A DNA stretch of 63,875 nucleotides, counting the filler. It is 5 parts of 5 records of this genome, joined end to end, with 100 filler letters (N's around TTAATTAATTAA, not from the genome) between each part and the next. Parts side by side here need not be neighbours in the genome. Positions count along the whole stretch, not along the records: positions 7,660 to 18,277 come from SRR20825006_1110; 4 more parts are not named here. The stretch is one strand, 5' to 3'. The translations under genes were made by a program, and so were the position numbers. Positions 1 through 63,875 of this stretch are shown piece by piece. The notes under the pieces were generated by a model. It made no database searches and was not told the origin of the DNA. It saw only the letters and a program-made list of their open reading frames with translations. How positions within the stretch are numbered: position 1 is the first letter of the stretch; every line of letters begins with the position of its first letter.

Positions 1-433
1 ACAATGGCAGGCGCGTTTTCGGGGGGCGCAAAGCGTGAGAAGAACGAGTTGCCTCGACAAGTTGCAAAGGCAAGTAAATACGGCTCGCTATTGACACGGT
101 GCGTCAAAACTGGATAAAAGTTGACGTGTTCGAGTCGTCACATCGTTTTCACCATGATCCCACGCATCCTCTCCATGAAGTTCGCGTAGACGGGCTGTTG
201 CCGTGTTTTCATAGCGTCCGGCAAAGAAGAATGCCGAGTTTTCTCCCGATTTTGGCAGGGGCCAGAACCGATAGGGACGAGTGCTCCGCGTTTGAGGATC
301 GCGCGCTATCACACACGAAAGATCGTGTGAGGAGAGGGTTATTTTTACCCGATTCGAGCGTGGATGGCGTCTTCTCGAAGAAGACGAGCGATGTGAGATC
401 CAGAAACCAGTATTGCAAGCGAATCGAGGGGCG

Positions 434-1465
434 ATGAGCACGCAAAGTTTCGAGGTGGGTGGTCGCCGGATCTATCAAGTGATCGATCTTGGCCGCGTGC
501 TCCTCGATGAGGAGACGCAACCTCGCGTCAGCATCGACGAGCAGACCGTCCAGGAATATGTAGAGCGGATGAAGGTCGCAGAGGATGCGACCGTGATCGA
601 CAGTGAGGGCGTGATGTTCACGCCTATCGTGGTGTTCGATGACGGCGAGCGCCGGTGGCTCGCGGATGGTTTCCACCGTGTCGAGGCGGCAAAGCGCGCG
701 GGGATCGTGAGCTTCCAGGCGCAGCTTCGTCGTGGGAGCAAGCGCGACGCGATCTTGCACTCTCTGGGCGCGAACGCGCGCCATGGCAAGCGCCGCACCA
801 ACGCTGACAAGCGCCAGGCCGTCGAGCGCGCCTTGCTCGATGAGGACTGGGGGAGCCAATCGGACTCGAGCGTCGCAGAGATTTGCTGTGTCTCCCAGCC
901 GTTTGTCTCCAAGGTTCGCCGCGATATGGTCGCGCAGGGCGATCTCGAACCTCAGCAGGTTCGCCAGGGTGCTGACGGCAAGCTCTACAACGTGAGTAAC
1001 ATCGGGGGGCAATCGAGCGGTCGCATCAAGCGCTCCCCTTCTGGCAACGCCTCGAGGAGCGCGCTCCCCTGTGATTCGAAGGTCCGCGTCATCAACCAGC
1101 TCGAGAACTGCGAGCTGGACGAGGGGAGCGTGCAGGTCCTCTTTGCCAGGGATCTCGTGCGCAACGACTGGTACGAAGTCGCCAACCGCGGCGTCGCGCT
1201 CCTGAAGGAGGGCGGCGTCTTGATCGTCCCACAGACCAGAGATCTCTGCTTCGCTGTCTCACACCTGATGCGAGAGCGCATTCGTTATCAGGGCGCGACC
1301 GTGTTGCCAGACGCGGCGATTTTCCAGGTTTGGTCGAGTGAGGGTGGCAAAGAAATCCCCTCTCGCATCGAAACCATCGAGGAGCTCTTTGCCACCTTCG
1401 ACCCAGAAGGTGTGAGAATCGTGGAGTTTTCTCCGGGTCACATCGAGCAAGAAGCGCCCGCTTGA
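434..1465 (+). CDS. ParB/Srx N-terminal domain protein with HTH and C-terminal degenerate methyltransferase-like region
   Basis: TQPRVSID...PIVVFDDGERRWLADGFHRVEAA (ParB-N, DGxHR), then ANARHGKRRTNADKRQAV...WGSQSDSSVAEICCVSQPFVSKVR (HTH). ATG at 434 follows GAGGGG. Confidence 0.75.
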   Translation: MSTQSFEVGGRRIYQVIDLGRVLLDEETQPRVSIDEQTVQEYVERMKVAEDATVIDSEGVMFTPIVVFDDGERRWLADGFHRVEAAKRAGIVSFQAQLRRGSKRDAILHSLGANARHGKRRTNADKRQAVERALLDEDWGSQSDSSVAEICCVSQPFVSKVRRDMVAQGDLEPQQVRQGADGKLYNVSNIGGQSSGRIKRSPSGNASRSALPCDSKVRVINQLENCELDEGSVQVLFARDLVRNDWYEVANRGVALLKEGGVLIVPQTRDLCFAVSHLMRERIRYQGATVLPDAAIFQVWSSEGGKEIPSRIETIEELFATFDPEGVRIVEFSPGHIEQEAPA

Positions 1466-1632
1466 GTGAATTGACCGCGCGATAAAAAAAGAGGTTGTCG
1501 CGAAAGCCTCACGCGATAGTATAAGGACGTTGATGTCCACGGACCGACCTTGTAGAGCTCAAAACCGTTATAAGCTCTGCATCATTAACTTAAGTTTAAA
1601 AACCAAACCTACTTCGATCTACGGCGCGATTG

Positions 1633-2061
1633 ATGGAAGAAAAGGACGAACAACAACGGGAAGGGGCCTACACTGATTGGCGTGAGTACCGCCGCCAGCT
1701 GGCCTGGGATATGGTGCAAAAGGGCCTCTCGCAGAAGAGCGTGGCCGAGCTTCTGGATGTGACGCAAGCCGCTGTCTCACAGTGGGTCAAGCGCGCGCGC
1801 GAGCAGGGTCACGAGGCGCTCAAGGCGCAGCCCTACCCCGAGCGAGCAAAGAAGCTCGCCAACGAGCACATCGAGAACCTTCGCAGGATGCTCGCCGAGG
1901 GCGCAGAGGCTCACGGCTTCGGTGATCGCTGGACCACGGACCGCGTCGTCGAGCTCATCGAGGAGCACTTCGAGATCACCTACCACCCCGCGCACATCTC
2001 TCGTTTGATGCGTCAGTGGGGCTTTGTCTGGATCGGTGTCGCGGGTTGGGTGATGCCCTGA
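1633..2061 (+). CDS. IS630-transposase-type N-terminal HTH/winged-helix protein, no DDE domain
   Basis: WREYRRQLAW...SQKSVAELLDVTQAAVSQWVKRAREQG (HTH) and GAEAHGFGDRWTTDRVVELIEEHFEITYHPAHISRLMRQWGF (winged HTH typical of IS630 ORF-A). Stops before any catalytic domain. Confidence 0.75.
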   Translation: MEEKDEQQREGAYTDWREYRRQLAWDMVQKGLSQKSVAELLDVTQAAVSQWVKRAREQGHEALKAQPYPERAKKLANEHIENLRRMLAEGAEAHGFGDRWTTDRVVELIEEHFEITYHPAHISRLMRQWGFVWIGVAGWVMP

Positions 2062-2098
2062 GAGGACCCGATTTGGGGATCTTAATTTTTTCGTGCAG

Positions 2099-2121
2099 AG
2101 CCCCTCTTTCGAGGGGCTTTT
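2099..2121 (+). terminator. Rho-independent terminator
   Basis: AGCCCCTC-TTTC-GAGGGGCT stem-loop followed by TTT, about 40 bp after the HTH gene stop. Confidence 0.7.
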
Positions 2122-2182
2122 CATTTCTCGTGACATCTTCGAAGAGCCGGTGACTGGCCGTTCAGAAGGCATCAGGTATGGC

Positions 2183-2212
2183 TTGACAAGGTGCCCTCGA
2201 CGTTATTACTTT
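2183..2212 (+). promoter_or_regulatory. putative sigma70 promoter of the pfa operon
   Basis: TTGACA-N18-TACTTT about 130 bp upstream of pfaD. Confidence 0.4.
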
Positions 2213-2339
2213 CGCGTCGCGAAATGTGGAAAAAAGTCGGGGAGCTAAAAGCGCTGCTTTCACTCCCCTTCGCGATGGCACGCCACATAGGTTTGATGGC
2301 AAGTGCTGTTCTCCCGATATGAGATCTGGGTAAAGATTC

Positions 2340-3950
2340 ATGACCGACGCGATGTTTGGCGCCTGGGAACCTGGTGCGCTTCCTCCTGTCTTCGATCAAC
2401 GCGATATTCTCCAGCGTGTGGCTTCGCCACGCCAGCCTTTGATGGTGATCCGTGAGGTCGCCACCGGTAGGTTTGGCCTCGCGCAAGGCGGTCGCATCAC
2501 CTCGAGCGCCTCGCCGGATTATACCATCGTCGCCACGCTCGGCGCGCTCTACCCCGAGTGGTTGGGCGATCGAGGCTTCTGCGAGGCACACGGTGTCCGG
2601 TTCCCCTACGTCGCTGGCGCCATGGCCAATGGCATCGCCACAGCTGATATGGTGATCGCGATGGCGCGAGCAGGGATGCTCGGCTTCTTTGGCGCGGCTG
2701 GCCTGGGCTACGAGAAGGTCGTCGCGGGCATCGATCGCATCATCGAGGGCGTGGCGGATATGCCCGGCGCGAGCTGGGGCGCGAACCTGATTCACTCCCC
2801 CAACGAGCCGATGCTCGAAGATCGCGTCGCGCAGCTCTTTATCGAGCGTGGCGTCAAGCGCGTCTCCGCGTCCGCCTACATGAAGCTCACGCCGAGCATC
2901 GTCTGGTACGCATATAAAGGCGTAAAAACTGGACCCTCCGGGCAAATTCTTCGCGATCGCTACGTCTTCGCCAAGATCTCCCGTCAGGAGACCGCGCGCC
3001 ACTTCATGAACCCCGCGCCCGAAGCGATGCTTCGTGATCTCGTCGAGCGCGGCAGGTTGACCGCTGACGAGGCTCGTCTGGCAGAGCATCTGCCCGTCGC
3101 AGAAGATATCACCGCAGAGTCGGACTCTGGCGGTCACACCGACAACAGGCCGCTCGCCGCGCTCTTCCCCGATGTCTGCGCGGCGCGCGACGAGGTCATG
3201 CAGCAACGCCAGTACACGCGTCCCATTCGCGTCGGCGCCGCCGGTGGCCTGGGCACGCCAGGTGCGCTCGCGGGAGCATTCTCCATGGGCGCGGCTTATG
3301 TGCTGACCGGTTCGGTGAACCAGAGCGCGCTGGAGGCAGGCCTGAGCAAGGAAGGCAAGGCGATGCTCGCGCTCGCGGGCCTTACGGATGTGATCATGGC
3401 CCCCGCCGCGGATATGTTCGAGCTCGGCGTCGAGGTCCAGGTCCTGCGTCGCGGGACGATGTTTGGCACGCGCGCTCAGAAGCTGCACCATTACTACACG
3501 ACCTACCCTTCGCTCGATGCGATCCCTGCAAAGGAGCGCGAGCAGCTCGAGAAGCGCGTGCTCGGCGAATCGATCGCGAACATCTGGGCGGACACGGCGC
3601 GATTCTGGGGCAAACGCGATCCCGCCGAGGTCGAGCGCGCCGAGCGCGATCCGAAGCACAAGATGGCGCTCGTGTTCCGCTGGTATCTCGGAAAGGCGAG
3701 CAAGTGGGCTATAGATGGTGAGTCCGGTCGTGGGCTCGACTACCAGATCTGGTGTGGACCGGCCATGGGCGCGTTCAACACCTGGGTGAAGGGCTCCTTC
3801 CTGGAGGACCCCGCAAATCGCGAGGTCGCTCAGATCGCGCTCAACCTGCTCGAGGGCGCCGCTGTCATCACGCGCGCTCAGCAACTTCGCACACTGGGGG
3901 TCCCCGTCCCCGCTGGCGCGTTTGACTTCAGGCCGAGACCGCTGCGATAG
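2340..3950 (+). CDS. pfaD: PUFA synthase enoyl reductase (PfaD / myxobacterial Pfa1)
   Basis: YVAGAMANGIA, ESDSGGHTDNRPL, RVGAAGGLGTP, VLTGSVNQ, MAPAADMFELGV, DYQIWCGPAMGAFN motifs of the PfaD family. Confidence 0.95.
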   Translation: MTDAMFGAWEPGALPPVFDQRDILQRVASPRQPLMVIREVATGRFGLAQGGRITSSASPDYTIVATLGALYPEWLGDRGFCEAHGVRFPYVAGAMANGIATADMVIAMARAGMLGFFGAAGLGYEKVVAGIDRIIEGVADMPGASWGANLIHSPNEPMLEDRVAQLFIERGVKRVSASAYMKLTPSIVWYAYKGVKTGPSGQILRDRYVFAKISRQETARHFMNPAPEAMLRDLVERGRLTADEARLAEHLPVAEDITAESDSGGHTDNRPLAALFPDVCAARDEVMQQRQYTRPIRVGAAGGLGTPGALAGAFSMGAAYVLTGSVNQSALEAGLSKEGKAMLALAGLTDVIMAPAADMFELGVEVQVLRRGTMFGTRAQKLHHYYTTYPSLDAIPAKEREQLEKRVLGESIANIWADTARFWGKRDPAEVERAERDPKHKMALVFRWYLGKASKWAIDGESGRGLDYQIWCGPAMGAFNTWVKGSFLEDPANREVAQIALNLLEGAAVITRAQQLRTLGVPVPAGAFDFRPRPLR

Positions 3951-4034
3951 CGGTGTTGGCCCGGTAAGTCCCAAGAAAGCTTTCAAAGATTCAGATAGAT
4001 CAATCGTACTGCACGTTCCCACCAAGGAGCATCG

Positions 4035-7000
4035 ATGTCCTCGCAATATCCCCCCGTCGCGATTGTTGGCGCCAGCGCTCTCTTTCCTGGCTCCATTCAC
4101 AAGGGCAAGTTCTGGAAGAACATCCTCGAGGGTCATGACCTGTTGAGCGAAGTGCCCGAGACGCACTGGTTGCTCGACGATTACTACGACCCCGACCCAA
4201 CCACGCCAGACAAGACCTACGCGCAGCGAGGGGGATTCTTGCCTGTGACGGAGTTCTCGCCGATGGACTTTGGCGTCCCGCCAAACATCATCCCGGCCAC
4301 GGACACCGCGCAGCTGCTCGCGCTCAACGTCGCACAACGCGTCCTCGAGGATGCCGCCGGTGGCGACTTCTCCGAGATGGATCGCGACAAGATCAGCGTC
4401 GTGCTCGGCGTCGCGTCGGCCACGGAGCTGGTGGGCCACATGTCAGGTCGCCTCCAGCAACCTGTCTGGGAGCGCGCGCTGCGCAACATCGGCCTCCCCG
4501 AAGAGCAAGTGCAAGCGTTCAGCCGAGAGGTCGCCGCGAGCTACGTCGAGTGGCAGGAGAGCACCTTCCCCGGTTTGCTCGGGAACGTGGTCGCCGGTCG
4601 CATCGCGAACCGCCTCGACCTCGGCGGCACGAACTGTGTGGTCGATGCCGCGTGCGCGTCCTCGTTGGCAGCGCTCGAGATCGGCCTCAACGAGCTCTAC
4701 CTCGGTCAGTCGGATCTGGTGATCGGCGGCGGCGTCGATACGCTCAACGACATCCTGATGTTCATGTGCTTTAGCAAGACGACCGCGCTGTCGGTGTCTG
4801 GCGATTGCCGCCCCTTCTCGGATCAAGCCGACGGCACGATGCTCGGTGAGGGCATTGGCATGGTCGCGCTCAAGCGACTCGAAGATGCAGAGCGTGACGG
4901 TGACAAGATCTATGCAGTGATTCAGGGCCTCGGCAGCTCCTCTGACGGTCGCGCCAAGAGTATCTATGCGCCCGTGTCTGAAGGTCAGGCCAAGGCGTTG
5001 CGCCGTTGCTATGAGCGCGCGGGTTACGGCCCAGAGACTGTCGAGCTCGTCGAAGCGCACGGCACGGGCACCAAGGCTGGCGACGCTGCCGAGTTTGGCG
5101 GCCTCAAGATGATCTTCGAAGACGAGACGGACACCGATCAGAAGCAATGGTGCGCGCTCGGCTCGGTCAAATCACAGGTCGGTCACACCAAGGCCGCCGC
5201 TGGTTCGGCGGGCCTGTTCAAGGTCGCCATGGCGCTCCACCACCGCGTCATCCCGCCGACGATCAAGATCGACAAGCCAAACCCGCTCATCGATGTCGAC
5301 AACAGCCCCTTCTACCTGAACACGACCTCGCGCCCCTGGGTTCGCGGCTCGAAGCACCCTCGTCGCGCGTCGGTGAGTTCGTTCGGGTTTGGCGGCACCA
5401 ACTTCCACGTCGCGCTCGAAGAGTACAAGGGCGAGGGACGCCAGTGGCGTATACGCTCGCAGCCATGCGAGCTCTTTGCCTGGTCGGCTGATTCGGCGAG
5501 CGAGCTTCTGGCGAACGTGACCGAGGTGATGAACGACATCGATCACCACGATGACATGTTCGAGTTCTTCGCTCGTCAGTCGCAACAGAACGCTGCGTCG
5601 GGCAAGTCTTCGAGGCTCGCGGTCGTCGCGAACAACGCCGAGGATCTCAAGAAGAAGCTCAAGCTTGTCCACGCGCACCTCGAGCGCTCGCCAACGAGCA
5701 ACTACAGCACGCCCAACGGTATCCAGTACACGCACGGCACAGACGCGGGCAAGGTCGCCTTCCTCTTCCCTGGTCAGGGCAGCCAGTATGTGAACATGGG
5801 CAATCAGCTCGCCATCCACTTCGAGCGCGTGCTCGATGTCTGGGATCGCACCGCAGATATGACGTTCGATGAGAACGTCGCGCTTCACGACGTCGTCTTC
5901 CCGAGGACCTCGTGGAGCGAGGCCGAGACGCAGCGCCAGCGCGAGCAAATCACCGCCACCGAGTGGGCACAGCCCGCCATCGGCGCGGCGAGCCTCGGCG
6001 TTCGTACACTGCTCGACGCGATGGGCGTCCGCGCTGATGTGGTCGCAGGCCATAGCTTCGGCGAGCTCACAGCGCTCTACCACGCAGGCGTTTACTCGGA
6101 GGAAGACTTCCTTCGCATCGCGCGCAAGCGCGGCGAGTTGATGGCGGCTGCCTCGGATCTCGACGGCGCCATGACCGCGGTTGTTGCAGATGTCGACACG
6201 GTCGTCGCGCGCCTCGAAGAATGGGGCGTGGATGTCGTGATCGCCAATCACAACAGCCCATCTCAGGTCGTCCTCTCGGGCGCCACGAGCGCGATCGAAG
6301 AGGTCGAAGGGCACCTGGCAAACGCGGGGATGAAGTACAAGCGACTCAAGGTCGCGACCGCGTTCCACTCCCCATTGGTGAGTGATTCGAGCGCGCCGCT
6401 CAAGACATTCCTCGACGAGGTCGCGTTCTCCGCGCCAAAGCTCGATGTCTACGCCAACAGCACCGCAGACGTGTACCCTGAGGATGCAGACCAGATGCGT
6501 GGATTGCTCGCCGGGCAGGTCGCGCAACCCGTGCGCTTTGTCGAGCAGCTCCAGGCGATGTACGAGGCTGGCGTGCGCACCTTCATCGAGGTCGGTCCAG
6601 AGGCCGTCCTCTCGAACCTCGTGACGCGCACGCTCAAGGGCGATGACCTCAACGTCATCGCGACCGATCGTCGTGGCAAGCACAGCGTGGAGATGTTCAC
6701 GTTGGCGCTCGCGCAGATGTTCACCGCAGGTCTCGAGCTCGACTTCTCCGTCCTGTGGGATGGCTACAAGGAGGTCGACGATCCTCGCCAGCGCAAGGCA
6801 TCGCGTTTCTCCGTCGAACTCGGCGGCGCGAACTACAACAAGCCCTCGCCATACCGCGAGCCAACCGCAGAGGCGGTGGCGGCAGCAGCGAGCCTCAACG
6901 AGCCTCGCGTCGTCGAGAAGATCGTCGAGGTCGAGGTCGAAAAGATCGTCGAAGTGCCCGTGCCTGTGGCCAATGGACACGCACACGCGCCTTCACATGC

Positions 7001-7559
7001 ACCATCGCACGCACCTGCTCCGGCAGCGTCGGTGGACAGCAGCTGGCTCGACACATTCGAGCGGATGCAAGAAGAGACCGCGCGCGCTCAGGCCGAGTAT
7101 CAGCGCATGATGGCCGAGAGCCACACCGCGTTCCTCGACATGGCGCAGGCGACGCTCGCGAACCTGTCCGGTGTCGAGGCGCAGAAGCCTGTGGCCGCAG
7201 ATGATGTGGTCGGGAAGATGACCTTCCCGAGCTTTGCAGCACCGACCAACGGTCATCATATCAATGGCAACGGCGCGAGCAGCGCTCGCGCAGAAGCGGG
7301 CGCTTCGTTCGCACCCTCTTCTTACACAGCGCCTGCGCCAAAGCCCGCGCCAGCCATGGAAATGCGCGCTCCTGTGAGCACGCCTCCCGTGTCTGCGCCA
7401 AAGGTGAGCAAGCCTGCGGCTCCGGTCGCGAAGACGCCCGCGCCTGCTCCAACACCAACTCCTGTGGCACCGACGCCAAAGGCCGCTCCTGCATCGCAGG
7501 GAGTGGACTTGACCGCGGTGATGTTGTCAGTGGTCGCCGAGAAGACGGGTTATCCCGAG
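4035..7559 (+). CDS. pfaA: PUFA synthase PfaA-like iterative type I PKS (KS-MAT-linker-ACP), truncated at contig end
   Basis: KS motifs DAACASS, HGTGT, KSQVGHTK; AT motifs FPGQGSQ, GHSFG, AFHS; Pro/Ala linker; start of a PfaA-type ACP (VVAEKTGYPE). Confidence 0.92.
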
Positions 7560-7659
7560 NNNNNNNNNNNNNNNNNNNNNNNNNNNNNNNNNNNNNNNNN
7601 NNNTTAATTAATTAANNNNNNNNNNNNNNNNNNNNNNNNNNNNNNNNNNNNNNNNNNNN
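7560..7659. other. artificial contig spacer
   Basis: 44 N + TTAATTAATTAA (stops in all six frames) + 44 N. Confidence 0.99.
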
Positions 7660-7992
7660 ATTCGGCGTCGTGTTGTTGGCGGTGGTGTTATTTCCCGTCG
7701 TGGTGTTGTTGGTGCTGACGGGTGGACACATGCCGGTGACGGGGTTGACGGTGCCGCCGCCAGGACAGGTCGTGGCGTTGTTGCCCGAGGTCATGTTGTT
7801 GCCAGCCCCAGAGGGCTGGCAGACGCCCGTGATCGGGTTCTCGACCTCACCATCAGGGCAGCTGGTGGCAGCGTTGTTGTCTTCGGGGGTCACATCCTCG
7901 GAACACCCGCTCGCGGCAATAAGCGTCGCGGCGCAGAGAAACGCTCCGAGGGAGCGAAGGAATGTGGTCGGTCGATAAAAGTCGATATTCAT
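7660..7992 (-). CDS. Asn/Thr-rich lipoprotein, N-terminal fragment (3' truncated)
   Basis: Signal peptide ending AASGC, two CPxGxxxNPxTGxC motifs, NNTT low-complexity tract running into the spacer. Confidence 0.7.
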
Positions 7993-8207
7993 GGGCTCCT
8001 CGTAGCACAGAACCTGGCGTCATGATGGTCGCGGTTCGTGGGACGATGCGTTTTGGCCAATTCTCAGGACGACGCAGTATAGCGAAGATCCTCTGTAGAA
8101 TACAATATCCTACACCAGATCCACATAGTAGGTCTTCACCGGAACTTTACGGGTGCCAGAGGGAGATGTAAGGAGAGTGCCCAGGGGACGAGCCGAAGGA
8201 GTCGAAC

Positions 8208-8927
8208 ATGTCTCAATTCCCACTCTCAGAGACCATCCGCGCGGGCGAAGAAGAGCTGACCTCGGAGGAAGCGATCGCGATGCTCGAGTCGCGCATCTCG
8301 CCCGAGCGGCGCGCGCGCATCGCCGAGGTCGTCGCGCAGCGCACTTATTCGATCGTGACGGTGTGTGACAACCTGTATGACACGGGGAACATGGCCGCGG
8401 TGATGCGAAGCGCGGAGGCGATGGGGATCCAGGAGTTTCACGCGATCAACCTGCAGAGCAAGTTCAAGCGCTCGGCGCGGATCACGGCGGGCGCGGACAA
8501 GTGGCTCGACTTTCATATGTGGCGAAAGCGCGAGACGTGCGTGGAGCATTTGAAGGAGCGAGGGTACAGGATCGTCGCGACGCAGCTCTCGGAGGATTGC
8601 GTGGAGATCGGCGAGCTCGACTTCACGGAGGCGCCGACAGCGATCGTGTTTGGCAACGAGCGCGATGGCGTGAGCGAGGAGGTCCTCGAAGCGAGTGATG
8701 TGCGCTGTATTTTGCCGATGTTGGGGTTTGCCGAGAGCTACAACATCTCTGTGGCGGCGGCGTTGAGCTTCTACCACATCCGCCAGGATCGCATCGCGAG
8801 GCAGGGGTTTCACGGGGATCTGAGCGAGCGAGAGCGCCTTCGCCTGCTGGCCGATTACTACATGCGCAGCGTGGATCGGAGCGAGATCGTGCTCGAGAGC
8901 TTGCTCAAGCGGCACGCGACGACATAA
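8208..8927 (+). CDS. trmH: tRNA (guanosine-2'-O)-methyltransferase, TrmH/SpoU family
   Basis: DNLYDTGNMAAVMRSAEAMG, GADKW, IVFGNERDGVS, PMLGFAESYNISVAAA SPOUT motifs. Confidence 0.88.
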   Translation: MSQFPLSETIRAGEEELTSEEAIAMLESRISPERRARIAEVVAQRTYSIVTVCDNLYDTGNMAAVMRSAEAMGIQEFHAINLQSKFKRSARITAGADKWLDFHMWRKRETCVEHLKERGYRIVATQLSEDCVEIGELDFTEAPTAIVFGNERDGVSEEVLEASDVRCILPMLGFAESYNISVAAALSFYHIRQDRIARQGFHGDLSERERLRLLADYYMRSVDRSEIVLESLLKRHATT

Positions 8928-8964
8928 GAAGGAGCGAGCTATTCGTCCTGGGGGCACAACCTCC

Positions 8965-8993
8965 TTGACGGCTAAGGGGTCGATATGTATGGT
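8965..8993 (+). promoter_or_regulatory. sigma70 promoter of rplU-rpmA(-obgE)
   Basis: TTGACG-N17-TATGGT. Confidence 0.6.
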
Positions 8994-9261
8994 TCGTTGC
9001 CCTTCGAGGTGGCCCTGGTTTTCCCAAGGGACCATCAAGGTGACCAGCGACGAGCCCATTCCCACTTGTCCGGCCGCCGTCTCGAAAGAGGACGACATAG
9101 ATAAGGTAGGAAGCATACACGAAGCATCCCCTACCCGACCGACATCTTCTCCCGGCGCGCGGCCACGAAACGCCGCACCGCGACGAGGTCAGGAGCCCTC
9201 GATGAGAGGGGTCGAGCGGGAGTGAAAAGGTGATGCGAGAGAGATAAAGAGGAGTCCAAGA

Positions 9262-9576
9262 ATGCATGCAGTGATCAAGACGGGCGGTAAGCAGTACCGC
9301 GTCCAAGAAGGGGACGTGATCAAGATCGAGAAGCTCGCTGGCGTCGAAGCTGGCGGCGAGGTGGTCTTCGAGAACGTGCTCGCAGTGGGCGCGGGCGAAG
9401 ACATCAAGATCGGCGCACCGCTCGTCGAGGGCGCCACGGTCAAGGCGAGCGTGCTCGAGCAGGGCCGCAGCCGCAAGATCGTGGTCTTCAAGAAGAAGCG
9501 CCGCAAGGATTACCGCCGTAAGCGCGGTCACCGTCAGCACTTCACGCGCGTTCGCATCGAGAGCGTCGAGGCATAA
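9262..9576 (+). CDS. rplU: 50S ribosomal protein L21
   Basis: [14 protein letters not shown]...[23 protein letters not shown]. Confidence 0.98.
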
Positions 9577-9692
9577 ACCACCCGAGCAGTTGGTTAAGGA
9601 GGGTTGGCCCTCACCCCGCAAGCTCGTCAAGGTCGCCAGCAAGTCTTTGTTTTAGAAACAAGAGCGCGACTGATTGGATCAAGGAGAACGAC

Positions 9693-9965
9693 ATGGCACA
9701 CAAGAAAGGACAAGGCTCGACACGTAACGGCCGCGACTCCAACCCGCAGTACCGCGGCGTCAAGCGCTACGGTGGTCAGTGGGTGAACGCGGGCGGCATC
9801 ATCGTTCGCCAGGTGGGGAGCACCTTCCACGCGGGCGACAACGTCGGCACCGGCAAGGACTACACGCTCTTCTCGCTCGTCGACGGCACGGTCGAGTTCC
9901 GCACGCGTCGCGGCGGCCGCAAGACCGTTTCGGTCGTTCCTCACGTCGAGGCGGCAGCCGAGTGA
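9693..9965 (+). CDS. rpmA: 50S ribosomal protein L27
   Basis: [16 protein letters not shown]...GIIVRQ...[12 protein letters not shown]. Confidence 0.98.
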
Positions 9966-10040
9966 ATTCTGTGATGCGCCGGTGAGGTTGCTTTAAACGA
10001 GCAACGAAGTTGGCGCGTGATGGAATCGAGCAACGAATTT

Positions 10041-10107
10041 CAAATGGCGAGAGCTCCCCGTCCAGCGATGCATTCAGGTGCGTCACGGCGGAGACTCTCG
10101 CCATTTG
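10041..10107 (+). repeat. long imperfect stem-loop between rpmA and obgE
   Basis: CAAATGGCGAGAG (10041-53) pairs perfectly with CTCTCGCCATTTG (10095-107); inner stems CTCC/GGAG, CCGT/ACGG, GATGCA/TGCGTC; followed by TTTT. Confidence 0.8.
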
Positions 10108-10152
10108 TTTTGAGAGCGCCGCGCACGCGCGCTTTAAGGGAGGTGCCCCAAG

Positions 10153-11247
10153 ATGTTTGTCGATGAAGCCACGCTACATATTCAGGCCGGTCGAGGCGGG
10201 GATGGCATGGTCGCCTTCCGACGCGAGAAGTATGTGCCTCGAGGAGGCCCCGCGGGCGGAGATGGCGGCAAAGGCGGCGATGTCGTCTTCGTCGCGACGC
10301 ACAACGCGCACACGCTCGCAGCGTTTCGCCACAAGCGCAACATCAAGGCCGAGAGCGGGAGACCGGGCGGGCCGAACAACATGAGCGGTCGCAGCGGCAA
10401 GGACGAGATCGTGGAGGTCCCCACCGGGACGCTGCTGTTCGACACCGACACCGGCGAGCAAGTCGCGGACTTGACCTATGAGGGTCAGCGCTACATCGCG
10501 GCGCGAGGCGGGGATGGAGGAAGGGGCAACCAACACTTTGCCTCATCGCGCAACCGCGCGCCGAGGAAGGCCACGCCGGGGTATCCTGGCGAGCAGTGCT
10601 CGTTAAAGCTCGAGCTCAAGCTGATCGCTGATGTGGGGCTCGTGGGATATCCCTCGGTCGGGAAGTCAACGCTCGTGGCGGCGCTCTCGAACGCGCAGCC
10701 AAAGATCGCGGCCTACCCCTTCACGACGCTCACGCCAAACCTCGGCGTGGTGCGCTGGCACGACTATCAGGAGTTCGTGATCGCGGACATCCCTGGATTG
10801 ATCGAGGGCGCGCACGAGGGTCAGGGCTTGGGCATCCAGTTTCTGAAGCACGTCGAGCGCACCAATGTGTTGGTGCATGTGCTCGAGGTGACAGAGCAGC
10901 TCGAGGACAACCCGGACGGGCGCGATCCAATAAAGGACTACGAGGTTCTTTGCCACGAGCTCGAGACGTTCAACGCAGATCTACTCGAGAGGCCGCAGCT
11001 CGTCGCGCTGAACAAGGTCGACTTGCCACGCGTCCGGGAGCGCGCGGATGAAATCCGCGCGCACTTCGAGGGTCTGGGGATGGAGTGTTTCGAGATCTCT
11101 GCGGCGGGCCACATCGGCCTCGACGAGCTCAAGGAGCGGCTCGGGCAGTTGGTGCTCGGAGACAAGGTCGAGACCAACGGTGATGATGGGCTGGAGTGGT
11201 GGGAGCGCGAAGACGGCATTCCACCCAAGGTTGGCGAGGAGCAGTGA
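10153..11247 (+). CDS. obgE: GTPase ObgE/CgtA
   Basis: FRREKYVPRGGPAGGDGG, GLVGYPSVGKST, YPFTTL, DIPG, NKVD; follows rplU-rpmA. Confidence 0.97.
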   Translation: MFVDEATLHIQAGRGGDGMVAFRREKYVPRGGPAGGDGGKGGDVVFVATHNAHTLAAFRHKRNIKAESGRPGGPNNMSGRSGKDEIVEVPTGTLLFDTDTGEQVADLTYEGQRYIAARGGDGGRGNQHFASSRNRAPRKATPGYPGEQCSLKLELKLIADVGLVGYPSVGKSTLVAALSNAQPKIAAYPFTTLTPNLGVVRWHDYQEFVIADIPGLIEGAHEGQGLGIQFLKHVERTNVLVHVLEVTEQLEDNPDGRDPIKDYEVLCHELETFNADLLERPQLVALNKVDLPRVRERADEIRAHFEGLGMECFEISAAGHIGLDELKERLGQLVLGDKVETNGDDGLEWWEREDGIPPKVGEEQ

Positions 11248-11261
11248 TCAGAAAGAGGAGG

Positions 11262-11492
11262 TCACCCCTTCTCATCTTCTGATGGTTCGTCTTCGCCTTC
11301 ATCCTCTTCGGTCGTGGCGGCGTCCTCGTTCTGCGAGGACGCGTCAGCGGCGCGGCGCGCACGCTCTCGGCGTGCGCGCTTCTTTTTTGCCTCTTGCGCC
11401 TCGCGCTCCGCGGCGCGGCGTCCCGAGAAGAAGCCCATAAAGAAACCGATCATGATCATGACCGGGATATAGAAGATGTGCGCGGTGTTCAT
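11262..11492 (-). CDS. small membrane-anchored protein (N-terminal TM, basic helix, acidic tail)
   Basis: HIFYIPVMIMIGFFMGFFSG hydrophobic N-terminus; starts 7 bp after the ccmD-like stop. Confidence 0.65.
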   Translation of the reverse strand: MNTAHIFYIPVMIMIGFFMGFFSGRRAAEREAQEAKKKRARRERARRAADASSQNEDAATTEEDEGEDEPSEDEKG

Positions 11493-11498
11493 GAGAGG

Positions 11499-11777
11499 TC
11501 ACTCGGGCTTTTCGGGGAGCGCGTCGAAGTACTTGTCGAGGCGACCCTCGACCTCAGCGAGGTCAGCGATCACGGAAGCCTGCTTGCGGAGCACGAACGC
11601 GACGAACCCGAAGATCAGGACCCAGAGCGCGATATAGGAGATGATCACGAGGACGCCACCGTGGATGGTGGTTTCCTTGGCGGCGGCGGAGTTTTGCGCC
11701 AGCGCGATCGAGGGGAGCAAGCACAAGACAAGGCTTGTGACGAGCGAGGCTGGTAGTTTTGAAAGAAACCGAGGCAT
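11499..11777 (-). CDS. ccmD: CcmD-family heme export protein with N-terminal signal-like extension
   Basis: SYIALWVLIFGFVAFVLRKQ followed by a short coiled coil; directly downstream of ccmC. Confidence 0.65.
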   Translation of the reverse strand: MPRFLSKLPASLVTSLVLCLLPSIALAQNSAAAKETTIHGGVLVIISYIALWVLIFGFVAFVLRKQASVIADLAEVEGRLDKYFDALPEKPE

Positions 11778-11820
11778 CGTAAAACCTGCGACTTTGCGGA
11801 CTTGGAGTGAGAATAAGGCT

Positions 11821-12528
11821 TCAGGCGAACTCTTGAGCGATGGCCAGATCTTCGACTTCGAGGTGAAGCTCCTCGACGCGCAGCTCGAGCAGGCGCGTGC
11901 GAAGCAGCAACCAGTAGAGCGCGGTGAAGAGGAACAGGAAGGCGAGCATGGAGACGCCGAAGGCGGCGCCGATATCGGGGGAGAGCCCCGAGCCCCCTTC
12001 CCGCTCGACGACGGGGTGTTGCCCGCCCCAGTTCTGGATCGAGTAATGGATAAAGGGGATATCGACGCAGGCAAAGACGGCGAGCACGGCGCCGATTTGC
12101 CGGATGGTGTGTGTATCGGGGGAGAGCGATCGCAGCGCCACGTAACCGCCATAGAGCAGAAACAGCACGAAGGTGGCGGTGAGCTGCGGGTCCCAGACCC
12201 AGGGTTTGCCCCATGCCTTGTATCCCCACAGGGGGCCAGAGATCAGGACGAAGATGCAAAAGAGTATCCCCAGATCGGCGCCCGTCCTGGCGGCCACATC
12301 CCAGGCGCGTCGCGGTTTGAGCAAATAAACCAGCGAGGCGACCGAGCAGATGATAAAGCCCGCGTAGCAGGACATCGCCGAGGGGACATGTATGAAGAAG
12401 ATCTTTTGCGAGATCCCCTGCACGGCGTCGACGCCAGCGTAGAAGAAGATGGCGTACATCGCGCCCAGACAAAGGAGCGCGGTGACGGCAGCGAAGAAGG
12501 GGAAGACCCTGTCGATAAACTTGATCAT
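11821..12528 (-). CDS. ccmC: cytochrome c biogenesis heme exporter CcmC
   Basis: IFFIHVPSA, Trp-rich GPLWGYKAWGKPWVWDPQLT, IHYSIQNW...QHP. ATG at 12528 follows GAGGT. Confidence 0.9.
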   Translation of the reverse strand: MIKFIDRVFPFFAAVTALLCLGAMYAIFFYAGVDAVQGISQKIFFIHVPSAMSCYAGFIICSVASLVYLLKPRRAWDVAARTGADLGILFCIFVLISGPLWGYKAWGKPWVWDPQLTATFVLFLLYGGYVALRSLSPDTHTIRQIGAVLAVFACVDIPFIHYSIQNWGGQHPVVEREGGSGLSPDIGAAFGVSMLAFLFLFTALYWLLLRTRLLELRVEELHLEVEDLAIAQEFA

Positions 12529-12648
12529 CGTGTTGACCTCGCGGACAAAAGAACCTGTGGGGAGAGGCTCCAAGCCAGGATGCTTAACACGGGGAACGAG
12601 CGGAGACCAGATGGGATTCCGCACTTCGCATCTGAAGTGGGGGTGTGA

Positions 12649-12678
12649 TTGACGCTTGTTTCATGCGTCTTGTATAGT
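12649..12678 (+). promoter_or_regulatory. sigma70 promoter upstream of the TadA-like ATPase, overlapped by a short inverted repeat
   Basis: TTGACG-N18-TATAGT; GACGC (12651-55) / GCGTC (12665-69). Confidence 0.55.
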
Positions 12679-12783
12679 GAAAGTTAGCCGGAAGTGCCTG
12701 GAAAAAGCGGCTCGGCCAAACCGTGAGCATCAGCGTCACGGTGTGGGAAGGCCTCAAGGTTTCTCAAACAAGGGAAAGGTGCC

Positions 12784-13914
12784 ATGATCCCAAAGGAGAT
12801 CTTCGAACAATCGATCCGTCGATATTTCGAGCCGATCGTGCCTTATCTAGAGGATGACTCGGTCTCCGAGATCATGATCAACGGGCCCAATGATATTTGG
12901 GTCGAGATCAGCGGAAAGCTCCACAAGACCGATGCGTCCTTTCCTGTGGAAGACGACTTGGTCAGCGGCGCGAAGAACATCGCGCAATATGTGGGCAAGA
13001 CGCTCAACGAGCTCAACCCGAGGATGGACGCTCGCCTGCCAGACGGCAGCCGCGTGCACGTCGTGTTGCCGCCCTGCGCGCGCAACGGAGTCACGATCGC
13101 GATTCGCCGCTTCGGCAAGTTCTCGCTGACGATGGAGAAGTTGATGGGCTACGGCTCGATCACGGCCGTCGGCGCGAAGTTCATCAACATCTGTGTCCAG
13201 ATGGAGCGCAACCTGATCGTCGCGGGCGGCACGGGCTCGGGGAAGACCTCGTTGCTCAACTGCATCTCGACGCTGATCAACCCGGACGAGCGCATCCTGG
13301 TGATCGAGGACTCGAGCGAGCTGCAGCTGCAGCAGCCACACGTGGTGATGCTCGAGGCCAGAGGGCCAGACTCGAAGGGGCGCGGCAGGGTCGAGATCGG
13401 CGACCTGTTCCACTCGGCCATGAGGTTGCGCCCTGACCGTATCGTGATCGGCGAGATCCGTGGCGGCGAGGCGCTCTCGCTGCTCCAGGCGATGACCTCG
13501 GGTCATGGCGGGAGTATGTCGACGACGCACGCGACTTATCCCGATGATACGTTGCGACGTCTGGAGACGATGGCGATGATGTCCGAGGTCGAGATGCCGC
13601 TGATGGCGCTTCGCTCTCAGGTCGCCGCCGCCATCCAGATGATCGTGCAGACGTCGCGTTTTAACGACGGCTCTCGCAAGATCACGCACATCGCAGAATG
13701 CCTCGGGCTCGCAGAGAACGGCGAGTACAAGATCTACCCGATCTTCGAATTCCGCCACCGGGGCTATGGCCCGGAGGGCAAGGTCCTGGGGCAACTCGAA
13801 CCTTGCGGCAACGTCCCGACGTTCTTCGACGCTGTGCTCGAGCGTGGCCTGGAGATCGACGAATCCTGGTTCATGCCCCAGCAGCAAGAGCGCCAACCGC
13901 GAAGACGCCGCTAA
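12784..13914 (+). CDS. cpaF: CpaF/TadA-family secretion ATPase
   Basis: SEIMING, DARLPDGSRV, Walker A GGTGSGKT, IEDSSEL, RLRPDRIVIGEIRG, MTSGHGGSMSTTHA. Confidence 0.92.
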   Translation: MIPKEIFEQSIRRYFEPIVPYLEDDSVSEIMINGPNDIWVEISGKLHKTDASFPVEDDLVSGAKNIAQYVGKTLNELNPRMDARLPDGSRVHVVLPPCARNGVTIAIRRFGKFSLTMEKLMGYGSITAVGAKFINICVQMERNLIVAGGTGSGKTSLLNCISTLINPDERILVIEDSSELQLQQPHVVMLEARGPDSKGRGRVEIGDLFHSAMRLRPDRIVIGEIRGGEALSLLQAMTSGHGGSMSTTHATYPDDTLRRLETMAMMSEVEMPLMALRSQVAAAIQMIVQTSRFNDGSRKITHIAECLGLAENGEYKIYPIFEFRHRGYGPEGKVLGQLEPCGNVPTFFDAVLERGLEIDESWFMPQQQERQPRRRR

Positions 13915-13987
13915 GCCTATGGTTTCGCGCTCGCTGGCGAGCGATAACAGCTCGCCCCATTCGCACCTCATGAGGTGGTGACACACC

Positions 13988-16111
13988 ATGTCCGACGATC
14001 GTTTCAAACAAGCACGACGCAGCCTGATGAATCAACAGCAGCGTCAACGCGGTCCTGATCCTCACCAGCAGCAGCAATCCCCTGGTGGGATGGCAGACAG
14101 CGAAGACGCCACAGCGTTGGTCGACATCAACCAGCTACGCAATGGGCCCCCACAGACGCCACCCCCCACCCCTCATCGAGGCGGCGGTCATGGCGGTCCG
14201 GGAGGACCTCCCGGTGGTCATGGTGGTCACGGCGGCCATGGTGGCGGTTACGGCGGTGGTCCATCCTATCCTCCAGCTCAACAGGGAGGCGCCAACTACG
14301 GAGAAGATCCCGAGGAAGCGACCCAGATGGTCGACATCAACAGCTTCCGCAATGGCCCTCCATCGACGCCGGGTGGCGCCCCTCCCCCCACACCTCAGGG
14401 CGGTGGTGGTGGCAACTTCGGCTCACAGCCTCAGTTTGGCGCCGAGCCCGCCGGAGGCAGCAACAGCTCGCTCGTGATCGGTGGCGGCGCAGCGAGCGCC
14501 GAGGAGAGCACGCAGTTTGTCGACATCAACAACCTCGGCGGACCGGGACCAGGACCAGGTCCTGGACCTGGACCTGCGTCATCTGCGGGCCCTGTCGATC
14601 ATGGCGGCAGCTATGAAGGCAGCACGCAGTTTGTCGACCTCAACCAGCTCGCCGCCGGGAACGTCGGGCAAACGCCAGGGATCACCACGCCGGATCAGTC
14701 CACGCCGCAGCAGGACGCGCTCCTCCAGCAGTCGTACCAGTATGGCCACGAGAGCATCCAGCAGTATGGCGACTACACGCTGATCTTCGCGCGCAACCAG
14801 GCAGGCCAGGAGGTCGTCCTCAAGCGCATCTGGGAGGATCACCCCGACACGATGCCCGAGCGCCTGCGCATCAAGCTCTCGGAGCTCGGTCAGGTCTCTC
14901 ACCCGAGCCTCGCGCGCATGAACGGCATGTTCGCCTCGCACTCGGGTTGCTGGGTCGAGCTCGAGCGTCCTTATGGCATGCGCCTGACGCACATCATGCA
15001 GCAAGGCGTCCTCACGCCAGACAAGGTCCTGGAGTGGGCGCCCGCGGTGTTCAACGCGCTCAAGGCCGTGCACAAGAGCAACCACGTCTACAGCAACCTG
15101 ACGAGCGATGCTGTGTGGTTTGACGCTCAGACCGGCGAGACAAAGCTCGAGCCGTTCGACGTCCTCTCGTTCGAGGATCGTGGCAACCTCGGTCCGTTCG
15201 GAGCCCCCGAACTCCACCGAGGCAACCCCGTCCCATCCTCGGACATCTTCTCGTTCGGCATCCTCATCATCAACGCGTTGACGGGCGCGCCAGATCCTGG
15301 TCAGACCGCGAACATCGATAAGAAGAAGCTGCAGAAAGCGCTCGCTTCTCTCGTCGAGTTCGAGCCCAAGAAGCGAGGTAAGCCGGAAGCGGCGCTGCGC
15401 GCTCTGGGCTTTAAAGGCGCCATCGATGACGAGGACAAGTTCGATCGCCGCATCATCTTCCCCGTCGTCGCGCTGGCAGCCATCCTGCTCGTGAGCGTGG
15501 GCGTGTGGACACAGATGTCTGGCAAGAAAGAGGTCGGCATCCCACCACAGGTGAATATCCCCGAGGTCCCAGAGGGACTCGAGACCAAGGCGAACGCACC
15601 TGGCGAGCTCCAGAACGACGAGCGACTCGCCGTCATCTCGAGCTACATCTACTCGCCGCCCGCCAAGAAGCCCTCCTCGACCGTCGAGAAGGAGACGCTG
15701 ACTGACGAGCAGGTCGATGAGATCTTTGACGGGATCGAGAAGTCTCTCGAAAACGCCAAGAAGTACAAAGACAAAGATAAGGATTACAGATCCGCTTTGG
15801 AGGGTTTTGCCCGTGTAGTCCGAGCCAATGGTGGCACTCTCGGCGAGAAGGAGTTGGCGATGCAGAAGAAGCTCTTCGAAGACGAAGGGCTTCAGAAGTG
15901 GCGCTCTGAACAACTCCAACGCATCGAGAAGCGCCTGGTCGAGGAGAAGCAGTTCAAGGCAGCCGCGATCCCTTACCGCAACTTCGTGTTGCTGGATCCC
16001 AACGCCAACGCGCTCGGTTTCTTCGAAACCAACGCCGATGCCGAGATCCTCACCGTGAAACGTTCGGGCGCAGATGCAAAAGAAGAGTCCAACGAAGAAG
16101 AAGAGGAGTAA
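13988..16111 (+). CDS. single-pass membrane Ser/Thr pseudokinase with Pro/Gly-rich N-terminus and extracytoplasmic helical domain
   Basis: Kinase-fold motifs VLKR, HPSLARM, GAPE, SDIFSFG, but catalytic loop reads YSNLTSDAV and the DFG position reads PFD; TM IIFPVVALAAILLVSVGVW. Confidence 0.75.
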   Translation: MSDDRFKQARRSLMNQQQRQRGPDPHQQQQSPGGMADSEDATALVDINQLRNGPPQTPPPTPHRGGGHGGPGGPPGGHGGHGGHGGGYGGGPSYPPAQQGGANYGEDPEEATQMVDINSFRNGPPSTPGGAPPPTPQGGGGGNFGSQPQFGAEPAGGSNSSLVIGGGAASAEESTQFVDINNLGGPGPGPGPGPGPASSAGPVDHGGSYEGSTQFVDLNQLAAGNVGQTPGITTPDQSTPQQDALLQQSYQYGHESIQQYGDYTLIFARNQAGQEVVLKRIWEDHPDTMPERLRIKLSELGQVSHPSLARMNGMFASHSGCWVELERPYGMRLTHIMQQGVLTPDKVLEWAPAVFNALKAVHKSNHVYSNLTSDAVWFDAQTGETKLEPFDVLSFEDRGNLGPFGAPELHRGNPVPSSDIFSFGILIINALTGAPDPGQTANIDKKKLQKALASLVEFEPKKRGKPEAALRALGFKGAIDDEDKFDRRIIFPVVALAAILLVSVGVWTQMSGKKEVGIPPQVNIPEVPEGLETKANAPGELQNDERLAVISSYIYSPPAKKPSSTVEKETLTDEQVDEIFDGIEKSLENAKKYKDKDKDYRSALEGFARVVRANGGTLGEKELAMQKKLFEDEGLQKWRSEQLQRIEKRLVEEKQFKAAAIPYRNFVLLDPNANALGFFETNADAEILTVKRSGADAKEESNEEEEE
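14102..14650 (+). repeat. four dispersed protein repeats E-x-[AS]-T-x-x-V-D-[IL]-N
   Basis: EDATALVDIN (14102), EEATQMVDIN (14312), EESTQFVDIN (14501), EGSTQFVDLN (14615), separated by Gly/Pro spacers. Confidence 0.9.
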
Positions 16112-16114
16112 GCC

Positions 16115-17050
16115 GTGCCTTTGACAACCTCCCCCCGCCCCCTCCACACGCTCGCCATGGTCTTGCTCGCCAGCGCCGCCCTGAGCGCGTGTGGTGGTCA
16201 GCAAAAAGCCGCCGGGCCACCGCCAGATTTCAAGTTCGAGATCGACGTGCGCGTGAGCCTCGACAGCCAGAAGGACAAGGGGGTCTCCGGGATGCCGGTG
16301 CTCCTCGATGGCAAGACTATCGGTTACACCGATCGCGAAGGGAAGTTCCGCGCCTTGCTCACGGACAAGCCAAAGACCGAGGTCACGCTCGCCATTGGCA
16401 AGAACCCCGCGTACAAGTTCGTCCCCAACGAGGAGTACGAAAAGACCGTCCAACTCTCGCTCAAGTACAACAAGGAGCGCACGGGCGTCATCGCAGAGCC
16501 CGTGCAGCTCTTCACCTCGGTCGCCTCGGCCGAGGTCGAGTACCTCGTGTGGGTTTCGGCCGACTGTGACAAGGAGCTCGAGCCGGTCAAGTGCGTCGGC
16601 ATCCCGGTCAAGATGGGCGACAAGGTCGTGGGCACCACAGACACCCAGGGTCGCGCTCACTTTGTCCACGTGGGCACCCCGAACCAAACACTCTCCGTGA
16701 TGCTCGATACGAGCACGCCTGATCTCGAGGGCAACTCCCGCAACATCGAGCCTGCCTCACCGACCTTCGAGGTCGAGCTCGCGAAAGAATCGCAGGTCTA
16801 CAACATCCGCGAGACGTTCACCGAGATCGAGAGCGAAGACAGCAAGAAGAAGACAAAGCGCAGCAAGCGCAAGTCCTCGCGTCGCGCGGCCAAGAAGTCT
16901 CCCCGCAAGAAGTCATCGAGCAAGAAGTCCACGGGCAGCAAGAGCACCAAGAAGACGTCGAGCAAGAAGGTCTCGAGCAAGAAGACAACCCCAAAGAAGA
17001 CCGAGCCCAAATCGTCCGGTTCCAAAGAGGACCCGATTTCGCTCTTCTGA
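16115..17050 (+). CDS. lipoprotein with two beta-rich repeats and a Lys/Ser-rich tail
   Basis: Lipobox LSAC; GMPVLLDGKTIGYTDREG and GIPVKMGDKVVGTTDTQG; polybasic C-terminus; starts 3 bp after the pseudokinase stop. Confidence 0.75.
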   Translation: MPLTTSPRPLHTLAMVLLASAALSACGGQQKAAGPPPDFKFEIDVRVSLDSQKDKGVSGMPVLLDGKTIGYTDREGKFRALLTDKPKTEVTLAIGKNPAYKFVPNEEYEKTVQLSLKYNKERTGVIAEPVQLFTSVASAEVEYLVWVSADCDKELEPVKCVGIPVKMGDKVVGTTDTQGRAHFVHVGTPNQTLSVMLDTSTPDLEGNSRNIEPASPTFEVELAKESQVYNIRETFTEIESEDSKKKTKRSKRKSSRRAAKKSPRKKSSSKKSTGSKSTKKTSSKKVSSKKTTPKKTEPKSSGSKEDPISLF

Positions 17051-17083
17051 ACCGGCGACCACCGTCGCCACGAGAAATTTAAT

Positions 17084-17133
17084 GAGGTGGGCATGAACGA
17101 CAACGGTCAGCCGTTGTCGTTCATGCCCACCTC
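17084..17133. repeat. perfect 23-bp inverted repeat with 4-nt loop
   Basis: GAGGTGGGCATGAACGACAACGG-TCAG-CCGTTGTCGTTCATGCCCACCTC. Confidence 0.95.
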
Positions 17134-17159
17134 GATCCGTTTTTGGAGTCTCGATTTTG

Positions 17160-18203
17160 ATGGATTCGCAGAACATAACCAGGAGACTCGTCGATCGCTT
17201 CGATCGCGAGGTCAACTACCTGCGCATCTCACTCACAGAGCGCTGCAACTTTCGCTGCGTCTACTGTATGCCTGCGCAAGGAGATCCGTTCTCCTCGAAC
17301 CCCGAGCTCCTCGACTGGGACGAGATCACGCGCGCGGTCGCTGTGTTCGCAGCGCGCGGTGTGAAGAAGATCCGGCTCACTGGAGGTGAGCCGCTGGTCC
17401 GCGCTGATGTTCCCGAGCTCGTCGCCAAGCTCAAGGCGCTCGATGGCATCGAACACGTGGCGCTCACGAGCAATGGCTTCCTCCTGCCTCGCTACGCAGA
17501 ACCTCTGGCAGAAGCAGGGCTCGACAGCCTGAACCTGAGCATCGACAGCCTCGACCCGAAGCGTTTTCGCGAGATCACGCGCCACGGCACACTGGAGCGC
17601 GTCCTCGAAGGGATGGCGGCCACAAAAAAAGCAGGCGTCACAAACATCAAGCTCAACGCGGTGGTCGTGCGAGGTCTCAATGATGACGAGGTCGAAGATC
17701 TCGTGCGGTTCGCCGCCAGCCAGGATGTGATCCTGCGCTTTATCGAGGTGATGCCCATCGGTCAGGATACCGTCTGGGGAAAGAATGGCCGAGATGCCTG
17801 TGTGAGCGCCAGAGAGCTGCGCGAGCGCCTCGGGAAGAGCTGGGACATGTCCGCAGACCGCACGCGCTATGGCGCTGGTCCTGCCCGCTACTGGCGCTTG
17901 CTCGGTGAAGGGCTGCCGAGCGACGGCGCGACCGTCGGCATCATCAGCGCCGTGACCGAATGCTTCTGCGAAAACTGCAACCGCCTGCGCATGACCGCCA
18001 CGGGCGGCCTGCGCGCGTGTCTGGCGGATGACCACGAAATCGACCTGCGCGAGATCTTGCGCTCTCCGCTCTCTCACGCCGACCAGGCCCATCTCCTCTC
18101 GAGCGCCATAGACAAGTCACTCGGGGACAAGAAGGAGCGCCACAGCTTCGACCTCGAGGCTGGAGGCGTGACCTTCAAGTCGATGAACGCCATCGGTGGC
18201 TAG
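17160..18203 (+). CDS. moaA: GTP 3',8-cyclase (molybdenum cofactor biosynthesis)
   Basis: YLRISLTERCNFRCVYCMP, KIRLTGGEPL, C-terminal CxxCNRLR...C and MNAIGG terminus. Confidence 0.96.
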   Translation: MDSQNITRRLVDRFDREVNYLRISLTERCNFRCVYCMPAQGDPFSSNPELLDWDEITRAVAVFAARGVKKIRLTGGEPLVRADVPELVAKLKALDGIEHVALTSNGFLLPRYAEPLAEAGLDSLNLSIDSLDPKRFREITRHGTLERVLEGMAATKKAGVTNIKLNAVVVRGLNDDEVEDLVRFAASQDVILRFIEVMPIGQDTVWGKNGRDACVSARELRERLGKSWDMSADRTRYGAGPARYWRLLGEGLPSDGATVGIISAVTECFCENCNRLRMTATGGLRACLADDHEIDLREILRSPLSHADQAHLLSSAIDKSLGDKKERHSFDLEAGGVTFKSMNAIGG

Positions 18204-18277
18204 CGCGCAGCCTTCCGGAACGCCGTCTCCACAGATAGACAACCCTCCCAGACACAAAAAACATGAGTCACCCCGAA

Positions 18278-18377
18278 NNNNNNNNNNNNNNNNNNNNNNN
18301 NNNNNNNNNNNNNNNNNNNNNTTAATTAATTAANNNNNNNNNNNNNNNNNNNNNNNNNNNNNNNNNNNNNNNNNNNN
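18278..18377. other. artificial contig spacer
   Basis: N44-TTAATTAATTAA-N44. Confidence 0.99.
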
Positions 18378-18858
18378 TGCCGCCGGAGAACTGGTGCGGA
18401 TAGCTCTTCAGACGCTCGTCCGGGGCCGGGATACCGACCTGACCGAGCGCATCGCGGGAACGCTGACGGGCTTCGTCGTCGCTGACCTTATGATGCGCCT
18501 TGATGGCCTCGATCATCTGCGTGTCGATGCGCAGGACCGGGTTCAGGGTCATCATCGGATCCTGGAAGATCATGGCAATGTTGTTGCCACGCAACTGCCG
18601 CATCCGCTCTTGGCTGGCACCGACGAGATTTTCCCCGCGATAGAGGATTTCACCTCCAGCCACGCGGCCCGGCTCGTCGACCAGCCCAAGAATTGAGAAT
18701 CCCGTTACAGTCTTGCCGGAACCGGACTCACCCACGAGCCCGAGAATCTGGCCTTTGCCAACGGAAAAACTAACATCGTCGACCGCTTTAACCACACCGG
18801 CTTTGGTGAAGAAATGGGTCTGGAGATTACGGACCTCGAGGGTCGCTTGATCGCTCAT
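18378..18858 (-). CDS. dppD: peptide/nickel ABC transporter ATP-binding subunit (3' truncated)
   Basis: GESGSGKT, MIFQDPM, YPHQFSGG. Confidence 0.88.
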
Positions 18859-18869
18859 CTGACCTGGAC

Positions 18870-19790
18870 CTACTTCTGAAGACGGGGATTGAGAACGTCG
18901 CGCAGACGGTCGCCAACGAGATTGATCGTCACGATCGTGAACAGCAGGGCTAGTCCCGGATAGACACTGATCCAGTATTTCCCGCTCATGATATATTCAA
19001 AACCGTTTGCGATCAGCAGGCCGAGAGACGGTTCCGTCACGGGGAGGCCGAGGCCGAGGAAGGACAGGGTCGCTTCCAGAGAGATCGCATGTGCCACCTG
19101 CATAGTGGCGACGACGATCAGCGGCGGCAGGCAGTTCGGCAGCATATGCCGGAAGATAACCCGCGGCTTGGACAGCCCGAGACAGGTAGCCGCCTCGATA
19201 TATTCCCGCCGGCGCTCCACCAGGGCCGAGCCGCGCACTGTCCGCGCGTAATAGGCCCATTGCACGACAACCAGCGCAGCAATGATCTTGTCCACGCCCT
19301 TACCGAGGGTCGCCAGCAACACCAGCGCCACAAGGATCGCCGGAAAGCTGAGCTGGATATCCACAATACGCATGATAACGGTGTCAACCTTGCCGCCGAA
19401 ATAAGCAGCGCACAGGCCAAAGCTCACGCCGATAATCAGGGCGATGACACCACTACCGATACCAACACCGAGGCTGATCCGCAGACCGTAAATCATTGCG
19501 CTGACCATGTCGCGGCCGAGACCATCCGTCCCGAGCATGGCAGTAACGCCACTGCCCATTTGCTCGCCCGGCAACAGCAGATTGTCCATGAAGGTGACGG
19601 ATGCCAGATCGTATGGATCGGTCGGCGAGATCAGCGGGCCCAGCAATGCAATCAGCACCACAAGCAGAACGCTGACTGCACCAAAGACGGCGATCTTGTT
19701 CTCGGCATAGTCGGCGACAAACCGGCGAAAGGGTGATTCCACCTCAGCATCCGGTGTCTTCTGAACGGAGGTGTCCTGAACGGCACTCAT
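18870..19790 (-). CDS. dppC: peptide ABC transporter permease
   Basis: LGTDGLGRD, EYIEAA loop, RHMLPN, EATLSFLGLG. Confidence 0.9.
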   Translation of the reverse strand: MSAVQDTSVQKTPDAEVESPFRRFVADYAENKIAVFGAVSVLLVVLIALLGPLISPTDPYDLASVTFMDNLLLPGEQMGSGVTAMLGTDGLGRDMVSAMIYGLRISLGVGIGSGVIALIIGVSFGLCAAYFGGKVDTVIMRIVDIQLSFPAILVALVLLATLGKGVDKIIAALVVVQWAYYARTVRGSALVERRREYIEAATCLGLSKPRVIFRHMLPNCLPPLIVVATMQVAHAISLEATLSFLGLGLPVTEPSLGLLIANGFEYIMSGKYWISVYPGLALLFTIVTINLVGDRLRDVLNPRLQK

Positions 19791-20764
19791 GACTTCATCT
19801 CCTGAAGGCGAACTCTCGGATCAAGCACCGAATAGAGTACGTCGACGATAAGATTGATGAAGACGAACAGCACCACGACGAACATCAGATAGGCCACGAT
19901 TACGGGACGGTCGAGGAAGTTGATCGAGTCGATCAGCAACTTGCCCATACCCGGCCAGGCGAACACGGACTCGGTTACGACCGAGAACGCGACCAGGCCG
20001 CCGAACTCAAGTCCGAGAACGGTCACCACCGGGATCATGATGTTCTTGAACAGATGCACACCGATGATGCGGGTGTCGCTCAGCCCCTTGGCCCGGGCGA
20101 ACTTGATGTAGTCCTGATGGACAACCTCGCGGGTTCCCGCACGGGCCAGACGGATCACCATGGACAGCTTGAATAGCGCAAGGTTCACCGCCGGTAAGAT
20201 CAGGTGTTGCAACCCGTCAAGGGTCAGAAAACTCAAGGGGACACCAAACACGTCGACTGTTTCGCCCCGGCCAGTCGAGGGCAGCCAGCCCATGATCACG
20301 GCAAAGAATAGAATCATCATGATGCCCACCCAGAAGGTCGGCAGGCTGAAGCCGAGGATCGAGCTCGTCATAATGGTTTTAGAAATCCAGGAATTGGCAT
20401 TCAGACCGGCATAGATGCCGAGCGGAATTCCCAAAACCACAGCGATGAACAGCGCGGCGAAAGCCAGCTCGAACGTGGCTGGCATGCGCTCTGCGATCAA
20501 GTGCATCGCGGATTCCTGGAACACGAAGGAATTCCCCATGTCCCCCTGCAGCGCGTGCCCGATAAAGCGCAGGTACTGCATATAAAATGGCAAATCGAGT
20601 CCCATGGACTTGATGATTGCCTCTCGCTCAGCCTGATCCGCGTCATCCGCGACCAGCATCTCGACGGGATCACCGACGAGAAAGACGCCGCCGAACACAA
20701 GCAGCGACATGATGAGCACAACAAGAGCCGCCTGCATAAGGCGGCGAATGACGAAGACGGTCAT
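19787..20764 (-). CDS. dppB: peptide ABC transporter permease
   Basis: GDMGNSF, PTFW, DYIKFARAKGL, TESVFAWPGMG. Confidence 0.9.
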   Translation of the reverse strand: MTVFVIRRLMQAALVVLIMSLLVFGGVFLVGDPVEMLVADDADQAEREAIIKSMGLDLPFYMQYLRFIGHALQGDMGNSFVFQESAMHLIAERMPATFELAFAALFIAVVLGIPLGIYAGLNANSWISKTIMTSSILGFSLPTFWVGIMMILFFAVIMGWLPSTGRGETVDVFGVPLSFLTLDGLQHLILPAVNLALFKLSMVIRLARAGTREVVHQDYIKFARAKGLSDTRIIGVHLFKNIMIPVVTVLGLEFGGLVAFSVVTESVFAWPGMGKLLIDSINFLDRPVIVAYLMFVVVLFVFINLIVDVLYSVLDPRVRLQEMKS

Positions 20765-20795
20765 TCTTTATCCCGACACCAGCATGTTGAAGAAC

Positions 20796-20821
20796 ACAGC
20801 CGGGCCGCCTGGCCCGGCTGT
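20796..20821 (-). terminator. stem-loop between binding-protein and permease genes (terminator or mRNA stabiliser)
   Basis: ACAGCCGGGCC-GCCT-GGCCCGGCTGT, 11-bp stem. Confidence 0.6.
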
Positions 20822-20845
20822 AATCCGAAAGTTTATTTATTATTC

Positions 20846-22456
20846 TTATTCAGCAACGAAATCAGTCGCCAACGTACGCTCATCTGTACGAGGAGTGTAC
20901 TTGATGCCCTTCTTCGAAGCCCAGGTATTGACCTGGTAATGCAGCGGGATGATGCCCTGATCTTCACCGATGGCAATATCGGTTGCCTTGGCAAGGAGTT
21001 CACCGCGCTTCGCATCGTCCACTGTTGCCAGTGCTTCAAGCAGCATCTCGTCCATCTTCGGGTTGGAGTGGCGACCACGGTTGGACGCGCCCATGCCCTT
21101 CGACTTGTCATGCGTCGCCAGAAGTGACTTCAGCGGAGAGGAAGCTTCACCGGTGCCCGAGCCCCAGCCGACCAGCACGAGGCTGAATTCCGGCTCACCG
21201 TCGGCGCCCGAGGAGGCCCGCTTGAAGAAGACGTTCTTGGTCATGGTCACAACTTTGGTCGGGATACCGTTACCGGTAAACAGCTGACCGATCGCTTCCA
21301 GGATCTTGGCGTCGTTGATGTAACGGTCGTTCGGACCATGAACGGTCAGAGCGAAGCCGTCCGGATAACCGGCTTCCGCCAGCAGCTTTTTCGCACCAGC
21401 CGGATCATAGGCTTCGACCTTGAGGTTCGGAGACACGCCGAAGAAACCTTCCGGCAGCAACTGACCGGCAGGAATGGCAACGCCTTCCATCACCCGCTTA
21501 ACGATGGCTTCGCGGTTGATCATCTTGGACAGGGCCTTGCGGACGCGCGGGTCCAGCAGCGGGTTTTTGTCCAGCGCGCTACCGTCCTTGGCCGTCACGA
21601 ACGGGGACTTCTCACGGAACTGATCCATGTGAAGATAGATGATCCGATTTGAAATACCGGAGCTGAGAGTGATCCGCGGATCCTTCTTCAGCCGCTCCAC
21701 ATCGATCGTCGGGACGTTGTCGATCGCATCGACATCGCCGGCGAGCAGAGCTGCAACACGGGCCGGCTCGGACTTGATGAACTTGAAGGTTACCTTGTCC
21801 CAGGTCTGGGCCATCGGGCCGACATAGCCGTCGAACTTCTCAAGAACGAGCTCTTCGCCCTTTTTCCATTCAACGAACTTGTACGGGCCAGCACCAATAG
21901 CCGCTGTGCCGTCATTGAAGTCCTTGGCGGAAATGCCCTTGTTCTTGCCGGAGCTGTCCGTGCCCTTGGCTTCCGAGGACATGATCATGACCGTGGTCAG
22001 ATCATTCGGCATCAAGGGATATGGCTTCTCGGTCACAATGTGCAGCGTGAGGTCGTCGACCTTCACCAGCTTCTTGCCCTTGGTATAGGTCCGGAAGCTG
22101 GAGTTGCCGCCTTCATAGCCGTCAGCACGCTCGAACGAGAAGATCACATCGTCGACCGTCACGTCGGAACCGTCGTGGAATTTCAAACCTTTACGCAGCT
22201 TGATTTCCCAGGTCGTGTCGTTGATCGTTTTCCACGATTCAGCGATGCTCGGGAACAGCTGCTGATTTTCGTCAAAGCCTACAAGACGCGTAAAAACATG
22301 CCCGATCATGCCGTTATTCGGCGTCAGGTTATGGAAGTACGGGTCCATTGAGGACGGTTCGGACCGGATACCAATAACGATATCGGCCGCCATCACATTC
22401 GCGGTCATCGCGGACAACGCCACGGCCGCAAGACCTAGCTTGCGCAGTGCCTTCAT
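20846..22456 (-). CDS. dppA: ABC transporter substrate-binding protein, family 5
   Basis: Signal peptide, AESW...WEIKLRKGLKFHDG, GAGPYKF, DPRVRKAL. Confidence 0.9.
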   Translation of the reverse strand: MKALRKLGLAAVALSAMTANVMAADIVIGIRSEPSSMDPYFHNLTPNNGMIGHVFTRLVGFDENQQLFPSIAESWKTINDTTWEIKLRKGLKFHDGSDVTVDDVIFSFERADGYEGGNSSFRTYTKGKKLVKVDDLTLHIVTEKPYPLMPNDLTTVMIMSSEAKGTDSSGKNKGISAKDFNDGTAAIGAGPYKFVEWKKGEELVLEKFDGYVGPMAQTWDKVTFKFIKSEPARVAALLAGDVDAIDNVPTIDVERLKKDPRITLSSGISNRIIYLHMDQFREKSPFVTAKDGSALDKNPLLDPRVRKALSKMINREAIVKRVMEGVAIPAGQLLPEGFFGVSPNLKVEAYDPAGAKKLLAEAGYPDGFALTVHGPNDRYINDAKILEAIGQLFTGNGIPTKVVTMTKNVFFKRASSGADGEPEFSLVLVGWGSGTGEASSPLKSLLATHDKSKGMGASNRGRHSNPKMDEMLLEALATVDDAKRGELLAKATDIAIGEDQGIIPLHYQVNTWASKKGIKYTPRTDERTLATDFVAE

Positions 22457-22676
22457 CCCTGCCTCCTGTCAATAATCACAGTTTGATTTTGCTCCGGTTT
22501 AAGTCACGTCCGGTGCCATTTGATACGGGGGAGAATGGCTCATAAAGGGAGATGCGGCAAGAGTGGTCGACATAATAACCAGACTCGAGGCAGCTTGCCG
22601 CCGGGAAAGCCTTCAGTTTACCATCATAGGTAATCCGGGTGAGCGTTCAGAGCGCACCGATCCAAGGAATTTGCGT

Positions 22677-23651
22677 ATGTCCGACGTAGCTCCCGCGCCT
22701 ATCCTGAACCACTATGACGTGGAGGTAGAAGCTCCGGATATTTTCGCCTATCGCGTCGGAAACAGGGATATTCCTTATTTTACCACTTTCGAATCCGGCC
22801 GTGCCGGCCCGAAAGTGCTGATCACCGCCCTCGTCCATGGCAACGAGCTTTGTGGCGCAATTGCACTCGACCATCTGTTCCGGAGCAATATCCGCCCACG
22901 TGCCGGAACCCTCACGCTCGGTTTCTGTAACGTTGCAGCCAACGCCCAATTCCGGCCCGATTACCCGGCTTTCTCGAGGTTTGTCGACGAGGATTTCAAC
23001 CGGGTCTGGGATGTCGATATCCTGGAAAGCGATACCCGCAGCATCGAACGGGACCGGGCACGCGAGATTCGTCCGATCGTCGATGAAGCGGATTTCCTGC
23101 TCGACATTCATTCCATGCAAAATGCGACTGAACCGCTTGTCCTGGCCGGGCGTCACAGGAAAGGCCGGCTCCTTGCCGAGAGCGTCGGAGCCCCAGGTCT
23201 TGTCGTTCTTGATGCGGGTCACGCTTCCGGCCGCAGGATGCGCGACTATGATTTTTTCGACGATCCGGAAGATCCGCGCAGCGCCCTGCTGGTCGAATGC
23301 GGCCAACACTGGTCCCGCTCCGCAGCGAATGTCGCCGTGGACGTGACCTATCGCTTCCTGCGCGCCATGGACATGATTGATGACGACACCATGGAGCAGC
23401 ATGTGACCGCGCCCGACACGGCCGCACAAACCGTTATCGAGATCACGGACGTGATTACTGTCACTTCTGACTATTTCCATTTCCACGAAGAATATATCGG
23501 CATGGAGATTATCCCCCGGGCAGGGACGGAAATCGGCCGCGACGGGGATATCTCCATAAGAACGCCACATGACAATTGCGTCCTGATCATGCCTTCGCGG
23601 CGATTGAGCCGCGGCCTGACCGCCGTCAGGCTTGGCCGATTTGTTGAATAG
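22677..23651 (+). CDS. succinylglutamate desuccinylase/aspartoacylase family (M14-like) protein
   Basis: HGNE, DFNRVW, LLDIHS, VECGQH motifs. Confidence 0.85.
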   Translation: MSDVAPAPILNHYDVEVEAPDIFAYRVGNRDIPYFTTFESGRAGPKVLITALVHGNELCGAIALDHLFRSNIRPRAGTLTLGFCNVAANAQFRPDYPAFSRFVDEDFNRVWDVDILESDTRSIERDRAREIRPIVDEADFLLDIHSMQNATEPLVLAGRHRKGRLLAESVGAPGLVVLDAGHASGRRMRDYDFFDDPEDPRSALLVECGQHWSRSAANVAVDVTYRFLRAMDMIDDDTMEQHVTAPDTAAQTVIEITDVITVTSDYFHFHEEYIGMEIIPRAGTEIGRDGDISIRTPHDNCVLIMPSRRLSRGLTAVRLGRFVE

Positions 23652-23668
23652 AGACAATCAATTGCTCT

Positions 23669-24841
23669 ATGCTGGGGGTCCTACCCCGACATGCAAGAAA
23701 GCGTTCGGCACCCGCCGAAGCGAATCATGAATTGAGCGACATCCAGGCGTCCAACGCATCCGAATCTGATTCAGCGACCGATCCCCTCCCGGAAAAGAAA
23801 GAGCCCAACGGCCTGCCACGCGCGCTTCTGGCTCTCGCCATAGGGAGCGCTGGCGGTTTCCTCTTTGCGTATCTGCGCCTCCCCCTGCCCTGGATGATGG
23901 GAGCGATGATCGCGACCACGATATGCTCAATTGCCGGCGTCAATATTGGCCTGCCCTCCAAGGTACGCATGGCCATGGTGGCCATCCTGGGAGTGATGCT
24001 CGGCAGCGCCTTCTCCCCCTCTCTGCTGGACCATATTGGCAAATGGGCCATTTCGGTGACCGGCCTGCTGGTCTACGGCATCGTCGCGCTCTTTCTGGTG
24101 CTGCTCTTTCTCAGACGCTATGCGCGGTATGATCCGGTCACGGCTTATTTCTCCTCCTCGCCCGGCGGTCTCAACGAGATGGTGATCGTCGGCAAGGCGA
24201 TGGGCGGCGATGAAAGAATCATCGCCCTGACCCATGCCTCGCGCATCCTCATCGTGGTCATGATCATCCCCTTCATGTTCCGGATGTTCGGCGGATACCA
24301 CCCGCAACCCGGCATGCTGCCGGCCGGTTCAGGTTTCGATCTGCCGGCCCATGAATGGGCTCTTATGGTGGGCTGCGCGGTCATCGGGCCGGTCATCGCC
24401 ATGCGCCTGAAGCTGCCTGCCGCGCCCCTGCTCGGCGCCATGGTGCTAAGCATGGCCGTTCATCTCACCGGCCTGAGCAAAAGCGCGCCGCCAAGCATGC
24501 TGATAGCCGCGGCACAGGTCGTGCTCGGCACCGGTGTCGGTTGCCGCTTCGCCGGCACGGCCGTCAGTGAGGTATTGAAGATTATCCGCACGTCTTTCGG
24601 TGCGTCGGTCATTCTGCTGGTCACCGCCGTCGGCGCGGGCTTCCTGCTGCAGGACATCACCGGTCTGCCCTGGTACGTGCTGGTGCTGGCTTATGCTCCC
24701 GGCGGTCTCGCGGAGATGAGCATGGTTGCGCTCGGCATCGGTCAGGATGTGGCTTTCGTTGCCACTCACCACCTGTTCCGTATCGCCTTCATCGTCATCC
24801 TGGCACCACTCGCCTTCCGGCTGATCCGGCGCTGGTTCTGA
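23669..24841 (+). CDS. AbrB-family membrane protein (true start probably somewhat downstream)
   Basis: LPLPWMMG, PGGLNEM and PGGLAEM duplicated halves, many TM helices. Confidence 0.85.
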   Translation: MLGVLPRHARKRSAPAEANHELSDIQASNASESDSATDPLPEKKEPNGLPRALLALAIGSAGGFLFAYLRLPLPWMMGAMIATTICSIAGVNIGLPSKVRMAMVAILGVMLGSAFSPSLLDHIGKWAISVTGLLVYGIVALFLVLLFLRRYARYDPVTAYFSSSPGGLNEMVIVGKAMGGDERIIALTHASRILIVVMIIPFMFRMFGGYHPQPGMLPAGSGFDLPAHEWALMVGCAVIGPVIAMRLKLPAAPLLGAMVLSMAVHLTGLSKSAPPSMLIAAAQVVLGTGVGCRFAGTAVSEVLKIIRTSFGASVILLVTAVGAGFLLQDITGLPWYVLVLAYAPGGLAEMSMVALGIGQDVAFVATHHLFRIAFIVILAPLAFRLIRRWF

Positions 24842-24876
24842 TCCGGCTGAAACCGCCAGCTAAAATAGCGCGCGGA

Positions 24877-25320
24877 CTATAACGTTCCGGGCCCAGGCGG
24901 CCGGCTCTCGGCCGCCTTTTCGATCATCTCCGTAATCCAGGCCTTCGCCGGTTCCAGCGTCTCGAACATGCTAAACGCCGCCCCGGCCAGAGCGTAGATC
25001 GGGGGGAAAATATCCTTACAGAAAATTCGTCCCTCGGTCCCGAGCGGGACAACAAAGGCCGTGGCCACGAGTTTTCCGTTTCGCACCGGATCAGACATAT
25101 TGCTGCGGACCATATCGAGCGCTTCTGGCGTGAACATCACACTGTTACGAATGATCGCAATGGTTCCCCATGGGCCGGAATTCGTCAGCCGTATCCGCTC
25201 CGCGCGCGATTCTTCGGTCGCATTCTGAAGCAGCTCCAAATTGAACGGACCGGCATTTCTTGAGAAAAAAATGCGTCCTTCCGTCCAGATTTCCCGCTCA
25301 CCATGTGGAGGCAGCGCCAT
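24877..25320 (-). CDS. hypothetical protein, STAS/SEC14 (SpoIIAA-like) appearance
   Basis: GPFN...TPEA...FETLEPAKAWI pattern; GGAAAG upstream. Confidence 0.55.
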   Translation of the reverse strand: MALPPHGEREIWTEGRIFFSRNAGPFNLELLQNATEESRAERIRLTNSGPWGTIAIIRNSVMFTPEALDMVRSNMSDPVRNGKLVATAFVVPLGTEGRIFCKDIFPPIYALAGAAFSMFETLEPAKAWITEMIEKAAESRPPGPGTL

Positions 25321-25691
25321 CAGCGTGCTTTCCTAAAAACCCCGACCTCTTAAAATTCAGACTCTCCTGCCCATGCCGAAAAACCAAGCATGCCCTTCCC
25401 GATAAAAAGAGTTCAAGTTTATCGCCCGAAGCGCACCACGAGCTGAGCCCGGCTAGCAGCTTCCATACTCTCGGCATGATGCGGGACGGCCTTGATGCCG
25501 AATTCCCGCTCCTTGTGCATGTCGATATCCACCTGCGTCACATCGCACAGGTTGCAGAGCCAGCTCGTCAAACTGGCAAACAAACGCTCGATCAGGAGCA
25601 CCGGTTTTTCCTCCATATTAAATCTTGTTATATTTCAGGCTATCTAATCATGCCCCACGGACAGTGAACACCCCGGCTATAGCGGAGGAAT

Positions 25692-26651
25692 TCAGGCTGT
25701 GGCTGATTTCATAAGGAACCGGTCTATCTCGGCCCACACACCATGCCGGACCCTGTCGCATTCAAGCAGAAGCTCGTGTGCACCCTCCGCGAACTCGACA
25801 AGCCGCGCATCCGGCAGCATCGCCGCGACTTCCCGTTGCCCCGCATTGCTCACGATCTTCTCCAGCCCCGCGCTCAGGATCAATACCGGTATACGGATTT
25901 GCGAAAGATAGGATGGACGTTTGACCAGCCGGATAGACCGGAACGCCGAATAGACCCAGGCGAAGGTCGGCCCGCCAAGGGCAACATTCGGGTTAAGCGC
26001 GATCTGCTCATGAATCCGGTCAAAGCGGGCTTTGTCCGTTGTCAGCGGATTGTTCTCGTATCGCATCTGGCCCGATACATAAGGACCCGCTCCGGGAATG
26101 AAACAATCTCCCAGACCAAGACGCACCGCCGTTTTCGCCAGACCATAGGCAAGCATCCGTGGCCAGGTTCCCGTAAGAATGTCAGCCATCGGCGCGCACA
26201 GGACCGCGCGCTCGAAGAGATCCGGATGATCGTGGACCGCCCGCAGGGCCAGATGCCCGCCCATGGAATGCCCCATGATGACGCGCGGCCCCGGCAGCTC
26301 CGCGAACCGCGTTACCCGCAACACCTCCTCCAGATCGTTGAGGAAATGCTGCATGTCGGAAATATGGCCCTTGCGGCGATGCGGCAGCAACCGGTCGGAA
26401 AGCCCCTGCCCGCGCCAGTCGAACGTGACGACGCCGTATCCGCGCGCACGGAGAGCAGCAATGCTCTCCAGCCCCTTCTCAATGAACTCCGTGAAGCCCG
26501 TCAGCATCAGAATAGTACCTGCCGTCCCTCCCGCCGGAGCGGGAAAGGTGGCAATGCGGATCCGGACCCCGTCCGCCATTTTGGGAAACTCGACGGTGCC
26601 GCCGGTGCTTTCGATGGTCGGGATCGGCCCCAGATCACTCACATCAGACAT
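25692..26651 (-). CDS. alpha/beta hydrolase, lysophospholipase L2-like
   Basis: GFTEFIEK, DWRGQGLS, GHSMGG nucleophile elbow, GAHELL; start overlaps the upstream stop. Confidence 0.85.
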   Translation of the reverse strand: MSDVSDLGPIPTIESTGGTVEFPKMADGVRIRIATFPAPAGGTAGTILMLTGFTEFIEKGLESIAALRARGYGVVTFDWRGQGLSDRLLPHRRKGHISDMQHFLNDLEEVLRVTRFAELPGPRVIMGHSMGGHLALRAVHDHPDLFERAVLCAPMADILTGTWPRMLAYGLAKTAVRLGLGDCFIPGAGPYVSGQMRYENNPLTTDKARFDRIHEQIALNPNVALGGPTFAWVYSAFRSIRLVKRPSYLSQIRIPVLILSAGLEKIVSNAGQREVAAMLPDARLVEFAEGAHELLLECDRVRHGVWAEIDRFLMKSATA

Positions 26652-27987
26652 TGAGGAGCAAATACTCCCGCTCCCAGGCACTGATAACCTTCTGATAGGC
26701 CGCCGATTCCGCCAGTTTCACGGAAGTGAAGACGTCGACAAAACGCTGCCCCATGATCTCCTTCAGCGGCTTGGCCCGGTTCAGCCTCAACAAGGCGTCT
26801 TCCAGATGGCGCGGCAGTTTCGCGGCCAGCGCATAGGCACTGGTCTCGATCGGCGCCGAGGGCTCGATTTCCTCGACCAGGCCGAGATAACCGCATGCAA
26901 GCGATGCCGCCATTGCCAGGTAGGGATTGACGTCCGCGCCAGCGACCCGGTTCTCCACGCGCCGTTCGTTTGGTTTCGAAATCGGCACCCGGAGACCCGT
27001 GGTCCTGTTATCGACACCCCAGTGCATGTTGATTGGCGCGTCGCTGTCCGGGATCAGGCGCCGGTATGAATTCACATAGGGTGCAAGAAACGGCAGGGCC
27101 GCCGGCAGATATTTCTGCAATCCGCCAATGAAATGCAGGAAATCCTCGGAATGGCTGCCATCCGCGTTCGCAAAGAGATTCCGGCCGCTGGTCACATCGT
27201 AGAGACTCTGATGCACATGCATCGCACTGCCTGGCTCATCCTGCATGGGTTTTGCCATGAAGGTGGCGTAGACGCCGTGATCCAGCGCCGCCTGCCGGAC
27301 GGTCCGTTTGAACAGGAAAGTCTGATCCGCAAGGTCCAGCGCATCGCCGTGGTTGAAGTTGATCTCCATCTGCGCGGCGCCGGACTCATGGCTCAGCGTA
27401 TCGATATCGATCTCCTGCGCCTCGCAATAGTCGTAGATATCCTCGAACAGCGGATCGAACTCGTTCACCGCATCGATACCGAAAGCCTGACGCGCGGTCT
27501 CCGGACGGCCAGACCGGCCAATAGGAGGCACCAGCGGGTAATCAGGATCAGGGTTCACCTTGACGAGGAAGAACTCCAGCTCCGGCGCGACGACCGGACG
27601 CCAACCCTTGTCCGCATAGAGCTGCAAGATCTTTTTCAGCACCATGCGCGGCGATATATCGACCGGACGGCCATCCTGATAATAGGCGTCATTGATAATC
27701 TGGGCCGTCGGTTCCTTGTACCAGGGCACCATCCGTATCGTATCCGCCTGCGGCGCCAGAAAAATGTCGCTGCGCCGCGGATCGAGATCTTTTTCCTCGA
27801 TATAGCTGCCAGTCACATCCTGACCGAAGATAGCCTCCGGCAGACGCAGACCGCGTTCCCCAATCCCATCCAGAAACTTCGCCGCGGGCAGGATCTTGCC
27901 GCGGGGGATGCCGGCATGGTCGGAAACCATGCATTCGACTTCCGTTATCCGTCTTTCACTGATCCAGGATTTAAGATCGACCGACAT
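26644..27987 (-). CDS. glutamine-synthetase-like gamma-glutamyl-amine ligase (PuuA/PauA family)
   Basis: PRGK, APELEFFL, HESGAAQMEIN, TFMAKP, GSAMHVH, NSYRR, ENRVAGADVNPY, WEREYLLLNV. Confidence 0.9.
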   Translation of the reverse strand: MSVDLKSWISERRITEVECMVSDHAGIPRGKILPAAKFLDGIGERGLRLPEAIFGQDVTGSYIEEKDLDPRRSDIFLAPQADTIRMVPWYKEPTAQIINDAYYQDGRPVDISPRMVLKKILQLYADKGWRPVVAPELEFFLVKVNPDPDYPLVPPIGRSGRPETARQAFGIDAVNEFDPLFEDIYDYCEAQEIDIDTLSHESGAAQMEINFNHGDALDLADQTFLFKRTVRQAALDHGVYATFMAKPMQDEPGSAMHVHQSLYDVTSGRNLFANADGSHSEDFLHFIGGLQKYLPAALPFLAPYVNSYRRLIPDSDAPINMHWGVDNRTTGLRVPISKPNERRVENRVAGADVNPYLAMAASLACGYLGLVEEIEPSAPIETSAYALAAKLPRHLEDALLRLNRAKPLKEIMGQRFVDVFTSVKLAESAAYQKVISAWEREYLLLNV

Positions 27988-28080
27988 AAATGCTCCGCGA
28001 GCCGTTTCACTATGATCATGCGCCTCGCCCAGGGACGACAAGCGTGATAGGGCTCCGATATCTGAAAACGGATAAGCGCG

Positions 28081-29358
28081 ATGACTACCGCAACCTATTA
28101 CCATGCATTCACATCCGAGCACGAGCAGCGTCAGCAGCTGACCGGCGAAATCGACGCAGATATTTGCATCATCGGCGGCGGCCTGACCGGTGTCTCGGCA
28201 GCCCTGCATCTGGCGGAGCGCGGATACGATACGGTTCTGCTCGAAGCCGGACGGATCGGCGACGGTGCCTCGGGCCGCAATGGCGGTCAGATCTGCCTGG
28301 GCTACAGCAGCGGCATGGAAGCGTTTGAACGCGCCGCCGGACTAGAAGCGGCTCAACGGTTCTGGGCCATGGCCAACGAAGCCATCGAGGACATCCAGAC
28401 CCGTATTGCCCGCCACGCCATCAAGGCGGATTACCGGCGCGGCTACATCCACGCCGCCCTCAACCGCAGGCAGGAGCGCGGGCTGGAGGAGATGGCCGAG
28501 TCCTGGTCGAAAACCTATGGCTTCACCGACCTCAAAATGCTGAATCGCGCCGAGACGGAAGCAGCAACCGGCTCGCAGCTATATACAGCGTCGCTGCTGG
28601 AGCATGGCAGCGGACATATGAACCCGCTCGGTTATCTCTACGGTCTGGCACAAGCCGCCCAGGATGCCGGCGCCAAAATCTTCGAGGAAAGCCGGGCCAT
28701 CTCCATCCGGAAGGGTTCGGCGGTCATGATCGAAACCGCGACCGGCCGCCTCAAGGCACGGATGCTGGTCCTGGCCGGTAATGCATATCTCGACGAACTC
28801 GTGCCGGAAATCCGTTACCGCGTCGCCCCCGTGCTCAGCGCCGTTGCCGCCACGGCCCCGCTGAGTGCTGATCAGGTCTCCCGCATTCTGCCCGGAGAAG
28901 AGGCCGTCGCGGACTCGAACACCGCCCTCAACTATTTCCGCAGGACCGTGGACAACCGCCTGCTGTTCGGCGGCCTCGCCAGTTATTCCGGCCGGCCGAT
29001 CACGAATGCGGCGGACGCCCTGCGGCGGCGGATGGCCAAGGTCTATCCGGAACTGAGCGATGTTGCGATCGACTATGCCTGGTCCGGGAAAATCGCCATC
29101 ACCACCAGCCGGATGCCTGATTTCGGGCGGATCGGCAGCAATATCTATTATGCGCAGGGTTTCTCCGGACACGGGCTCGCCCTGACCGGCTTTGCCGGCA
29201 AGATCATAGCCGAAGCCGTGGCCGGGGACGCCGAGCGGCTCGACATGTTCGCCCGCCTGCCCAACCTGCGTTTTCCCGGCGGCCCCGCCCGCACGGCCGT
29301 TCTTGCCCTTGGCATGGCCTGGTTCAAGATGCGGGACCTGCTCGGGCTTTCGAAATAA
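28081..29358 (+). CDS. FAD-dependent oxidoreductase, gamma-glutamylputrescine oxidase (PuuB/OrdL) family
   Basis: IIGGGLTG, GASGRNGGQ, AQGFSGHG; divergent from the GS-like ligase. Confidence 0.85.
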   Translation: MTTATYYHAFTSEHEQRQQLTGEIDADICIIGGGLTGVSAALHLAERGYDTVLLEAGRIGDGASGRNGGQICLGYSSGMEAFERAAGLEAAQRFWAMANEAIEDIQTRIARHAIKADYRRGYIHAALNRRQERGLEEMAESWSKTYGFTDLKMLNRAETEAATGSQLYTASLLEHGSGHMNPLGYLYGLAQAAQDAGAKIFEESRAISIRKGSAVMIETATGRLKARMLVLAGNAYLDELVPEIRYRVAPVLSAVAATAPLSADQVSRILPGEEAVADSNTALNYFRRTVDNRLLFGGLASYSGRPITNAADALRRRMAKVYPELSDVAIDYAWSGKIAITTSRMPDFGRIGSNIYYAQGFSGHGLALTGFAGKIIAEAVAGDAERLDMFARLPNLRFPGGPARTAVLALGMAWFKMRDLLGLSK

Positions 29359-29377
29359 ACAGTCGGGAACGGCCGGA

Positions 29378-30208
29378 TCAGCGCAACAGCTCCAGCAATA
29401 CATTCGGACGCTGGTTGGCGATATTCACCACCTGGATTGAAAGCTCGTTACGCACCTTCAAAGCGTTGAACCGTGCTGAATCCCGTGCCAGATCCGCATC
29501 GACAATATTGCCCAGACCCTCGGCTGTCGCATCGGTCAGGCTTTCATTGAAGCTGATCTGTTGCTCCAGAAAGCGCGTCGACGCCCCCAGTTCGGCCAAG
29601 GCATCGCTGACAGTGCCCATGGCCTCGACAACATATGTCTCCGCCGCCGTCGCGTTCGCCACATTGTCCAGATTGGCGTCCGGCAGGCCGAGTTGAAGAT
29701 TGATGGCCTGAATTTCGTAATTGTCGATGGTGTAGCTGTCGCCCTGCAGATTGATCAGCACATTCACCGATGATGATCCGTCTTGCAGGATGTTGCGCCC
29801 GTTGAAGGAGGCCTGGTTGACGACCATGTCGTCAAGCTGGTCCCGCATGCCGATAAAGTCCGCCGCAACGATGATGCGCTGCTGGTCCGTCAACCCTTCG
29901 TTCCGCCCCTCGACGGCTTTTGCCCGCATATCCTTGAGTGTATTGGAAACCGCCGTCGCCGCCGCCATGGAGACTTTGGTCAGACCGATTACCGCGTGCA
30001 GCCCCTGATTGACGGCATCGAAGGCGGCAAGTTCGCTGCGCAGCCCCTGCGCGATCGCGTAATTCGAGGCACTGTCCGTTGCGCCGGATATACGAAGTCC
30101 GGTCGACAGATGCTTCTGAATTGCGTCGCTCTCGGTGTTGATTGATTTCAAGGTCCGGAGCGCAAGCACGGCGCTCGTATGGGTCAGGACCGAGTTCTGA
30201 ACAGTCAT
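29378..30208 (-). CDS. flagellin, short alphaproteobacterial type
   Basis: LSTGLRISGATDSASNYAIAQ, ASFNGRNIL, GLGNIVDADLARDSAR...IANQRPNVLLELLR. Confidence 0.88.
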   Translation of the reverse strand: MTVQNSVLTHTSAVLALRTLKSINTESDAIQKHLSTGLRISGATDSASNYAIAQGLRSELAAFDAVNQGLHAVIGLTKVSMAAATAVSNTLKDMRAKAVEGRNEGLTDQQRIIVAADFIGMRDQLDDMVVNQASFNGRNILQDGSSSVNVLINLQGDSYTIDNYEIQAINLQLGLPDANLDNVANATAAETYVVEAMGTVSDALAELGASTRFLEQQISFNESLTDATAEGLGNIVDADLARDSARFNALKVRNELSIQVVNIANQRPNVLLELLR

Positions 30209-30415
30209 ATCCCCCATCCGTTCTGGATGTTCGTCACACCTCTCCTTCTGAGAGATTGTTAATCTTAACAGACCGAAACTGCTTGTTGAATTTCATAATT
30301 CTCGGGAAATTTCCAAACAGATATTATTAAAATACAAATTAAATACATTATCCCCACTCCAGTAGAGCGGGAGAGCGCCGGGCACGCCGCTCCCGCCCAC
30401 TGCAGCCATCCGGCC

Positions 30416-31534
30416 TCAGAGACCGAGAGCTTCCTGAGGCACCCTGAAATCCAGCCCGTGCGCATCCGCGACCGCCTTATAGGTAACGTCGCCGCAATGG
30501 ACGTTCAGCCCTTCCATCAGGTGCCGGTCCTCGGCCAAAGCGCGCCGATAGCCTTTGTCCGCCAGTGCGAGCACAAAGGGCAATGTCGCGTTGTTCAACG
30601 CAAAGGTGGAGGTTCGCGCCACACCGCCCGGCATATTGGCGACGCAATAATGCACCACGTCATGGACCATATAGGTCGGCTCACGATGCGTGGTCGCCCG
30701 GGATGTCGCGAAGCAGCCGCCCTGATCGATGGCGACATCGACCAGCACAGAGCCGCGCCGCATCTTCTCAACCAGCGCGTCCGTCACCAGTTTCGGCGCA
30801 GCAGCCCCCGGCACCAGCACGGCACCGACCACGAGATCCGCCGCCATCACATGCTCTTCGATCGCATCCACCGTGGAATAGATCGTGTTCAGCATCGGCC
30901 CGAACTGAAGATCCAGCTCATAAAGCCGCTCCAAACTCCGGTCGATCACGGTGACCTTGGCTTCCAGCCCCATCGCCATGCGCGCCGCATTGGTCCCGAC
31001 CACGCCACCGCCGATGACAACGACATTGCCCGCGGGCACACCCGGCACACCGCCAAGCAGCGTCCCGCTTCCGCCCTGGGTTTTCTCCAGGCAGTGTGCT
31101 CCGGCCTGTATTGCCATACGCCCAGCCACCTCGCTCATCGGCGCCAGCAACGGCAGGCCGCCTCGGGCATTCGTGACGGTCTCATAGGCGATGGCTATCG
31201 CGCCACTGTCGATCAGGCCCTTTGTCTGGGCCAGATCGGGGGCCAGATGCAGATAGGTGAAAAGGATCTGTCCCTCGCGCAGCATCTTGCATTCGGCCGC
31301 TTGCGGCTCCTTCACCTTGACCACCATATCCGCCTTGGCGAATACCTCTGCGGCATCCGCCGCAATATCGGCGCCGGCGGCAACATACTGGTCGTCATCG
31401 AGACCGATGCCGTAACCGGCATGGGTCTCGACAAGAACCTGATGGCCGTGATGGACAAGCTCCCGAACGCTGGACGGGATCAGACCGACCCGGTTTTCAT
31501 CCGCCTTTATTTCCTTCGGCACGCCGATCAGCAT
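30416..31534 (-). CDS. ald: alanine dehydrogenase
   Basis: [50 protein letters not shown]. Confidence 0.96.
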
Positions 31535-31764
31535 GGTGTCCTCCCTGCTTGGGTTCGAATTTCAACGCCCTTGCCAAGTCGTGCATCACGCGGCTGGCAC
31601 GGGATCACCGTACCGTGACAGCAAATCATCCCCTGCCACAATACGGTCACGATCGATCACGAGAATTTCTTTTGTCAGCGTGACGAGCGGCTCCTAGGCT
31701 GTTCACATCAAGGTGCCTCTGCCCGTCTCAATCGGGAAAGCAGAGTGACACGGGGGAGAGGGTC

Positions 31765-31872
31765 ATGGCCATGAAAGCCGAAAATCTGAAACGCTCTTGC
31801 GTCGTTCTTGGCGCGATTGTTTTCAATGTTCTGGTCTGGCTGACCGCCGCCCTGCCGCATCTGGTGGTTTAA
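31765..31872 (+). CDS. unannotated 35-aa single-TM small protein
   Basis: MAMKAENLKRSCVVLGAIVFNVLVWLTAALPHLVV*, preceded by strong RBS GGGGGAGAGG; below the ORF-track length cut-off. Confidence 0.55.
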   Translation: MAMKAENLKRSCVVLGAIVFNVLVWLTAALPHLVV

Positions 31873-32008
31873 GCACGGCAGAGTGCGATCAAGCAGCTGG
31901 CCTGTTCGTATCTGAACAGTAGCTGTTTACCAAAAATTCTTACGGACACTGGAAGCGGTGCCCGAACGGAACTAGGATTCCGGCAGTTTCAATGCCGGAG
32001 AATTTCTT

Positions 32009-33175
32009 ATGTACCGCCATATCATCGTGGGCCGTGGCCTGATCGGCTCCGCCGCAGCACGCCATCTCTCCTCCTGGCAGGATGGAGTGGCCGTTATCGG
32101 CCCCGATGAGCCATCGGACCGGCAGCAACATGAAGGCGTCTTCGCCAGTCATTACGACGAAGGACGCATAACCCGTGTCTACGATCCTTCTCCGGAATGG
32201 TCGATCACCGCAGCACGCTCCATCGAACGCTACTCCGAAATAGAATCCGAAAGCGGTATCAGCTTCTTCACCCCCGCGGGCTTCCTCAAGATCGTTGGCG
32301 AAGAAGACCCGGACATCAAACCCACCGTCGCCCTGACACGGGAAAATGGCGGTAATGCCACGACCATTTCGGCCCGCATCATGCGCGAGCTTTATCCCTT
32401 TCTTTCCTTGCCGGACAATTGCGCCGGTATTCAGGAAACCGAAACCGCCGGCTATCTAAGCCCGCGCAATCTGGTGAAGGCGCAAACCGCCATCGCCGAG
32501 AAACAGGGCGTCCATATCGTGCGGGCGGCAGCGACATCTATTTCAGTGAATAGTACGTCCGTTTCCGTAACAACCGATGACGGACAGACTCTGGAGGCAG
32601 AACGGGTTCTGGTCGCGACCGGCGGTTATACAGGCGCCTGCAAGCTGCTGCCACGGCAACTCGCTATCACCGTTTACGGCAGAACCGTCCTGCTCATTAA
32701 GATAACGGACATGGCAGCGGAAGTTCTTTCCCGCATGCCAACCGTCATCGACAGATATTCCGGCTCCTATATTCTGCCGCCAATCCGGTACCCGGACGGA
32801 AATCTCTATCTCAAGCTCGGTATGGGTACCGAAGCCGATCCAAAGCTGACAACCCGTGAGGATTTGACGAGTTGGTTTCGTTCAACAGGCTCCGAGCGCA
32901 ACAGGCTCGAACTTACCGAAGCCGTCGAGCGCCTAATCCCGGTACTCAAGGAATGCCCCGAGCGCCATACCGATACCTGCGTGACCACCTATAGCCCGTC
33001 GGGCCTGCCCTATATCGACTATGTCGCGGGCGATCGCCTTGCCGTCGCGACATGCGGCAACGGCATGGGAGCGAAAGGCTCGGACGATTGGGGCTATGCC
33101 GCCGCCCGGCTGCTTGAAGGCGGGGACTGGGATCACCCGGTCCCGCGCTTCAAGCTGAAAGCCGCGTTTGCCTGA
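32009..33175 (+). CDS. FAD-dependent oxidoreductase, sarcosine-oxidase/DAO-like
   Basis: IVGRGLIGSAAA, SHYDEGRITR, GNGMGAKGSD. Confidence 0.85.
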   Translation: MYRHIIVGRGLIGSAAARHLSSWQDGVAVIGPDEPSDRQQHEGVFASHYDEGRITRVYDPSPEWSITAARSIERYSEIESESGISFFTPAGFLKIVGEEDPDIKPTVALTRENGGNATTISARIMRELYPFLSLPDNCAGIQETETAGYLSPRNLVKAQTAIAEKQGVHIVRAAATSISVNSTSVSVTTDDGQTLEAERVLVATGGYTGACKLLPRQLAITVYGRTVLLIKITDMAAEVLSRMPTVIDRYSGSYILPPIRYPDGNLYLKLGMGTEADPKLTTREDLTSWFRSTGSERNRLELTEAVERLIPVLKECPERHTDTCVTTYSPSGLPYIDYVAGDRLAVATCGNGMGAKGSDDWGYAAARLLEGGDWDHPVPRFKLKAAFA

Positions 33176-33184
33176 GACTGACGC

Positions 33185-35429
33185 TCAGACCGCCATCGGT
33201 ATGCCCCGCGCCTTGTCGACACAGGCCGCCGCCACCGCGTCCATGATCGATTCAGCATCGAGGCCGTAGGTCTGGTAGAGGTCCGGCAGATCACCGGATT
33301 GACCAAAGCCGGTGACACCAAGCGGGAACAGACGGCGGCCGAGGGCGCTGCCGATCCAGCTCAGGTTCGCCGGATGGCCGTCCTGCACCGTGATGATCCG
33401 GGTTTCCGGTCCGAGATCGCCCATCAGTTTCTCAAGGTGAGAGACCGGCGTGTTCGGCCGCCGGACACGCGCCTGCCAACCGGAATAAAGCCGATCCGCA
33501 CTGGTAACCGCCAGCACACCGACGCCCGGCAATTCTTCCTCCAGCATCTCGCGCGCCAGCAGCACTTCAGGCACCACTGCCCCGGTATAGACGATCACGG
33601 CCGGGGCCTGCGGGTCAGGCTCACGCAGCCAGTATCCGCCGGAGACGATATCGTGCCTGAGCTCGGCGGTCATCTCCCGCTCCGGCTGCTCCTGCGGGCG
33701 TGTGGAAAGCCGGAGGTAAACCGCTCCACCGTCATCCGCCTGCATGTAGTTGAAGCCCCAGGCCATGATCTCCGCCACCTCATCCGCATAGGCCGGCTCG
33801 AAGCTGAGCAAGCCCGGCTGCCCCATGCCGATCAGCGGCGTCGAGACGGACTGGTGCGCGCCGCCTTCCGGAGCAAGCGAGATCCCGGACGGTGTTGCCA
33901 CCACCATGAACCGAGCGCCCTGGTAGCAGGCGTAATTCAGGGAATCGAGCCCGCGGGCGATGAACGGGTCATAGAGTGTGCCGACCGGCAAAAGCCGCGT
34001 TCCGAACAGCGGCCCGGAAAGGCCGAGCGAGGCCAGCATCAGGAAGAGGTTGCTCTCCGCGATACCGAGCTCGAAATGCTGCCCGCCACCATGTCGCAGC
34101 CATTTTTGCGCCGAAGCCACCTTCTCGTCCCGGAACACATCGTTCCGCATGTCGAGGCTGAAGATACCGCGCTGATTCACCCAGGGACCAAGATTGGTCG
34201 AAACCGTCACGTCCGGCGAGGTGGTAACGATGCGGGAGGCGAGCGCCGAATTGCCACGCGCCAGCTCGTTCAGCACGGCGCCGAAAGCCTGCTGCGTCGA
34301 CGTCTTCGCCGCGCGCTTCGGGACTATGCTCTCCGGCAGCTCCACTTTCGCTGCGTGATGCACCCGCGATCCGCCCCGATTGAAGGAAACACCCGCGAGA
34401 TAATCCCGGACCTCTTCCGCCGGCATGTCGAGATTGGCGAACGGGTCCCACTCATCCCCTTCCGGCACGCCCATATGGGTGCGGAAGAACTCCATCTGGT
34501 CCGGCGTCATCAAACCCGCATGGTTGTCCTTGTGCCCGGCCAGCGGTGTATTGAAACCCTTCACCGTGTAGGCGATGAAACATTGCGGGCTGTCATCCTT
34601 CACGCCATGGAAGGCATCCAGCACCGCCTCCATGTCGTGCCCGGCGAGGTTCGTCATCAGGGCATGCAGGGTCTCGTCATCGTGGTCGTCGAGGATCGAC
34701 TTGATGCCTTTGACCCCGTGCAGGTCGCGCTTCAGGTTATCCCGCCAGGTGCTGTCGCCACCGGCCTGCCCCTTGAAGGTCAGCGCGCTGTAGAGATCGT
34801 TCGGGCATTCGTCGATCCAGTTCCTCAGCGCTTCGCCGCCCGGCTGCTGGAATACCTGCTCCAGCTTCTTGCCGTATTTCAGCATATTGACGTTCCAGTC
34901 GACCGTGCCGAAGAACTGTCGGATCTTCTGGAACAGACCGTCCGAGACCACACCGTCGAGGCTCTGTCTGTTGTAGTCGATCACCCACCAGAGGTTCCGG
35001 ACGTCGTATTTCCAGCCCTCCAGCATGGCCTCGTAGATATTGCCCTCATCCAGCTCCGCATCCCCCATGATGGCGATCATCCGGCCGGCCGGTTGCTGCT
35101 GCAGTCCCTGGTCCTGCACCAGATGATGCAGCCGCACGTAATCCTGCACCATGGAGGCAAACAGAGTCATGGCAACGCCAAGGCCGACGGAGCCGGTGGA
35201 AAAATCCACCTCGTCCCGGTCCTTGGTGCGGGAGGGATAGGACTGTGCGCCGCCGAGCGCCCGAAAGCTCTCCAGCGCAGACTGATCCTGCCGCCCCATC
35301 ATGTACTGGATGGCATGGAAGACCGGGCTGGCATGCGGCTTCACCGCGATCCGGTCCTGCGGCTTGAGAACGTCGAAATAAAGCGCCGTCATCAGCGTCG
35401 CCACGGACGCACAGGAAGCCTGATGCCCG
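33185..35429 (-). CDS. transketolase-like pyruvate/2-oxoacid dehydrogenase E1 (AceE family), 5' truncated
   Basis: GHQASCAS, KPHASP, STGSVGLG, ThDP motif GDAELDEG...N, EGGAHQS. Confidence 0.88.
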
Positions 35430-35529
35430 NNNNNNNNNNNNNNNNNNNNNNNNNNNNNNNNNNNNNNNNNNNNTTAATTAATTAANNNNNNNNNNNNNNN
35501 NNNNNNNNNNNNNNNNNNNNNNNNNNNNN
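35430..35529. other. artificial contig spacer
   Basis: N44-TTAATTAATTAA-N44. Confidence 0.99.
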
Positions 35530-35559
35530 TGTCGCTCTATCCTGCTGAGCTACGGGGCC
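35530..35559 (-). tRNA. 5' fragment of a tRNA, probably tRNA-Arg; anticodon lost at contig edge
   Basis: Reverse complement GGCCCCG-TA-GCTC-AGCAGGATA-GAGC-GACA is an acceptor 5' strand plus D-arm typical of tRNA-Arg; TTGACG upstream at 35600-35605. Confidence 0.8.
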
Positions 35560-35715
35560 CCATAAACAGCGCTTTTCCTGTAACCCCAACCGGCGCGCCC
35601 GTCAACTGTGCTAAGGACATGTTGGCAAAACACGCAGCAAATGGCTAATTTCATTATTCGTCAGGCGCATTACCGAAAATTAAGGTTTCTGCTCTTTGAT
35701 GTCGTATGAAGATCT

Positions 35716-37269
35716 TTGGGGGTCTATCAGGAAATTGCGTTGAGTTTTCGTAGACTTGTTGCACCGGTTTTTGTTGCTGTCGCGGTTAGCATCGCGGCAC
35801 TTGTTGCGCTTGCCATCTTTGCAGCGCGCCAACAGGACGCGGCTGCGCTCGCAGCGGAAAAGCAGGTGATACAGCAGGAAATGCGCACCATCCATGGTGG
35901 GCTTGCGGTACTCGCGGAGGATAACGCCTGGTGGGACGCTGCTGTCGAAAATATTATCTTTGAGGAAAATATCGACTGGATCGACAGCACACTTGGCGAA
36001 TCCGTCATCGGCATCAGCCAGATCCAGGGTGTTTTTATCGTTCGGCGAGACGGCACCATGGCATACGGCAACTTTGTTGCCGCCCTGCCCGCCCCGCACA
36101 CTTTCCTTGATGCAGGTTTTGCGGAGCTCGCAAAAAGCATGGAAATCCCAAAGGAGCATCTACCCAGCAGCGCATCTGGCTTCCTGGAAATAGGTGGGGA
36201 CCTGATTGCCTTTGGCGCCAGCATGGTGCAAGCGGGTGAAGTAAAGTCGCTACCACCCATCCCCGATGAGAAGCGTGCTCTGATCATCTTTGTCTCGCTT
36301 GTAAGCGCAGAAGACATTGAGCGGATAGGGCAAGACAATGCAATAAAAGGGCTTCGGTTCGCGACCACCCCCATTGAGGGCGATAACACCATACCGGTGC
36401 TTTCCTTGGGAGGTGACTCTATTGGTCACTTGTGCTGGCGGCCTTCTGAGCCTGGCAGCGAAATGCTGCGTTACATGGTGCTGCCCGCCAGCATGCTTCT
36501 GGTCATCGTGATTATTGCGCTCGGACGGTTTTTACGCCAAGCCAACCGTGTGCTTGAAGAACTGGCCCGCGCCAACAAGGCCAAATCCGCTTTCCTCGCG
36601 TCCACAAGCCATGAGATCCGCACACCGCTCAATTCCATCATCGGTTTTACCGAGCTGATATCGCTTGAGCTATACGGCAAGGTTGAGGGTGAAAAGAACA
36701 AAGAGTATTTGCAACTGATCCGCCAAAGTGGCGAACACCTGCTTTCTATCATCAATGATATCCTTGATATCTCCAAACTGGAGGCAGACCGCTTTGAGAT
36801 ATATGCCGAAAAGGTGGAGCCCCGCACGGTGATTGCATCCGCCCACAAGCTGGTGTCTGCATCGGCGATGGAACGCGGTGTGAGGGTCACTACAGACTGT
36901 TTGCCGGCCGAAATCCTGTCGGATGAGCGCATCATGCGGCAGGTGCTTATTAACCTCCTGTCCAACGCCATCAAATTCACCGAGCCAGGCGGCAGCGTCA
37001 CGGTCAAGGGCTTGAGCCGGGGCCGCTTTTACGACATTACCATCACTGACACCGGCATAGGTATGAGCGAGGCCCAGATAGAAACAGCGCTATCGCTGTT
37101 TGGTCAGGTCGAAGGAGAGCTCTCCCGTCGGCACTCCGGCACAGGTCTTGGCCTGCCACTTGTCACGCGCTTTATGGAACTGCTGAACGGTCAGTTCGAT
37201 ATCTCATCCAGCCCCGGTGAAGGCACAACCGTCACCGCACGGTTCCCGCTCTATCGTGAGGAAGACTAA
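35716..37269 (+). CDS. sensor histidine kinase with periplasmic CHASE4-like domain (start may be TTG 35740)
   Basis: Two TMs, DNAWWD, H-box SHEIRTPLN, NLLSNAIKFT, DTGIGM, GTGLGL. Confidence 0.9.
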   Translation: MGVYQEIALSFRRLVAPVFVAVAVSIAALVALAIFAARQQDAAALAAEKQVIQQEMRTIHGGLAVLAEDNAWWDAAVENIIFEENIDWIDSTLGESVIGISQIQGVFIVRRDGTMAYGNFVAALPAPHTFLDAGFAELAKSMEIPKEHLPSSASGFLEIGGDLIAFGASMVQAGEVKSLPPIPDEKRALIIFVSLVSAEDIERIGQDNAIKGLRFATTPIEGDNTIPVLSLGGDSIGHLCWRPSEPGSEMLRYMVLPASMLLVIVIIALGRFLRQANRVLEELARANKAKSAFLASTSHEIRTPLNSIIGFTELISLELYGKVEGEKNKEYLQLIRQSGEHLLSIINDILDISKLEADRFEIYAEKVEPRTVIASAHKLVSASAMERGVRVTTDCLPAEILSDERIMRQVLINLLSNAIKFTEPGGSVTVKGLSRGRFYDITITDTGIGMSEAQIETALSLFGQVEGELSRRHSGTGLGLPLVTRFMELLNGQFDISSSPGEGTTVTARFPLYREED

Positions 37270-38000
37270 GCAATCTTGAAAGCTGCCATCTGCTCATAAA
37301 GCGGCATGGCTTGTTCCAGAATACGCTCGAGAGCCGGGGCCAGTTCAGGTGTGTCACCGCTCTCACGCGCCATGAACCCTGTGGATTTCTGCACATTTTC
37401 GTACCACCACGGTGCCCACACACCATCTGTATCGCGTGGCCCCGCAGGCCACTTGAGCATTGCCTTGTCAAACCCTATGCCCAGTGCTTCGCATAACTGG
37501 CCCAGATAGCGTTCAGGGTCACGAAGGATATCGCTACCGTCTATCACCGGTGGCGCATGGCCGAGCCTGTCTGCCTCGCGCTCAAAAATCTCCACCTGCT
37601 TCACAAGGCCAATATCATCAAGTGTGACCTCAGCCCGGCTTTTTACATAGCTTGCAAGCATAGCGCGGGGGTTGCGGATCAGGAACGCGTGCCGCATGGA
37701 CCGCGCCCAGCTCCAATCAAGGCTTCCCACCATATGGTGGCACATATGTTTTTGGTAAAAGACTGTGTAGCCAGCAGGCACCGGGCCGTTCAGCTCATCT
37801 GCCACCTGCTGCCAATCCGTACTCTGCGCCTTGAGAATCAGATCACGACCGGGATGATCTATCCCTGTCTCCTCAAGAAAACAGGCATAAAACGGCTCAT
37901 CCACCACCATGGTATCAGGCCGGTTTTCAAAGGATCGCATCAGGGCCGTGGAGACATTCCTGGGCCCGGACCACATGGCGATACGCACAGTATCACTCAT
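37266..38000 (-). CDS. sulfotransferase-like P-loop protein
   Basis: MWSGPRNVSTALMRSF, DEPFY, QKHM, FLIRNP, WAPWWY; 4-bp overlap with the aminotransferase gene. Confidence 0.8.
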   Translation of the reverse strand: MSDTVRIAMWSGPRNVSTALMRSFENRPDTMVVDEPFYACFLEETGIDHPGRDLILKAQSTDWQQVADELNGPVPAGYTVFYQKHMCHHMVGSLDWSWARSMRHAFLIRNPRAMLASYVKSRAEVTLDDIGLVKQVEIFEREADRLGHAPPVIDGSDILRDPERYLGQLCEALGIGFDKAMLKWPAGPRDTDGVWAPWWYENVQKSTGFMARESGDTPELAPALERILEQAMPLYEQMAAFKIA

Positions 38001-38935
38001 GCGTTGCGCCCTTTGCCTGCCTCATCTTCAATGCGCTTGATATACAGCTTGCGCAGTTTTGCCACCATGTCACCCGGCATTGGTGGTGCTTTCCCGTCAC
38101 CAATGGTGCGGCCGTCCACTTCCCCCACAGGCACAAGGCCGGCAAAGGTCCCGGTAACAAAAGCTTCGTCTGCACCGTAAACGTCTGTCAGGCTGAAATC
38201 TTTCTCATGCACCGGGATGCCCGCCTCTTTTGCGAGGGTGATGACCGTGCCGCGTGTGATGCCGCCAAGGCAGTATTTCCCGCTTGAGGTCCACAGCTCA
38301 CCGTCCCGCACAATGAAAAAGTGCGTGCTGTTGCAGGTGGCGACAAAACCGTGAGGGTCGAGCATCAAAGCCTCGTCGGCACCGGCTTTGGCGGCCTGAA
38401 TACAAGCCGTGATGCAGTTCAGTTTTGAGTGGCTGTTAAGTTTTGGGTCCTGCACATCGGGGAAACCACGCCGCACGTGGGCCGTGAACAATCGGATACC
38501 ACGGTTCAGCGTGTCCTTGAGCGGTGCCTTATATTCAGGGATGATCACAACCGTCGCCGGGCCAACCGTGACCCGAGGGTCCTGATACGGTGTGGCTTTG
38601 ATACCGCGTGTGACCATCAGACGGATATGCACACCGTCATGCATGTTGTTGGCGTCAATCGTGTCATACAGCCGCTTGGTGAGCTCTGCTTTGGTGAGGC
38701 CAATATCCATATCAATCGCCTTGGCACCTTCATAAAGCCGCTTCAGGTGTTGGCCAAGAAACACAAGCGTACCGTGGTGCAGCCGCAGGCCTTCCCACAC
38801 CCCGTCACCGAGGATATAACCACTATCGAAAACGGAAACCTTGGCCTCTTCGCGCGGGAAAAGTTCCCCACTCACATTGATCAAAATATCCTTGTTTCTC
38901 GGGTCGTCGATATAGTCATGGGTGCCGTGCGCCAC
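37997..38935 (-). CDS. aminotransferase class IV (BCAT/D-amino-acid aminotransferase-like)
   Basis: SVFDSG..LGDGVWEG, HLKRL, NSHSKLN, LGGITR, EAFVTGT. Confidence 0.9.
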   Translation of the reverse strand: MAHGTHDYIDDPRNKDILINVSGELFPREEAKVSVFDSGYILGDGVWEGLRLHHGTLVFLGQHLKRLYEGAKAIDMDIGLTKAELTKRLYDTIDANNMHDGVHIRLMVTRGIKATPYQDPRVTVGPATVVIIPEYKAPLKDTLNRGIRLFTAHVRRGFPDVQDPKLNSHSKLNCITACIQAAKAGADEALMLDPHGFVATCNSTHFFIVRDGELWTSSGKYCLGGITRGTVITLAKEAGIPVHEKDFSLTDVYGADEAFVTGTFAGLVPVGEVDGRTIGDGKAPPMPGDMVAKLRKLYIKRIEDEAGKGRNA

Positions 38936-39003
38936 TGAGATTCTCTTTCTTGTCAAAACATAGGTTTGGTGCAACTGTCTGTGCTCAAGCAAGAGGATGA
39001 AAC

Positions 39004-39801
39004 ATGCTGAAAGCGCTTGCAATCCTTATTCTTACCGCGCCCGCCGCTTTGGCGAACGACTATGTATTCGACACCAAAGGCCTCGCCGATTGCGGCACGA
39101 CCACAGCCGCTGAGACACTGGGCGGTGCTCGCTTCAAAACACCGGAAGGCCTGACGGTCAAACTCGCACTTGTGAAAGCGCCGGAATTTTGGGAACCATC
39201 CAGCGAATACACTAGTTGGCCCCACGCCCTTGAAGCCAAAAAACACCTGATGAACACACTCCGTGGCCACACGGTTACGCTTTTTTGTGAAGGCCAGAAA
39301 ACCAACCGGCTGGGCGAATTGGTGGCGCACGTGGTGATGCCCGACGGCAGCTGGCTGCAACACACGCTTGTTCGCGACGGGCATGTTTTTGTCTTCCCCG
39401 GCCCCACGCGGCGGCGCGGGCTGGACGCACTCTATGAAGCCGAGCTTGAAGCACGCGCGGATAAAAAAGGCCTATGGATATTCAAGAACCTGCAACCCGT
39501 GGCCGCCACAGGCAACAGCGTGAAAGCAGGCTGGTTCCAGATCGTGGAAGGTGTGGTGGTTGATGCCGCGAAAGTGCGGGATACCATCTTCCTCAACTTC
39601 GGTGATGACTGGCGCACGGATTTCACCGTTGAGGTCCCGGCCCTAACCGCGCGGTATTTTGAACGCATAGGGCTCGATCCGCTCAGCCTTGAAGGCCAGC
39701 ACATTGAAGTGCGCGGCTGGATAGACTTCAAATCAGGCCCGCGCCTGTTGCTGCAAGGTCCCGGGCAAATTCGTATCATAAAACAAGAAAGCCAACCCTG
39801 A
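39004..39801 (+). CDS. exported thermonuclease (SNase)-like protein with C-terminal OB-like domain
   Basis: Signal peptide, NRLGELVAHV, AELEARADKKGLW, FLNFGDDWRTDFTV. Confidence 0.75.
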   Translation: MLKALAILILTAPAALANDYVFDTKGLADCGTTTAAETLGGARFKTPEGLTVKLALVKAPEFWEPSSEYTSWPHALEAKKHLMNTLRGHTVTLFCEGQKTNRLGELVAHVVMPDGSWLQHTLVRDGHVFVFPGPTRRRGLDALYEAELEARADKKGLWIFKNLQPVAATGNSVKAGWFQIVEGVVVDAAKVRDTIFLNFGDDWRTDFTVEVPALTARYFERIGLDPLSLEGQHIEVRGWIDFKSGPRLLLQGPGQIRIIKQESQP

Positions 39802-39843
39802 TACGAGCTGGCTTTCCGGTAATACTGATTTGATTTAGGCCTG

Positions 39844-40731
39844 TTAGCTACCCGCAAGACCTGCAAGAAACGGGTCACCCACATCCTGCATCAAAGCCTG
39901 CCGCAGTTTGCCAAGCGCCTGCGCTTCCAGCTGACGCACACGTTCCTTGGAAATACCTAACTGGGTACCGAGAACCGCGAGGGTCACACCGTCTTCCCGA
40001 AGCTGCCGCTCACGAATGATAAAGCTTTCCCGTTCGGTAAGATGCTTCATCGCCCGCTCGATCAAGGCAGCCTTTTTGTTGCTGTCATGGTTTTCCATGT
40101 AAAGGTCGTCAGGTCGCGGCGAATCGCTCACCAGAAGATCCTGCCATTCCTGCGCGCTTTCATCCGCAACCGGTGCATTCAAAGACCGGTCTACACCTGA
40201 AAGCCTGCCTTCCATGGCCTCAACATCACGAAGCCGCACACCCATTTCATCGGCGATCTGGTTGCGCGCACCCATGGAAAGGGGCCGGTCGGGGTCAACC
40301 CCCATGCGGGCCTTGAGGCGCTTCAGGTTAAAGAACAAAGCCTTGTGGGCACTTGTGGTGCCTGTACGTACAATGGACCAGTTCCTCAGAACATAGTCCT
40401 GCACGGCGGCACGAACCCACCAGCTTGCATAGGTTGAGAAACGCACGTCCCGTTCCGGCTCGAACCGGTATCCGGCCTCCATCAAGCCAACGGTGCCTTC
40501 CTGAATGAGATCAGCAACCGGCAAGCCATAATGCCGGTAGCGGCTTGCAGCCGCAATCGCGAGACGCAAATGCGCTTCGGTCAATTTTTTGAGGGCTCGC
40601 TCGTCCCGTTCCATTTGCCACGCAAGCGCCAGTTCGCCTTCTTCTTCCCTGTCCAGCATTGGCGCACGCATTGCGAAACGAATTAAGCGGCGATCTTCCC
40701 CAGTGGCCCAGTTTCCTCGGCTCACTCTCAC
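39844..40731 (-). CDS. rpoH2: RNA polymerase sigma-32 factor, RpoH2 type
   Basis: DLIQEG, RFSTYASWW, RpoH box NWSIVRTGTTSAHKALFFNL, SKERVRQLE. Confidence 0.88.
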   Translation of the reverse strand: MRVSRGNWATGEDRRLIRFAMRAPMLDREEEGELALAWQMERDERALKKLTEAHLRLAIAAASRYRHYGLPVADLIQEGTVGLMEAGYRFEPERDVRFSTYASWWVRAAVQDYVLRNWSIVRTGTTSAHKALFFNLKRLKARMGVDPDRPLSMGARNQIADEMGVRLRDVEAMEGRLSGVDRSLNAPVADESAQEWQDLLVSDSPRPDDLYMENHDSNKKAALIERAMKHLTERESFIIRERQLREDGVTLAVLGTQLGISKERVRQLEAQALGKLRQALMQDVGDPFLAGLAGS

Positions 40732-40900
40732 CTCCCAATTTTTAATGACCTTGATTAATGCAATGCATTATGACCAGTTTTTTTTGGCTTTGCAGCAACT
40801 TTTTTTATCTCGCTTATAAAATCGGCGTGAGCGCCGGGATTCCGCGCCTTTACCGGAAAACACATTCACGCATGACGGCAAAACACGACCGAATCATATC

Positions 40901-40950
40901 GATTACGCCTGTAAACATAACTCTTGATTTTATTGATTACATATGTAATC
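40901..40950. promoter_or_regulatory. two BlaI/CopY-type operators
   Basis: Perfect palindrome GATTACATATGTAATC (40935-50) containing TACA-N2-TGTA, and a degenerate copy GATTACGCCTGTAAAC (40901-16), just upstream of the repressor ATG. Confidence 0.8.
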
Positions 40951-40958
40951 GTAATCTC

Positions 40959-41342
40959 ATGAGCGAGGAAAAAAAACAAATCAGCATAGCTGAGAGCAAG
41001 GTGATGGAAACGCTATGGCGTGCCCATCCCTTAACAGCGGAAGATGTCACCAATGGCGTCGCCGCAGACCAGAACTGGAGCGTCGGCACCGTCAAATCGC
41101 TGCTGAACCGCCTTTTGTCCAAAGGCGCCATCTCAGCCGAGAAAGACGGCCGACGCTATCTCTACAGCCCGGTCCTGAGCCACGACGACTATATAACCCA
41201 TGAGGGTCAGGGTGTGCTTGACCGTCTTTTTGACGGTCGGGTTTCAGCGCTCCTGACCCACTTCTCCCAGCATGAAAAGCTGAGCGGCGACGATATCGCA
41301 GAGCTTAAAAAACTGATCAAGGAGCTGGACGATGACGAGTGA
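40959..41342 (+). CDS. BlaI/MecI/CopY family repressor
   Basis: ISIAESKVMETLW, WSVGTVKSLLNRLLSKG, GRRYLYSP, LDRLFDG. Confidence 0.92.
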   Translation: MSEEKKQISIAESKVMETLWRAHPLTAEDVTNGVAADQNWSVGTVKSLLNRLLSKGAISAEKDGRRYLYSPVLSHDDYITHEGQGVLDRLFDGRVSALLTHFSQHEKLSGDDIAELKKLIKELDDDE

Positions 41343-43524
41343 TATTTTTACCCACCTGATTCAAGCCCTGATCGGCACAAGCGCCGGGATCCTGATAGTG
41401 CTGCTGCTGAGGCGCCACACTCGCGCCGCTTTTGGTGCCCGCACGGCTTATGCGCTGTGGCTCATCGTGCCCATCGCGCTAGTCGCGAGCCTGCTGCCAG
41501 CGGAACTGATTTTCACCACACCTGCAAAGACCGCTAACCCGGTGCAGGAACGAGCTGCCGTCTCAGATACCCTGCAGGCACTGCCCAAGGGGCAGCCCAC
41601 CGCGCAACCGGCCCCGGCACAGCATATTGTTCGGGCGGCTCAGCCGCTTGCTACAAATACACCGACTGATGTTGGCCCGTGGCTCTTTGGTTTGTGGCTG
41701 ACAGGTACACTCGGCAGCCTTGCGGCTCTCGGCTATCGCCAGAAGCGTTTCCTGCAGAAGCACGGTCTGGTACGCACACCTAAAAAACGCGTATCCAAAC
41801 ATGCCAAAGTCGGCCCTGCGGTTTTTGGTTTTGTCACGCCCCGCATTGTGGTGCCGGACAACTTCACTGCCGCCTATAGCGCGCTTGAGCGCAGGCTGAT
41901 ACTGGCGCACGAACAAGCCCACATCCGCGCAGGCGACATGCAGATGAATGCGCTGGCCGTGGCCATACGGTGCCTGAACTGGTTCAACCCGCTGGCCTAT
42001 GTGGCTTACGGCTTGTTCCGCACCGATCAGGAACTGGCGTGCGACGAACGGGTCATGCGCAAGTTTGGCCAGCATCGCCGGGCTTATGCGGAAACACTGC
42101 TCAAATCCCAGTTGATGGGCGACCAGGCACCGCTTGGCTGCGCCTGGTTCGGTAGTGGCCGTCACCCGCTCACCGACCGGGTAAAACGCCTTGCCCGGCA
42201 CGAGCTTAGCCCGGTTCGCCAGACGCTTGGTGCGCTGACACTCGTAACTGCCACCAGCCTTTCCGGCGTGGCAGCATGGGCCGCGCTTTCAAGTCAGGTT
42301 ATCTATATCGCAGACAATAGTGCGTTCACAGGTGAGGACGTGCCCGTTGCCCCGCTTGAGCGAGTGGTAACAGCCGATGTGCTTAGGGATGCGCAAGGCG
42401 CTGCCCTTGTGGATGCGATCCTCGAAGGCCGCACCCGACACGCAGAGGCCCTTTTGAGCGCAGGCGTGAATGTAGATTATGATGCGCGTGGCGACGGCAC
42501 ACCGCTATTGGTTGCCGCTCTCAAAGGCGATTTTGACATGGTGAAAACCCTGCTTGAGGCTGGAGCGGACGTGAACGGTTTCTCCCCCGGCAGTGGTACG
42601 CCTTTGTTGGTAGCCGCGCGACGTGGCGATGAAAGCATGGTGAAAACCCTGCTTGATGCCGGCGCAGACATAAATAAAGCGGCACCCGGTGACGGTACAC
42701 CGCTTCTTGTTGCGGCACGCCGTGGTGATAGATCCATGGTTGAGGTCCTGCTAGAAGCCGGGGCGGACGTGAACGGTTTCTCCCCCGGTGATGGAACCCC
42801 GCTTCTCGTGGCGGCGCGGCGCGGGAACACAGCCATGGTAGAGGCCCTTCTGGAAGCTGGTGCTGACATCAATCAGGTGGCCCCTGGTGACGGCACGCCT
42901 CTTCTTGTCGCTGTAAGGGCGGGTGAAACAGCCACCACCGAACTGCTGCTTGAGGCGGGAGCTGATATAAACGGTGTTGCACCCGGCGACGGCACGCCGC
43001 TTATTGTGGCGGCTCAACGCGGTGACGACGTGATGGTCAAGTCGCTTTTGAATTTGGGCGCTGATGTTGACGGCTATGCACCGGGCGACGGTACACCGCT
43101 GATCGTCGCTGCGCGGGACGGTAACCAGAAAATGGTAGACGTTCTCCTTGAAGCGGGTGCAGACGTGAATAAGGCAGCACCCGGTGACGGCAATGCGCTT
43201 ATCATGGCGTCTGTGGTGGGGAATCTCCCCATGGTGGAACAGCTTGTTAGCGTTGGCGCGGATGTGAACGGCTTTGTGCCTGGGGACGAAACACCACTCA
43301 TTGGTGCGGCACGGGCCGGGCATGTGGATGTGGCTGAGTTCCTGATCGGGAAAGGGGCCGATGTTAACCTTCGGGTAAAAGCCGGCAACGTGTGGAATGG
43401 CCGCGTGGCGGGGAGAGCCATTCACCGGTCACCCCTCGGCCAAGCGCTGCGGTACGGCCATGATGATATGGCTGCCCTCCTGCGCAAACATGGTGCTACA
43501 GAGCCCGTTGAAGAAGAAGAGTAG
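41332..43524 (+). CDS. BlaR1-type M56 metalloprotease with C-terminal ankyrin-repeat domain
   Basis: AYALWLIVP, GPAVFG, HEQAH zinc motif, WFNPL, QELACDERV, TM, then about 11 ankyrin repeats. Confidence 0.9.
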   Translation: MTSDIFTHLIQALIGTSAGILIVLLLRRHTRAAFGARTAYALWLIVPIALVASLLPAELIFTTPAKTANPVQERAAVSDTLQALPKGQPTAQPAPAQHIVRAAQPLATNTPTDVGPWLFGLWLTGTLGSLAALGYRQKRFLQKHGLVRTPKKRVSKHAKVGPAVFGFVTPRIVVPDNFTAAYSALERRLILAHEQAHIRAGDMQMNALAVAIRCLNWFNPLAYVAYGLFRTDQELACDERVMRKFGQHRRAYAETLLKSQLMGDQAPLGCAWFGSGRHPLTDRVKRLARHELSPVRQTLGALTLVTATSLSGVAAWAALSSQVIYIADNSAFTGEDVPVAPLERVVTADVLRDAQGAALVDAILEGRTRHAEALLSAGVNVDYDARGDGTPLLVAALKGDFDMVKTLLEAGADVNGFSPGSGTPLLVAARRGDESMVKTLLDAGADINKAAPGDGTPLLVAARRGDRSMVEVLLEAGADVNGFSPGDGTPLLVAARRGNTAMVEALLEAGADINQVAPGDGTPLLVAVRAGETATTELLLEAGADINGVAPGDGTPLIVAAQRGDDVMVKSLLNLGADVDGYAPGDGTPLIVAARDGNQKMVDVLLEAGADVNKAAPGDGNALIMASVVGNLPMVEQLVSVGADVNGFVPGDETPLIGAARAGHVDVAEFLIGKGADVNLRVKAGNVWNGRVAGRAIHRSPLGQALRYGHDDMAALLRKHGATEPVEEEE
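42397..43497 (+). repeat. tandem 33-aa (99-bp) ankyrin repeats
   Basis: Consensus GTPL[LI]VAARRGxxxMVxxLLEAGAD[VI]NxxxPGD; nine core units plus divergent caps. Confidence 0.95.
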
Positions 43525-43563
43525 CGTGGCCAACCCAACGGCCAAGCCGAGCCAGTAGCCAAC

Positions 43564-43598
43564 AAAAAAAACCCGCCTCTCATTTGAGGCGGGTTTTT
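43564..43598. terminator. bidirectional Rho-independent terminator
   Basis: A-run, ACCCGCCTC-TCATTT-GAGGCGGGT, T-run, between convergent genes. Confidence 0.85.
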
Positions 43599-43624
43599 CT
43601 ATAACTGAGATAGAGAAGAGAGGC

Positions 43625-44125
43625 TTAAGCGGCCAGCTCTTTCTCAAGCTTAACCATCGCTGCCGCTTCGTCGATATCCTCAACGGCTGCAAGTTCACGA
43701 GCCAGACGGCCAAGCGCAGATTCGTAAATCTGGCGTTCGCTGTAAGACTGCTCAGGCTGATCAGCGCCACGGTGAAGGTCGCGAACAACCTCCGCGATGG
43801 AGACAAGATCACCAGAGTTGATCTTTGCTTCATATTCCTGTGCCCGACGGCTCCACATCGTGCGTTTGATGCGCGCTTTGCCCTTAAGCGTGGTGAACGC
43901 TTCCTTGAGCGTGGCATCATTGGAAAGACGACGCATGCCGCTGGCTTCCGCTTTGCCTGTTGGTACCCGAAGCGTCATGCGCTCTTTTTCAAAGCGAATC
44001 ACATAAAGTTCAAGCTTCAGGCCAGAGATTTCCTGAACCTCAAGCTCAGTGATCCGGCCCACGCCGTGCTTGGGGTAAACAATGTAATCACCGACTGCAA
44101 AGGGATGTTTACTGGATTTTGCCAT
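43625..44125 (-). CDS. carD: CarD family transcription factor
   Basis: VVYP-like IVYPKHGVG, LRVP, MWSRRAQEYEAKINSGD, SYSERQIYE. Confidence 0.95.
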   Translation of the reverse strand: MAKSSKHPFAVGDYIVYPKHGVGRITELEVQEISGLKLELYVIRFEKERMTLRVPTGKAEASGMRRLSNDATLKEAFTTLKGKARIKRTMWSRRAQEYEAKINSGDLVSIAEVVRDLHRGADQPEQSYSERQIYESALGRLARELAAVEDIDEAAAMVKLEKELAA

Positions 44126-44484
44126 AGTGGTTCTATGTCCTTCTTATCTAAGGCAGGCGCACCTGCCATAATATCCGGGTCCCGACGGGCACGGTCCTCG
44201 CGCGCTCAATAGCTCAGCAAGGCTGCGGAAACCCTTGAGAAAAGCGCTATCAAAAGCTTTTCCGTCAAACTGCGTCAAAAAAACCGTTGCACCACCCCGC
44301 TCAGGGCGGCACAATCAAGCCTCAATTCAGCATCTTCAAATTTGGGCGGTTCCAGCCACCACGCGCGAGCCCACTTGCCGCAATTGGATCGCGCAATCCC
44401 TTCTTGTAACACAAAATTAGTAATTTTTACAGTCAAATCGCATTTTTTGGCTCTATTGCTTGATCCTGCGACGTTTGAGCGCAC

Positions 44485-44513
44485 AAAAAAACCGGGCCAT
44501 TCAGCCCGGTTTT
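44485..44513 (-). terminator. Rho-independent terminator after fdxA
   Basis: ACCGGGC-CATTCA-GCCCGGT with an A7 run that reads as a U tail on the minus strand. Confidence 0.7.
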
Positions 44514-44593
44514 CAAATTAAGCAATTGATGCAAAAGCAATAATATTGTGCGCGGAAGCCCCTAAAAGCCCCAGAAACCGTGTACTGCGCGGC

Positions 44594-44929
44594 TTAGTTG
44601 CTTTCGCCTGGCTTGTCAGAGAAGTACTCCATCTTGCCTTCTTTGCCTTTCCAGTCATCCGCGTCAGCGGGCTGCTCGCCCTTCGCGGTGATGTTTGGCC
44701 ATTCTTCCGAATATTTGGTGTTCAGCTCGAGCCATTCTTCCATGCCGTCTTCCGTATCAGGCAGGATTGCTTCGGCCGGGCATTCAGGTTCGCACACGCC
44801 GCAGTCAATGCATTCGTTCGGGTTGATCACCAGCATGTTTTCACCTTCGTAAAAACAGTCAACCGGACAAACCTCAACACAGTCCATATATTTACATTTG
44901 ATGCATGCCTCAGTGACGACATAGGTCAT
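44594..44929 (-). CDS. fdxA: 7Fe/8Fe ferredoxin
   Basis: [29 protein letters not shown]...[12 protein letters not shown]. Confidence 0.96.
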
Positions 44930-45128
44930 GGGCGTCTCCTTTATTCCGCAAACCTGTAAACTCGTGGTTCTTTCATTGGCTTTATGCCGAAAAGCGCGGC
45001 CTTGGGCAACGGCTTTATATGCAAGAGATTCTTATGTGCACAAATTGTTTGGCTTGCTCATCAGCCATCACTGTATGACACTGAAGGTGGGTAAATCTTT
45101 TCTTTTTACCAATTAGAAGACCAGAGCC

Positions 45129-45473
45129 TTGTTTGAGATACTCGTTTTATGCCTTTTGTTCGTTTTCCAATGCTTCGTTTGCTACGCGGTGGCTCGGCTT
45201 TACTCCCGCGCTTTGATTTGGACAAAAATCATAGGACTGAAGATGATAAGACTCACCATGGCTATGGCATTATGGCTCATTGTTGCAGCATTCCTTTTGA
45301 TAATGCCCGGTGGGGCTGTCTGGGTTGCCGGTAGCCACTTCCACATAGAAGCGGACTTAGGCTGGGTATATATCGCGGGATTGTTCGCAGACATCCCCGC
45401 TGTATATCTTGGAATGCATGGATTTCAGCTGTCGCTCCGTAATGCTGGTTATTTCAGTCGGGACAAATTGTGA
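45129..45473 (+). CDS. hypothetical membrane protein (about 3 TM)
   Basis: Hydrophobic ORF in an AT-richer insert; GTGA overlap with the next ORF. Confidence 0.5.
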   Translation: MFEILVLCLLFVFQCFVCYAVARLYSRALIWTKIIGLKMIRLTMAMALWLIVAAFLLIMPGGAVWVAGSHFHIEADLGWVYIAGLFADIPAVYLGMHGFQLSLRNAGYFSRDKL

Positions 45474-45709
45474 CACAACTTATTTCATACACCACATCTT
45501 CGAACTACTCTCACTTGGTTGTTGAAGCGCAACCAGAGGGTACATACATCTTCCTGTATAAATTCAAAGACTCTCTGTTTCCTGAAAAAGATTATCTGGC
45601 AGATGATCTAAAAACAGCAATGGAGATATGCGAGGAAGACTATCAGGTTCCGACAAACAGCTGGACCAAATACGATGGACCTCAGTTAATGAAACACCGT
45701 TCAGACTAA
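45470..45709 (+). CDS. small acidic hypothetical protein
   Basis: 79-aa ORF coupled to the upstream gene and ending 2 bp before the convergent hslR stop. Confidence 0.6.
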   Translation: MTQLISYTTSSNYSHLVVEAQPEGTYIFLYKFKDSLFPEKDYLADDLKTAMEICEEDYQVPTNSWTKYDGPQLMKHRSD

Positions 45710-45711
45710 AG

Positions 45712-46110
45712 CTAACGGTCCATCAGCTTATCGATAGCGCGGCGCTCTGCTTTGGTGGGGCGGCCTGCGCCTGCGTCCCTGAGGGCGGGCGCTGTCCTCT
45801 TCTCTTCCGCCAGCTCCTTCTTCTGATCCTCAATGGGGGAGAGGTCGTCATAAAGTGTTTGCGCCTCCGCGGCCGGGCCGCGGCGCGTGCCAAGCGCGAG
45901 GATTTTCACCACGCGGATATGGGGGCCTTGCGGGAAGGTCAGCACCTGCCCCGCCTTCACAGTAGCGGACGCCTTGGAAACAACGGTGCCATCCACGCGA
46001 ACCTTGCGTGCCTTGCAAACGGTGCTGGCGATGGAGCGGGACTTGAAAAACCGGGCATGCCAGAGCCATTTATCCAGCCTGATCTGCCCGGTCTCGAGAT
46101 TTTCAGCCAT
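45712..46110 (-). CDS. hslR: S4-domain RNA-binding heat shock protein Hsp15
   Basis: RLDKWLWHARFFKSRS, RRGPAAEAQTLY, GRPTKAERR. Confidence 0.9.
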   Translation of the reverse strand: MAENLETGQIRLDKWLWHARFFKSRSIASTVCKARKVRVDGTVVSKASATVKAGQVLTFPQGPHIRVVKILALGTRRGPAAEAQTLYDDLSPIEDQKKELAEEKRTAPALRDAGAGRPTKAERRAIDKLMDR

Positions 46111-46119
46111 CAGAGGCTG

Positions 46120-49116
46120 CTATTTCTTTTTTTGCAGGGTCTCTTTAAGGCCTGCAAGTGCTGCAAAAGGCGAGTCTGGGTCGGCCTGTTTTTCGCGGCG
46201 AGGTGGGCGCGCCGTATGCACACGCTGGCCTTGCGGCTTGCCACCCTTGCCTTTTGGGCCTTTACCCGGACCTTTACCACGCGGACGATCTGACTTGTCC
46301 CCATGTTCGCCGCCTTTGGCGCCATTTTGGGCAAAAGCTTTCCCTTGCGGCTTGCCACCCTTGCGGCCTTCGCCTTGCGGGCGGGCTTTGCGCTTGGGCG
46401 CCCATGAGAAAAAGTAACGCTCTACAAGCTCTTCCTCTGCAGAATCACCCTCTGTCGCGTCGCTCTCTTGGGCTTCAGCTTCTGATGGTTTAGGTGCTTC
46501 AGGTGCATCTGCCTCAACCACGGCTTCAGCAGGTGCAGCTTCTTCAGCATCAACCTCAGGCTCTGCGGCAGGAGCAGTTTCCTCTGCAGTTTCTGGTGTA
46601 GCTTCCGGCGCAGCCTCTGCTGGAGTAGCCTCCTGCGCCGCATCGTCTGCATTGGCTTCTTCCGCTTCAGGCTTTTCTTCCACCTTCGGTGCCGCTGGTA
46701 CTTTGCGCACTTCGTGTTTGTAGCCCGCAGCCTGCATCACCTCGGCAAAGTCTTCACCGGAAAGGCCAACAAGGCCCATAATCTCAGGTGTTACTTCAAA
46801 CCAGCCACTGCCTTGGCCCATCGGGCGTACAGCATCAGCAAGGCGCTCAAGCATATCCATACGTACCGCTTTTTTGCCGCACACCTGGAAACCGGCCATC
46901 TCGTAAAACTCACGCGGTGCTGTCTCTTCCGTCTCCACCCACACCATGCCCGGTGTTGGCAGGCTTGGAAGAGCGGTCAGCTTGCCAGCCATCGCCCACA
47001 TCATCAGCCTGAGCTCATTGGCATGCGGCTTGAGGATAACGGGGATATAAAGGCTGGAGGCACCAATACGAATGCCAAAGCGGCGCAGGCCTTTGCGGGC
47101 ATCCTGGTCGAGCTGACGCAGGTCACCGTCCACAAGGCTTCTGGAGATTACGCCGTAATTCTCCAGCAAGCGATACGCCACACCGCGCGCAAGACCGGAA
47201 AGCGGTGCCGCACCTTCAGGTGCTTCGGTGTCTCCGTTCAGCTCACCCGCAAGTTTCAAGAGCGGTTCGAGCTTCTCTGCGATACGCGTGTCCAGCCACT
47301 CTTGTGCTTTATCGCGCACGAGGTCTGCGTTCTCGCCCTGCAACAGCGTGGAAGCCACCAGCTTCACACGTGGTGCAAACAAAGCGCCGCTGTCATGCAG
47401 GGTCGCGATAGGCGCGCCTTCCCACATAAGCTTCGGGTATGCCAGACCTTCTGTGAAATCAAACGCCAGCGTCTTATAGCCCACATTGGCAAACAGCTTT
47501 GCACGGCGGGTCAGTTCCACCTGCAGTGCTGCTTCTGCCGCTGCCTTGAGCATCTTCTGGTCGTCACGGGCTGCGCCCGGCTCAACGCGGAAGGAAAATC
47601 CATTCAGTTCACCGATTTCGTGTCCTTCGACCGAAACCTGGTTTGTCTCGTCATCAATGCTCACGCTAAGTTCGCCCCTATGCCTGAGCGAGCGCATCAG
47701 AACAGCCGTTCGCCTGTCCACAAAGCGCTGGGTTAATTTTTCATGCAGGGCGTCGGACAACCTGTCCTCAACACTGCGCGTAACATGCGCCCAATGGGCA
47801 GCATCCTGAAGCCAGCCTTTCCGGTGCGAAACGTAAGTCCAAATCCGGATACTGGCAATTCGACCGGCCAAGGTATCTATATCGCCGCTTGTATTGTCAA
47901 GGCGCTTGACCTGCCTTGCGATCCAATCGTGCGGAATTGTGCCTTTTGGGCCCATCAGATCAACAAAGATGCGACGTAGAAGAGAAATGTGATCATCATG
48001 TGACAATTTGCGGAAATCGGGAATTTGGCAGACATTCCAAAGCCTTTCCACGGCTTCCGCATGTGTGACAAGGGAACTGATACCGTCATCGGCACTCATT
48101 TTCTTGAGTGCCGTGAGGTCAATGGCATCACGGGTGCGGTGAAGGCCTTCTGTGCGTGCTGGCTGCTCCAGAGAACGAACAAGCCGCGAAATTGTGGAAA
48201 AATCGAGCCGGTGATTCCGCCAGAACAGCCGTTTTACCGGCTCAAACTGGTGCTCTTCGATCTGCGCGACCATCAACGGGTCCATCGGCTCGCCACCCGA
48301 AAGGGTGGAAAACGTACCGTCTTTTTTAAAGCGGCCCGCACGGCCTGCAATCTGCGCAGCCTCGGCGGCTGTCAGCTCACGATAGGTCCGGCCGTCAAAT
48401 TTACTGAGCCCCGCGAAGGAGACATGGCCGATATCAAGGTTAAGCCCCATGCCGATAGCGTCTGTTGCCACAAGGTGATCAACCTCACCGCTCGCATACA
48501 TCTCAACCTGCGCATTGCGGGTGCGCGGGGAAAGCGCCCCCATCACAATCGCGGCGCCGCCCTTCTGGCGACGGATAAGCTCCGCCATGCCGTAAACATC
48601 GGCTGAGGAAAACCCGACCACCGCGCTACGGCGCGGCAGGCGAGACAGCTTGTTCGCGCGCACGGCCTTCAGCTCTGAAAACCGAGGGCGGGTGACAATC
48701 TCAATTTCCGGGATCAGGCGTATAAGCACACTGCGCATCGTCTCTGCGCCCAGAAGCAGCGTCTCGTGTCGCCCCCGGCTATGCAGCAGATGCTCGGTGA
48801 AAATATGGCCGCGTTGCGGGTCTGCTGCCATCTGCACTTCATCGATGGCGATAAAATCAGCGACCGCATGGCGCGGCATCGCTTCGGCGGTACAAAGGAA
48901 ATAGCGCGCGCCTTCCGGCACTATACGTTCTTCGCCGGTGACAAGCGCCACCTGGTTCTTGCCCTTCACAGCCACAACACGGTCGTACACTTCCCGTGCA
49001 AGCAGCCGAAGCGGAAAGCCCATAACGCCAGAGGCATAGCCCATCATACGCTCCACCGCATAATGGGTTTTACCCGTATTGGTGGGGCCAAGAACCGCCT
49101 TGATGATGCCAGCCAT
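46120..49116 (-). CDS. SUV3-like SF2 helicase (MgpS type) with acidic/basic disordered tail
   Basis: GPTNTGKT, PLRLLARE, DEVQ, ATDAIGMGLN, QIAGRAGR. Confidence 0.9.
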   Translation of the reverse strand: MAGIIKAVLGPTNTGKTHYAVERMMGYASGVMGFPLRLLAREVYDRVVAVKGKNQVALVTGEERIVPEGARYFLCTAEAMPRHAVADFIAIDEVQMAADPQRGHIFTEHLLHSRGRHETLLLGAETMRSVLIRLIPEIEIVTRPRFSELKAVRANKLSRLPRRSAVVGFSSADVYGMAELIRRQKGGAAIVMGALSPRTRNAQVEMYASGEVDHLVATDAIGMGLNLDIGHVSFAGLSKFDGRTYRELTAAEAAQIAGRAGRFKKDGTFSTLSGGEPMDPLMVAQIEEHQFEPVKRLFWRNHRLDFSTISRLVRSLEQPARTEGLHRTRDAIDLTALKKMSADDGISSLVTHAEAVERLWNVCQIPDFRKLSHDDHISLLRRIFVDLMGPKGTIPHDWIARQVKRLDNTSGDIDTLAGRIASIRIWTYVSHRKGWLQDAAHWAHVTRSVEDRLSDALHEKLTQRFVDRRTAVLMRSLRHRGELSVSIDDETNQVSVEGHEIGELNGFSFRVEPGAARDDQKMLKAAAEAALQVELTRRAKLFANVGYKTLAFDFTEGLAYPKLMWEGAPIATLHDSGALFAPRVKLVASTLLQGENADLVRDKAQEWLDTRIAEKLEPLLKLAGELNGDTEAPEGAAPLSGLARGVAYRLLENYGVISRSLVDGDLRQLDQDARKGLRRFGIRIGASSLYIPVILKPHANELRLMMWAMAGKLTALPSLPTPGMVWVETEETAPREFYEMAGFQVCGKKAVRMDMLERLADAVRPMGQGSGWFEVTPEIMGLVGLSGEDFAEVMQAAGYKHEVRKVPAAPKVEEKPEAEEANADDAAQEATPAEAAPEATPETAEETAPAAEPEVDAEEAAPAEAVVEADAPEAPKPSEAEAQESDATEGDSAEEELVERYFFSWAPKRKARPQGEGRKGGKPQGKAFAQNGAKGGEHGDKSDRPRGKGPGKGPKGKGGKPQGQRVHTARPPRREKQADPDSPFAALAGLKETLQKKK

Positions 49117-49210
49117 AAAAACGCCTAACAGTAACTTAATAGTGAAGGTTTAGATAACGGTTCCCCGTTCAAAAGTGAAACCCTATAATCATAATTAAAC
49201 GGGAGCGTGT

Positions 49211-50971
49211 ATGGCTAAACTTGGAATGGACAGGCGACAGATCCTTAAAGGTGCGGGCATATTAGGTGGTATTGCGGCGGCGAGAGCGGCCTATGCCTAC
49301 ACGCCCGAAACGCCTAACCCACCTGTCAAAACACCTGGTGACCTAGCCATTGCCGAGCGTATCGCGGGCGTGAAATATACGCCTGACGAGCGCGCCATGA
49401 TCCTCGACGAGCTTGAAGACATGCTCGATCGCCTACGCCGACGACGTACAGGCGTGGAGCTAAAAAACTCGGACGCACCCGCCATGGCGTTTGACCCGCG
49501 TCTGCCCGGCAAAACCTATGTTGTGCAATCAGGCGGTGTCCGACTGGCGTCAGGAGAACCGGGGCCACTGCCCAGTGATGAAGCTATTGCCTTCGCCCCC
49601 GTACATGCTCAGGCATACTGGATCAAAAACGGGCTTCTGACCTCAAGCCGCCTGACGGACATCTATCTGTCGCGTATCAAACGGCTTGACCCAAAGCTCA
49701 GGTGCTTCATCACCGTCACCGAGGCGGTCGCGCGCGAGCAGGCGTGGGAAGCCGATGTAGAAATACGCTCAGGCCGCTATCGGGGGCCACTGCACGGTAT
49801 CCCGTTTGGGATGAAAGATATCATCGATACCAAAGGCATCAAGACAACCTGGGGCGCCGCTCCCTATCAGGACCGCACGGCAGAAAATGATGCGGCTGTA
49901 ACAAAGCGGCTACGCGATGCTGGCGCCGTGCTTCTCGGTAAAGTCGCTCTGGGCGCTCTTGCCTATGGCGACCTGTGGTTTGGCGGCGTTGTGCGCAACC
50001 CCTGGAACATGAATGAGGGTGCATCCGGCTCCAGCGCGGGCTCCGCCTCCGCCACTGTTGCCGGACTATGCAGCTTCGCCATCGGTACCGAAACCATGGG
50101 GTCCATCATCTCACCCTCAACACGCTGCGGCGCCGTAGGGCTGAGGCCCACGTTTGGCCGCGTGCCCCGCACAGGCGCCATGTCTCTGTGCTGGAGCCTG
50201 GATAAAATCGGCCCGATCTGCCGGAGTGTCGAGGACACCGCGTTGGTGCTGGACGCTATCAACGGCCATGATGGCGGTGATCCCGGTTCGCTGGACTGGG
50301 GCTTCGCTTATGACGGCAACTCCGCCACCGCCGGAGATATAAAGATAGGGTATGACCCCAAATGGTTCACTGGCGAGGATGCCACCGACCTTGACCGGCA
50401 GGTCCTTGACCAGCTCAAGGGCATGGGCTTCACGCTGGTGGAAATTTCGCTGCCAAAACTGCCTTACTCTACCCTGCTCACAACAGTAGAGGTTGAGGCC
50501 GCCGCCACGTTTGAGGAGCTGACCCTGTCAGACGACGACGACAAACTTATGTGGCAAGGCGACAAGGCCTGGCCCAACACCTTGCGCGCCGCGCGCTTCC
50601 ACAGCGCCATCGAATATGTCCAGCTGGACCGATTCCGCCGTCAGGTGATGGAGATGATGCACGGTATGTTCGAGCAGGTGGATATGTTCGCCTGCCCCAA
50701 CTTCGCAGGCGATATGCTGGTGATCACCAATTATACCGGGCATCCGAGCCTTTCGCTGCCGCTGGGACTTATCAAACGCCAGACCTTTCCGCTGACAGGC
50801 ACAGAGGATAAAAAGCTCGGCTTTGAACGCCGTGTGCCATACGGCTTTACGCTGTGGGGTAACATGTTCCGGGAAGACCAGTTGGTCGGTGTTGGTCGGC
50901 TTCTGGAGCGTGCCGCCAACTTCGGCGCCCACCGCCCCATCCTCCTTGAAAGCCTGAACCGGGAAGAGTAA
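49211..50971 (+). CDS. Tat-exported amidase-signature family enzyme
   Basis: Twin-Arg [36 protein letters not shown] (Ser-cisSer-Lys triad). Confidence 0.88.
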
Positions 50972-51140
50972 ACCGGCGCAAAGCCGCACAAATGCTGCGT
51001 CGCACGAGTCAAAAAGCTTGACCATGGGAGGCGAATCGTCTACTCACCGCGCCAGCTATTGCCGAATCCGGTCTTTAGCGAACATGGACCATAAAGATTC
51101 CCGGGGCGATGACCTCGGCAGAAAAACAAGGATAACGAAC

Positions 51141-51434
51141 ATGTCGCGCGTATGTGAACTGACTGGCAAACGGGTAATGGCGGGTAATAACGTGTCTCAC
51201 GCACACAACAAAACCCGTCGCCGTTTCTTGCCAAACCTGACCAAAGCAACCCTGATTTCCGATACCCTCGGTCGTTCTGTCAGCCTGCGTATTTCTACGC
51301 ACGCGCTGCGCTCTGTTGAGCACAACGATGGTCTCGATAATTTCCTCCTGAAAGCTCGCGACACCGATCTGTCGGCTAACGCTCAGAAGCTGAAGCGGGA
51401 AATCAAAAAGAAACAGGCTGCTGCCAAGGCATAA
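51141..51434 (+). CDS. rpmB: 50S ribosomal protein L28
   Basis: [10 protein letters not shown]...[19 protein letters not shown]. Confidence 0.97.
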
Positions 51435-51478
51435 AGCCCGGGGCAACCCGCCTCAGGTGCGGGAAGCAAAAGTTTCGG

Positions 51479-51511
51479 AAAACGTCGCAGCACATCGCTG
51501 CGGCGTTTTTT
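51479..51511 (+). terminator. Rho-independent terminator after rpmB
   Basis: AACGTCGCAGC-ACATC-GCTGCGGCGTT followed by a T-run. Confidence 0.7.
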
Positions 51512-51540
51512 ATTGGCGAGAGTTGGGCCATTCACGCCCG

Positions 51541-52434
51541 CTAGAAATAGGTGCCGTAAGCCTCATAGTCACGCGCATACCGCGCACGAGCTTCTTCTTC
51601 CAGCGCATCACTCGGTTCGATCTTCGCCATGTCTTTGGAGCGGAAGTTATGAATAGCAGGAATATCCACGCCCACTTTTTCTGACAGTTTTAACCGCAAA
51701 CTGTCCATCTCCTTCACCGGACCGATCCAGTCAAAAATGCTGGCGTCTGCACCTGCGATATCAGCGATGCCATTAGTATGAGCACGAAGCGTGCGGAACA
51801 CTTGGCGGTACCGGGTAAGGTTTGCGAGAAACTCGTCATAGCTGGGTTGCAGCTTGAGCCCCAAGTAGGTCTCTCGCCCCATGACTTCTTTTGACAGGTC
51901 ATTGGTGAACACGAGATTGAAGCGGTAGTAGGACCGGAGCCGTGAGATTGGGTCCCGCACCACGAGAAACTTGAACCAGTTTGCATGGGTTTCATGCAAC
52001 CGCGTACGGTCTTCAAACGCGTAAGGCGCGTGTTTTGACACCAGCGTATGAGAATGCCCCTCAGCTCGCTCACCTGTCAGGATATGGTAGAGCATATCCT
52101 TGATCGTGGTGGAGCCGCATTTCGGGACATGGAGATAAAGTATCTTGTGATCACTCACGCTCGTAAAGGCTGACCGGTTCGATTTGGCGAGCGCAAGCTC
52201 TCCCGGTGTTGGGCCTTTCACATGCTCGATGATACGCGCCATCAACTCGTGGGCAGCTTGTTCGTCACCCTGCATCAGCAAAATACGGCGGAGGAACCGC
52301 CAAAGCCGCACATGATCATAATCGTCAAGCGCGCTTGTAATCAGCGCATGAGCCTCATCGACGGCCTCATCCTGCAGAAGAGCTTCAGCCTTCTGGACCA
52401 AATGATTGATCTCTGTATTTTTCGCAGTATCCAT
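51541..52434 (-). CDS. sulfotransferase family 2 protein with N-terminal helical (TPR-like) segment
   Basis: 5'-PSB YLHVPKCGSTT and 3'-PB VVRDPISRLRSYY; C-terminal YARDYE. Confidence 0.8.
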   Translation of the reverse strand: MDTAKNTEINHLVQKAEALLQDEAVDEAHALITSALDDYDHVRLWRFLRRILLMQGDEQAAHELMARIIEHVKGPTPGELALAKSNRSAFTSVSDHKILYLHVPKCGSTTIKDMLYHILTGERAEGHSHTLVSKHAPYAFEDRTRLHETHANWFKFLVVRDPISRLRSYYRFNLVFTNDLSKEVMGRETYLGLKLQPSYDEFLANLTRYRQVFRTLRAHTNGIADIAGADASIFDWIGPVKEMDSLRLKLSEKVGVDIPAIHNFRSKDMAKIEPSDALEEEARARYARDYEAYGTYF

Positions 52435-52443
52435 GCCGTTTGA

Positions 52444-53439
52444 TTAGGCTACATCTAGGCTAAACACAAGAAGAAGCGTGCGCTGGCTGGCGCGAAAATT
52501 GTCGTCAGAGATCATGATGATCCGTGTTGGCTGGCCATCGGCCTCAATCACGTCCAAGCCTTCCATATTATCCACCGTATAGGGTGGCTCAAGATGCAAC
52601 AGCTCTTCACCAACAAGGGTAGCGCCCGGTTTGATATCCTCCGCCTTGATGCGCACAAGTTTGGCCGCAACCCCGCTGAGAAGGGAAAACCGCCGGAGCA
52701 ACAATAGAACATCGCCATTCTTCAGCGTCGCCGCATCGGTTGGGGAAAAATTTAGCGGCGGTTTGAAGTAGATATCGTCGGCACCGTCTTCGCGGGCAAT
52801 CCAGCCCCGCAACCTGCCGCGTGTATCAAGGCCGCCTTCAACTAACGTCAGAATGCCGCCCTCAACCGAGGTGATCGCCTCCACTCCACCATTTGTGGCC
52901 AAGCCCCGGAAATCCAAATGCTTATTGTGAAGCAGGAATGTGATGTCACCGTCCGCCGCCACGGCCAGCAGCCTGTGGTAGCTTTCAAAAGCCACCAAAT
53001 AGCCGCCTTCGAAGCGGATCAGGCTTTCCGCATCAAGCCCTTTTTTGCTGTGGTCCTGGGCCTTGCTATCAAAAGGCCGCATGACGGCAGAAAGAAAGGG
53101 TGCTTTCCGTCCCCAATCCATATCCGCTGAGAACCAGTCACCGCGATCACTGATGGCCATCAGGCTCGCGTCATCCGCCACGAGGCCTGAAAAACCACCA
53201 AAATTTTCATTATCAGCCGTGAGAGACCACCCCGCCAGGTAACGCAGTTTTCCCGCGTGGTTCAGGCTCAGGTCCTCCGGGTTAAGGGGAACCGCTTTTG
53301 CTGTGACCGTGATTTCCGTTGGCCCCGCAAGCGGGTGCGACGGCTTGTTGCCAGCCAAATTCTGGTAGGTTGCGAATGCTGCCAGCGCCACTGCCGACAC
53401 CAGCGCAAACGAAATTTTCCGGGGATGCCGCATGATCAT
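52444..53439 (-). CDS. esterase-like/phytase-like beta-propeller family protein
   Basis: FGGFSG, ISDRG, DAES, NGGVEA, DNMEG, ISDDNF...QRTLL; usual position after cobT. Confidence 0.8.
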   Translation of the reverse strand: MIMRHPRKISFALVSAVALAAFATYQNLAGNKPSHPLAGPTEITVTAKAVPLNPEDLSLNHAGKLRYLAGWSLTADNENFGGFSGLVADDASLMAISDRGDWFSADMDWGRKAPFLSAVMRPFDSKAQDHSKKGLDAESLIRFEGGYLVAFESYHRLLAVAADGDITFLLHNKHLDFRGLATNGGVEAITSVEGGILTLVEGGLDTRGRLRGWIAREDGADDIYFKPPLNFSPTDAATLKNGDVLLLLRRFSLLSGVAAKLVRIKAEDIKPGATLVGEELLHLEPPYTVDNMEGLDVIEADGQPTRIIMISDDNFRASQRTLLLVFSLDVA

Positions 53440-53445
53440 CAGATG

Positions 53446-55302
53446 TTATCCAAGTCGCCTTGGTGTTGGCACGGCTTCCTCGAATAGAGACGCCAGCTGC
53501 TCTGTCATGGCACCGCCAAGCTGTTCTGCATCAAGGATGGTGACAGCTCGCTTGTAGTAGCGGGTAACATCATGCCCGATACCGATGGCGATCAGTTCCA
53601 CGGGCGAACGTTCTTCAATCCATTTGATGACCTGACGCAGATGGTTTTCAAGATAAACGCCTGAATTGACACTCAAAGTGCTGTCATCCACCGGTGCACC
53701 ATCCGATATCACCATCAGGATACGGCGTTCTTCCGCGCGCGCCATCAAGCGGTTATGGGCCCAGAGAAGGGCTTCACCGTCGATATTTTCCTTGAGCAAA
53801 CCTTCGCGCATCATCAGGCCCAGATTACGGCGGGACCGGCGCCATGGCGCATCGCCGGTTTTATAGATGATATGCCTCAGGTCATTGAGCCGGCCCGGCG
53901 CTTTTGGTCGTCCATCCTGCAGCCATTTCTCGCGCGATTGTCCGCCCTTCCAGGCTTTGGTCGTGAAGCCAAGGATTTCGACCTTCACGCCGCAACGCTC
54001 AAGTGTGCGGGCGAGAATGTCGGCGGAAATAGCCGCAATCGAGATCGGCCTGCCCCGCATGGAGCCGGAGTTATCCAGAAGCAGTGTTACCACCGTATCC
54101 TTGAACTCGGTTTCGCTCTCAAGCTTGTAAGAAAGCGGCTTGGTAGGGCTAGAGACCACACGTGCGAGCCGCCCTGCGTCCAATATGCCTTCTTCCAAAT
54201 CAAACTGCCAATGGCGACGCTGCTGGGCCAGCAACCGGCGCTGCAGCCGGTTTGCAAGTTTTGAAACGGCGCCTGAGAGGTGCGCCATCTGCTGATCGAG
54301 ATATTTCCTCAGCCGCTCCAGCTCTTCAAGGTCGCAAAGCTCCTCGGCTTTCAGGACTTCGTCAAATTCTTCAGTGAAAACCTGATAGAAGGGCGTGTCC
54401 GGCAGATGATCAAGCGGGCGGTTGGGGCGCCACGGAATAGTACCCTCATGTTTACCCTCGCCCGCGTCGGCATCGCTGTCTTCCATCTCTTCCATGGCAG
54501 CATCAGAAGAAGCGTCATCATCAGCGGTTTCGCCTTCACTGTCGTCCGAGCTTTCAGCGCCGTCGGCTTCGCCGTCACCATCATCGCCCGGGTCACCATC
54601 CGGGCTGTCTGGCGCGTTGCCGTCGCCCTCTTCCGGTTGGTCTTCTTCCTCGCGATCCCGTTTTTCGCCGTCGCCATCGCCAATGAGCTCGGCAATGATG
54701 CTGCGGCTGATGACCGACAAGCCTTTCTGGTCTTCAACTTTACCTTCAAGGCTATCAAGAAGGTGGCCAACACTTTCCTCTAACCACTTGCGCTGGCTCT
54801 CAACCGCAACAACTGCGCTCTCTGGTGGCTGCGCGCCCGTAAGCCGCTCGCGCACCAGAAGGCCAAGCACAGAAGCAAGGCGACCAGCTTCATCATCCGT
54901 CGGGCGTGAAAGCCCTGCTTCAAGCGCCCGTTTCTCCGTCAAGGCCCCAAGGTTTGCTTTAACGCCAGACATAGCCCTTGCGCCAATGGCCTCAAAACGC
55001 GCCTGCTCAACCGCATCAAAGATTGCACGGCCAATCGCACCGGATGGGGAAAGCTTGCTGTGAAGTTTCGGGTCATGATGCCGATGCTTGAGGGCAAAGC
55101 TGTCTGCAATGCCGCGCACCTCAGCCACATCCTGGGCTCGCACCTTGTGTGGTAGGTGTGGCACGCGCATCTCGCCCGCCACAAGGCCGGGCACGTCAGC
55201 CGTGAATTTGACATCGAGCGCCTTGTCCTGCGCCACCGCACGGGTGGTGGCGGCAAGTGCGTGCTCGAACGTCTCTTTCGGTTTTTGGCTGCCGTCTGCC
55301 AT
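53446..55302 (-). CDS. cobT: cobaltochelatase subunit CobT (vWA domain)
   Basis: [50 protein letters not shown]. Confidence 0.95.
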
Positions 55303-55336
55303 CAGATGTACCCTAAACTCTTTTGATGCTTTTGCG

Positions 55337-55723
55337 TTACGCGCCGATCACCAGATTGCTCGCGGATTCCTTAAGGTCTTCCCCGAACGAGCGCTGGTAA
55401 TATTCCGCCACGATTGACCGCTCGGCCTCATCACATTTGTTGAGGAAGCTGACCCGGAAACCAAAGGAAACATCACCAAAAATGCGTGCGTTTTGCGCCC
55501 ATGTCAGCACCGTACGTGGGCTCATCACTGTAGAAATATCGCCCGCCATAAAGCCGGTGCGTGTGAGGTCTGCGACCCGCACCATATTGGCGATTGTCTT
55601 ACGGCCCTCTTCATTGTCGTAGCTTGGCTCTTTCGCGACAATGATGCTGGTTTCCGTTGAATGCGGCAGATAGTTGAGCGTGCCCACGATGTTCCAGCGG
55701 TCCATCTGGCCCTGGTTGATCTG
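55337..55723 (-). CDS. cobS: cobaltochelatase subunit CobS (AAA+), 5' truncated
   Basis: [27 protein letters not shown]; upstream of cobT. Confidence 0.92.
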
Positions 55724-55823
55724 NNNNNNNNNNNNNNNNNNNNNNNNNNNNNNNNNNNNNNNNNNNNTTAATTAATTAANNNNNNNNNNNNNNNNNNNNN
55801 NNNNNNNNNNNNNNNNNNNNNNN
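55724..55823. other. artificial contig spacer
   Basis: N44-TTAATTAATTAA-N44. Confidence 0.99.
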
Positions 55824-55824
55824 A

Positions 55825-56967
55825 AATGCCATTCGCGGCATGCTCAGCGGCCTGGACCCGCACTCCGACTACCTGGACTCCGACTCCTTCGACAACCTTC
55901 AAACCCACACCACCGGCGAGTTCGGCGGCCTGGGTATCGAAGTGGGCATGGAAAATGGCTTTGTCAAAGTTGTTAGCCCCATCGATAACACGCCGGCACA
56001 ACGGGCGGGTATTCAGCCCGGCGATCTGATTATCCAGATCGACCAACAGCCCATCAAAGGCCTTAGCCTGCAAGAGGCCATCGAACTGATGCGCGGCCCC
56101 AAGGGCAGCCCCATCACCCTCACTATTCTGCGCGAAGGGGTAAAAGCGCCGATAGAACTGGAACTGAAGCGCGACATTATCACCGTCGCCAGTGTGCGCG
56201 GCCGCATGCTCCAACCCGGCTACGGCTATCTGCGTATTTCGCAGTTCCAAAGCCGCACCGGCGAAGACCTGCGCAGCGAGTTGGCAAAACTTAAGGCCAA
56301 CCGCAGTGGCTTGCGCGGAGTGGTACTGGACCTTCGTAACAACCCCGGTGGCCTGCTGCAGGCTTCCGTACAAGTGGTCGACACCTTTTTAAACGACGGG
56401 CTTATTGTCTACACCGAGGGGCGCCTACCCAACGCCTTTAGTCGCTATATGGCCAGCGATACCAATAACGCCGACGACACCCCTCTGGTGGTGCTGATAA
56501 ACGGCGGCTCGGCCTCCGCCTCGGAAATTGTTGCCGGCGCACTGCAAGACCACCGCCGCGCTATTATTCTGGGCACCCAGAGTTTTGGCAAAGGCTCGGT
56601 CCAAACCGTGCTGCCACTGGCCGAGGACAGCGCCATAAAACTGACCACCGCCCGCTACTACACCCCCAGCGGCCGCTCGATACAAGCGCAGGGCATCGTG
56701 CCGGACATTATTGTCGAGCGTGCTCGCATTGAATCTCTGGGCGCAGAAAAAATGGTTACCGAAGCTGACCTGGCGGGCCACCTAGGCAACGAGAGCGGAA
56801 AAGAAAACAACGGCAGCAACCGCATTGTCGACAGTGCTGCCAACGAACTTGCTGCCACCGATAACCAGCTTTACGAGGCACTCAACCTGCTAAAAGGCCT
56901 GCATATTATGTCGGCCAATAGTCAGCGCTTGGCCAGGCAAAAACTGGAGGCGCCAAACGCTCAGTGA
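55825..56967 (+). CDS. ctpA: S41 carboxy-terminal processing protease, 5' truncated
   Basis: LDPHS, PDZ GGLGI, DLRNNPGG, SASASEI, FGKGSVQ, TARYYTP. Confidence 0.93.
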   Translation, partial: NAIRGMLSGLDPHSDYLDSDSFDNLQTHTTGEFGGLGIEVGMENGFVKVVSPIDNTPAQRAGIQPGDLIIQIDQQPIKGLSLQEAIELMRGPKGSPITLTILREGVKAPIELELKRDIITVASVRGRMLQPGYGYLRISQFQSRTGEDLRSELAKLKANRSGLRGVVLDLRNNPGGLLQASVQVVDTFLNDGLIVYTEGRLPNAFSRYMASDTNNADDTPLVVLINGGSASASEIVAGALQDHRRAIILGTQSFGKGSVQTVLPLAEDSAIKLTTARYYTPSGRSIQAQGIVPDIIVERARIESLGAEKMVTEADLAGHLGNESGKENNGSNRIVDSAANELAATDNQLYEALNLLKGLHIMSANSQRLARQKLEAPNAQ

Positions 56968-57677
56968 GCGCTTTCCGCCTCAACACGCAGGGACTCGGCC
57001 AGGGCCTTAATCACGCCCTGGCCAAGAGGCAGCAGAAAAATATCGCCATCGCTGACGCCGTCCACCGACACTCCTAGTACATAGCGCTCACTCACTATGT
57101 ACTCACGCAGCGCATTGTAGTTAACAGAGGTGTGCCAGAAGCGCTCTCCCTGACCATTCACCCCCTCGACTTCCAGCGACAGCTTTGGCGACACCCTCAC
57201 CACCAGCCCTTCCATAATCCCGATGCCGGCACGGGTAATATCACTGGAGGGGTAGGACAAATAGCCGCGCAAATTCATATAGGCTCTGCCGGCGTCCACA
57301 GGGTACTCAAAGCGAATGGCTGACAACTCATTGTGATCACCGTACACCATTACCATTTCCGACTCCCCAGCCTGCACCACGGGCACACCTGACACCTCAC
57401 GCACGCCATCAACAATCAGGCGTTCAAAGCGGCGCAACTGCGCATCCAGCTGAGCACTGGCGGCCGGGTCGAGAGCGCGCTCCACAGCTTGAAAAACGCG
57501 CTGCCAAGAGTTGATGCGCCGCTGATCCTTGCCCTCTGGCTCCGTCAATGCGCTGAGCGATTCAAAGTCTACCGTCAGGCTACGTATCTGCACGTCACCC
57601 TGATAGTTGTGGGTCAAAGGCTGATTGGCACAGGCGGCCAGCAGCACTATAGAAATAGCGAGTATCGCTCGCAGCAT
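56961..57677 (-). CDS. hypothetical lipoprotein
   Basis: MLRAILAISIVLLAAC lipobox; GAGG RBS upstream. Confidence 0.65.
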   Translation of the reverse strand: MLRAILAISIVLLAACANQPLTHNYQGDVQIRSLTVDFESLSALTEPEGKDQRRINSWQRVFQAVERALDPAASAQLDAQLRRFERLIVDGVREVSGVPVVQAGESEMVMVYGDHNELSAIRFEYPVDAGRAYMNLRGYLSYPSSDITRAGIGIMEGLVVRVSPKLSLEVEGVNGQGERFWHTSVNYNALREYIVSERYVLGVSVDGVSDGDIFLLPLGQGVIKALAESLRVEAESAH

Positions 57678-57867
57678 GATGGATTCCTCAAAGCTCGCAC
57701 CCGCCGGATAGCGCGCACATTGCCGCAGATAATAGCGCAATACTCGAAGTTGGGAAGTAGCCGCAGCGCCGCGAGTCGCAAACTAACAGCAGCGCTCTCC
57801 CAGCACGGGCGCATTTGCCCGCGCGGATGCGTTATGCTGCGATTTTCCTTCTCGGATATTTAGGATA

Positions 57868-58113
57868 ATGATTCGCTGCGAGCTGCACGATTACATAGAA
57901 ATTGCCTGCACCTTTCGCTACCCCGTGCGCTTAACCATGCGAACCGGAGAGGTACTAGACGGTGTGGCGGTAGACACCAGGCGCGACGCACAGGGCGAGG
58001 AGTGTATCGCCATCCGCGTGGATGGCGCTGAATGCTTGGTGGTACTGGATAAACTGGCGAGCATGAAAGCGGGCGTACAAAACCCGCATTTCGACACAGT
58101 TTCCTTTGACTAA
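57868..58113 (+). CDS. rof: Rho-binding antiterminator Rof/YaeO
   Basis: MIRCELHDYIEIAC...G.AVDT...LDKL...NPHF. Confidence 0.88.
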   Translation: MIRCELHDYIEIACTFRYPVRLTMRTGEVLDGVAVDTRRDAQGEECIAIRVDGAECLVVLDKLASMKAGVQNPHFDTVSFD

Positions 58114-58173
58114 GCGGCCCTCATTGCACTCAGCAAGACCGTGAAACAAAGGCCTGGGGGCCTTGGCAATGTC

Positions 58174-58950
58174 TTACAGCCGAACCTCAACACCTTTGTC
58201 GGCCATATACGCCTTGGCTTCGGGCACTGTGTGCTCGCCAAAGTGGAAGATACTGGCCGCCAACACCGCGTCGGCTTTACCGGCGGTTACCCCTTCGACC
58301 AGATGGTCCAGGGTACCGACACCACCCGAGGCAATAACAGGCACAGAAACCGCGTCGGCCACCGCGCTGGTGAGCGCCAGGTCGTAACCGGCCTTGGTGC
58401 CGTCGCCATCCATACTGGTCAGCAAGATTTCGCCAGCGCCCAGCTCAACCATTTTTGCCGCCCACTCCACCGCATTGATGCCGGTAGGCTTGCGGCCACC
58501 GTGGGTAAATATCTCCCAGCGCGGGCTGCCATCGGCCTCATCGTCGACGCGCTTGGCATCGATGGCCACCACAATACACTGCGAGCCAAAGCGCTCGGCG
58601 GCGTCACGCACAAAGTCGGGGTTGTGAATAGCCGCAGAGTTGATCGCCACCTTATCCGCCCCCGCATTCAGCATGGTGCGAATGTCTTTAATCTCGCGAA
58701 TACCGCCGCCCACGGTAAGGGGAATAAACACCTCAGCAGCAATCTGCTCAACCGTGTGCACGGTCGTCTCACGTCCCTCGTGGGTGGCCGTGATGTCGAG
58801 AAAGGTGATTTCGTCGGCGCCCTGTTCGTTGTAGCGCTTGGCGACCTCAACCGGGTCGCCCGCGTCGCGAATACCGACAAAGTTCACGCCTTTTACCACG
58901 CGTCCTTTATCAACGTCCAAACAGGGAATAATGCGTTTTGCCAGAGCCAT
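58174..58950 (-). CDS. hisF: imidazole glycerol phosphate synthase cyclase subunit
   Basis: [38 protein letters not shown]. Confidence 0.97.
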
Positions 58951-58978
58951 TGCTGTGCTTACCTTGTTGTTAAGGGGC

Positions 58979-59710
58979 TTATTCGCCGTCGCAGTAGCGC
59001 TGCGCTTCTGCCAGATCCAGCTCGCCTTCATAAATCGCGCGACCGGTAATCGCACCGAGAATCCCGGCATCGGCCACGGCCTTCAGCGCGCGAATATCAT
59101 CCATATTCGTCACCCCGCCAGAGGCAATAACTTTCAGGCCAGAAGCCTGGGCCATGGCAACCGTGGCATCGATATTCACGCCCTGCATCATGCCGTCGCG
59201 GGCAATATCGGTATAGACGATGGAGGACACACCGTCTTGCTCGTAGCGCTTGGCCAGCTCTGTTGCCTGAATATCAGACACTTCCGCCCAACCGTCGGTG
59301 GCCACGAGGCCATTTCTCGCATCCAGACCAACAATTACCGCACCGGGGAAGGCTTTGCAGGCCTCGGTAACGAAGGCGGGCTCTTTCACCGCCTTGGTAC
59401 CGATAATCACGTAGTTCACACCGGCATCCAGGTATTGCTCAATGGTATCGAGCGAGCGGATGCCACCGCCAATTTGTATTGGCAGATCCGGGTAGGCCTT
59501 GGCGATCGCCATCACTGCGTCGCCATTTACAGGCTTGCCGTCAAACGCGCCATTCAGGTCAACCAAATGCAGGCGGCGAGCGCCCTGCTCTACCCAGCGG
59601 GCAGCCATTTCTACCGGATCGCTGCCATAAACGGTGGCGTCGCCCATTTCACCTTGGCGAAGGCGCACGCACTGGCCGTCTTTCAAATCAATTGCGGGAA
59701 TCATTAACAT
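58979..59710 (-). CDS. hisA: ProFAR isomerase
   Basis: [35 protein letters not shown]. Confidence 0.97.
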
Positions 59711-59731
59711 AATTACAAAACCTGATAACGC

Positions 59732-60400
59732 TTAGGATACGGGCCGGAAGGTCGGTTGCCCGCCATCCCAGCGCAGAAAATTACTGAGCAGACGCAGACC
59801 GGTCTCGCCGCTCTTTTCCGGGTGAAACTGCACGGCAAACACATTCTCGCAACTCATTGCGGCATGTATCTCTACCCCGTAGTGAGCCGTGGCGGCAACA
59901 AATTCAGGCGCGTCGATATAGTAGCTGTGCACAAAGTAGAAACGGCTATTATCGGCAATACCTTCCCACAGCGGGTGGTCGATGGTTTGGCTAACCGTGT
60001 TCCAGCCCATGTGCGGCACTTTCAGGCGCTCGCCGTTTGCCTCGCGCAGGTCTTTACCGAAAAACTTTACCTGGCCCGGTAGCACGTCCAGGCACTCGAC
60101 GCCGCCGTTCTCCTCACTGCTTTCCATCAGCGCCTGCATACCCACGCAAATACCCAGCAGGGGTTTAGTGGCCGCCACTTCCTGAACAATTTCATCCAGA
60201 CCGCGGTTTTTCAGCTCGGCCATGCAGTCGCGAATCGCGCCCACACCGGGAAAAATCACCCGGTCGGCAGCAAAGATGGTATCCGGGCAATCGGTAACCT
60301 GTACCTCAACGTCGTCGCCACCGACCTTGTGCAGTGCACTGGCCACCGAGTGCAAATTACCCATGCCGTAGTCGATAACGGCAACGGTTGATTTAGTCAT
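59732..60400 (-). CDS. hisH: imidazole glycerol phosphate synthase glutaminase subunit
   Basis: DYGMGNL, PGVG, GICVGMQ, PHMGWN, QFHPEKS. Confidence 0.97.
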
Positions 60401-60412
60401 ATCGCAGAAATC

Positions 60413-61006
60413 CTAGAGACACCCTTTAGTCGACGGGGTAATGCCCGCCATACGCTCATCCACCGACAAGGCCATACGCAGGGCACGACCGAAGGCTTTA
60501 AACACCGTCTCGGCCTGGTGGTGAGTATTGGTGCCGCGCAAATTATCGATATGCAGGGTGACCTTGGCGTGGTTGATAAAGCCGTGGAAGAACTCTGAGA
60601 ACAGGTCTACGTCGAAACCACCCACGCTGGCACGGGTATAGGGCACGTGGTATTCCAACCCGGGACGCCCAGAGAAGTCGATAACGACACGCGACAGGGC
60701 TTCATCCAGCGGCACATAGGCGTGGCCGTAACGGGTGATGCCTTTTTTATCGCCCACCGCCTCGGCAAACGCCTGGCCCATGGTAATACCGATATCTTCC
60801 ACGGTGTGGTGGTCGTCGATATGTAAATCGCCCTTGGCCTGCACAGCCAGGTCAATCATGCCGTGGCGGGCAATCTGATCCATCATGTGATCGAGAAAGG
60901 GAACTCCGGTCTCAAAGCTGGACTGGCCGGTGCCATCCAGATTTACACTGACCGTGATTTGGGTTTCCAGGGTGTTGCGGCTGATACTCGCCTTGCGCTC
61001 TGTCAT
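60413..61006 (-). CDS. hisB: imidazoleglycerol-phosphate dehydratase
   Basis: [29 protein letters not shown]. Confidence 0.97.
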
Positions 61007-61087
61007 CGACGTCTCTACTGAAGATTGCGTACAATACGCCATTATAAAAAATCCCGACCCGTATTACAGCCAGCAGAGTGCGGATAA

Positions 61088-61489
61088 ATGCCCGTATATT
61101 CAGAATACATTCGCGATCCTGCCCCAGAGGACCGTGTAGACCTAGAACGTCTGTATGCCGACGACGCCGAAAAACTGATCAGCGCCGCGCAAAGTGAGCA
61201 ACTCTTGCTGATTGGTGGACGCTTTAATGACCGCCTGATCGCCGCGATGACCTTAACGCCAATCCACAATGGCGACTACCAGTTGGCCAGGCTCACCGTT
61301 CGCGATATCACCCGTCGACGCGGTGCGGCGCGCCAGCTATTGATTCAGGCGATGAAAGCATTGCCTGAGGACCTGCGCAGTATGTCGGCCGACATCTCCA
61401 GCGCGCCAGAACTCAGCCCGCTGCTGACCGAGCTGGGGTTTCAAAATCAAGGATCGACGTGGCAGTGGCAGCGCCCCAGCGGTGAGTGA
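61088..61489 (+). CDS. panZ: PanZ/PanM-like GNAT protein
   Basis: DLERLY, GRFNDRLI, VRDITRRRG acetyl-CoA-binding motif. Confidence 0.7.
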   Translation: MPVYSEYIRDPAPEDRVDLERLYADDAEKLISAAQSEQLLLIGGRFNDRLIAAMTLTPIHNGDYQLARLTVRDITRRRGAARQLLIQAMKALPEDLRSMSADISSAPELSPLLTELGFQNQGSTWQWQRPSGE

Positions 61490-62552
61490 CAGCGACTTCA
61501 GCCGCCGCCTGCTGAACTGGTTCGACCAGCACGGCCGCAAAGACCTGCCCTGGCAGCAAGACATCAACCCCTACCGGGTGTGGGTGTCTGAAATTATGCT
61601 CCAGCAAACCCAGGTCACCACGGTCATCCCCTACTATCAGCGCTTTATGGCCCGCTTCCCCAGCGCAGAGGCGCTGGCGCAGGCAGATATCGACGATGTT
61701 CTCGCCCTTTGGACGGGGCTGGGCTACTACGCCCGGGCGCGCAACCTGCACAAAGCGGCGCAAACCATTGTGAACGAGCACAACGGCGAGTTCCCGCAAA
61801 CACCGGAGACTATCGCGTCACTGCCAGGTATTGGCCGCTCCACGGCCGCCGCGATATTCAGCATTGCCTGCGGTGGCAGCGCCGCCATTCTCGATGGCAA
61901 CGTCAAACGCGTGCTCAGCCGCCACAGCGCCATCGATGGTTGGCCGGGCAAGCGCGAGATTGAACAACAGCTTTGGCAGCTCGCCGAGGCTTACACCCCA
62001 CAACAACGGGCCGCCGACTACACCCAGGCCATCATGGACCTCGGCGCCACCCTTTGCCGGCGCAGCAAACCCGAGTGTGACCGCTGCCCCGTCAGTGACG
62101 ATTGCAAGGCCAAGGCCATGGGCCGCCAGAGTGATTACCCCGGTAAAAAGCCACGCAAAGCCCTGCCGGTAAAAACCACCCATATGCTGTTGATTGAAAA
62201 CCCTCAAGGGGAGATCCTGCTGGAAAAGCGCCCCAGCAGCGGCATTTGGGGCGGCCTGTGGAGCCTGCCGGAGCTGGACAGCGACGGTGATATCGACGAC
62301 TACCTCGACGCGACGGTTGGCCACAGTGGCGTTGCCGAAGCACTGAGCCCCATGCGCCACACCTTTAGTCACTACCACCTGGACATTCAACCGCAGCACA
62401 TCCGCCTGCAGCGAGAGCCGACGCGGATCATGGAAGGCACTCGCCAGCTTTGGTATAAGGGTGGGCAACAACAGCTCGGCCTCGCGGCGCCCGTCAAAAA
62501 ACTGCTCGACAGCCTGCTGCAAAACGACTTATTTACGGAATCCCAGCCATGA
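61482..62552 (+). CDS. mutY: A/G-specific adenine glycosylase
   Basis: [38 protein letters not shown], CxxxxxxCxxCxxxxxC. Confidence 0.97.
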
Positions 62553-62821
62553 CACGCACCGTTTTCTGCAAGAAATACCAACAAGAACTCGAAGGCCTGG
62601 CAAAGCCGCCCTACCCCGGCGCGAAAGGTCAGGAAATTTACGAAACCGTTTCCAAAAAAGCCTGGGAAGAGTGGCAGGCCCACCAAACCATGCTCATCAA
62701 CGAGAAACAGCTGAGCATGATGGACCCCAGCTCGCGAAAATTTCTCCAGGCGGAAATGGAAAAATTCTTTGCCGGCAAAGACTTTGAACAAGCCGAAGGC
62801 TACGTGCCGCCCAGCGCGTAA
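62549..62821 (+). CDS. yggX: Fe(II)-trafficking / oxidative damage protection protein
   Basis: [29 protein letters not shown]; follows mutY. Confidence 0.95.
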
Positions 62822-62830
62822 GCGCTACAT

Positions 62831-63781
62831 TCAGCCCGCCGCCCCGCGACGCCCGTCGAGCAGTGCCATCACCGTCGCGGTATAGGCGGGCTCATGACCC
62901 AGTGCGCGACAGCGCGCCACCACTGCGCCGCAAATCGCCGCCACCTCTAGTGGTCGCTGCTTTTCAGCATCCACTAACATCGAGGTTTTAATCGCATTAA
63001 ACTGGCTTATCACCTCGAACATGTCATCGAGGTCAGTCGCGGTCAGCGCGACGTGATCCGCTGCCGCTGCCACGACAACCTCATTCATCATTCCCAAAAC
63101 AATGCGCTTGTAGTCCGGCTGGTGGGTTAGCGTGCGCGTGTCCAAGCCGGTCAGGGCCGACAGCGGGTTGACGCCATTGTTGATAATTAACTTTCGCCAC
63201 AGCGAGTACTGAATGTCCTCGCTTATCTCGGCGGGGATATTCGCAGCATCGAACACCCGCTTCACCTTTTTCAGCAGGACAAGGCGGCGCTCCGTTGCCC
63301 CCTTTGCGCTGGGCCAGCAGCCCATCACCACACGCGCCTCACCCTCAGCCTGAATAACACCCGGCGAAACGATGTGGCCGCCAATTTTTATCGCCAACCC
63401 ACCCAGCGTTCGCTCGTTACCCAGGTGGCGGGCGATGATCGGCTCATTGTCGACGCCATTTTGCAAAGACAGCACCGGCACCTCTGCCGCGCTCAGCCAG
63501 TGGTTCAACGTCGTCATTACCGATGCGGTTGCTCCGGCTTTAACCGCAAGCACCACAACATCAAAATCGTCGGCAGCATAGCCATCAACAAGCCACTGCT
63601 GGTCGACCGCCACCACGGGCGGGTGTAGCTCTCCCCCCTCCCAGCGCACAATCAACCCCGCCTGCTGAATGGCCTGCAGGTGCTCGCCGCGTGCGCTCAC
63701 CGTAACGTCTTCGCCTGCCTCGGCAAGGCGGGCCGCATAGTAGCCACCAATGCCGCCTGCCCCGATAATCAACCAACGCAT
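62831..63781 (-). CDS. panE: ketopantoate reductase family protein
   Basis: GAGGIGG, AVK, LQNG, WRKLIIN, TSMLVD...LE. Confidence 0.8.
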   Translation of the reverse strand: MRWLIIGAGGIGGYYAARLAEAGEDVTVSARGEHLQAIQQAGLIVRWEGGELHPPVVAVDQQWLVDGYAADDFDVVVLAVKAGATASVMTTLNHWLSAAEVPVLSLQNGVDNEPIIARHLGNERTLGGLAIKIGGHIVSPGVIQAEGEARVVMGCWPSAKGATERRLVLLKKVKRVFDAANIPAEISEDIQYSLWRKLIINNGVNPLSALTGLDTRTLTHQPDYKRIVLGMMNEVVVAAAADHVALTATDLDDMFEVISQFNAIKTSMLVDAEKQRPLEVAAICGAVVARCRALGHEPAYTATVMALLDGRRGAAG

Positions 63782-63875
63782 TGCTTCGCCCTCGTCACTT
63801 TAGGCCCAGGCGCAACCGCTCAGGACCGCGCGCCCCGACTCAGAGCGACTGTCAAATATTCGGGAAGGCGCCTGA

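Follow-up and report, generated by a model that had tools for sequence, protein, structure and literature searches.

Tad pili are held to run on a single bifunctional motor, the ATPase CpaF, and the mechanism by which its action is reversed is presented as an open question in the available text of several sources (PMC12019362, PMC11300603, 2026 preprints). The minimum CpaF architecture, as far as the accessible part of one of these defines it, consists of a three-helix bundle, an N-terminal domain (NTD) and a catalytic domain (CAD), with the three-helix bundle reported to be necessary for CpaF expression (PMC12019362). A Tad-like apparatus, Kil, is responsible for contact-dependent killing by Myxococcus xanthus (Seef et al. 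2021, PMC8460266; PMC12075869), and homologues of its components in Bradymonas sediminis have been tabulated (eLife supplement 2, PMC8460266). In the available sections of that study, it is stated to be unknown which upstream signal or cascade starts Kil assembly at prey contact and what the many FHA proteins do (PMC8460266). For Bdellovibrio bacteriovorus, a dispersed Tad system with FHA and TPR neighbours has been described, and the portion of the preprint that is available assigns no function to tadA3 (bioRxiv 10.64898/2026.07.08.737194).

Here we describe a locus from a marine predatory bacterium in which a short ATPase of the CpaF/TadA family is encoded together with a membrane pseudokinase and a lipoprotein. 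We consider it reasonably probable that the trio represents, in Bradymonadales, a conserved accessory unit of FHA-type (Kil-like) Tad machines, and that this unit supplies them with a second motor together with a membrane scaffold and a lipoprotein. A literature search yielded no paper describing such a module.

Organisation of the Locus

The window, that is the whole stretch of DNA analysed, comprises 63,875 nucleotides and is made up of five pieces with paired N-runs between them. The trio lies on a 10.6-kb piece (7660-18277, SRR20825006_1110), which leaves about 5 kb of upstream and 1.2 kb of downstream sequence for judging adjacency. All three genes are on the + strand: gene 1 (12784-13914) encodes the short ATPase of 376 aa from an ATG start, gene 2 (13988-16111) the single-pass inner-membrane pseudokinase of 707 aa, also from ATG, and gene 3 (16115-17050) the lipoprotein of 311 aa from a GTG start. 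The gaps between them are 73 bp and 3 bp. ORF calls and a promoter scan recovered the whole layout given in a preliminary description of this DNA, a promoter-like site ahead of three closely spaced co-oriented genes, and profile matches, sequence motifs and a lipobox agreed with the identities proposed there, namely a short CpaF/TadA ATPase, a single-pass pseudokinase with Thr repeats and a lipoprotein. No tadB/tadC, pilin or secretin gene adjoins the trio over the 5 kb upstream and 1.2 kb downstream, as had also been stated. The flanking genes are ccmC upstream, on the opposite strand, and moaA downstream, followed by ccmE, ccmF, ccmA and ccmB. The window as a whole yielded no match to any Rfam family and no tRNA gene.

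The sigma-70-like promoter candidate, TTGACG-18-TATAGT (12649-12678, + strand), shows 10 of 12 matches and is the sole such site in 12400-17400, which by itself constitutes weak evidence since shuffled sequences already give 0.6. A weak hint of its use is that RNA-library contigs start nearby, at 12662 (X6) and 12697 (X2). The preliminary description had the unit closed by strong hairpins. A closing hairpin (17084-17133) has a perfect 23-bp stem and an MFE of -65.4 kcal/mol (z = -8.5 against shuffles) and is followed by a T-rich stretch on the + strand. A second, small hairpin, located between genes 1 and 2, does not differ significantly from shuffled sequences (z = -1.7).

Contigs assembled from the RNA libraries of four studies cover 12.66-16.99 kb, bridging the gene 1/2 junction in two runs and the gene 2/3 junction in three. 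Co-transcription, as proposed earlier, is consistent with the spanning of both junctions, although two-gene contigs do not prove a single transcript, given that RNA libraries can contain DNA. The contig-free stretches, 17088-17400 in all four runs and 12300-12641 in two, are of no use for defining transcript ends because contigs cannot show absence.

The Short CpaF-Type ATPase

The gene 1 product matches the T2SSE profile PF00437 well above its cut-off (E 8e-51, 173 bits, cut-off 24.9), and its close relatives bear the source name "CpaF family protein". It scores 269 bits against TIGR03819, the TadA family conjugal-transfer-associated ATPases, which is below the cut-off of 373, and its 45 bits for the PilT-type family TIGR01420, whose cut-off is 319, place it outside that family. 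The closest solved relative is CpaF of Caulobacter crescentus (E 8e-87; PDB 8rjf, 8rkd, 9e24), and, because residues 15-358 match residues 148-491 of the 501 in CpaF, neither the disordered region nor the three-helix bundle is present. The protein thus consists solely of an N-terminal and a catalytic domain, with 14 residues preceding the part aligned to CpaF 148 and an in-frame stop lying upstream of the first start codon of the gene. This falls short of the minimum CpaF architecture by the three-helix bundle. Moreover, a Pfam profile search detected no FHA domain in the 376 aa, and the N-terminal fusion of an FHA domain to the ATPase that characterises KilF-type (class III) CpaF is lacking.

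Three sets of motifs, which we take to be the Walker A (GGTGSGKTS, 13225-13251), the Asp box/Walker B (IEDSSELQ and GEIRGGEA, 13294-13326 and 13438-13473) and the His box (TSGHGGSMSTTHA, 13495-13533), all on the + strand, are invariant or nearly so in an alignment of 18 sequences. To judge from these motifs, the short ATPase is catalytically intact. The alignment also indicates that it has retained the helix matching alpha5 of CpaF, which according to the available text of one study contacts the platform (PMC12019362).

Phylogeny and Genomic Context

Phylogenetically, the short ATPases constitute a single clade with 100/100 support, its 23 members deriving from Bradymonadales (13), Polyangia-type Myxococcota (6) and Planctomycetota (4). 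Ten FHA-fused ATPases encoded in the same loci fall on the opposite side of a 100/100 branch, and the same split between short and FHA-fused forms was obtained in a quick tree. The gene order at Polyangiaceae loci is RcpC, secretin, FHA-CpaF, TadB/C, FHA-like protein, TPR protein, short ATPase and single-pass membrane protein. Clade members in other Myxococcota are thus encoded beside tadB/tadC. At Planctomycetota loci the order is short ATPase, two Flp-like ORFs, prepilin peptidase, single-pass kinase/TPR protein, RcpC and FHA-CpaF, the single-pass kinase carrying HRD/DFG motifs and a TPR region, with HLD in one of two cases.

In a 201-genome sample of the phylum, 23 genomes outside the Bradymonadales have a contig on which genes for a long CpaF and for the short type are 4-7 kb apart, and 11 of 12 fetched loci contain both ATPases. 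Among 48 Bradymonadales genomes, 39 carry an orthologue of the short ATPase and 34 carry both types; the short type occurs alone in five and the long type alone in three, numbers that say little because the genomes are MAGs. Where both lie on one contig, they are separated by 14.6-19 kb in 15 of 16 genomes, the exception being G048 in which they are 2.8 Mb apart. The preliminary description had treated the ATPase as an orphan. This has to be revised: it is a conserved second ATPase of FHA-type Tad clusters that has been displaced by 14.6-19 kb in Bradymonadales, and it looks like an orphan because the contig piece is just 10.6 kb long. Neither that piece nor a 15-kb locus of the same species carries tadB/tadC, the nearest pair in relatives being at the distance just given.

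The postulated link to a Kil-like Tad machine has gained support, since in three lineages members of the ATPase clade are embedded in FHA-type Tad clusters or adjoin them, and a Kil-like cluster is present in a sister genome of the same species, a MAG. The latter cluster, on contig C94, encodes an FHA-fused CpaF, TadB, TadC, a secretin, RcpC/CpaB, a further FHA protein and a TPR protein. The contig of the same species that bears the trio (C137) stops right after ccmB, and in genome G045 it is at this point that the Kil-like cluster starts. In all, this sister genome has one TadB/TadC pair versus eight T2SSE matches, together with 30 FHA matches and 85 matches to kinase domains.

The three genes stay together across the Bradymonadales. 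The refuting conditions set in the preliminary description, namely genes lacking co-conservation or co-transcription, or a genome devoid of a Tad platform or FHA proteins, did not come true on these data. The neighbour ccmC is kept beside the trio too, as is moaA where the contig reaches that far, and some of the linkage in Bradymonadales may reflect no more than a conserved order of genes. Genome G001 lacks an orthologue of the short ATPase (best match 45%, a canonical CpaF with TadB/C) as well as any DNA match to the trio piece, and the pseudokinase is absent from 41 genomes around it, apart from one weak kinase hit. A different piece of the composite window is matched by G001 at 100%.

The short ATPase might alternatively act as a further or redundant extension motor when FHA gating is bypassed, with the pseudokinase and lipoprotein merely co-regulated and playing no scaffold role. 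Its complete set of catalytic motifs, the retained alpha5-equivalent helix and the single TadB/TadC pair would all suit such a motor. We nevertheless regard this explanation as improbable, since the order of ATPase, Thr-motif membrane protein and lipoprotein is kept across the order and, in altered form, across the phylum, and genes 2 and 3 are so closely spaced. In addition, one would not expect loss of the three-helix bundle, reported in the accessible text to be required for CpaF expression (PMC12019362), from mere duplication.

The Pseudokinase

The gene 2 product gives a weak Pkinase match over residues 269-438 (3.5e-10, 40 bits), and its language-model features match those of Ser/Thr kinase clusters (0.97). 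A word-based wide search returned nine proteins; in an alignment of 10 orthologues, identities are 31-40%, rising to 94% for the same-species copy (L014). The degenerate Hanks-type kinase domain (14735-15397, + strand, like the other features of this gene) retains the VAIK Lys, K279, as its sole remnant. The catalytic Asp of HRD, the Mg-binding Asn (replaced by Ala), the DFG Asp and the GxGxxG motif are absent from all 10 orthologues, and the protein is for this reason classed as a pseudokinase. The HRD region reads Y-S-N (15083-15118), with Y-[SA]-N in orthologues except for T or G in two, and the DFG region reads P-F-D (15146-15184), where E388, P389, F390 and D391 are invariant.

The protein starts with a near-invariant peptide, MSDDRFKQARRSL (13988-14026), that is a candidate docking peptide. 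Eleven of its 13 positions, M1 to R10 and L13, are identical in all 10 orthologues, and R11 and S12 are conserved in at least 90%. It is followed by a disordered cytoplasmic region (14102-14644) bearing four copies of the acidic-Thr motif [DE]-x-[AS]-T-x-[LMF]-V-D-[IL]-N, at T42 (14102-14131), T112 (14312-14341), T175 (14501-14530) and T213 (14615-14644). The first three threonines are invariant and T213 is present in at least 90% of the orthologues. Each of the 10 orthologues carries two to four distinct copies, a count reached by none of 2000 shuffles, and in RNA-library contigs in-frame indels affect the spacers and spare the motifs.

FHA domains dock at phosphothreonine with a hydrophobic residue at the +3 position. 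The pattern T-x-[FML]-[VF], conserved within the low-complexity region of the pseudokinase, is a predicted FHA-docking site, and the FHA signature residues G-R, S-x-x-H and N-G are preserved in the long ATPases. From the motif pattern and the intact signature residues we infer a control through phosphothreonine. At distant loci the equivalent gene encodes a degenerate FHA-like domain (hhalign probability 79%, E 1.5e-5) or, in L064, a kinase-like domain, along with similar acidic-Thr motifs; the FHA-like domains of these counterparts are not recognised by Pfam.

A single hydrophobic stretch, aligned in all orthologues, forms the predicted transmembrane helix (residues 489-507, 15452-15508). In the periplasmic region beyond it (15578-16111), residues ~573-681 are modelled as a bundle of five to six helices that may be TPR-like, with pLDDT values of ~75-90 in the helices. 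Foldseek found nothing for this domain at E <=0.001, the best rows being TPR proteins at E >=0.3, and it has no Pfam match. An HMM built for it matched solely the Bradymonadales orthologues.

Another explanation, to which we give a low probability, is that the trio is a self-contained trans-envelope unit that dispenses with a Tad platform and is linked to the Kil-like machine through co-regulation only. The hexameric ATPase, anchored by the pseudokinase, would then pass force or a signal on to the lipoprotein, which might serve to release effectors or to remodel the envelope. The predicted products span cytoplasm, inner membrane and periplasm, TadB/TadC are not encoded next to the trio in Bradymonadales, and the N-terminal peptide of the pseudokinase could serve as a dock for the ATPase. 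To our knowledge, however, the PilT/VirB11-type ATPases described so far all act on polytopic platform or channel proteins, whereas the pseudokinase has one helix, and in most other lineages the short ATPase is encoded inside a Tad cluster.

The Lipoprotein

The signal peptide of the gene 3 product ends in the lipobox L-S-A-C (residues 23-26, 16181-16192). The lipobox Cys, Cys26, is aligned in nine of 10 orthologues, and in distant homologues, too, a hydrophobic leader is followed by a Cys. Residues 39-237 (+ strand) form two Ig-like beta-sandwich domains with a conserved Cys pair, C151 and C160, in a model with an overall pLDDT of 73.6 that exceeds 85 in the domains. The tail, from 16844 on the + strand, is basic and disordered and terminates with a conserved I-x-L-[FW] (17033-17047). 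Foldseek matches were to Gram-positive pilin, CnaB-like and usher Ig-like domains, and a fold-based function was dropped because these are generic, with TM-scores of 0.2-0.33. According to a family HMM, lipoprotein homologues follow the short ATPase in seven of 12 distant Myxococcota loci; the family was not found with this HMM in the other five, nor in six Polyangiaceae loci.

The position of the Bradymonadales trio between ccmC and moaA/ccmE-F could suggest a function in cytochrome c maturation or housekeeping. This is highly improbable and was rejected on the context in other lineages, where the same ATPase clade and lipoprotein family occur in Tad, not ccm, clusters; moreover, ccmC is read in the opposite direction. 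An anti-phage defence module of kinase-like sensor and ATPase, to which weak kinase-like matches to MADS mad6, MkoA and PD-T4-6 and P-loop matches to mad8 and PtuA could point, deserves almost no credence and was rejected for want of a family-level PADLOC match, the scores (35 bits versus an NCBIfam cut-off of 460, and 18-39 bits in PADLOC) reflecting generic kinase and P-loop parts only and the genes being vertically conserved in core synteny.

A Proposed Accessory Unit of Kil-like Tad Machines

If the trio is an accessory unit of FHA-type Tad machines, as we favour, active Hanks kinases of the cell would phosphorylate the Thr motifs of the pseudokinase, and the FHA domains present in the main motor and in the FHA proteins of the Kil-like cluster would recognise the resulting phospho-Thr sites. 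Should both steps occur, the pseudokinase would consequently be a phospho-coded scaffold deciding where and when the machine assembles, and its periplasmic domain may, with the lipoprotein, couple this scaffold to the envelope. The short ATPase would share the single TadB/TadC platform and could act as a counter-motor for retraction or reset, much as PilT does relative to PilB. The sharing of a platform is suggested by the lack of both an FHA domain and a three-helix bundle in the short ATPase and by the one TadB/TadC pair in the genome, and the putative retraction role is drawn by analogy with PilT.

Against the accessory-unit reading stands the absence of a second CpaF from the M. xanthus Kil clusters as listed in the eLife supplement table, so that the model system may work without a second motor. 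A bolder version holds that the Kil-type Tad systems of predatory and related bacteria are two-motor machines, in which a short CpaF counter-motor for retraction or reset competes with the FHA-gated motor for the one TadB/TadC platform, and a dead-kinase scaffold with phospho-Thr "barcodes", connected to the envelope by its periplasmic domain and a lipoprotein, picks the motor at prey contact. We consider this possible, if rather unlikely.

A conserved second, minimal motor and a scaffold with candidate FHA-type docking motifs provide concrete candidate genes for both of the questions raised at the outset, the reversal of Tad motors and the triggering of Kil assembly with its many FHA proteins. 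Such candidates are available in culturable Bradymonadales as well as in many further members of the Myxococcota and Planctomycetota. The short ATPase, in addition, constitutes a natural example of a CpaF-type ATPase without the three-helix bundle that has been reported to be indispensable.

Comparison with Known Systems

The system most closely resembled is Kil of M. xanthus, the same-species genome having a Kil-type core of RcpC/CpaB, secretin, FHA-CpaF, TadB, TadC and FHA and TPR proteins. The published Kil gene tables, in contrast, hold one CpaF-type ATPase and no short paralogue, pseudokinase or lipoprotein of this kind, and the ATPase of the window is without the FHA domain that marks KilF. 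C. crescentus CpaF, the bifunctional Tad motor, aligns end to end in the N-terminal and catalytic domains, with the motifs kept, and differs in its 79-residue disordered region and three-helix bundle and in lying outside the clade of short ATPases. The short ATPase is thus smaller than the class I architecture termed minimum in the available text on CpaF (PMC12019362). PilT and PilU of type IVa pili provide another parallel, since they too consist of an N-terminal and an ATPase domain totalling ~350-380 aa, lack the additional N-terminal domains found in the extension motor, and constitute a second motor beside a longer one; the short ATPase nevertheless groups phylogenetically among CpaF-like proteins.

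The proposed signalling logic would be similar to that of the threonine-phosphorylation pathway of the Pseudomonas aeruginosa T6SS, where, as far as the available text citing it indicates, assembly is gated by an FHA reader of phospho-Thr (Fha1) acting with PpkA, a single-pass kinase that has a periplasmic domain (cited in PMC8460266). In the present locus the kinase fold is dead and itself bears the Thr motifs, and the motor ATPase carries the FHA reader as a fused domain; the comparison implies homology at the level of the domains only. MviN (MurJ) of Mycobacterium tuberculosis is reportedly also a membrane-anchored pseudokinase whose phospho-Thr recruits an FHA protein, FhaA, but it is said to be a cell-wall precursor flippase of other topology with neither an ATPase nor a lipoprotein partner. 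Finally, tadA3 of B. bacteriovorus, in so far as the accessible part of the preprint describes it, offers a parallel for an unlinked extra TadA-type ATPase in a predator (bioRxiv 10.64898/2026.07.08.737194).

Organisation and Expression of the Three-Gene Unit

The three genes form a conserved unit that is covered by contigs from RNA libraries. They lie on the Bradymonadales piece of the window, positions 7660–18277, and encode a short ATPase (12784–13914; 376 aa), a pseudokinase (13988–16111; 707 aa) and a lipoprotein with a GTG start (16115–17050; 311 aa). The preliminary description had them as co-oriented and closely packed, and this is borne out by the open reading frames and by the gaps of 73 bp between genes 1 and 2 and 3 bp between genes 2 and 3. 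A sigma-70-like site ahead of the genes, TTGACG-18-TATAGT (12649–12678), is the only one of its type within 12400–17400, against 0.6 in shuffled sequences, and a perfect hairpin of 23 bp (17084–17133; z = -8.5) lies 3' of gene 3. A further hairpin, in the 73-bp gap, lacks significance.

Of the 22 listed runs, 19 contain part of the stretch; they come from 12 studies, and 14 of the 19 are recorded as RNA. In the contig sets of four RNA libraries from four studies, contigs span about 12.66–16.99 kb of the window, and they bridge the junction of genes 1 and 2 in two runs (X1 and X3) and that of genes 2 and 3 in three (X1, X2 and X3), which falls short of proof of a single transcript since DNA may be present in such libraries.

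Four paired N-runs, each of 44 N, then 12 bases, then 44 N, at 7560–7659, 18278–18377, 35430–35529 and 55724–55823 divide the window into five pieces, and it is a composite of unrelated DNA rather than one genome stretch. Because of this division, the absence of adjoining Tad genes can be judged over only a few kilobases. The piece at 35530–55529 is 100% identical to genome G001 and carries an M56 peptidase of the BlaR1 type with a long ankyrin-repeat region fused to it (41332–43524); the piece at 18378–35429 matches G001 at 68–81% over short stretches only. No counterpart of the trio's piece occurs in G001, and the pseudokinase is absent from 41 genomes around it. A polyketide-synthase-like frame at 4035–7607 (KS, KS C-terminal extension and AT) is cut by a piece boundary and enters the N-run at 7560.

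Protein Components

The ATPase is a CpaF paralogue of minimal build, and its clade is tied to Tad clusters of the FHA type. It matches PF00437 with 173 bits and scores below the cut-off of every NCBIfam equivalog (269 versus 373 for TIGR03819), and its near relatives are in Lujinxingia, Persicimonas and Bradymonadaceae records. The best solved relative is CpaF of C. crescentus, where residues 148–491 of 501 align with residues 15–358 of the short ATPase, which therefore consists of the N-terminal and catalytic domains; the disordered region and three-helix bundle of CpaF are missing. The accessible text of PMC12019362 gives the minimum CpaF architecture as three-helix bundle, N-terminal domain and catalytic domain, and defines class III CpaF as FHA-fused. 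Walker A, the Asp box/Walker B and the His box are intact, and are invariant in 18 aligned ATPases, both short and long.

The gene 2 product is a dead kinase in which Thr motifs are conserved. The alignment comprises 10 orthologues of 31–40% identity (94% for the same-species copy). None of the 10 has the HRD Asp, the downstream Asn, the DFG Asp or the Gly-rich loop; an invariant E-P-F-D stands where the DFG Asp would be, and the VAIK Lys is the sole catalytic feature kept. In the N-terminal peptide MSDDRFKQARRSL 11 of 13 positions are invariant, and R11 and S12 occur in at least 90% of the orthologues. T42, T112 and T175 are likewise invariant, and T213 is present in 90% or more; all four are set in the pattern acidic-acidic-[AS]-T-[QA]-[FML]-[VF]-[DNE]. 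Each orthologue carries two to four distinct copies, and when the region was shuffled 2000 times these counts were never reached. The source gene call starts 110 residues further in (597 instead of 707 aa), and the longer form is favoured because the N-terminus is conserved. A single transmembrane helix (residues 489–507) precedes a periplasmic part that is modelled as a bundle of 5–6 helices, with weak PDB resemblances to TPR proteins only (best E 0.3). Indels of +9, -3 and +12 nt, all in frame, occur in RNA-library contigs at 14212, 14402 and 14542; they are located in low-complexity spacers and leave the Thr motifs untouched.

The lipoprotein belongs to a family that follows the short ATPase across the phylum. 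It has an L-S-A-C lipobox, a conserved Cys pair, two beta-sandwich domains of the Ig-like type, both containing a D-G-x-x-V-G-x-T-D-x-x-G stretch, and a disordered Lys/Arg/Ser-rich tail with a conserved C-terminal I-x-L-[FW]. Foldseek yielded generic Ig-like relatives only, and a language-model search led to unnamed Myxococcota clusters of 215–226 aa and CarboxypepD_reg-like clusters. A family HMM detected homologues one to two genes past the short ATPase at 7 of 12 distant Myxococcota loci (weakly at one of the 7) and at none of the 6 Polyangiaceae loci.

Association with Kil-like Tad Clusters in Bradymonadales

A same-species MAG (G042, locus L014), used as a stand-in for the window's own genome, carries an ATPase 98% identical to that of the window in the same gene order: SpoU, Obg, a small ORF, ccmC on the opposite strand, the trio and moaA. 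Short-ATPase orthologues (65–98% identity) are present in 39 of 48 Bradymonadales genomes and FHA-type paralogues (40–46% identity) in 37; 34 genomes have both, five the short type alone, three the long type alone and six neither at E 1e-60. Both types share a contig in 16 genomes, and the distance between them is 14.6–19 kb in 15 of these and 2.8 Mb in the sixteenth, G048.

In another member of the order, G045, ccmC (opposite strand) is followed by the trio, moaA, ccmE, ccmF, two further ORFs, ccmA and ccmB, and beyond ccmB, on the opposite strand, by two unknowns, a TPR protein, an FHA protein, TadC, TadB, FHA-CpaF, secretin and RcpC. Relative to G045, the window's species has about 12 kb of other genes between moaA and ccmE, the contig stops directly past ccmB, and the Kil-like cluster is on a separate 15.6-kb contig. 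The insert (L014:12571–15126; L071, G042:C137:27000–46225) encodes an 851-aa Ig/LTD-domain protein, cytochrome c proteins, a 1189-aa unknown and a LysR regulator. The MAG yields one TadB/TadC pair and 8 T2SSE matches, together with 30 matches to FHA and 85 to the kinase domain at E 1e-20 or better. Another FHA-rich locus (G042:C245:6700–9500) has a 708-aa frame with FHA and a weak T2SSE match, which could be a further FHA-fused ATPase, adjoining a 448-aa frame with two FHA matches.

The Short-ATPase Clade outside Bradymonadales

In a maximum-likelihood tree of 51 ATPases from the fetched loci (L002 was left out, being the same gene as L004), which carries a long-branch warning for L001, L045, L004 and L029, 23 short ATPases constitute one clade with 100/100 support, with 13 from Bradymonadales, 6 from Polyangia-type Myxococcota and 4 from Planctomycetota. 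Ten FHA-fused ATPases from the same loci fall on the opposite side of a 100/100 branch, as also in a quick version of the tree. Across a phylum sample of 201 genomes, the short-ATPase query matched in 67 at E 1e-95 or better. By our own rule for the short type (47–57% identity and a start at query residues 1–5), about 39 genomes beyond the 18 Bradymonadales-type ones have a match, and in 23 of these a long CpaF lies 4–7 kb away on one contig; both ATPases were present in 11 of 12 such loci fetched.

Pfam scans gave the Polyangiaceae order as RcpC, secretin, FHA-CpaF, TadB/TadC, FHA-like protein, TPR protein, short ATPase and then a single-pass membrane protein unmatched in Pfam, and the Planctomycetota order as short ATPase, two Flp-like small ORFs, prepilin peptidase, single-pass kinase, RcpC and FHA-CpaF. 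This kinase has HRD/DFG (HLD in one of the two) and TPR repeats. The small ORFs (65–92 aa; L028:7370–7903 and L029:8125–8626), between short ATPase and prepilin peptidase, resemble Flp-type pilins in having a G-[AG]-x-[ST]-[LI]-E-[WK] stretch and then a hydrophobic segment. In Polyangiaceae (L049:9722–12389) the genes next in line after the short ATPase and the membrane protein encode a different lipoprotein-like product, with a CxxCH-type motif and not of the Ig-like type, and then a PSCyt2/PSCyt3/PSD2 protein.

In other Myxococcota the protein after the short ATPase spans the membrane once. It has a cytoplasmic domain and a disordered arm in which acidic-Thr motifs occur (D-E-S-T-R-F or A-E-S-T-R-I-L-D, for example), and besides its one helix it has a helical hairpin in the periplasm. 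Profile comparison identifies the cytoplasmic domain as FHA-like (probability 79%, E 1.5e-5), and Pfam does not recognise it. The L064 lineage has instead a kinase-like domain with HRD and D-F-D, 23% identical to the window's pseudokinase. What recurs is a membrane anchor that carries Thr motifs and a degenerate phospho-signalling domain.

Proposed Mechanism

The Thr motifs are putative substrates of kinases and putative docking sites for FHA domains. With acidic residues ahead of the Thr and hydrophobic ones at +3 and +5, they agree with the sites of bacterial Hanks kinases and with what FHA domains prefer. In the long ATPases, the FHA domains retain G-R, S-x-x-H and N-G, the signature of phospho-Thr binding. 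The pseudokinase may be a scaffold for assembly of the machine, tied to the envelope via its periplasmic domain and the lipoprotein, and the short ATPase would act as a counter-motor sharing the single TadB/TadC platform.

Comparison with Known Systems

A full-text literature search, with most subscription journals outside its scope, yielded no account of a short CpaF paralogue accompanied by a pseudokinase and a lipoprotein. The accessible part of a 2026 B. bacteriovorus preprint mentions a third tadA paralogue, isolated and with no function given, and the available portion of a 2025 Nat Commun Kil paper mentions neither kinase nor FHA. The accessible text of the eLife Kil paper describes several FHA proteins as of unknown role and the upstream signal as unknown, and its Bradymonas sediminis entries comprise only DN745_00680–00700, a peptidase and a TadE-like gene. 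The Kil apparatus presented in that text has one CpaF-type ATPase, the FHA-fused KilF, whereas the trio encodes a short CpaF paralogue without FHA.
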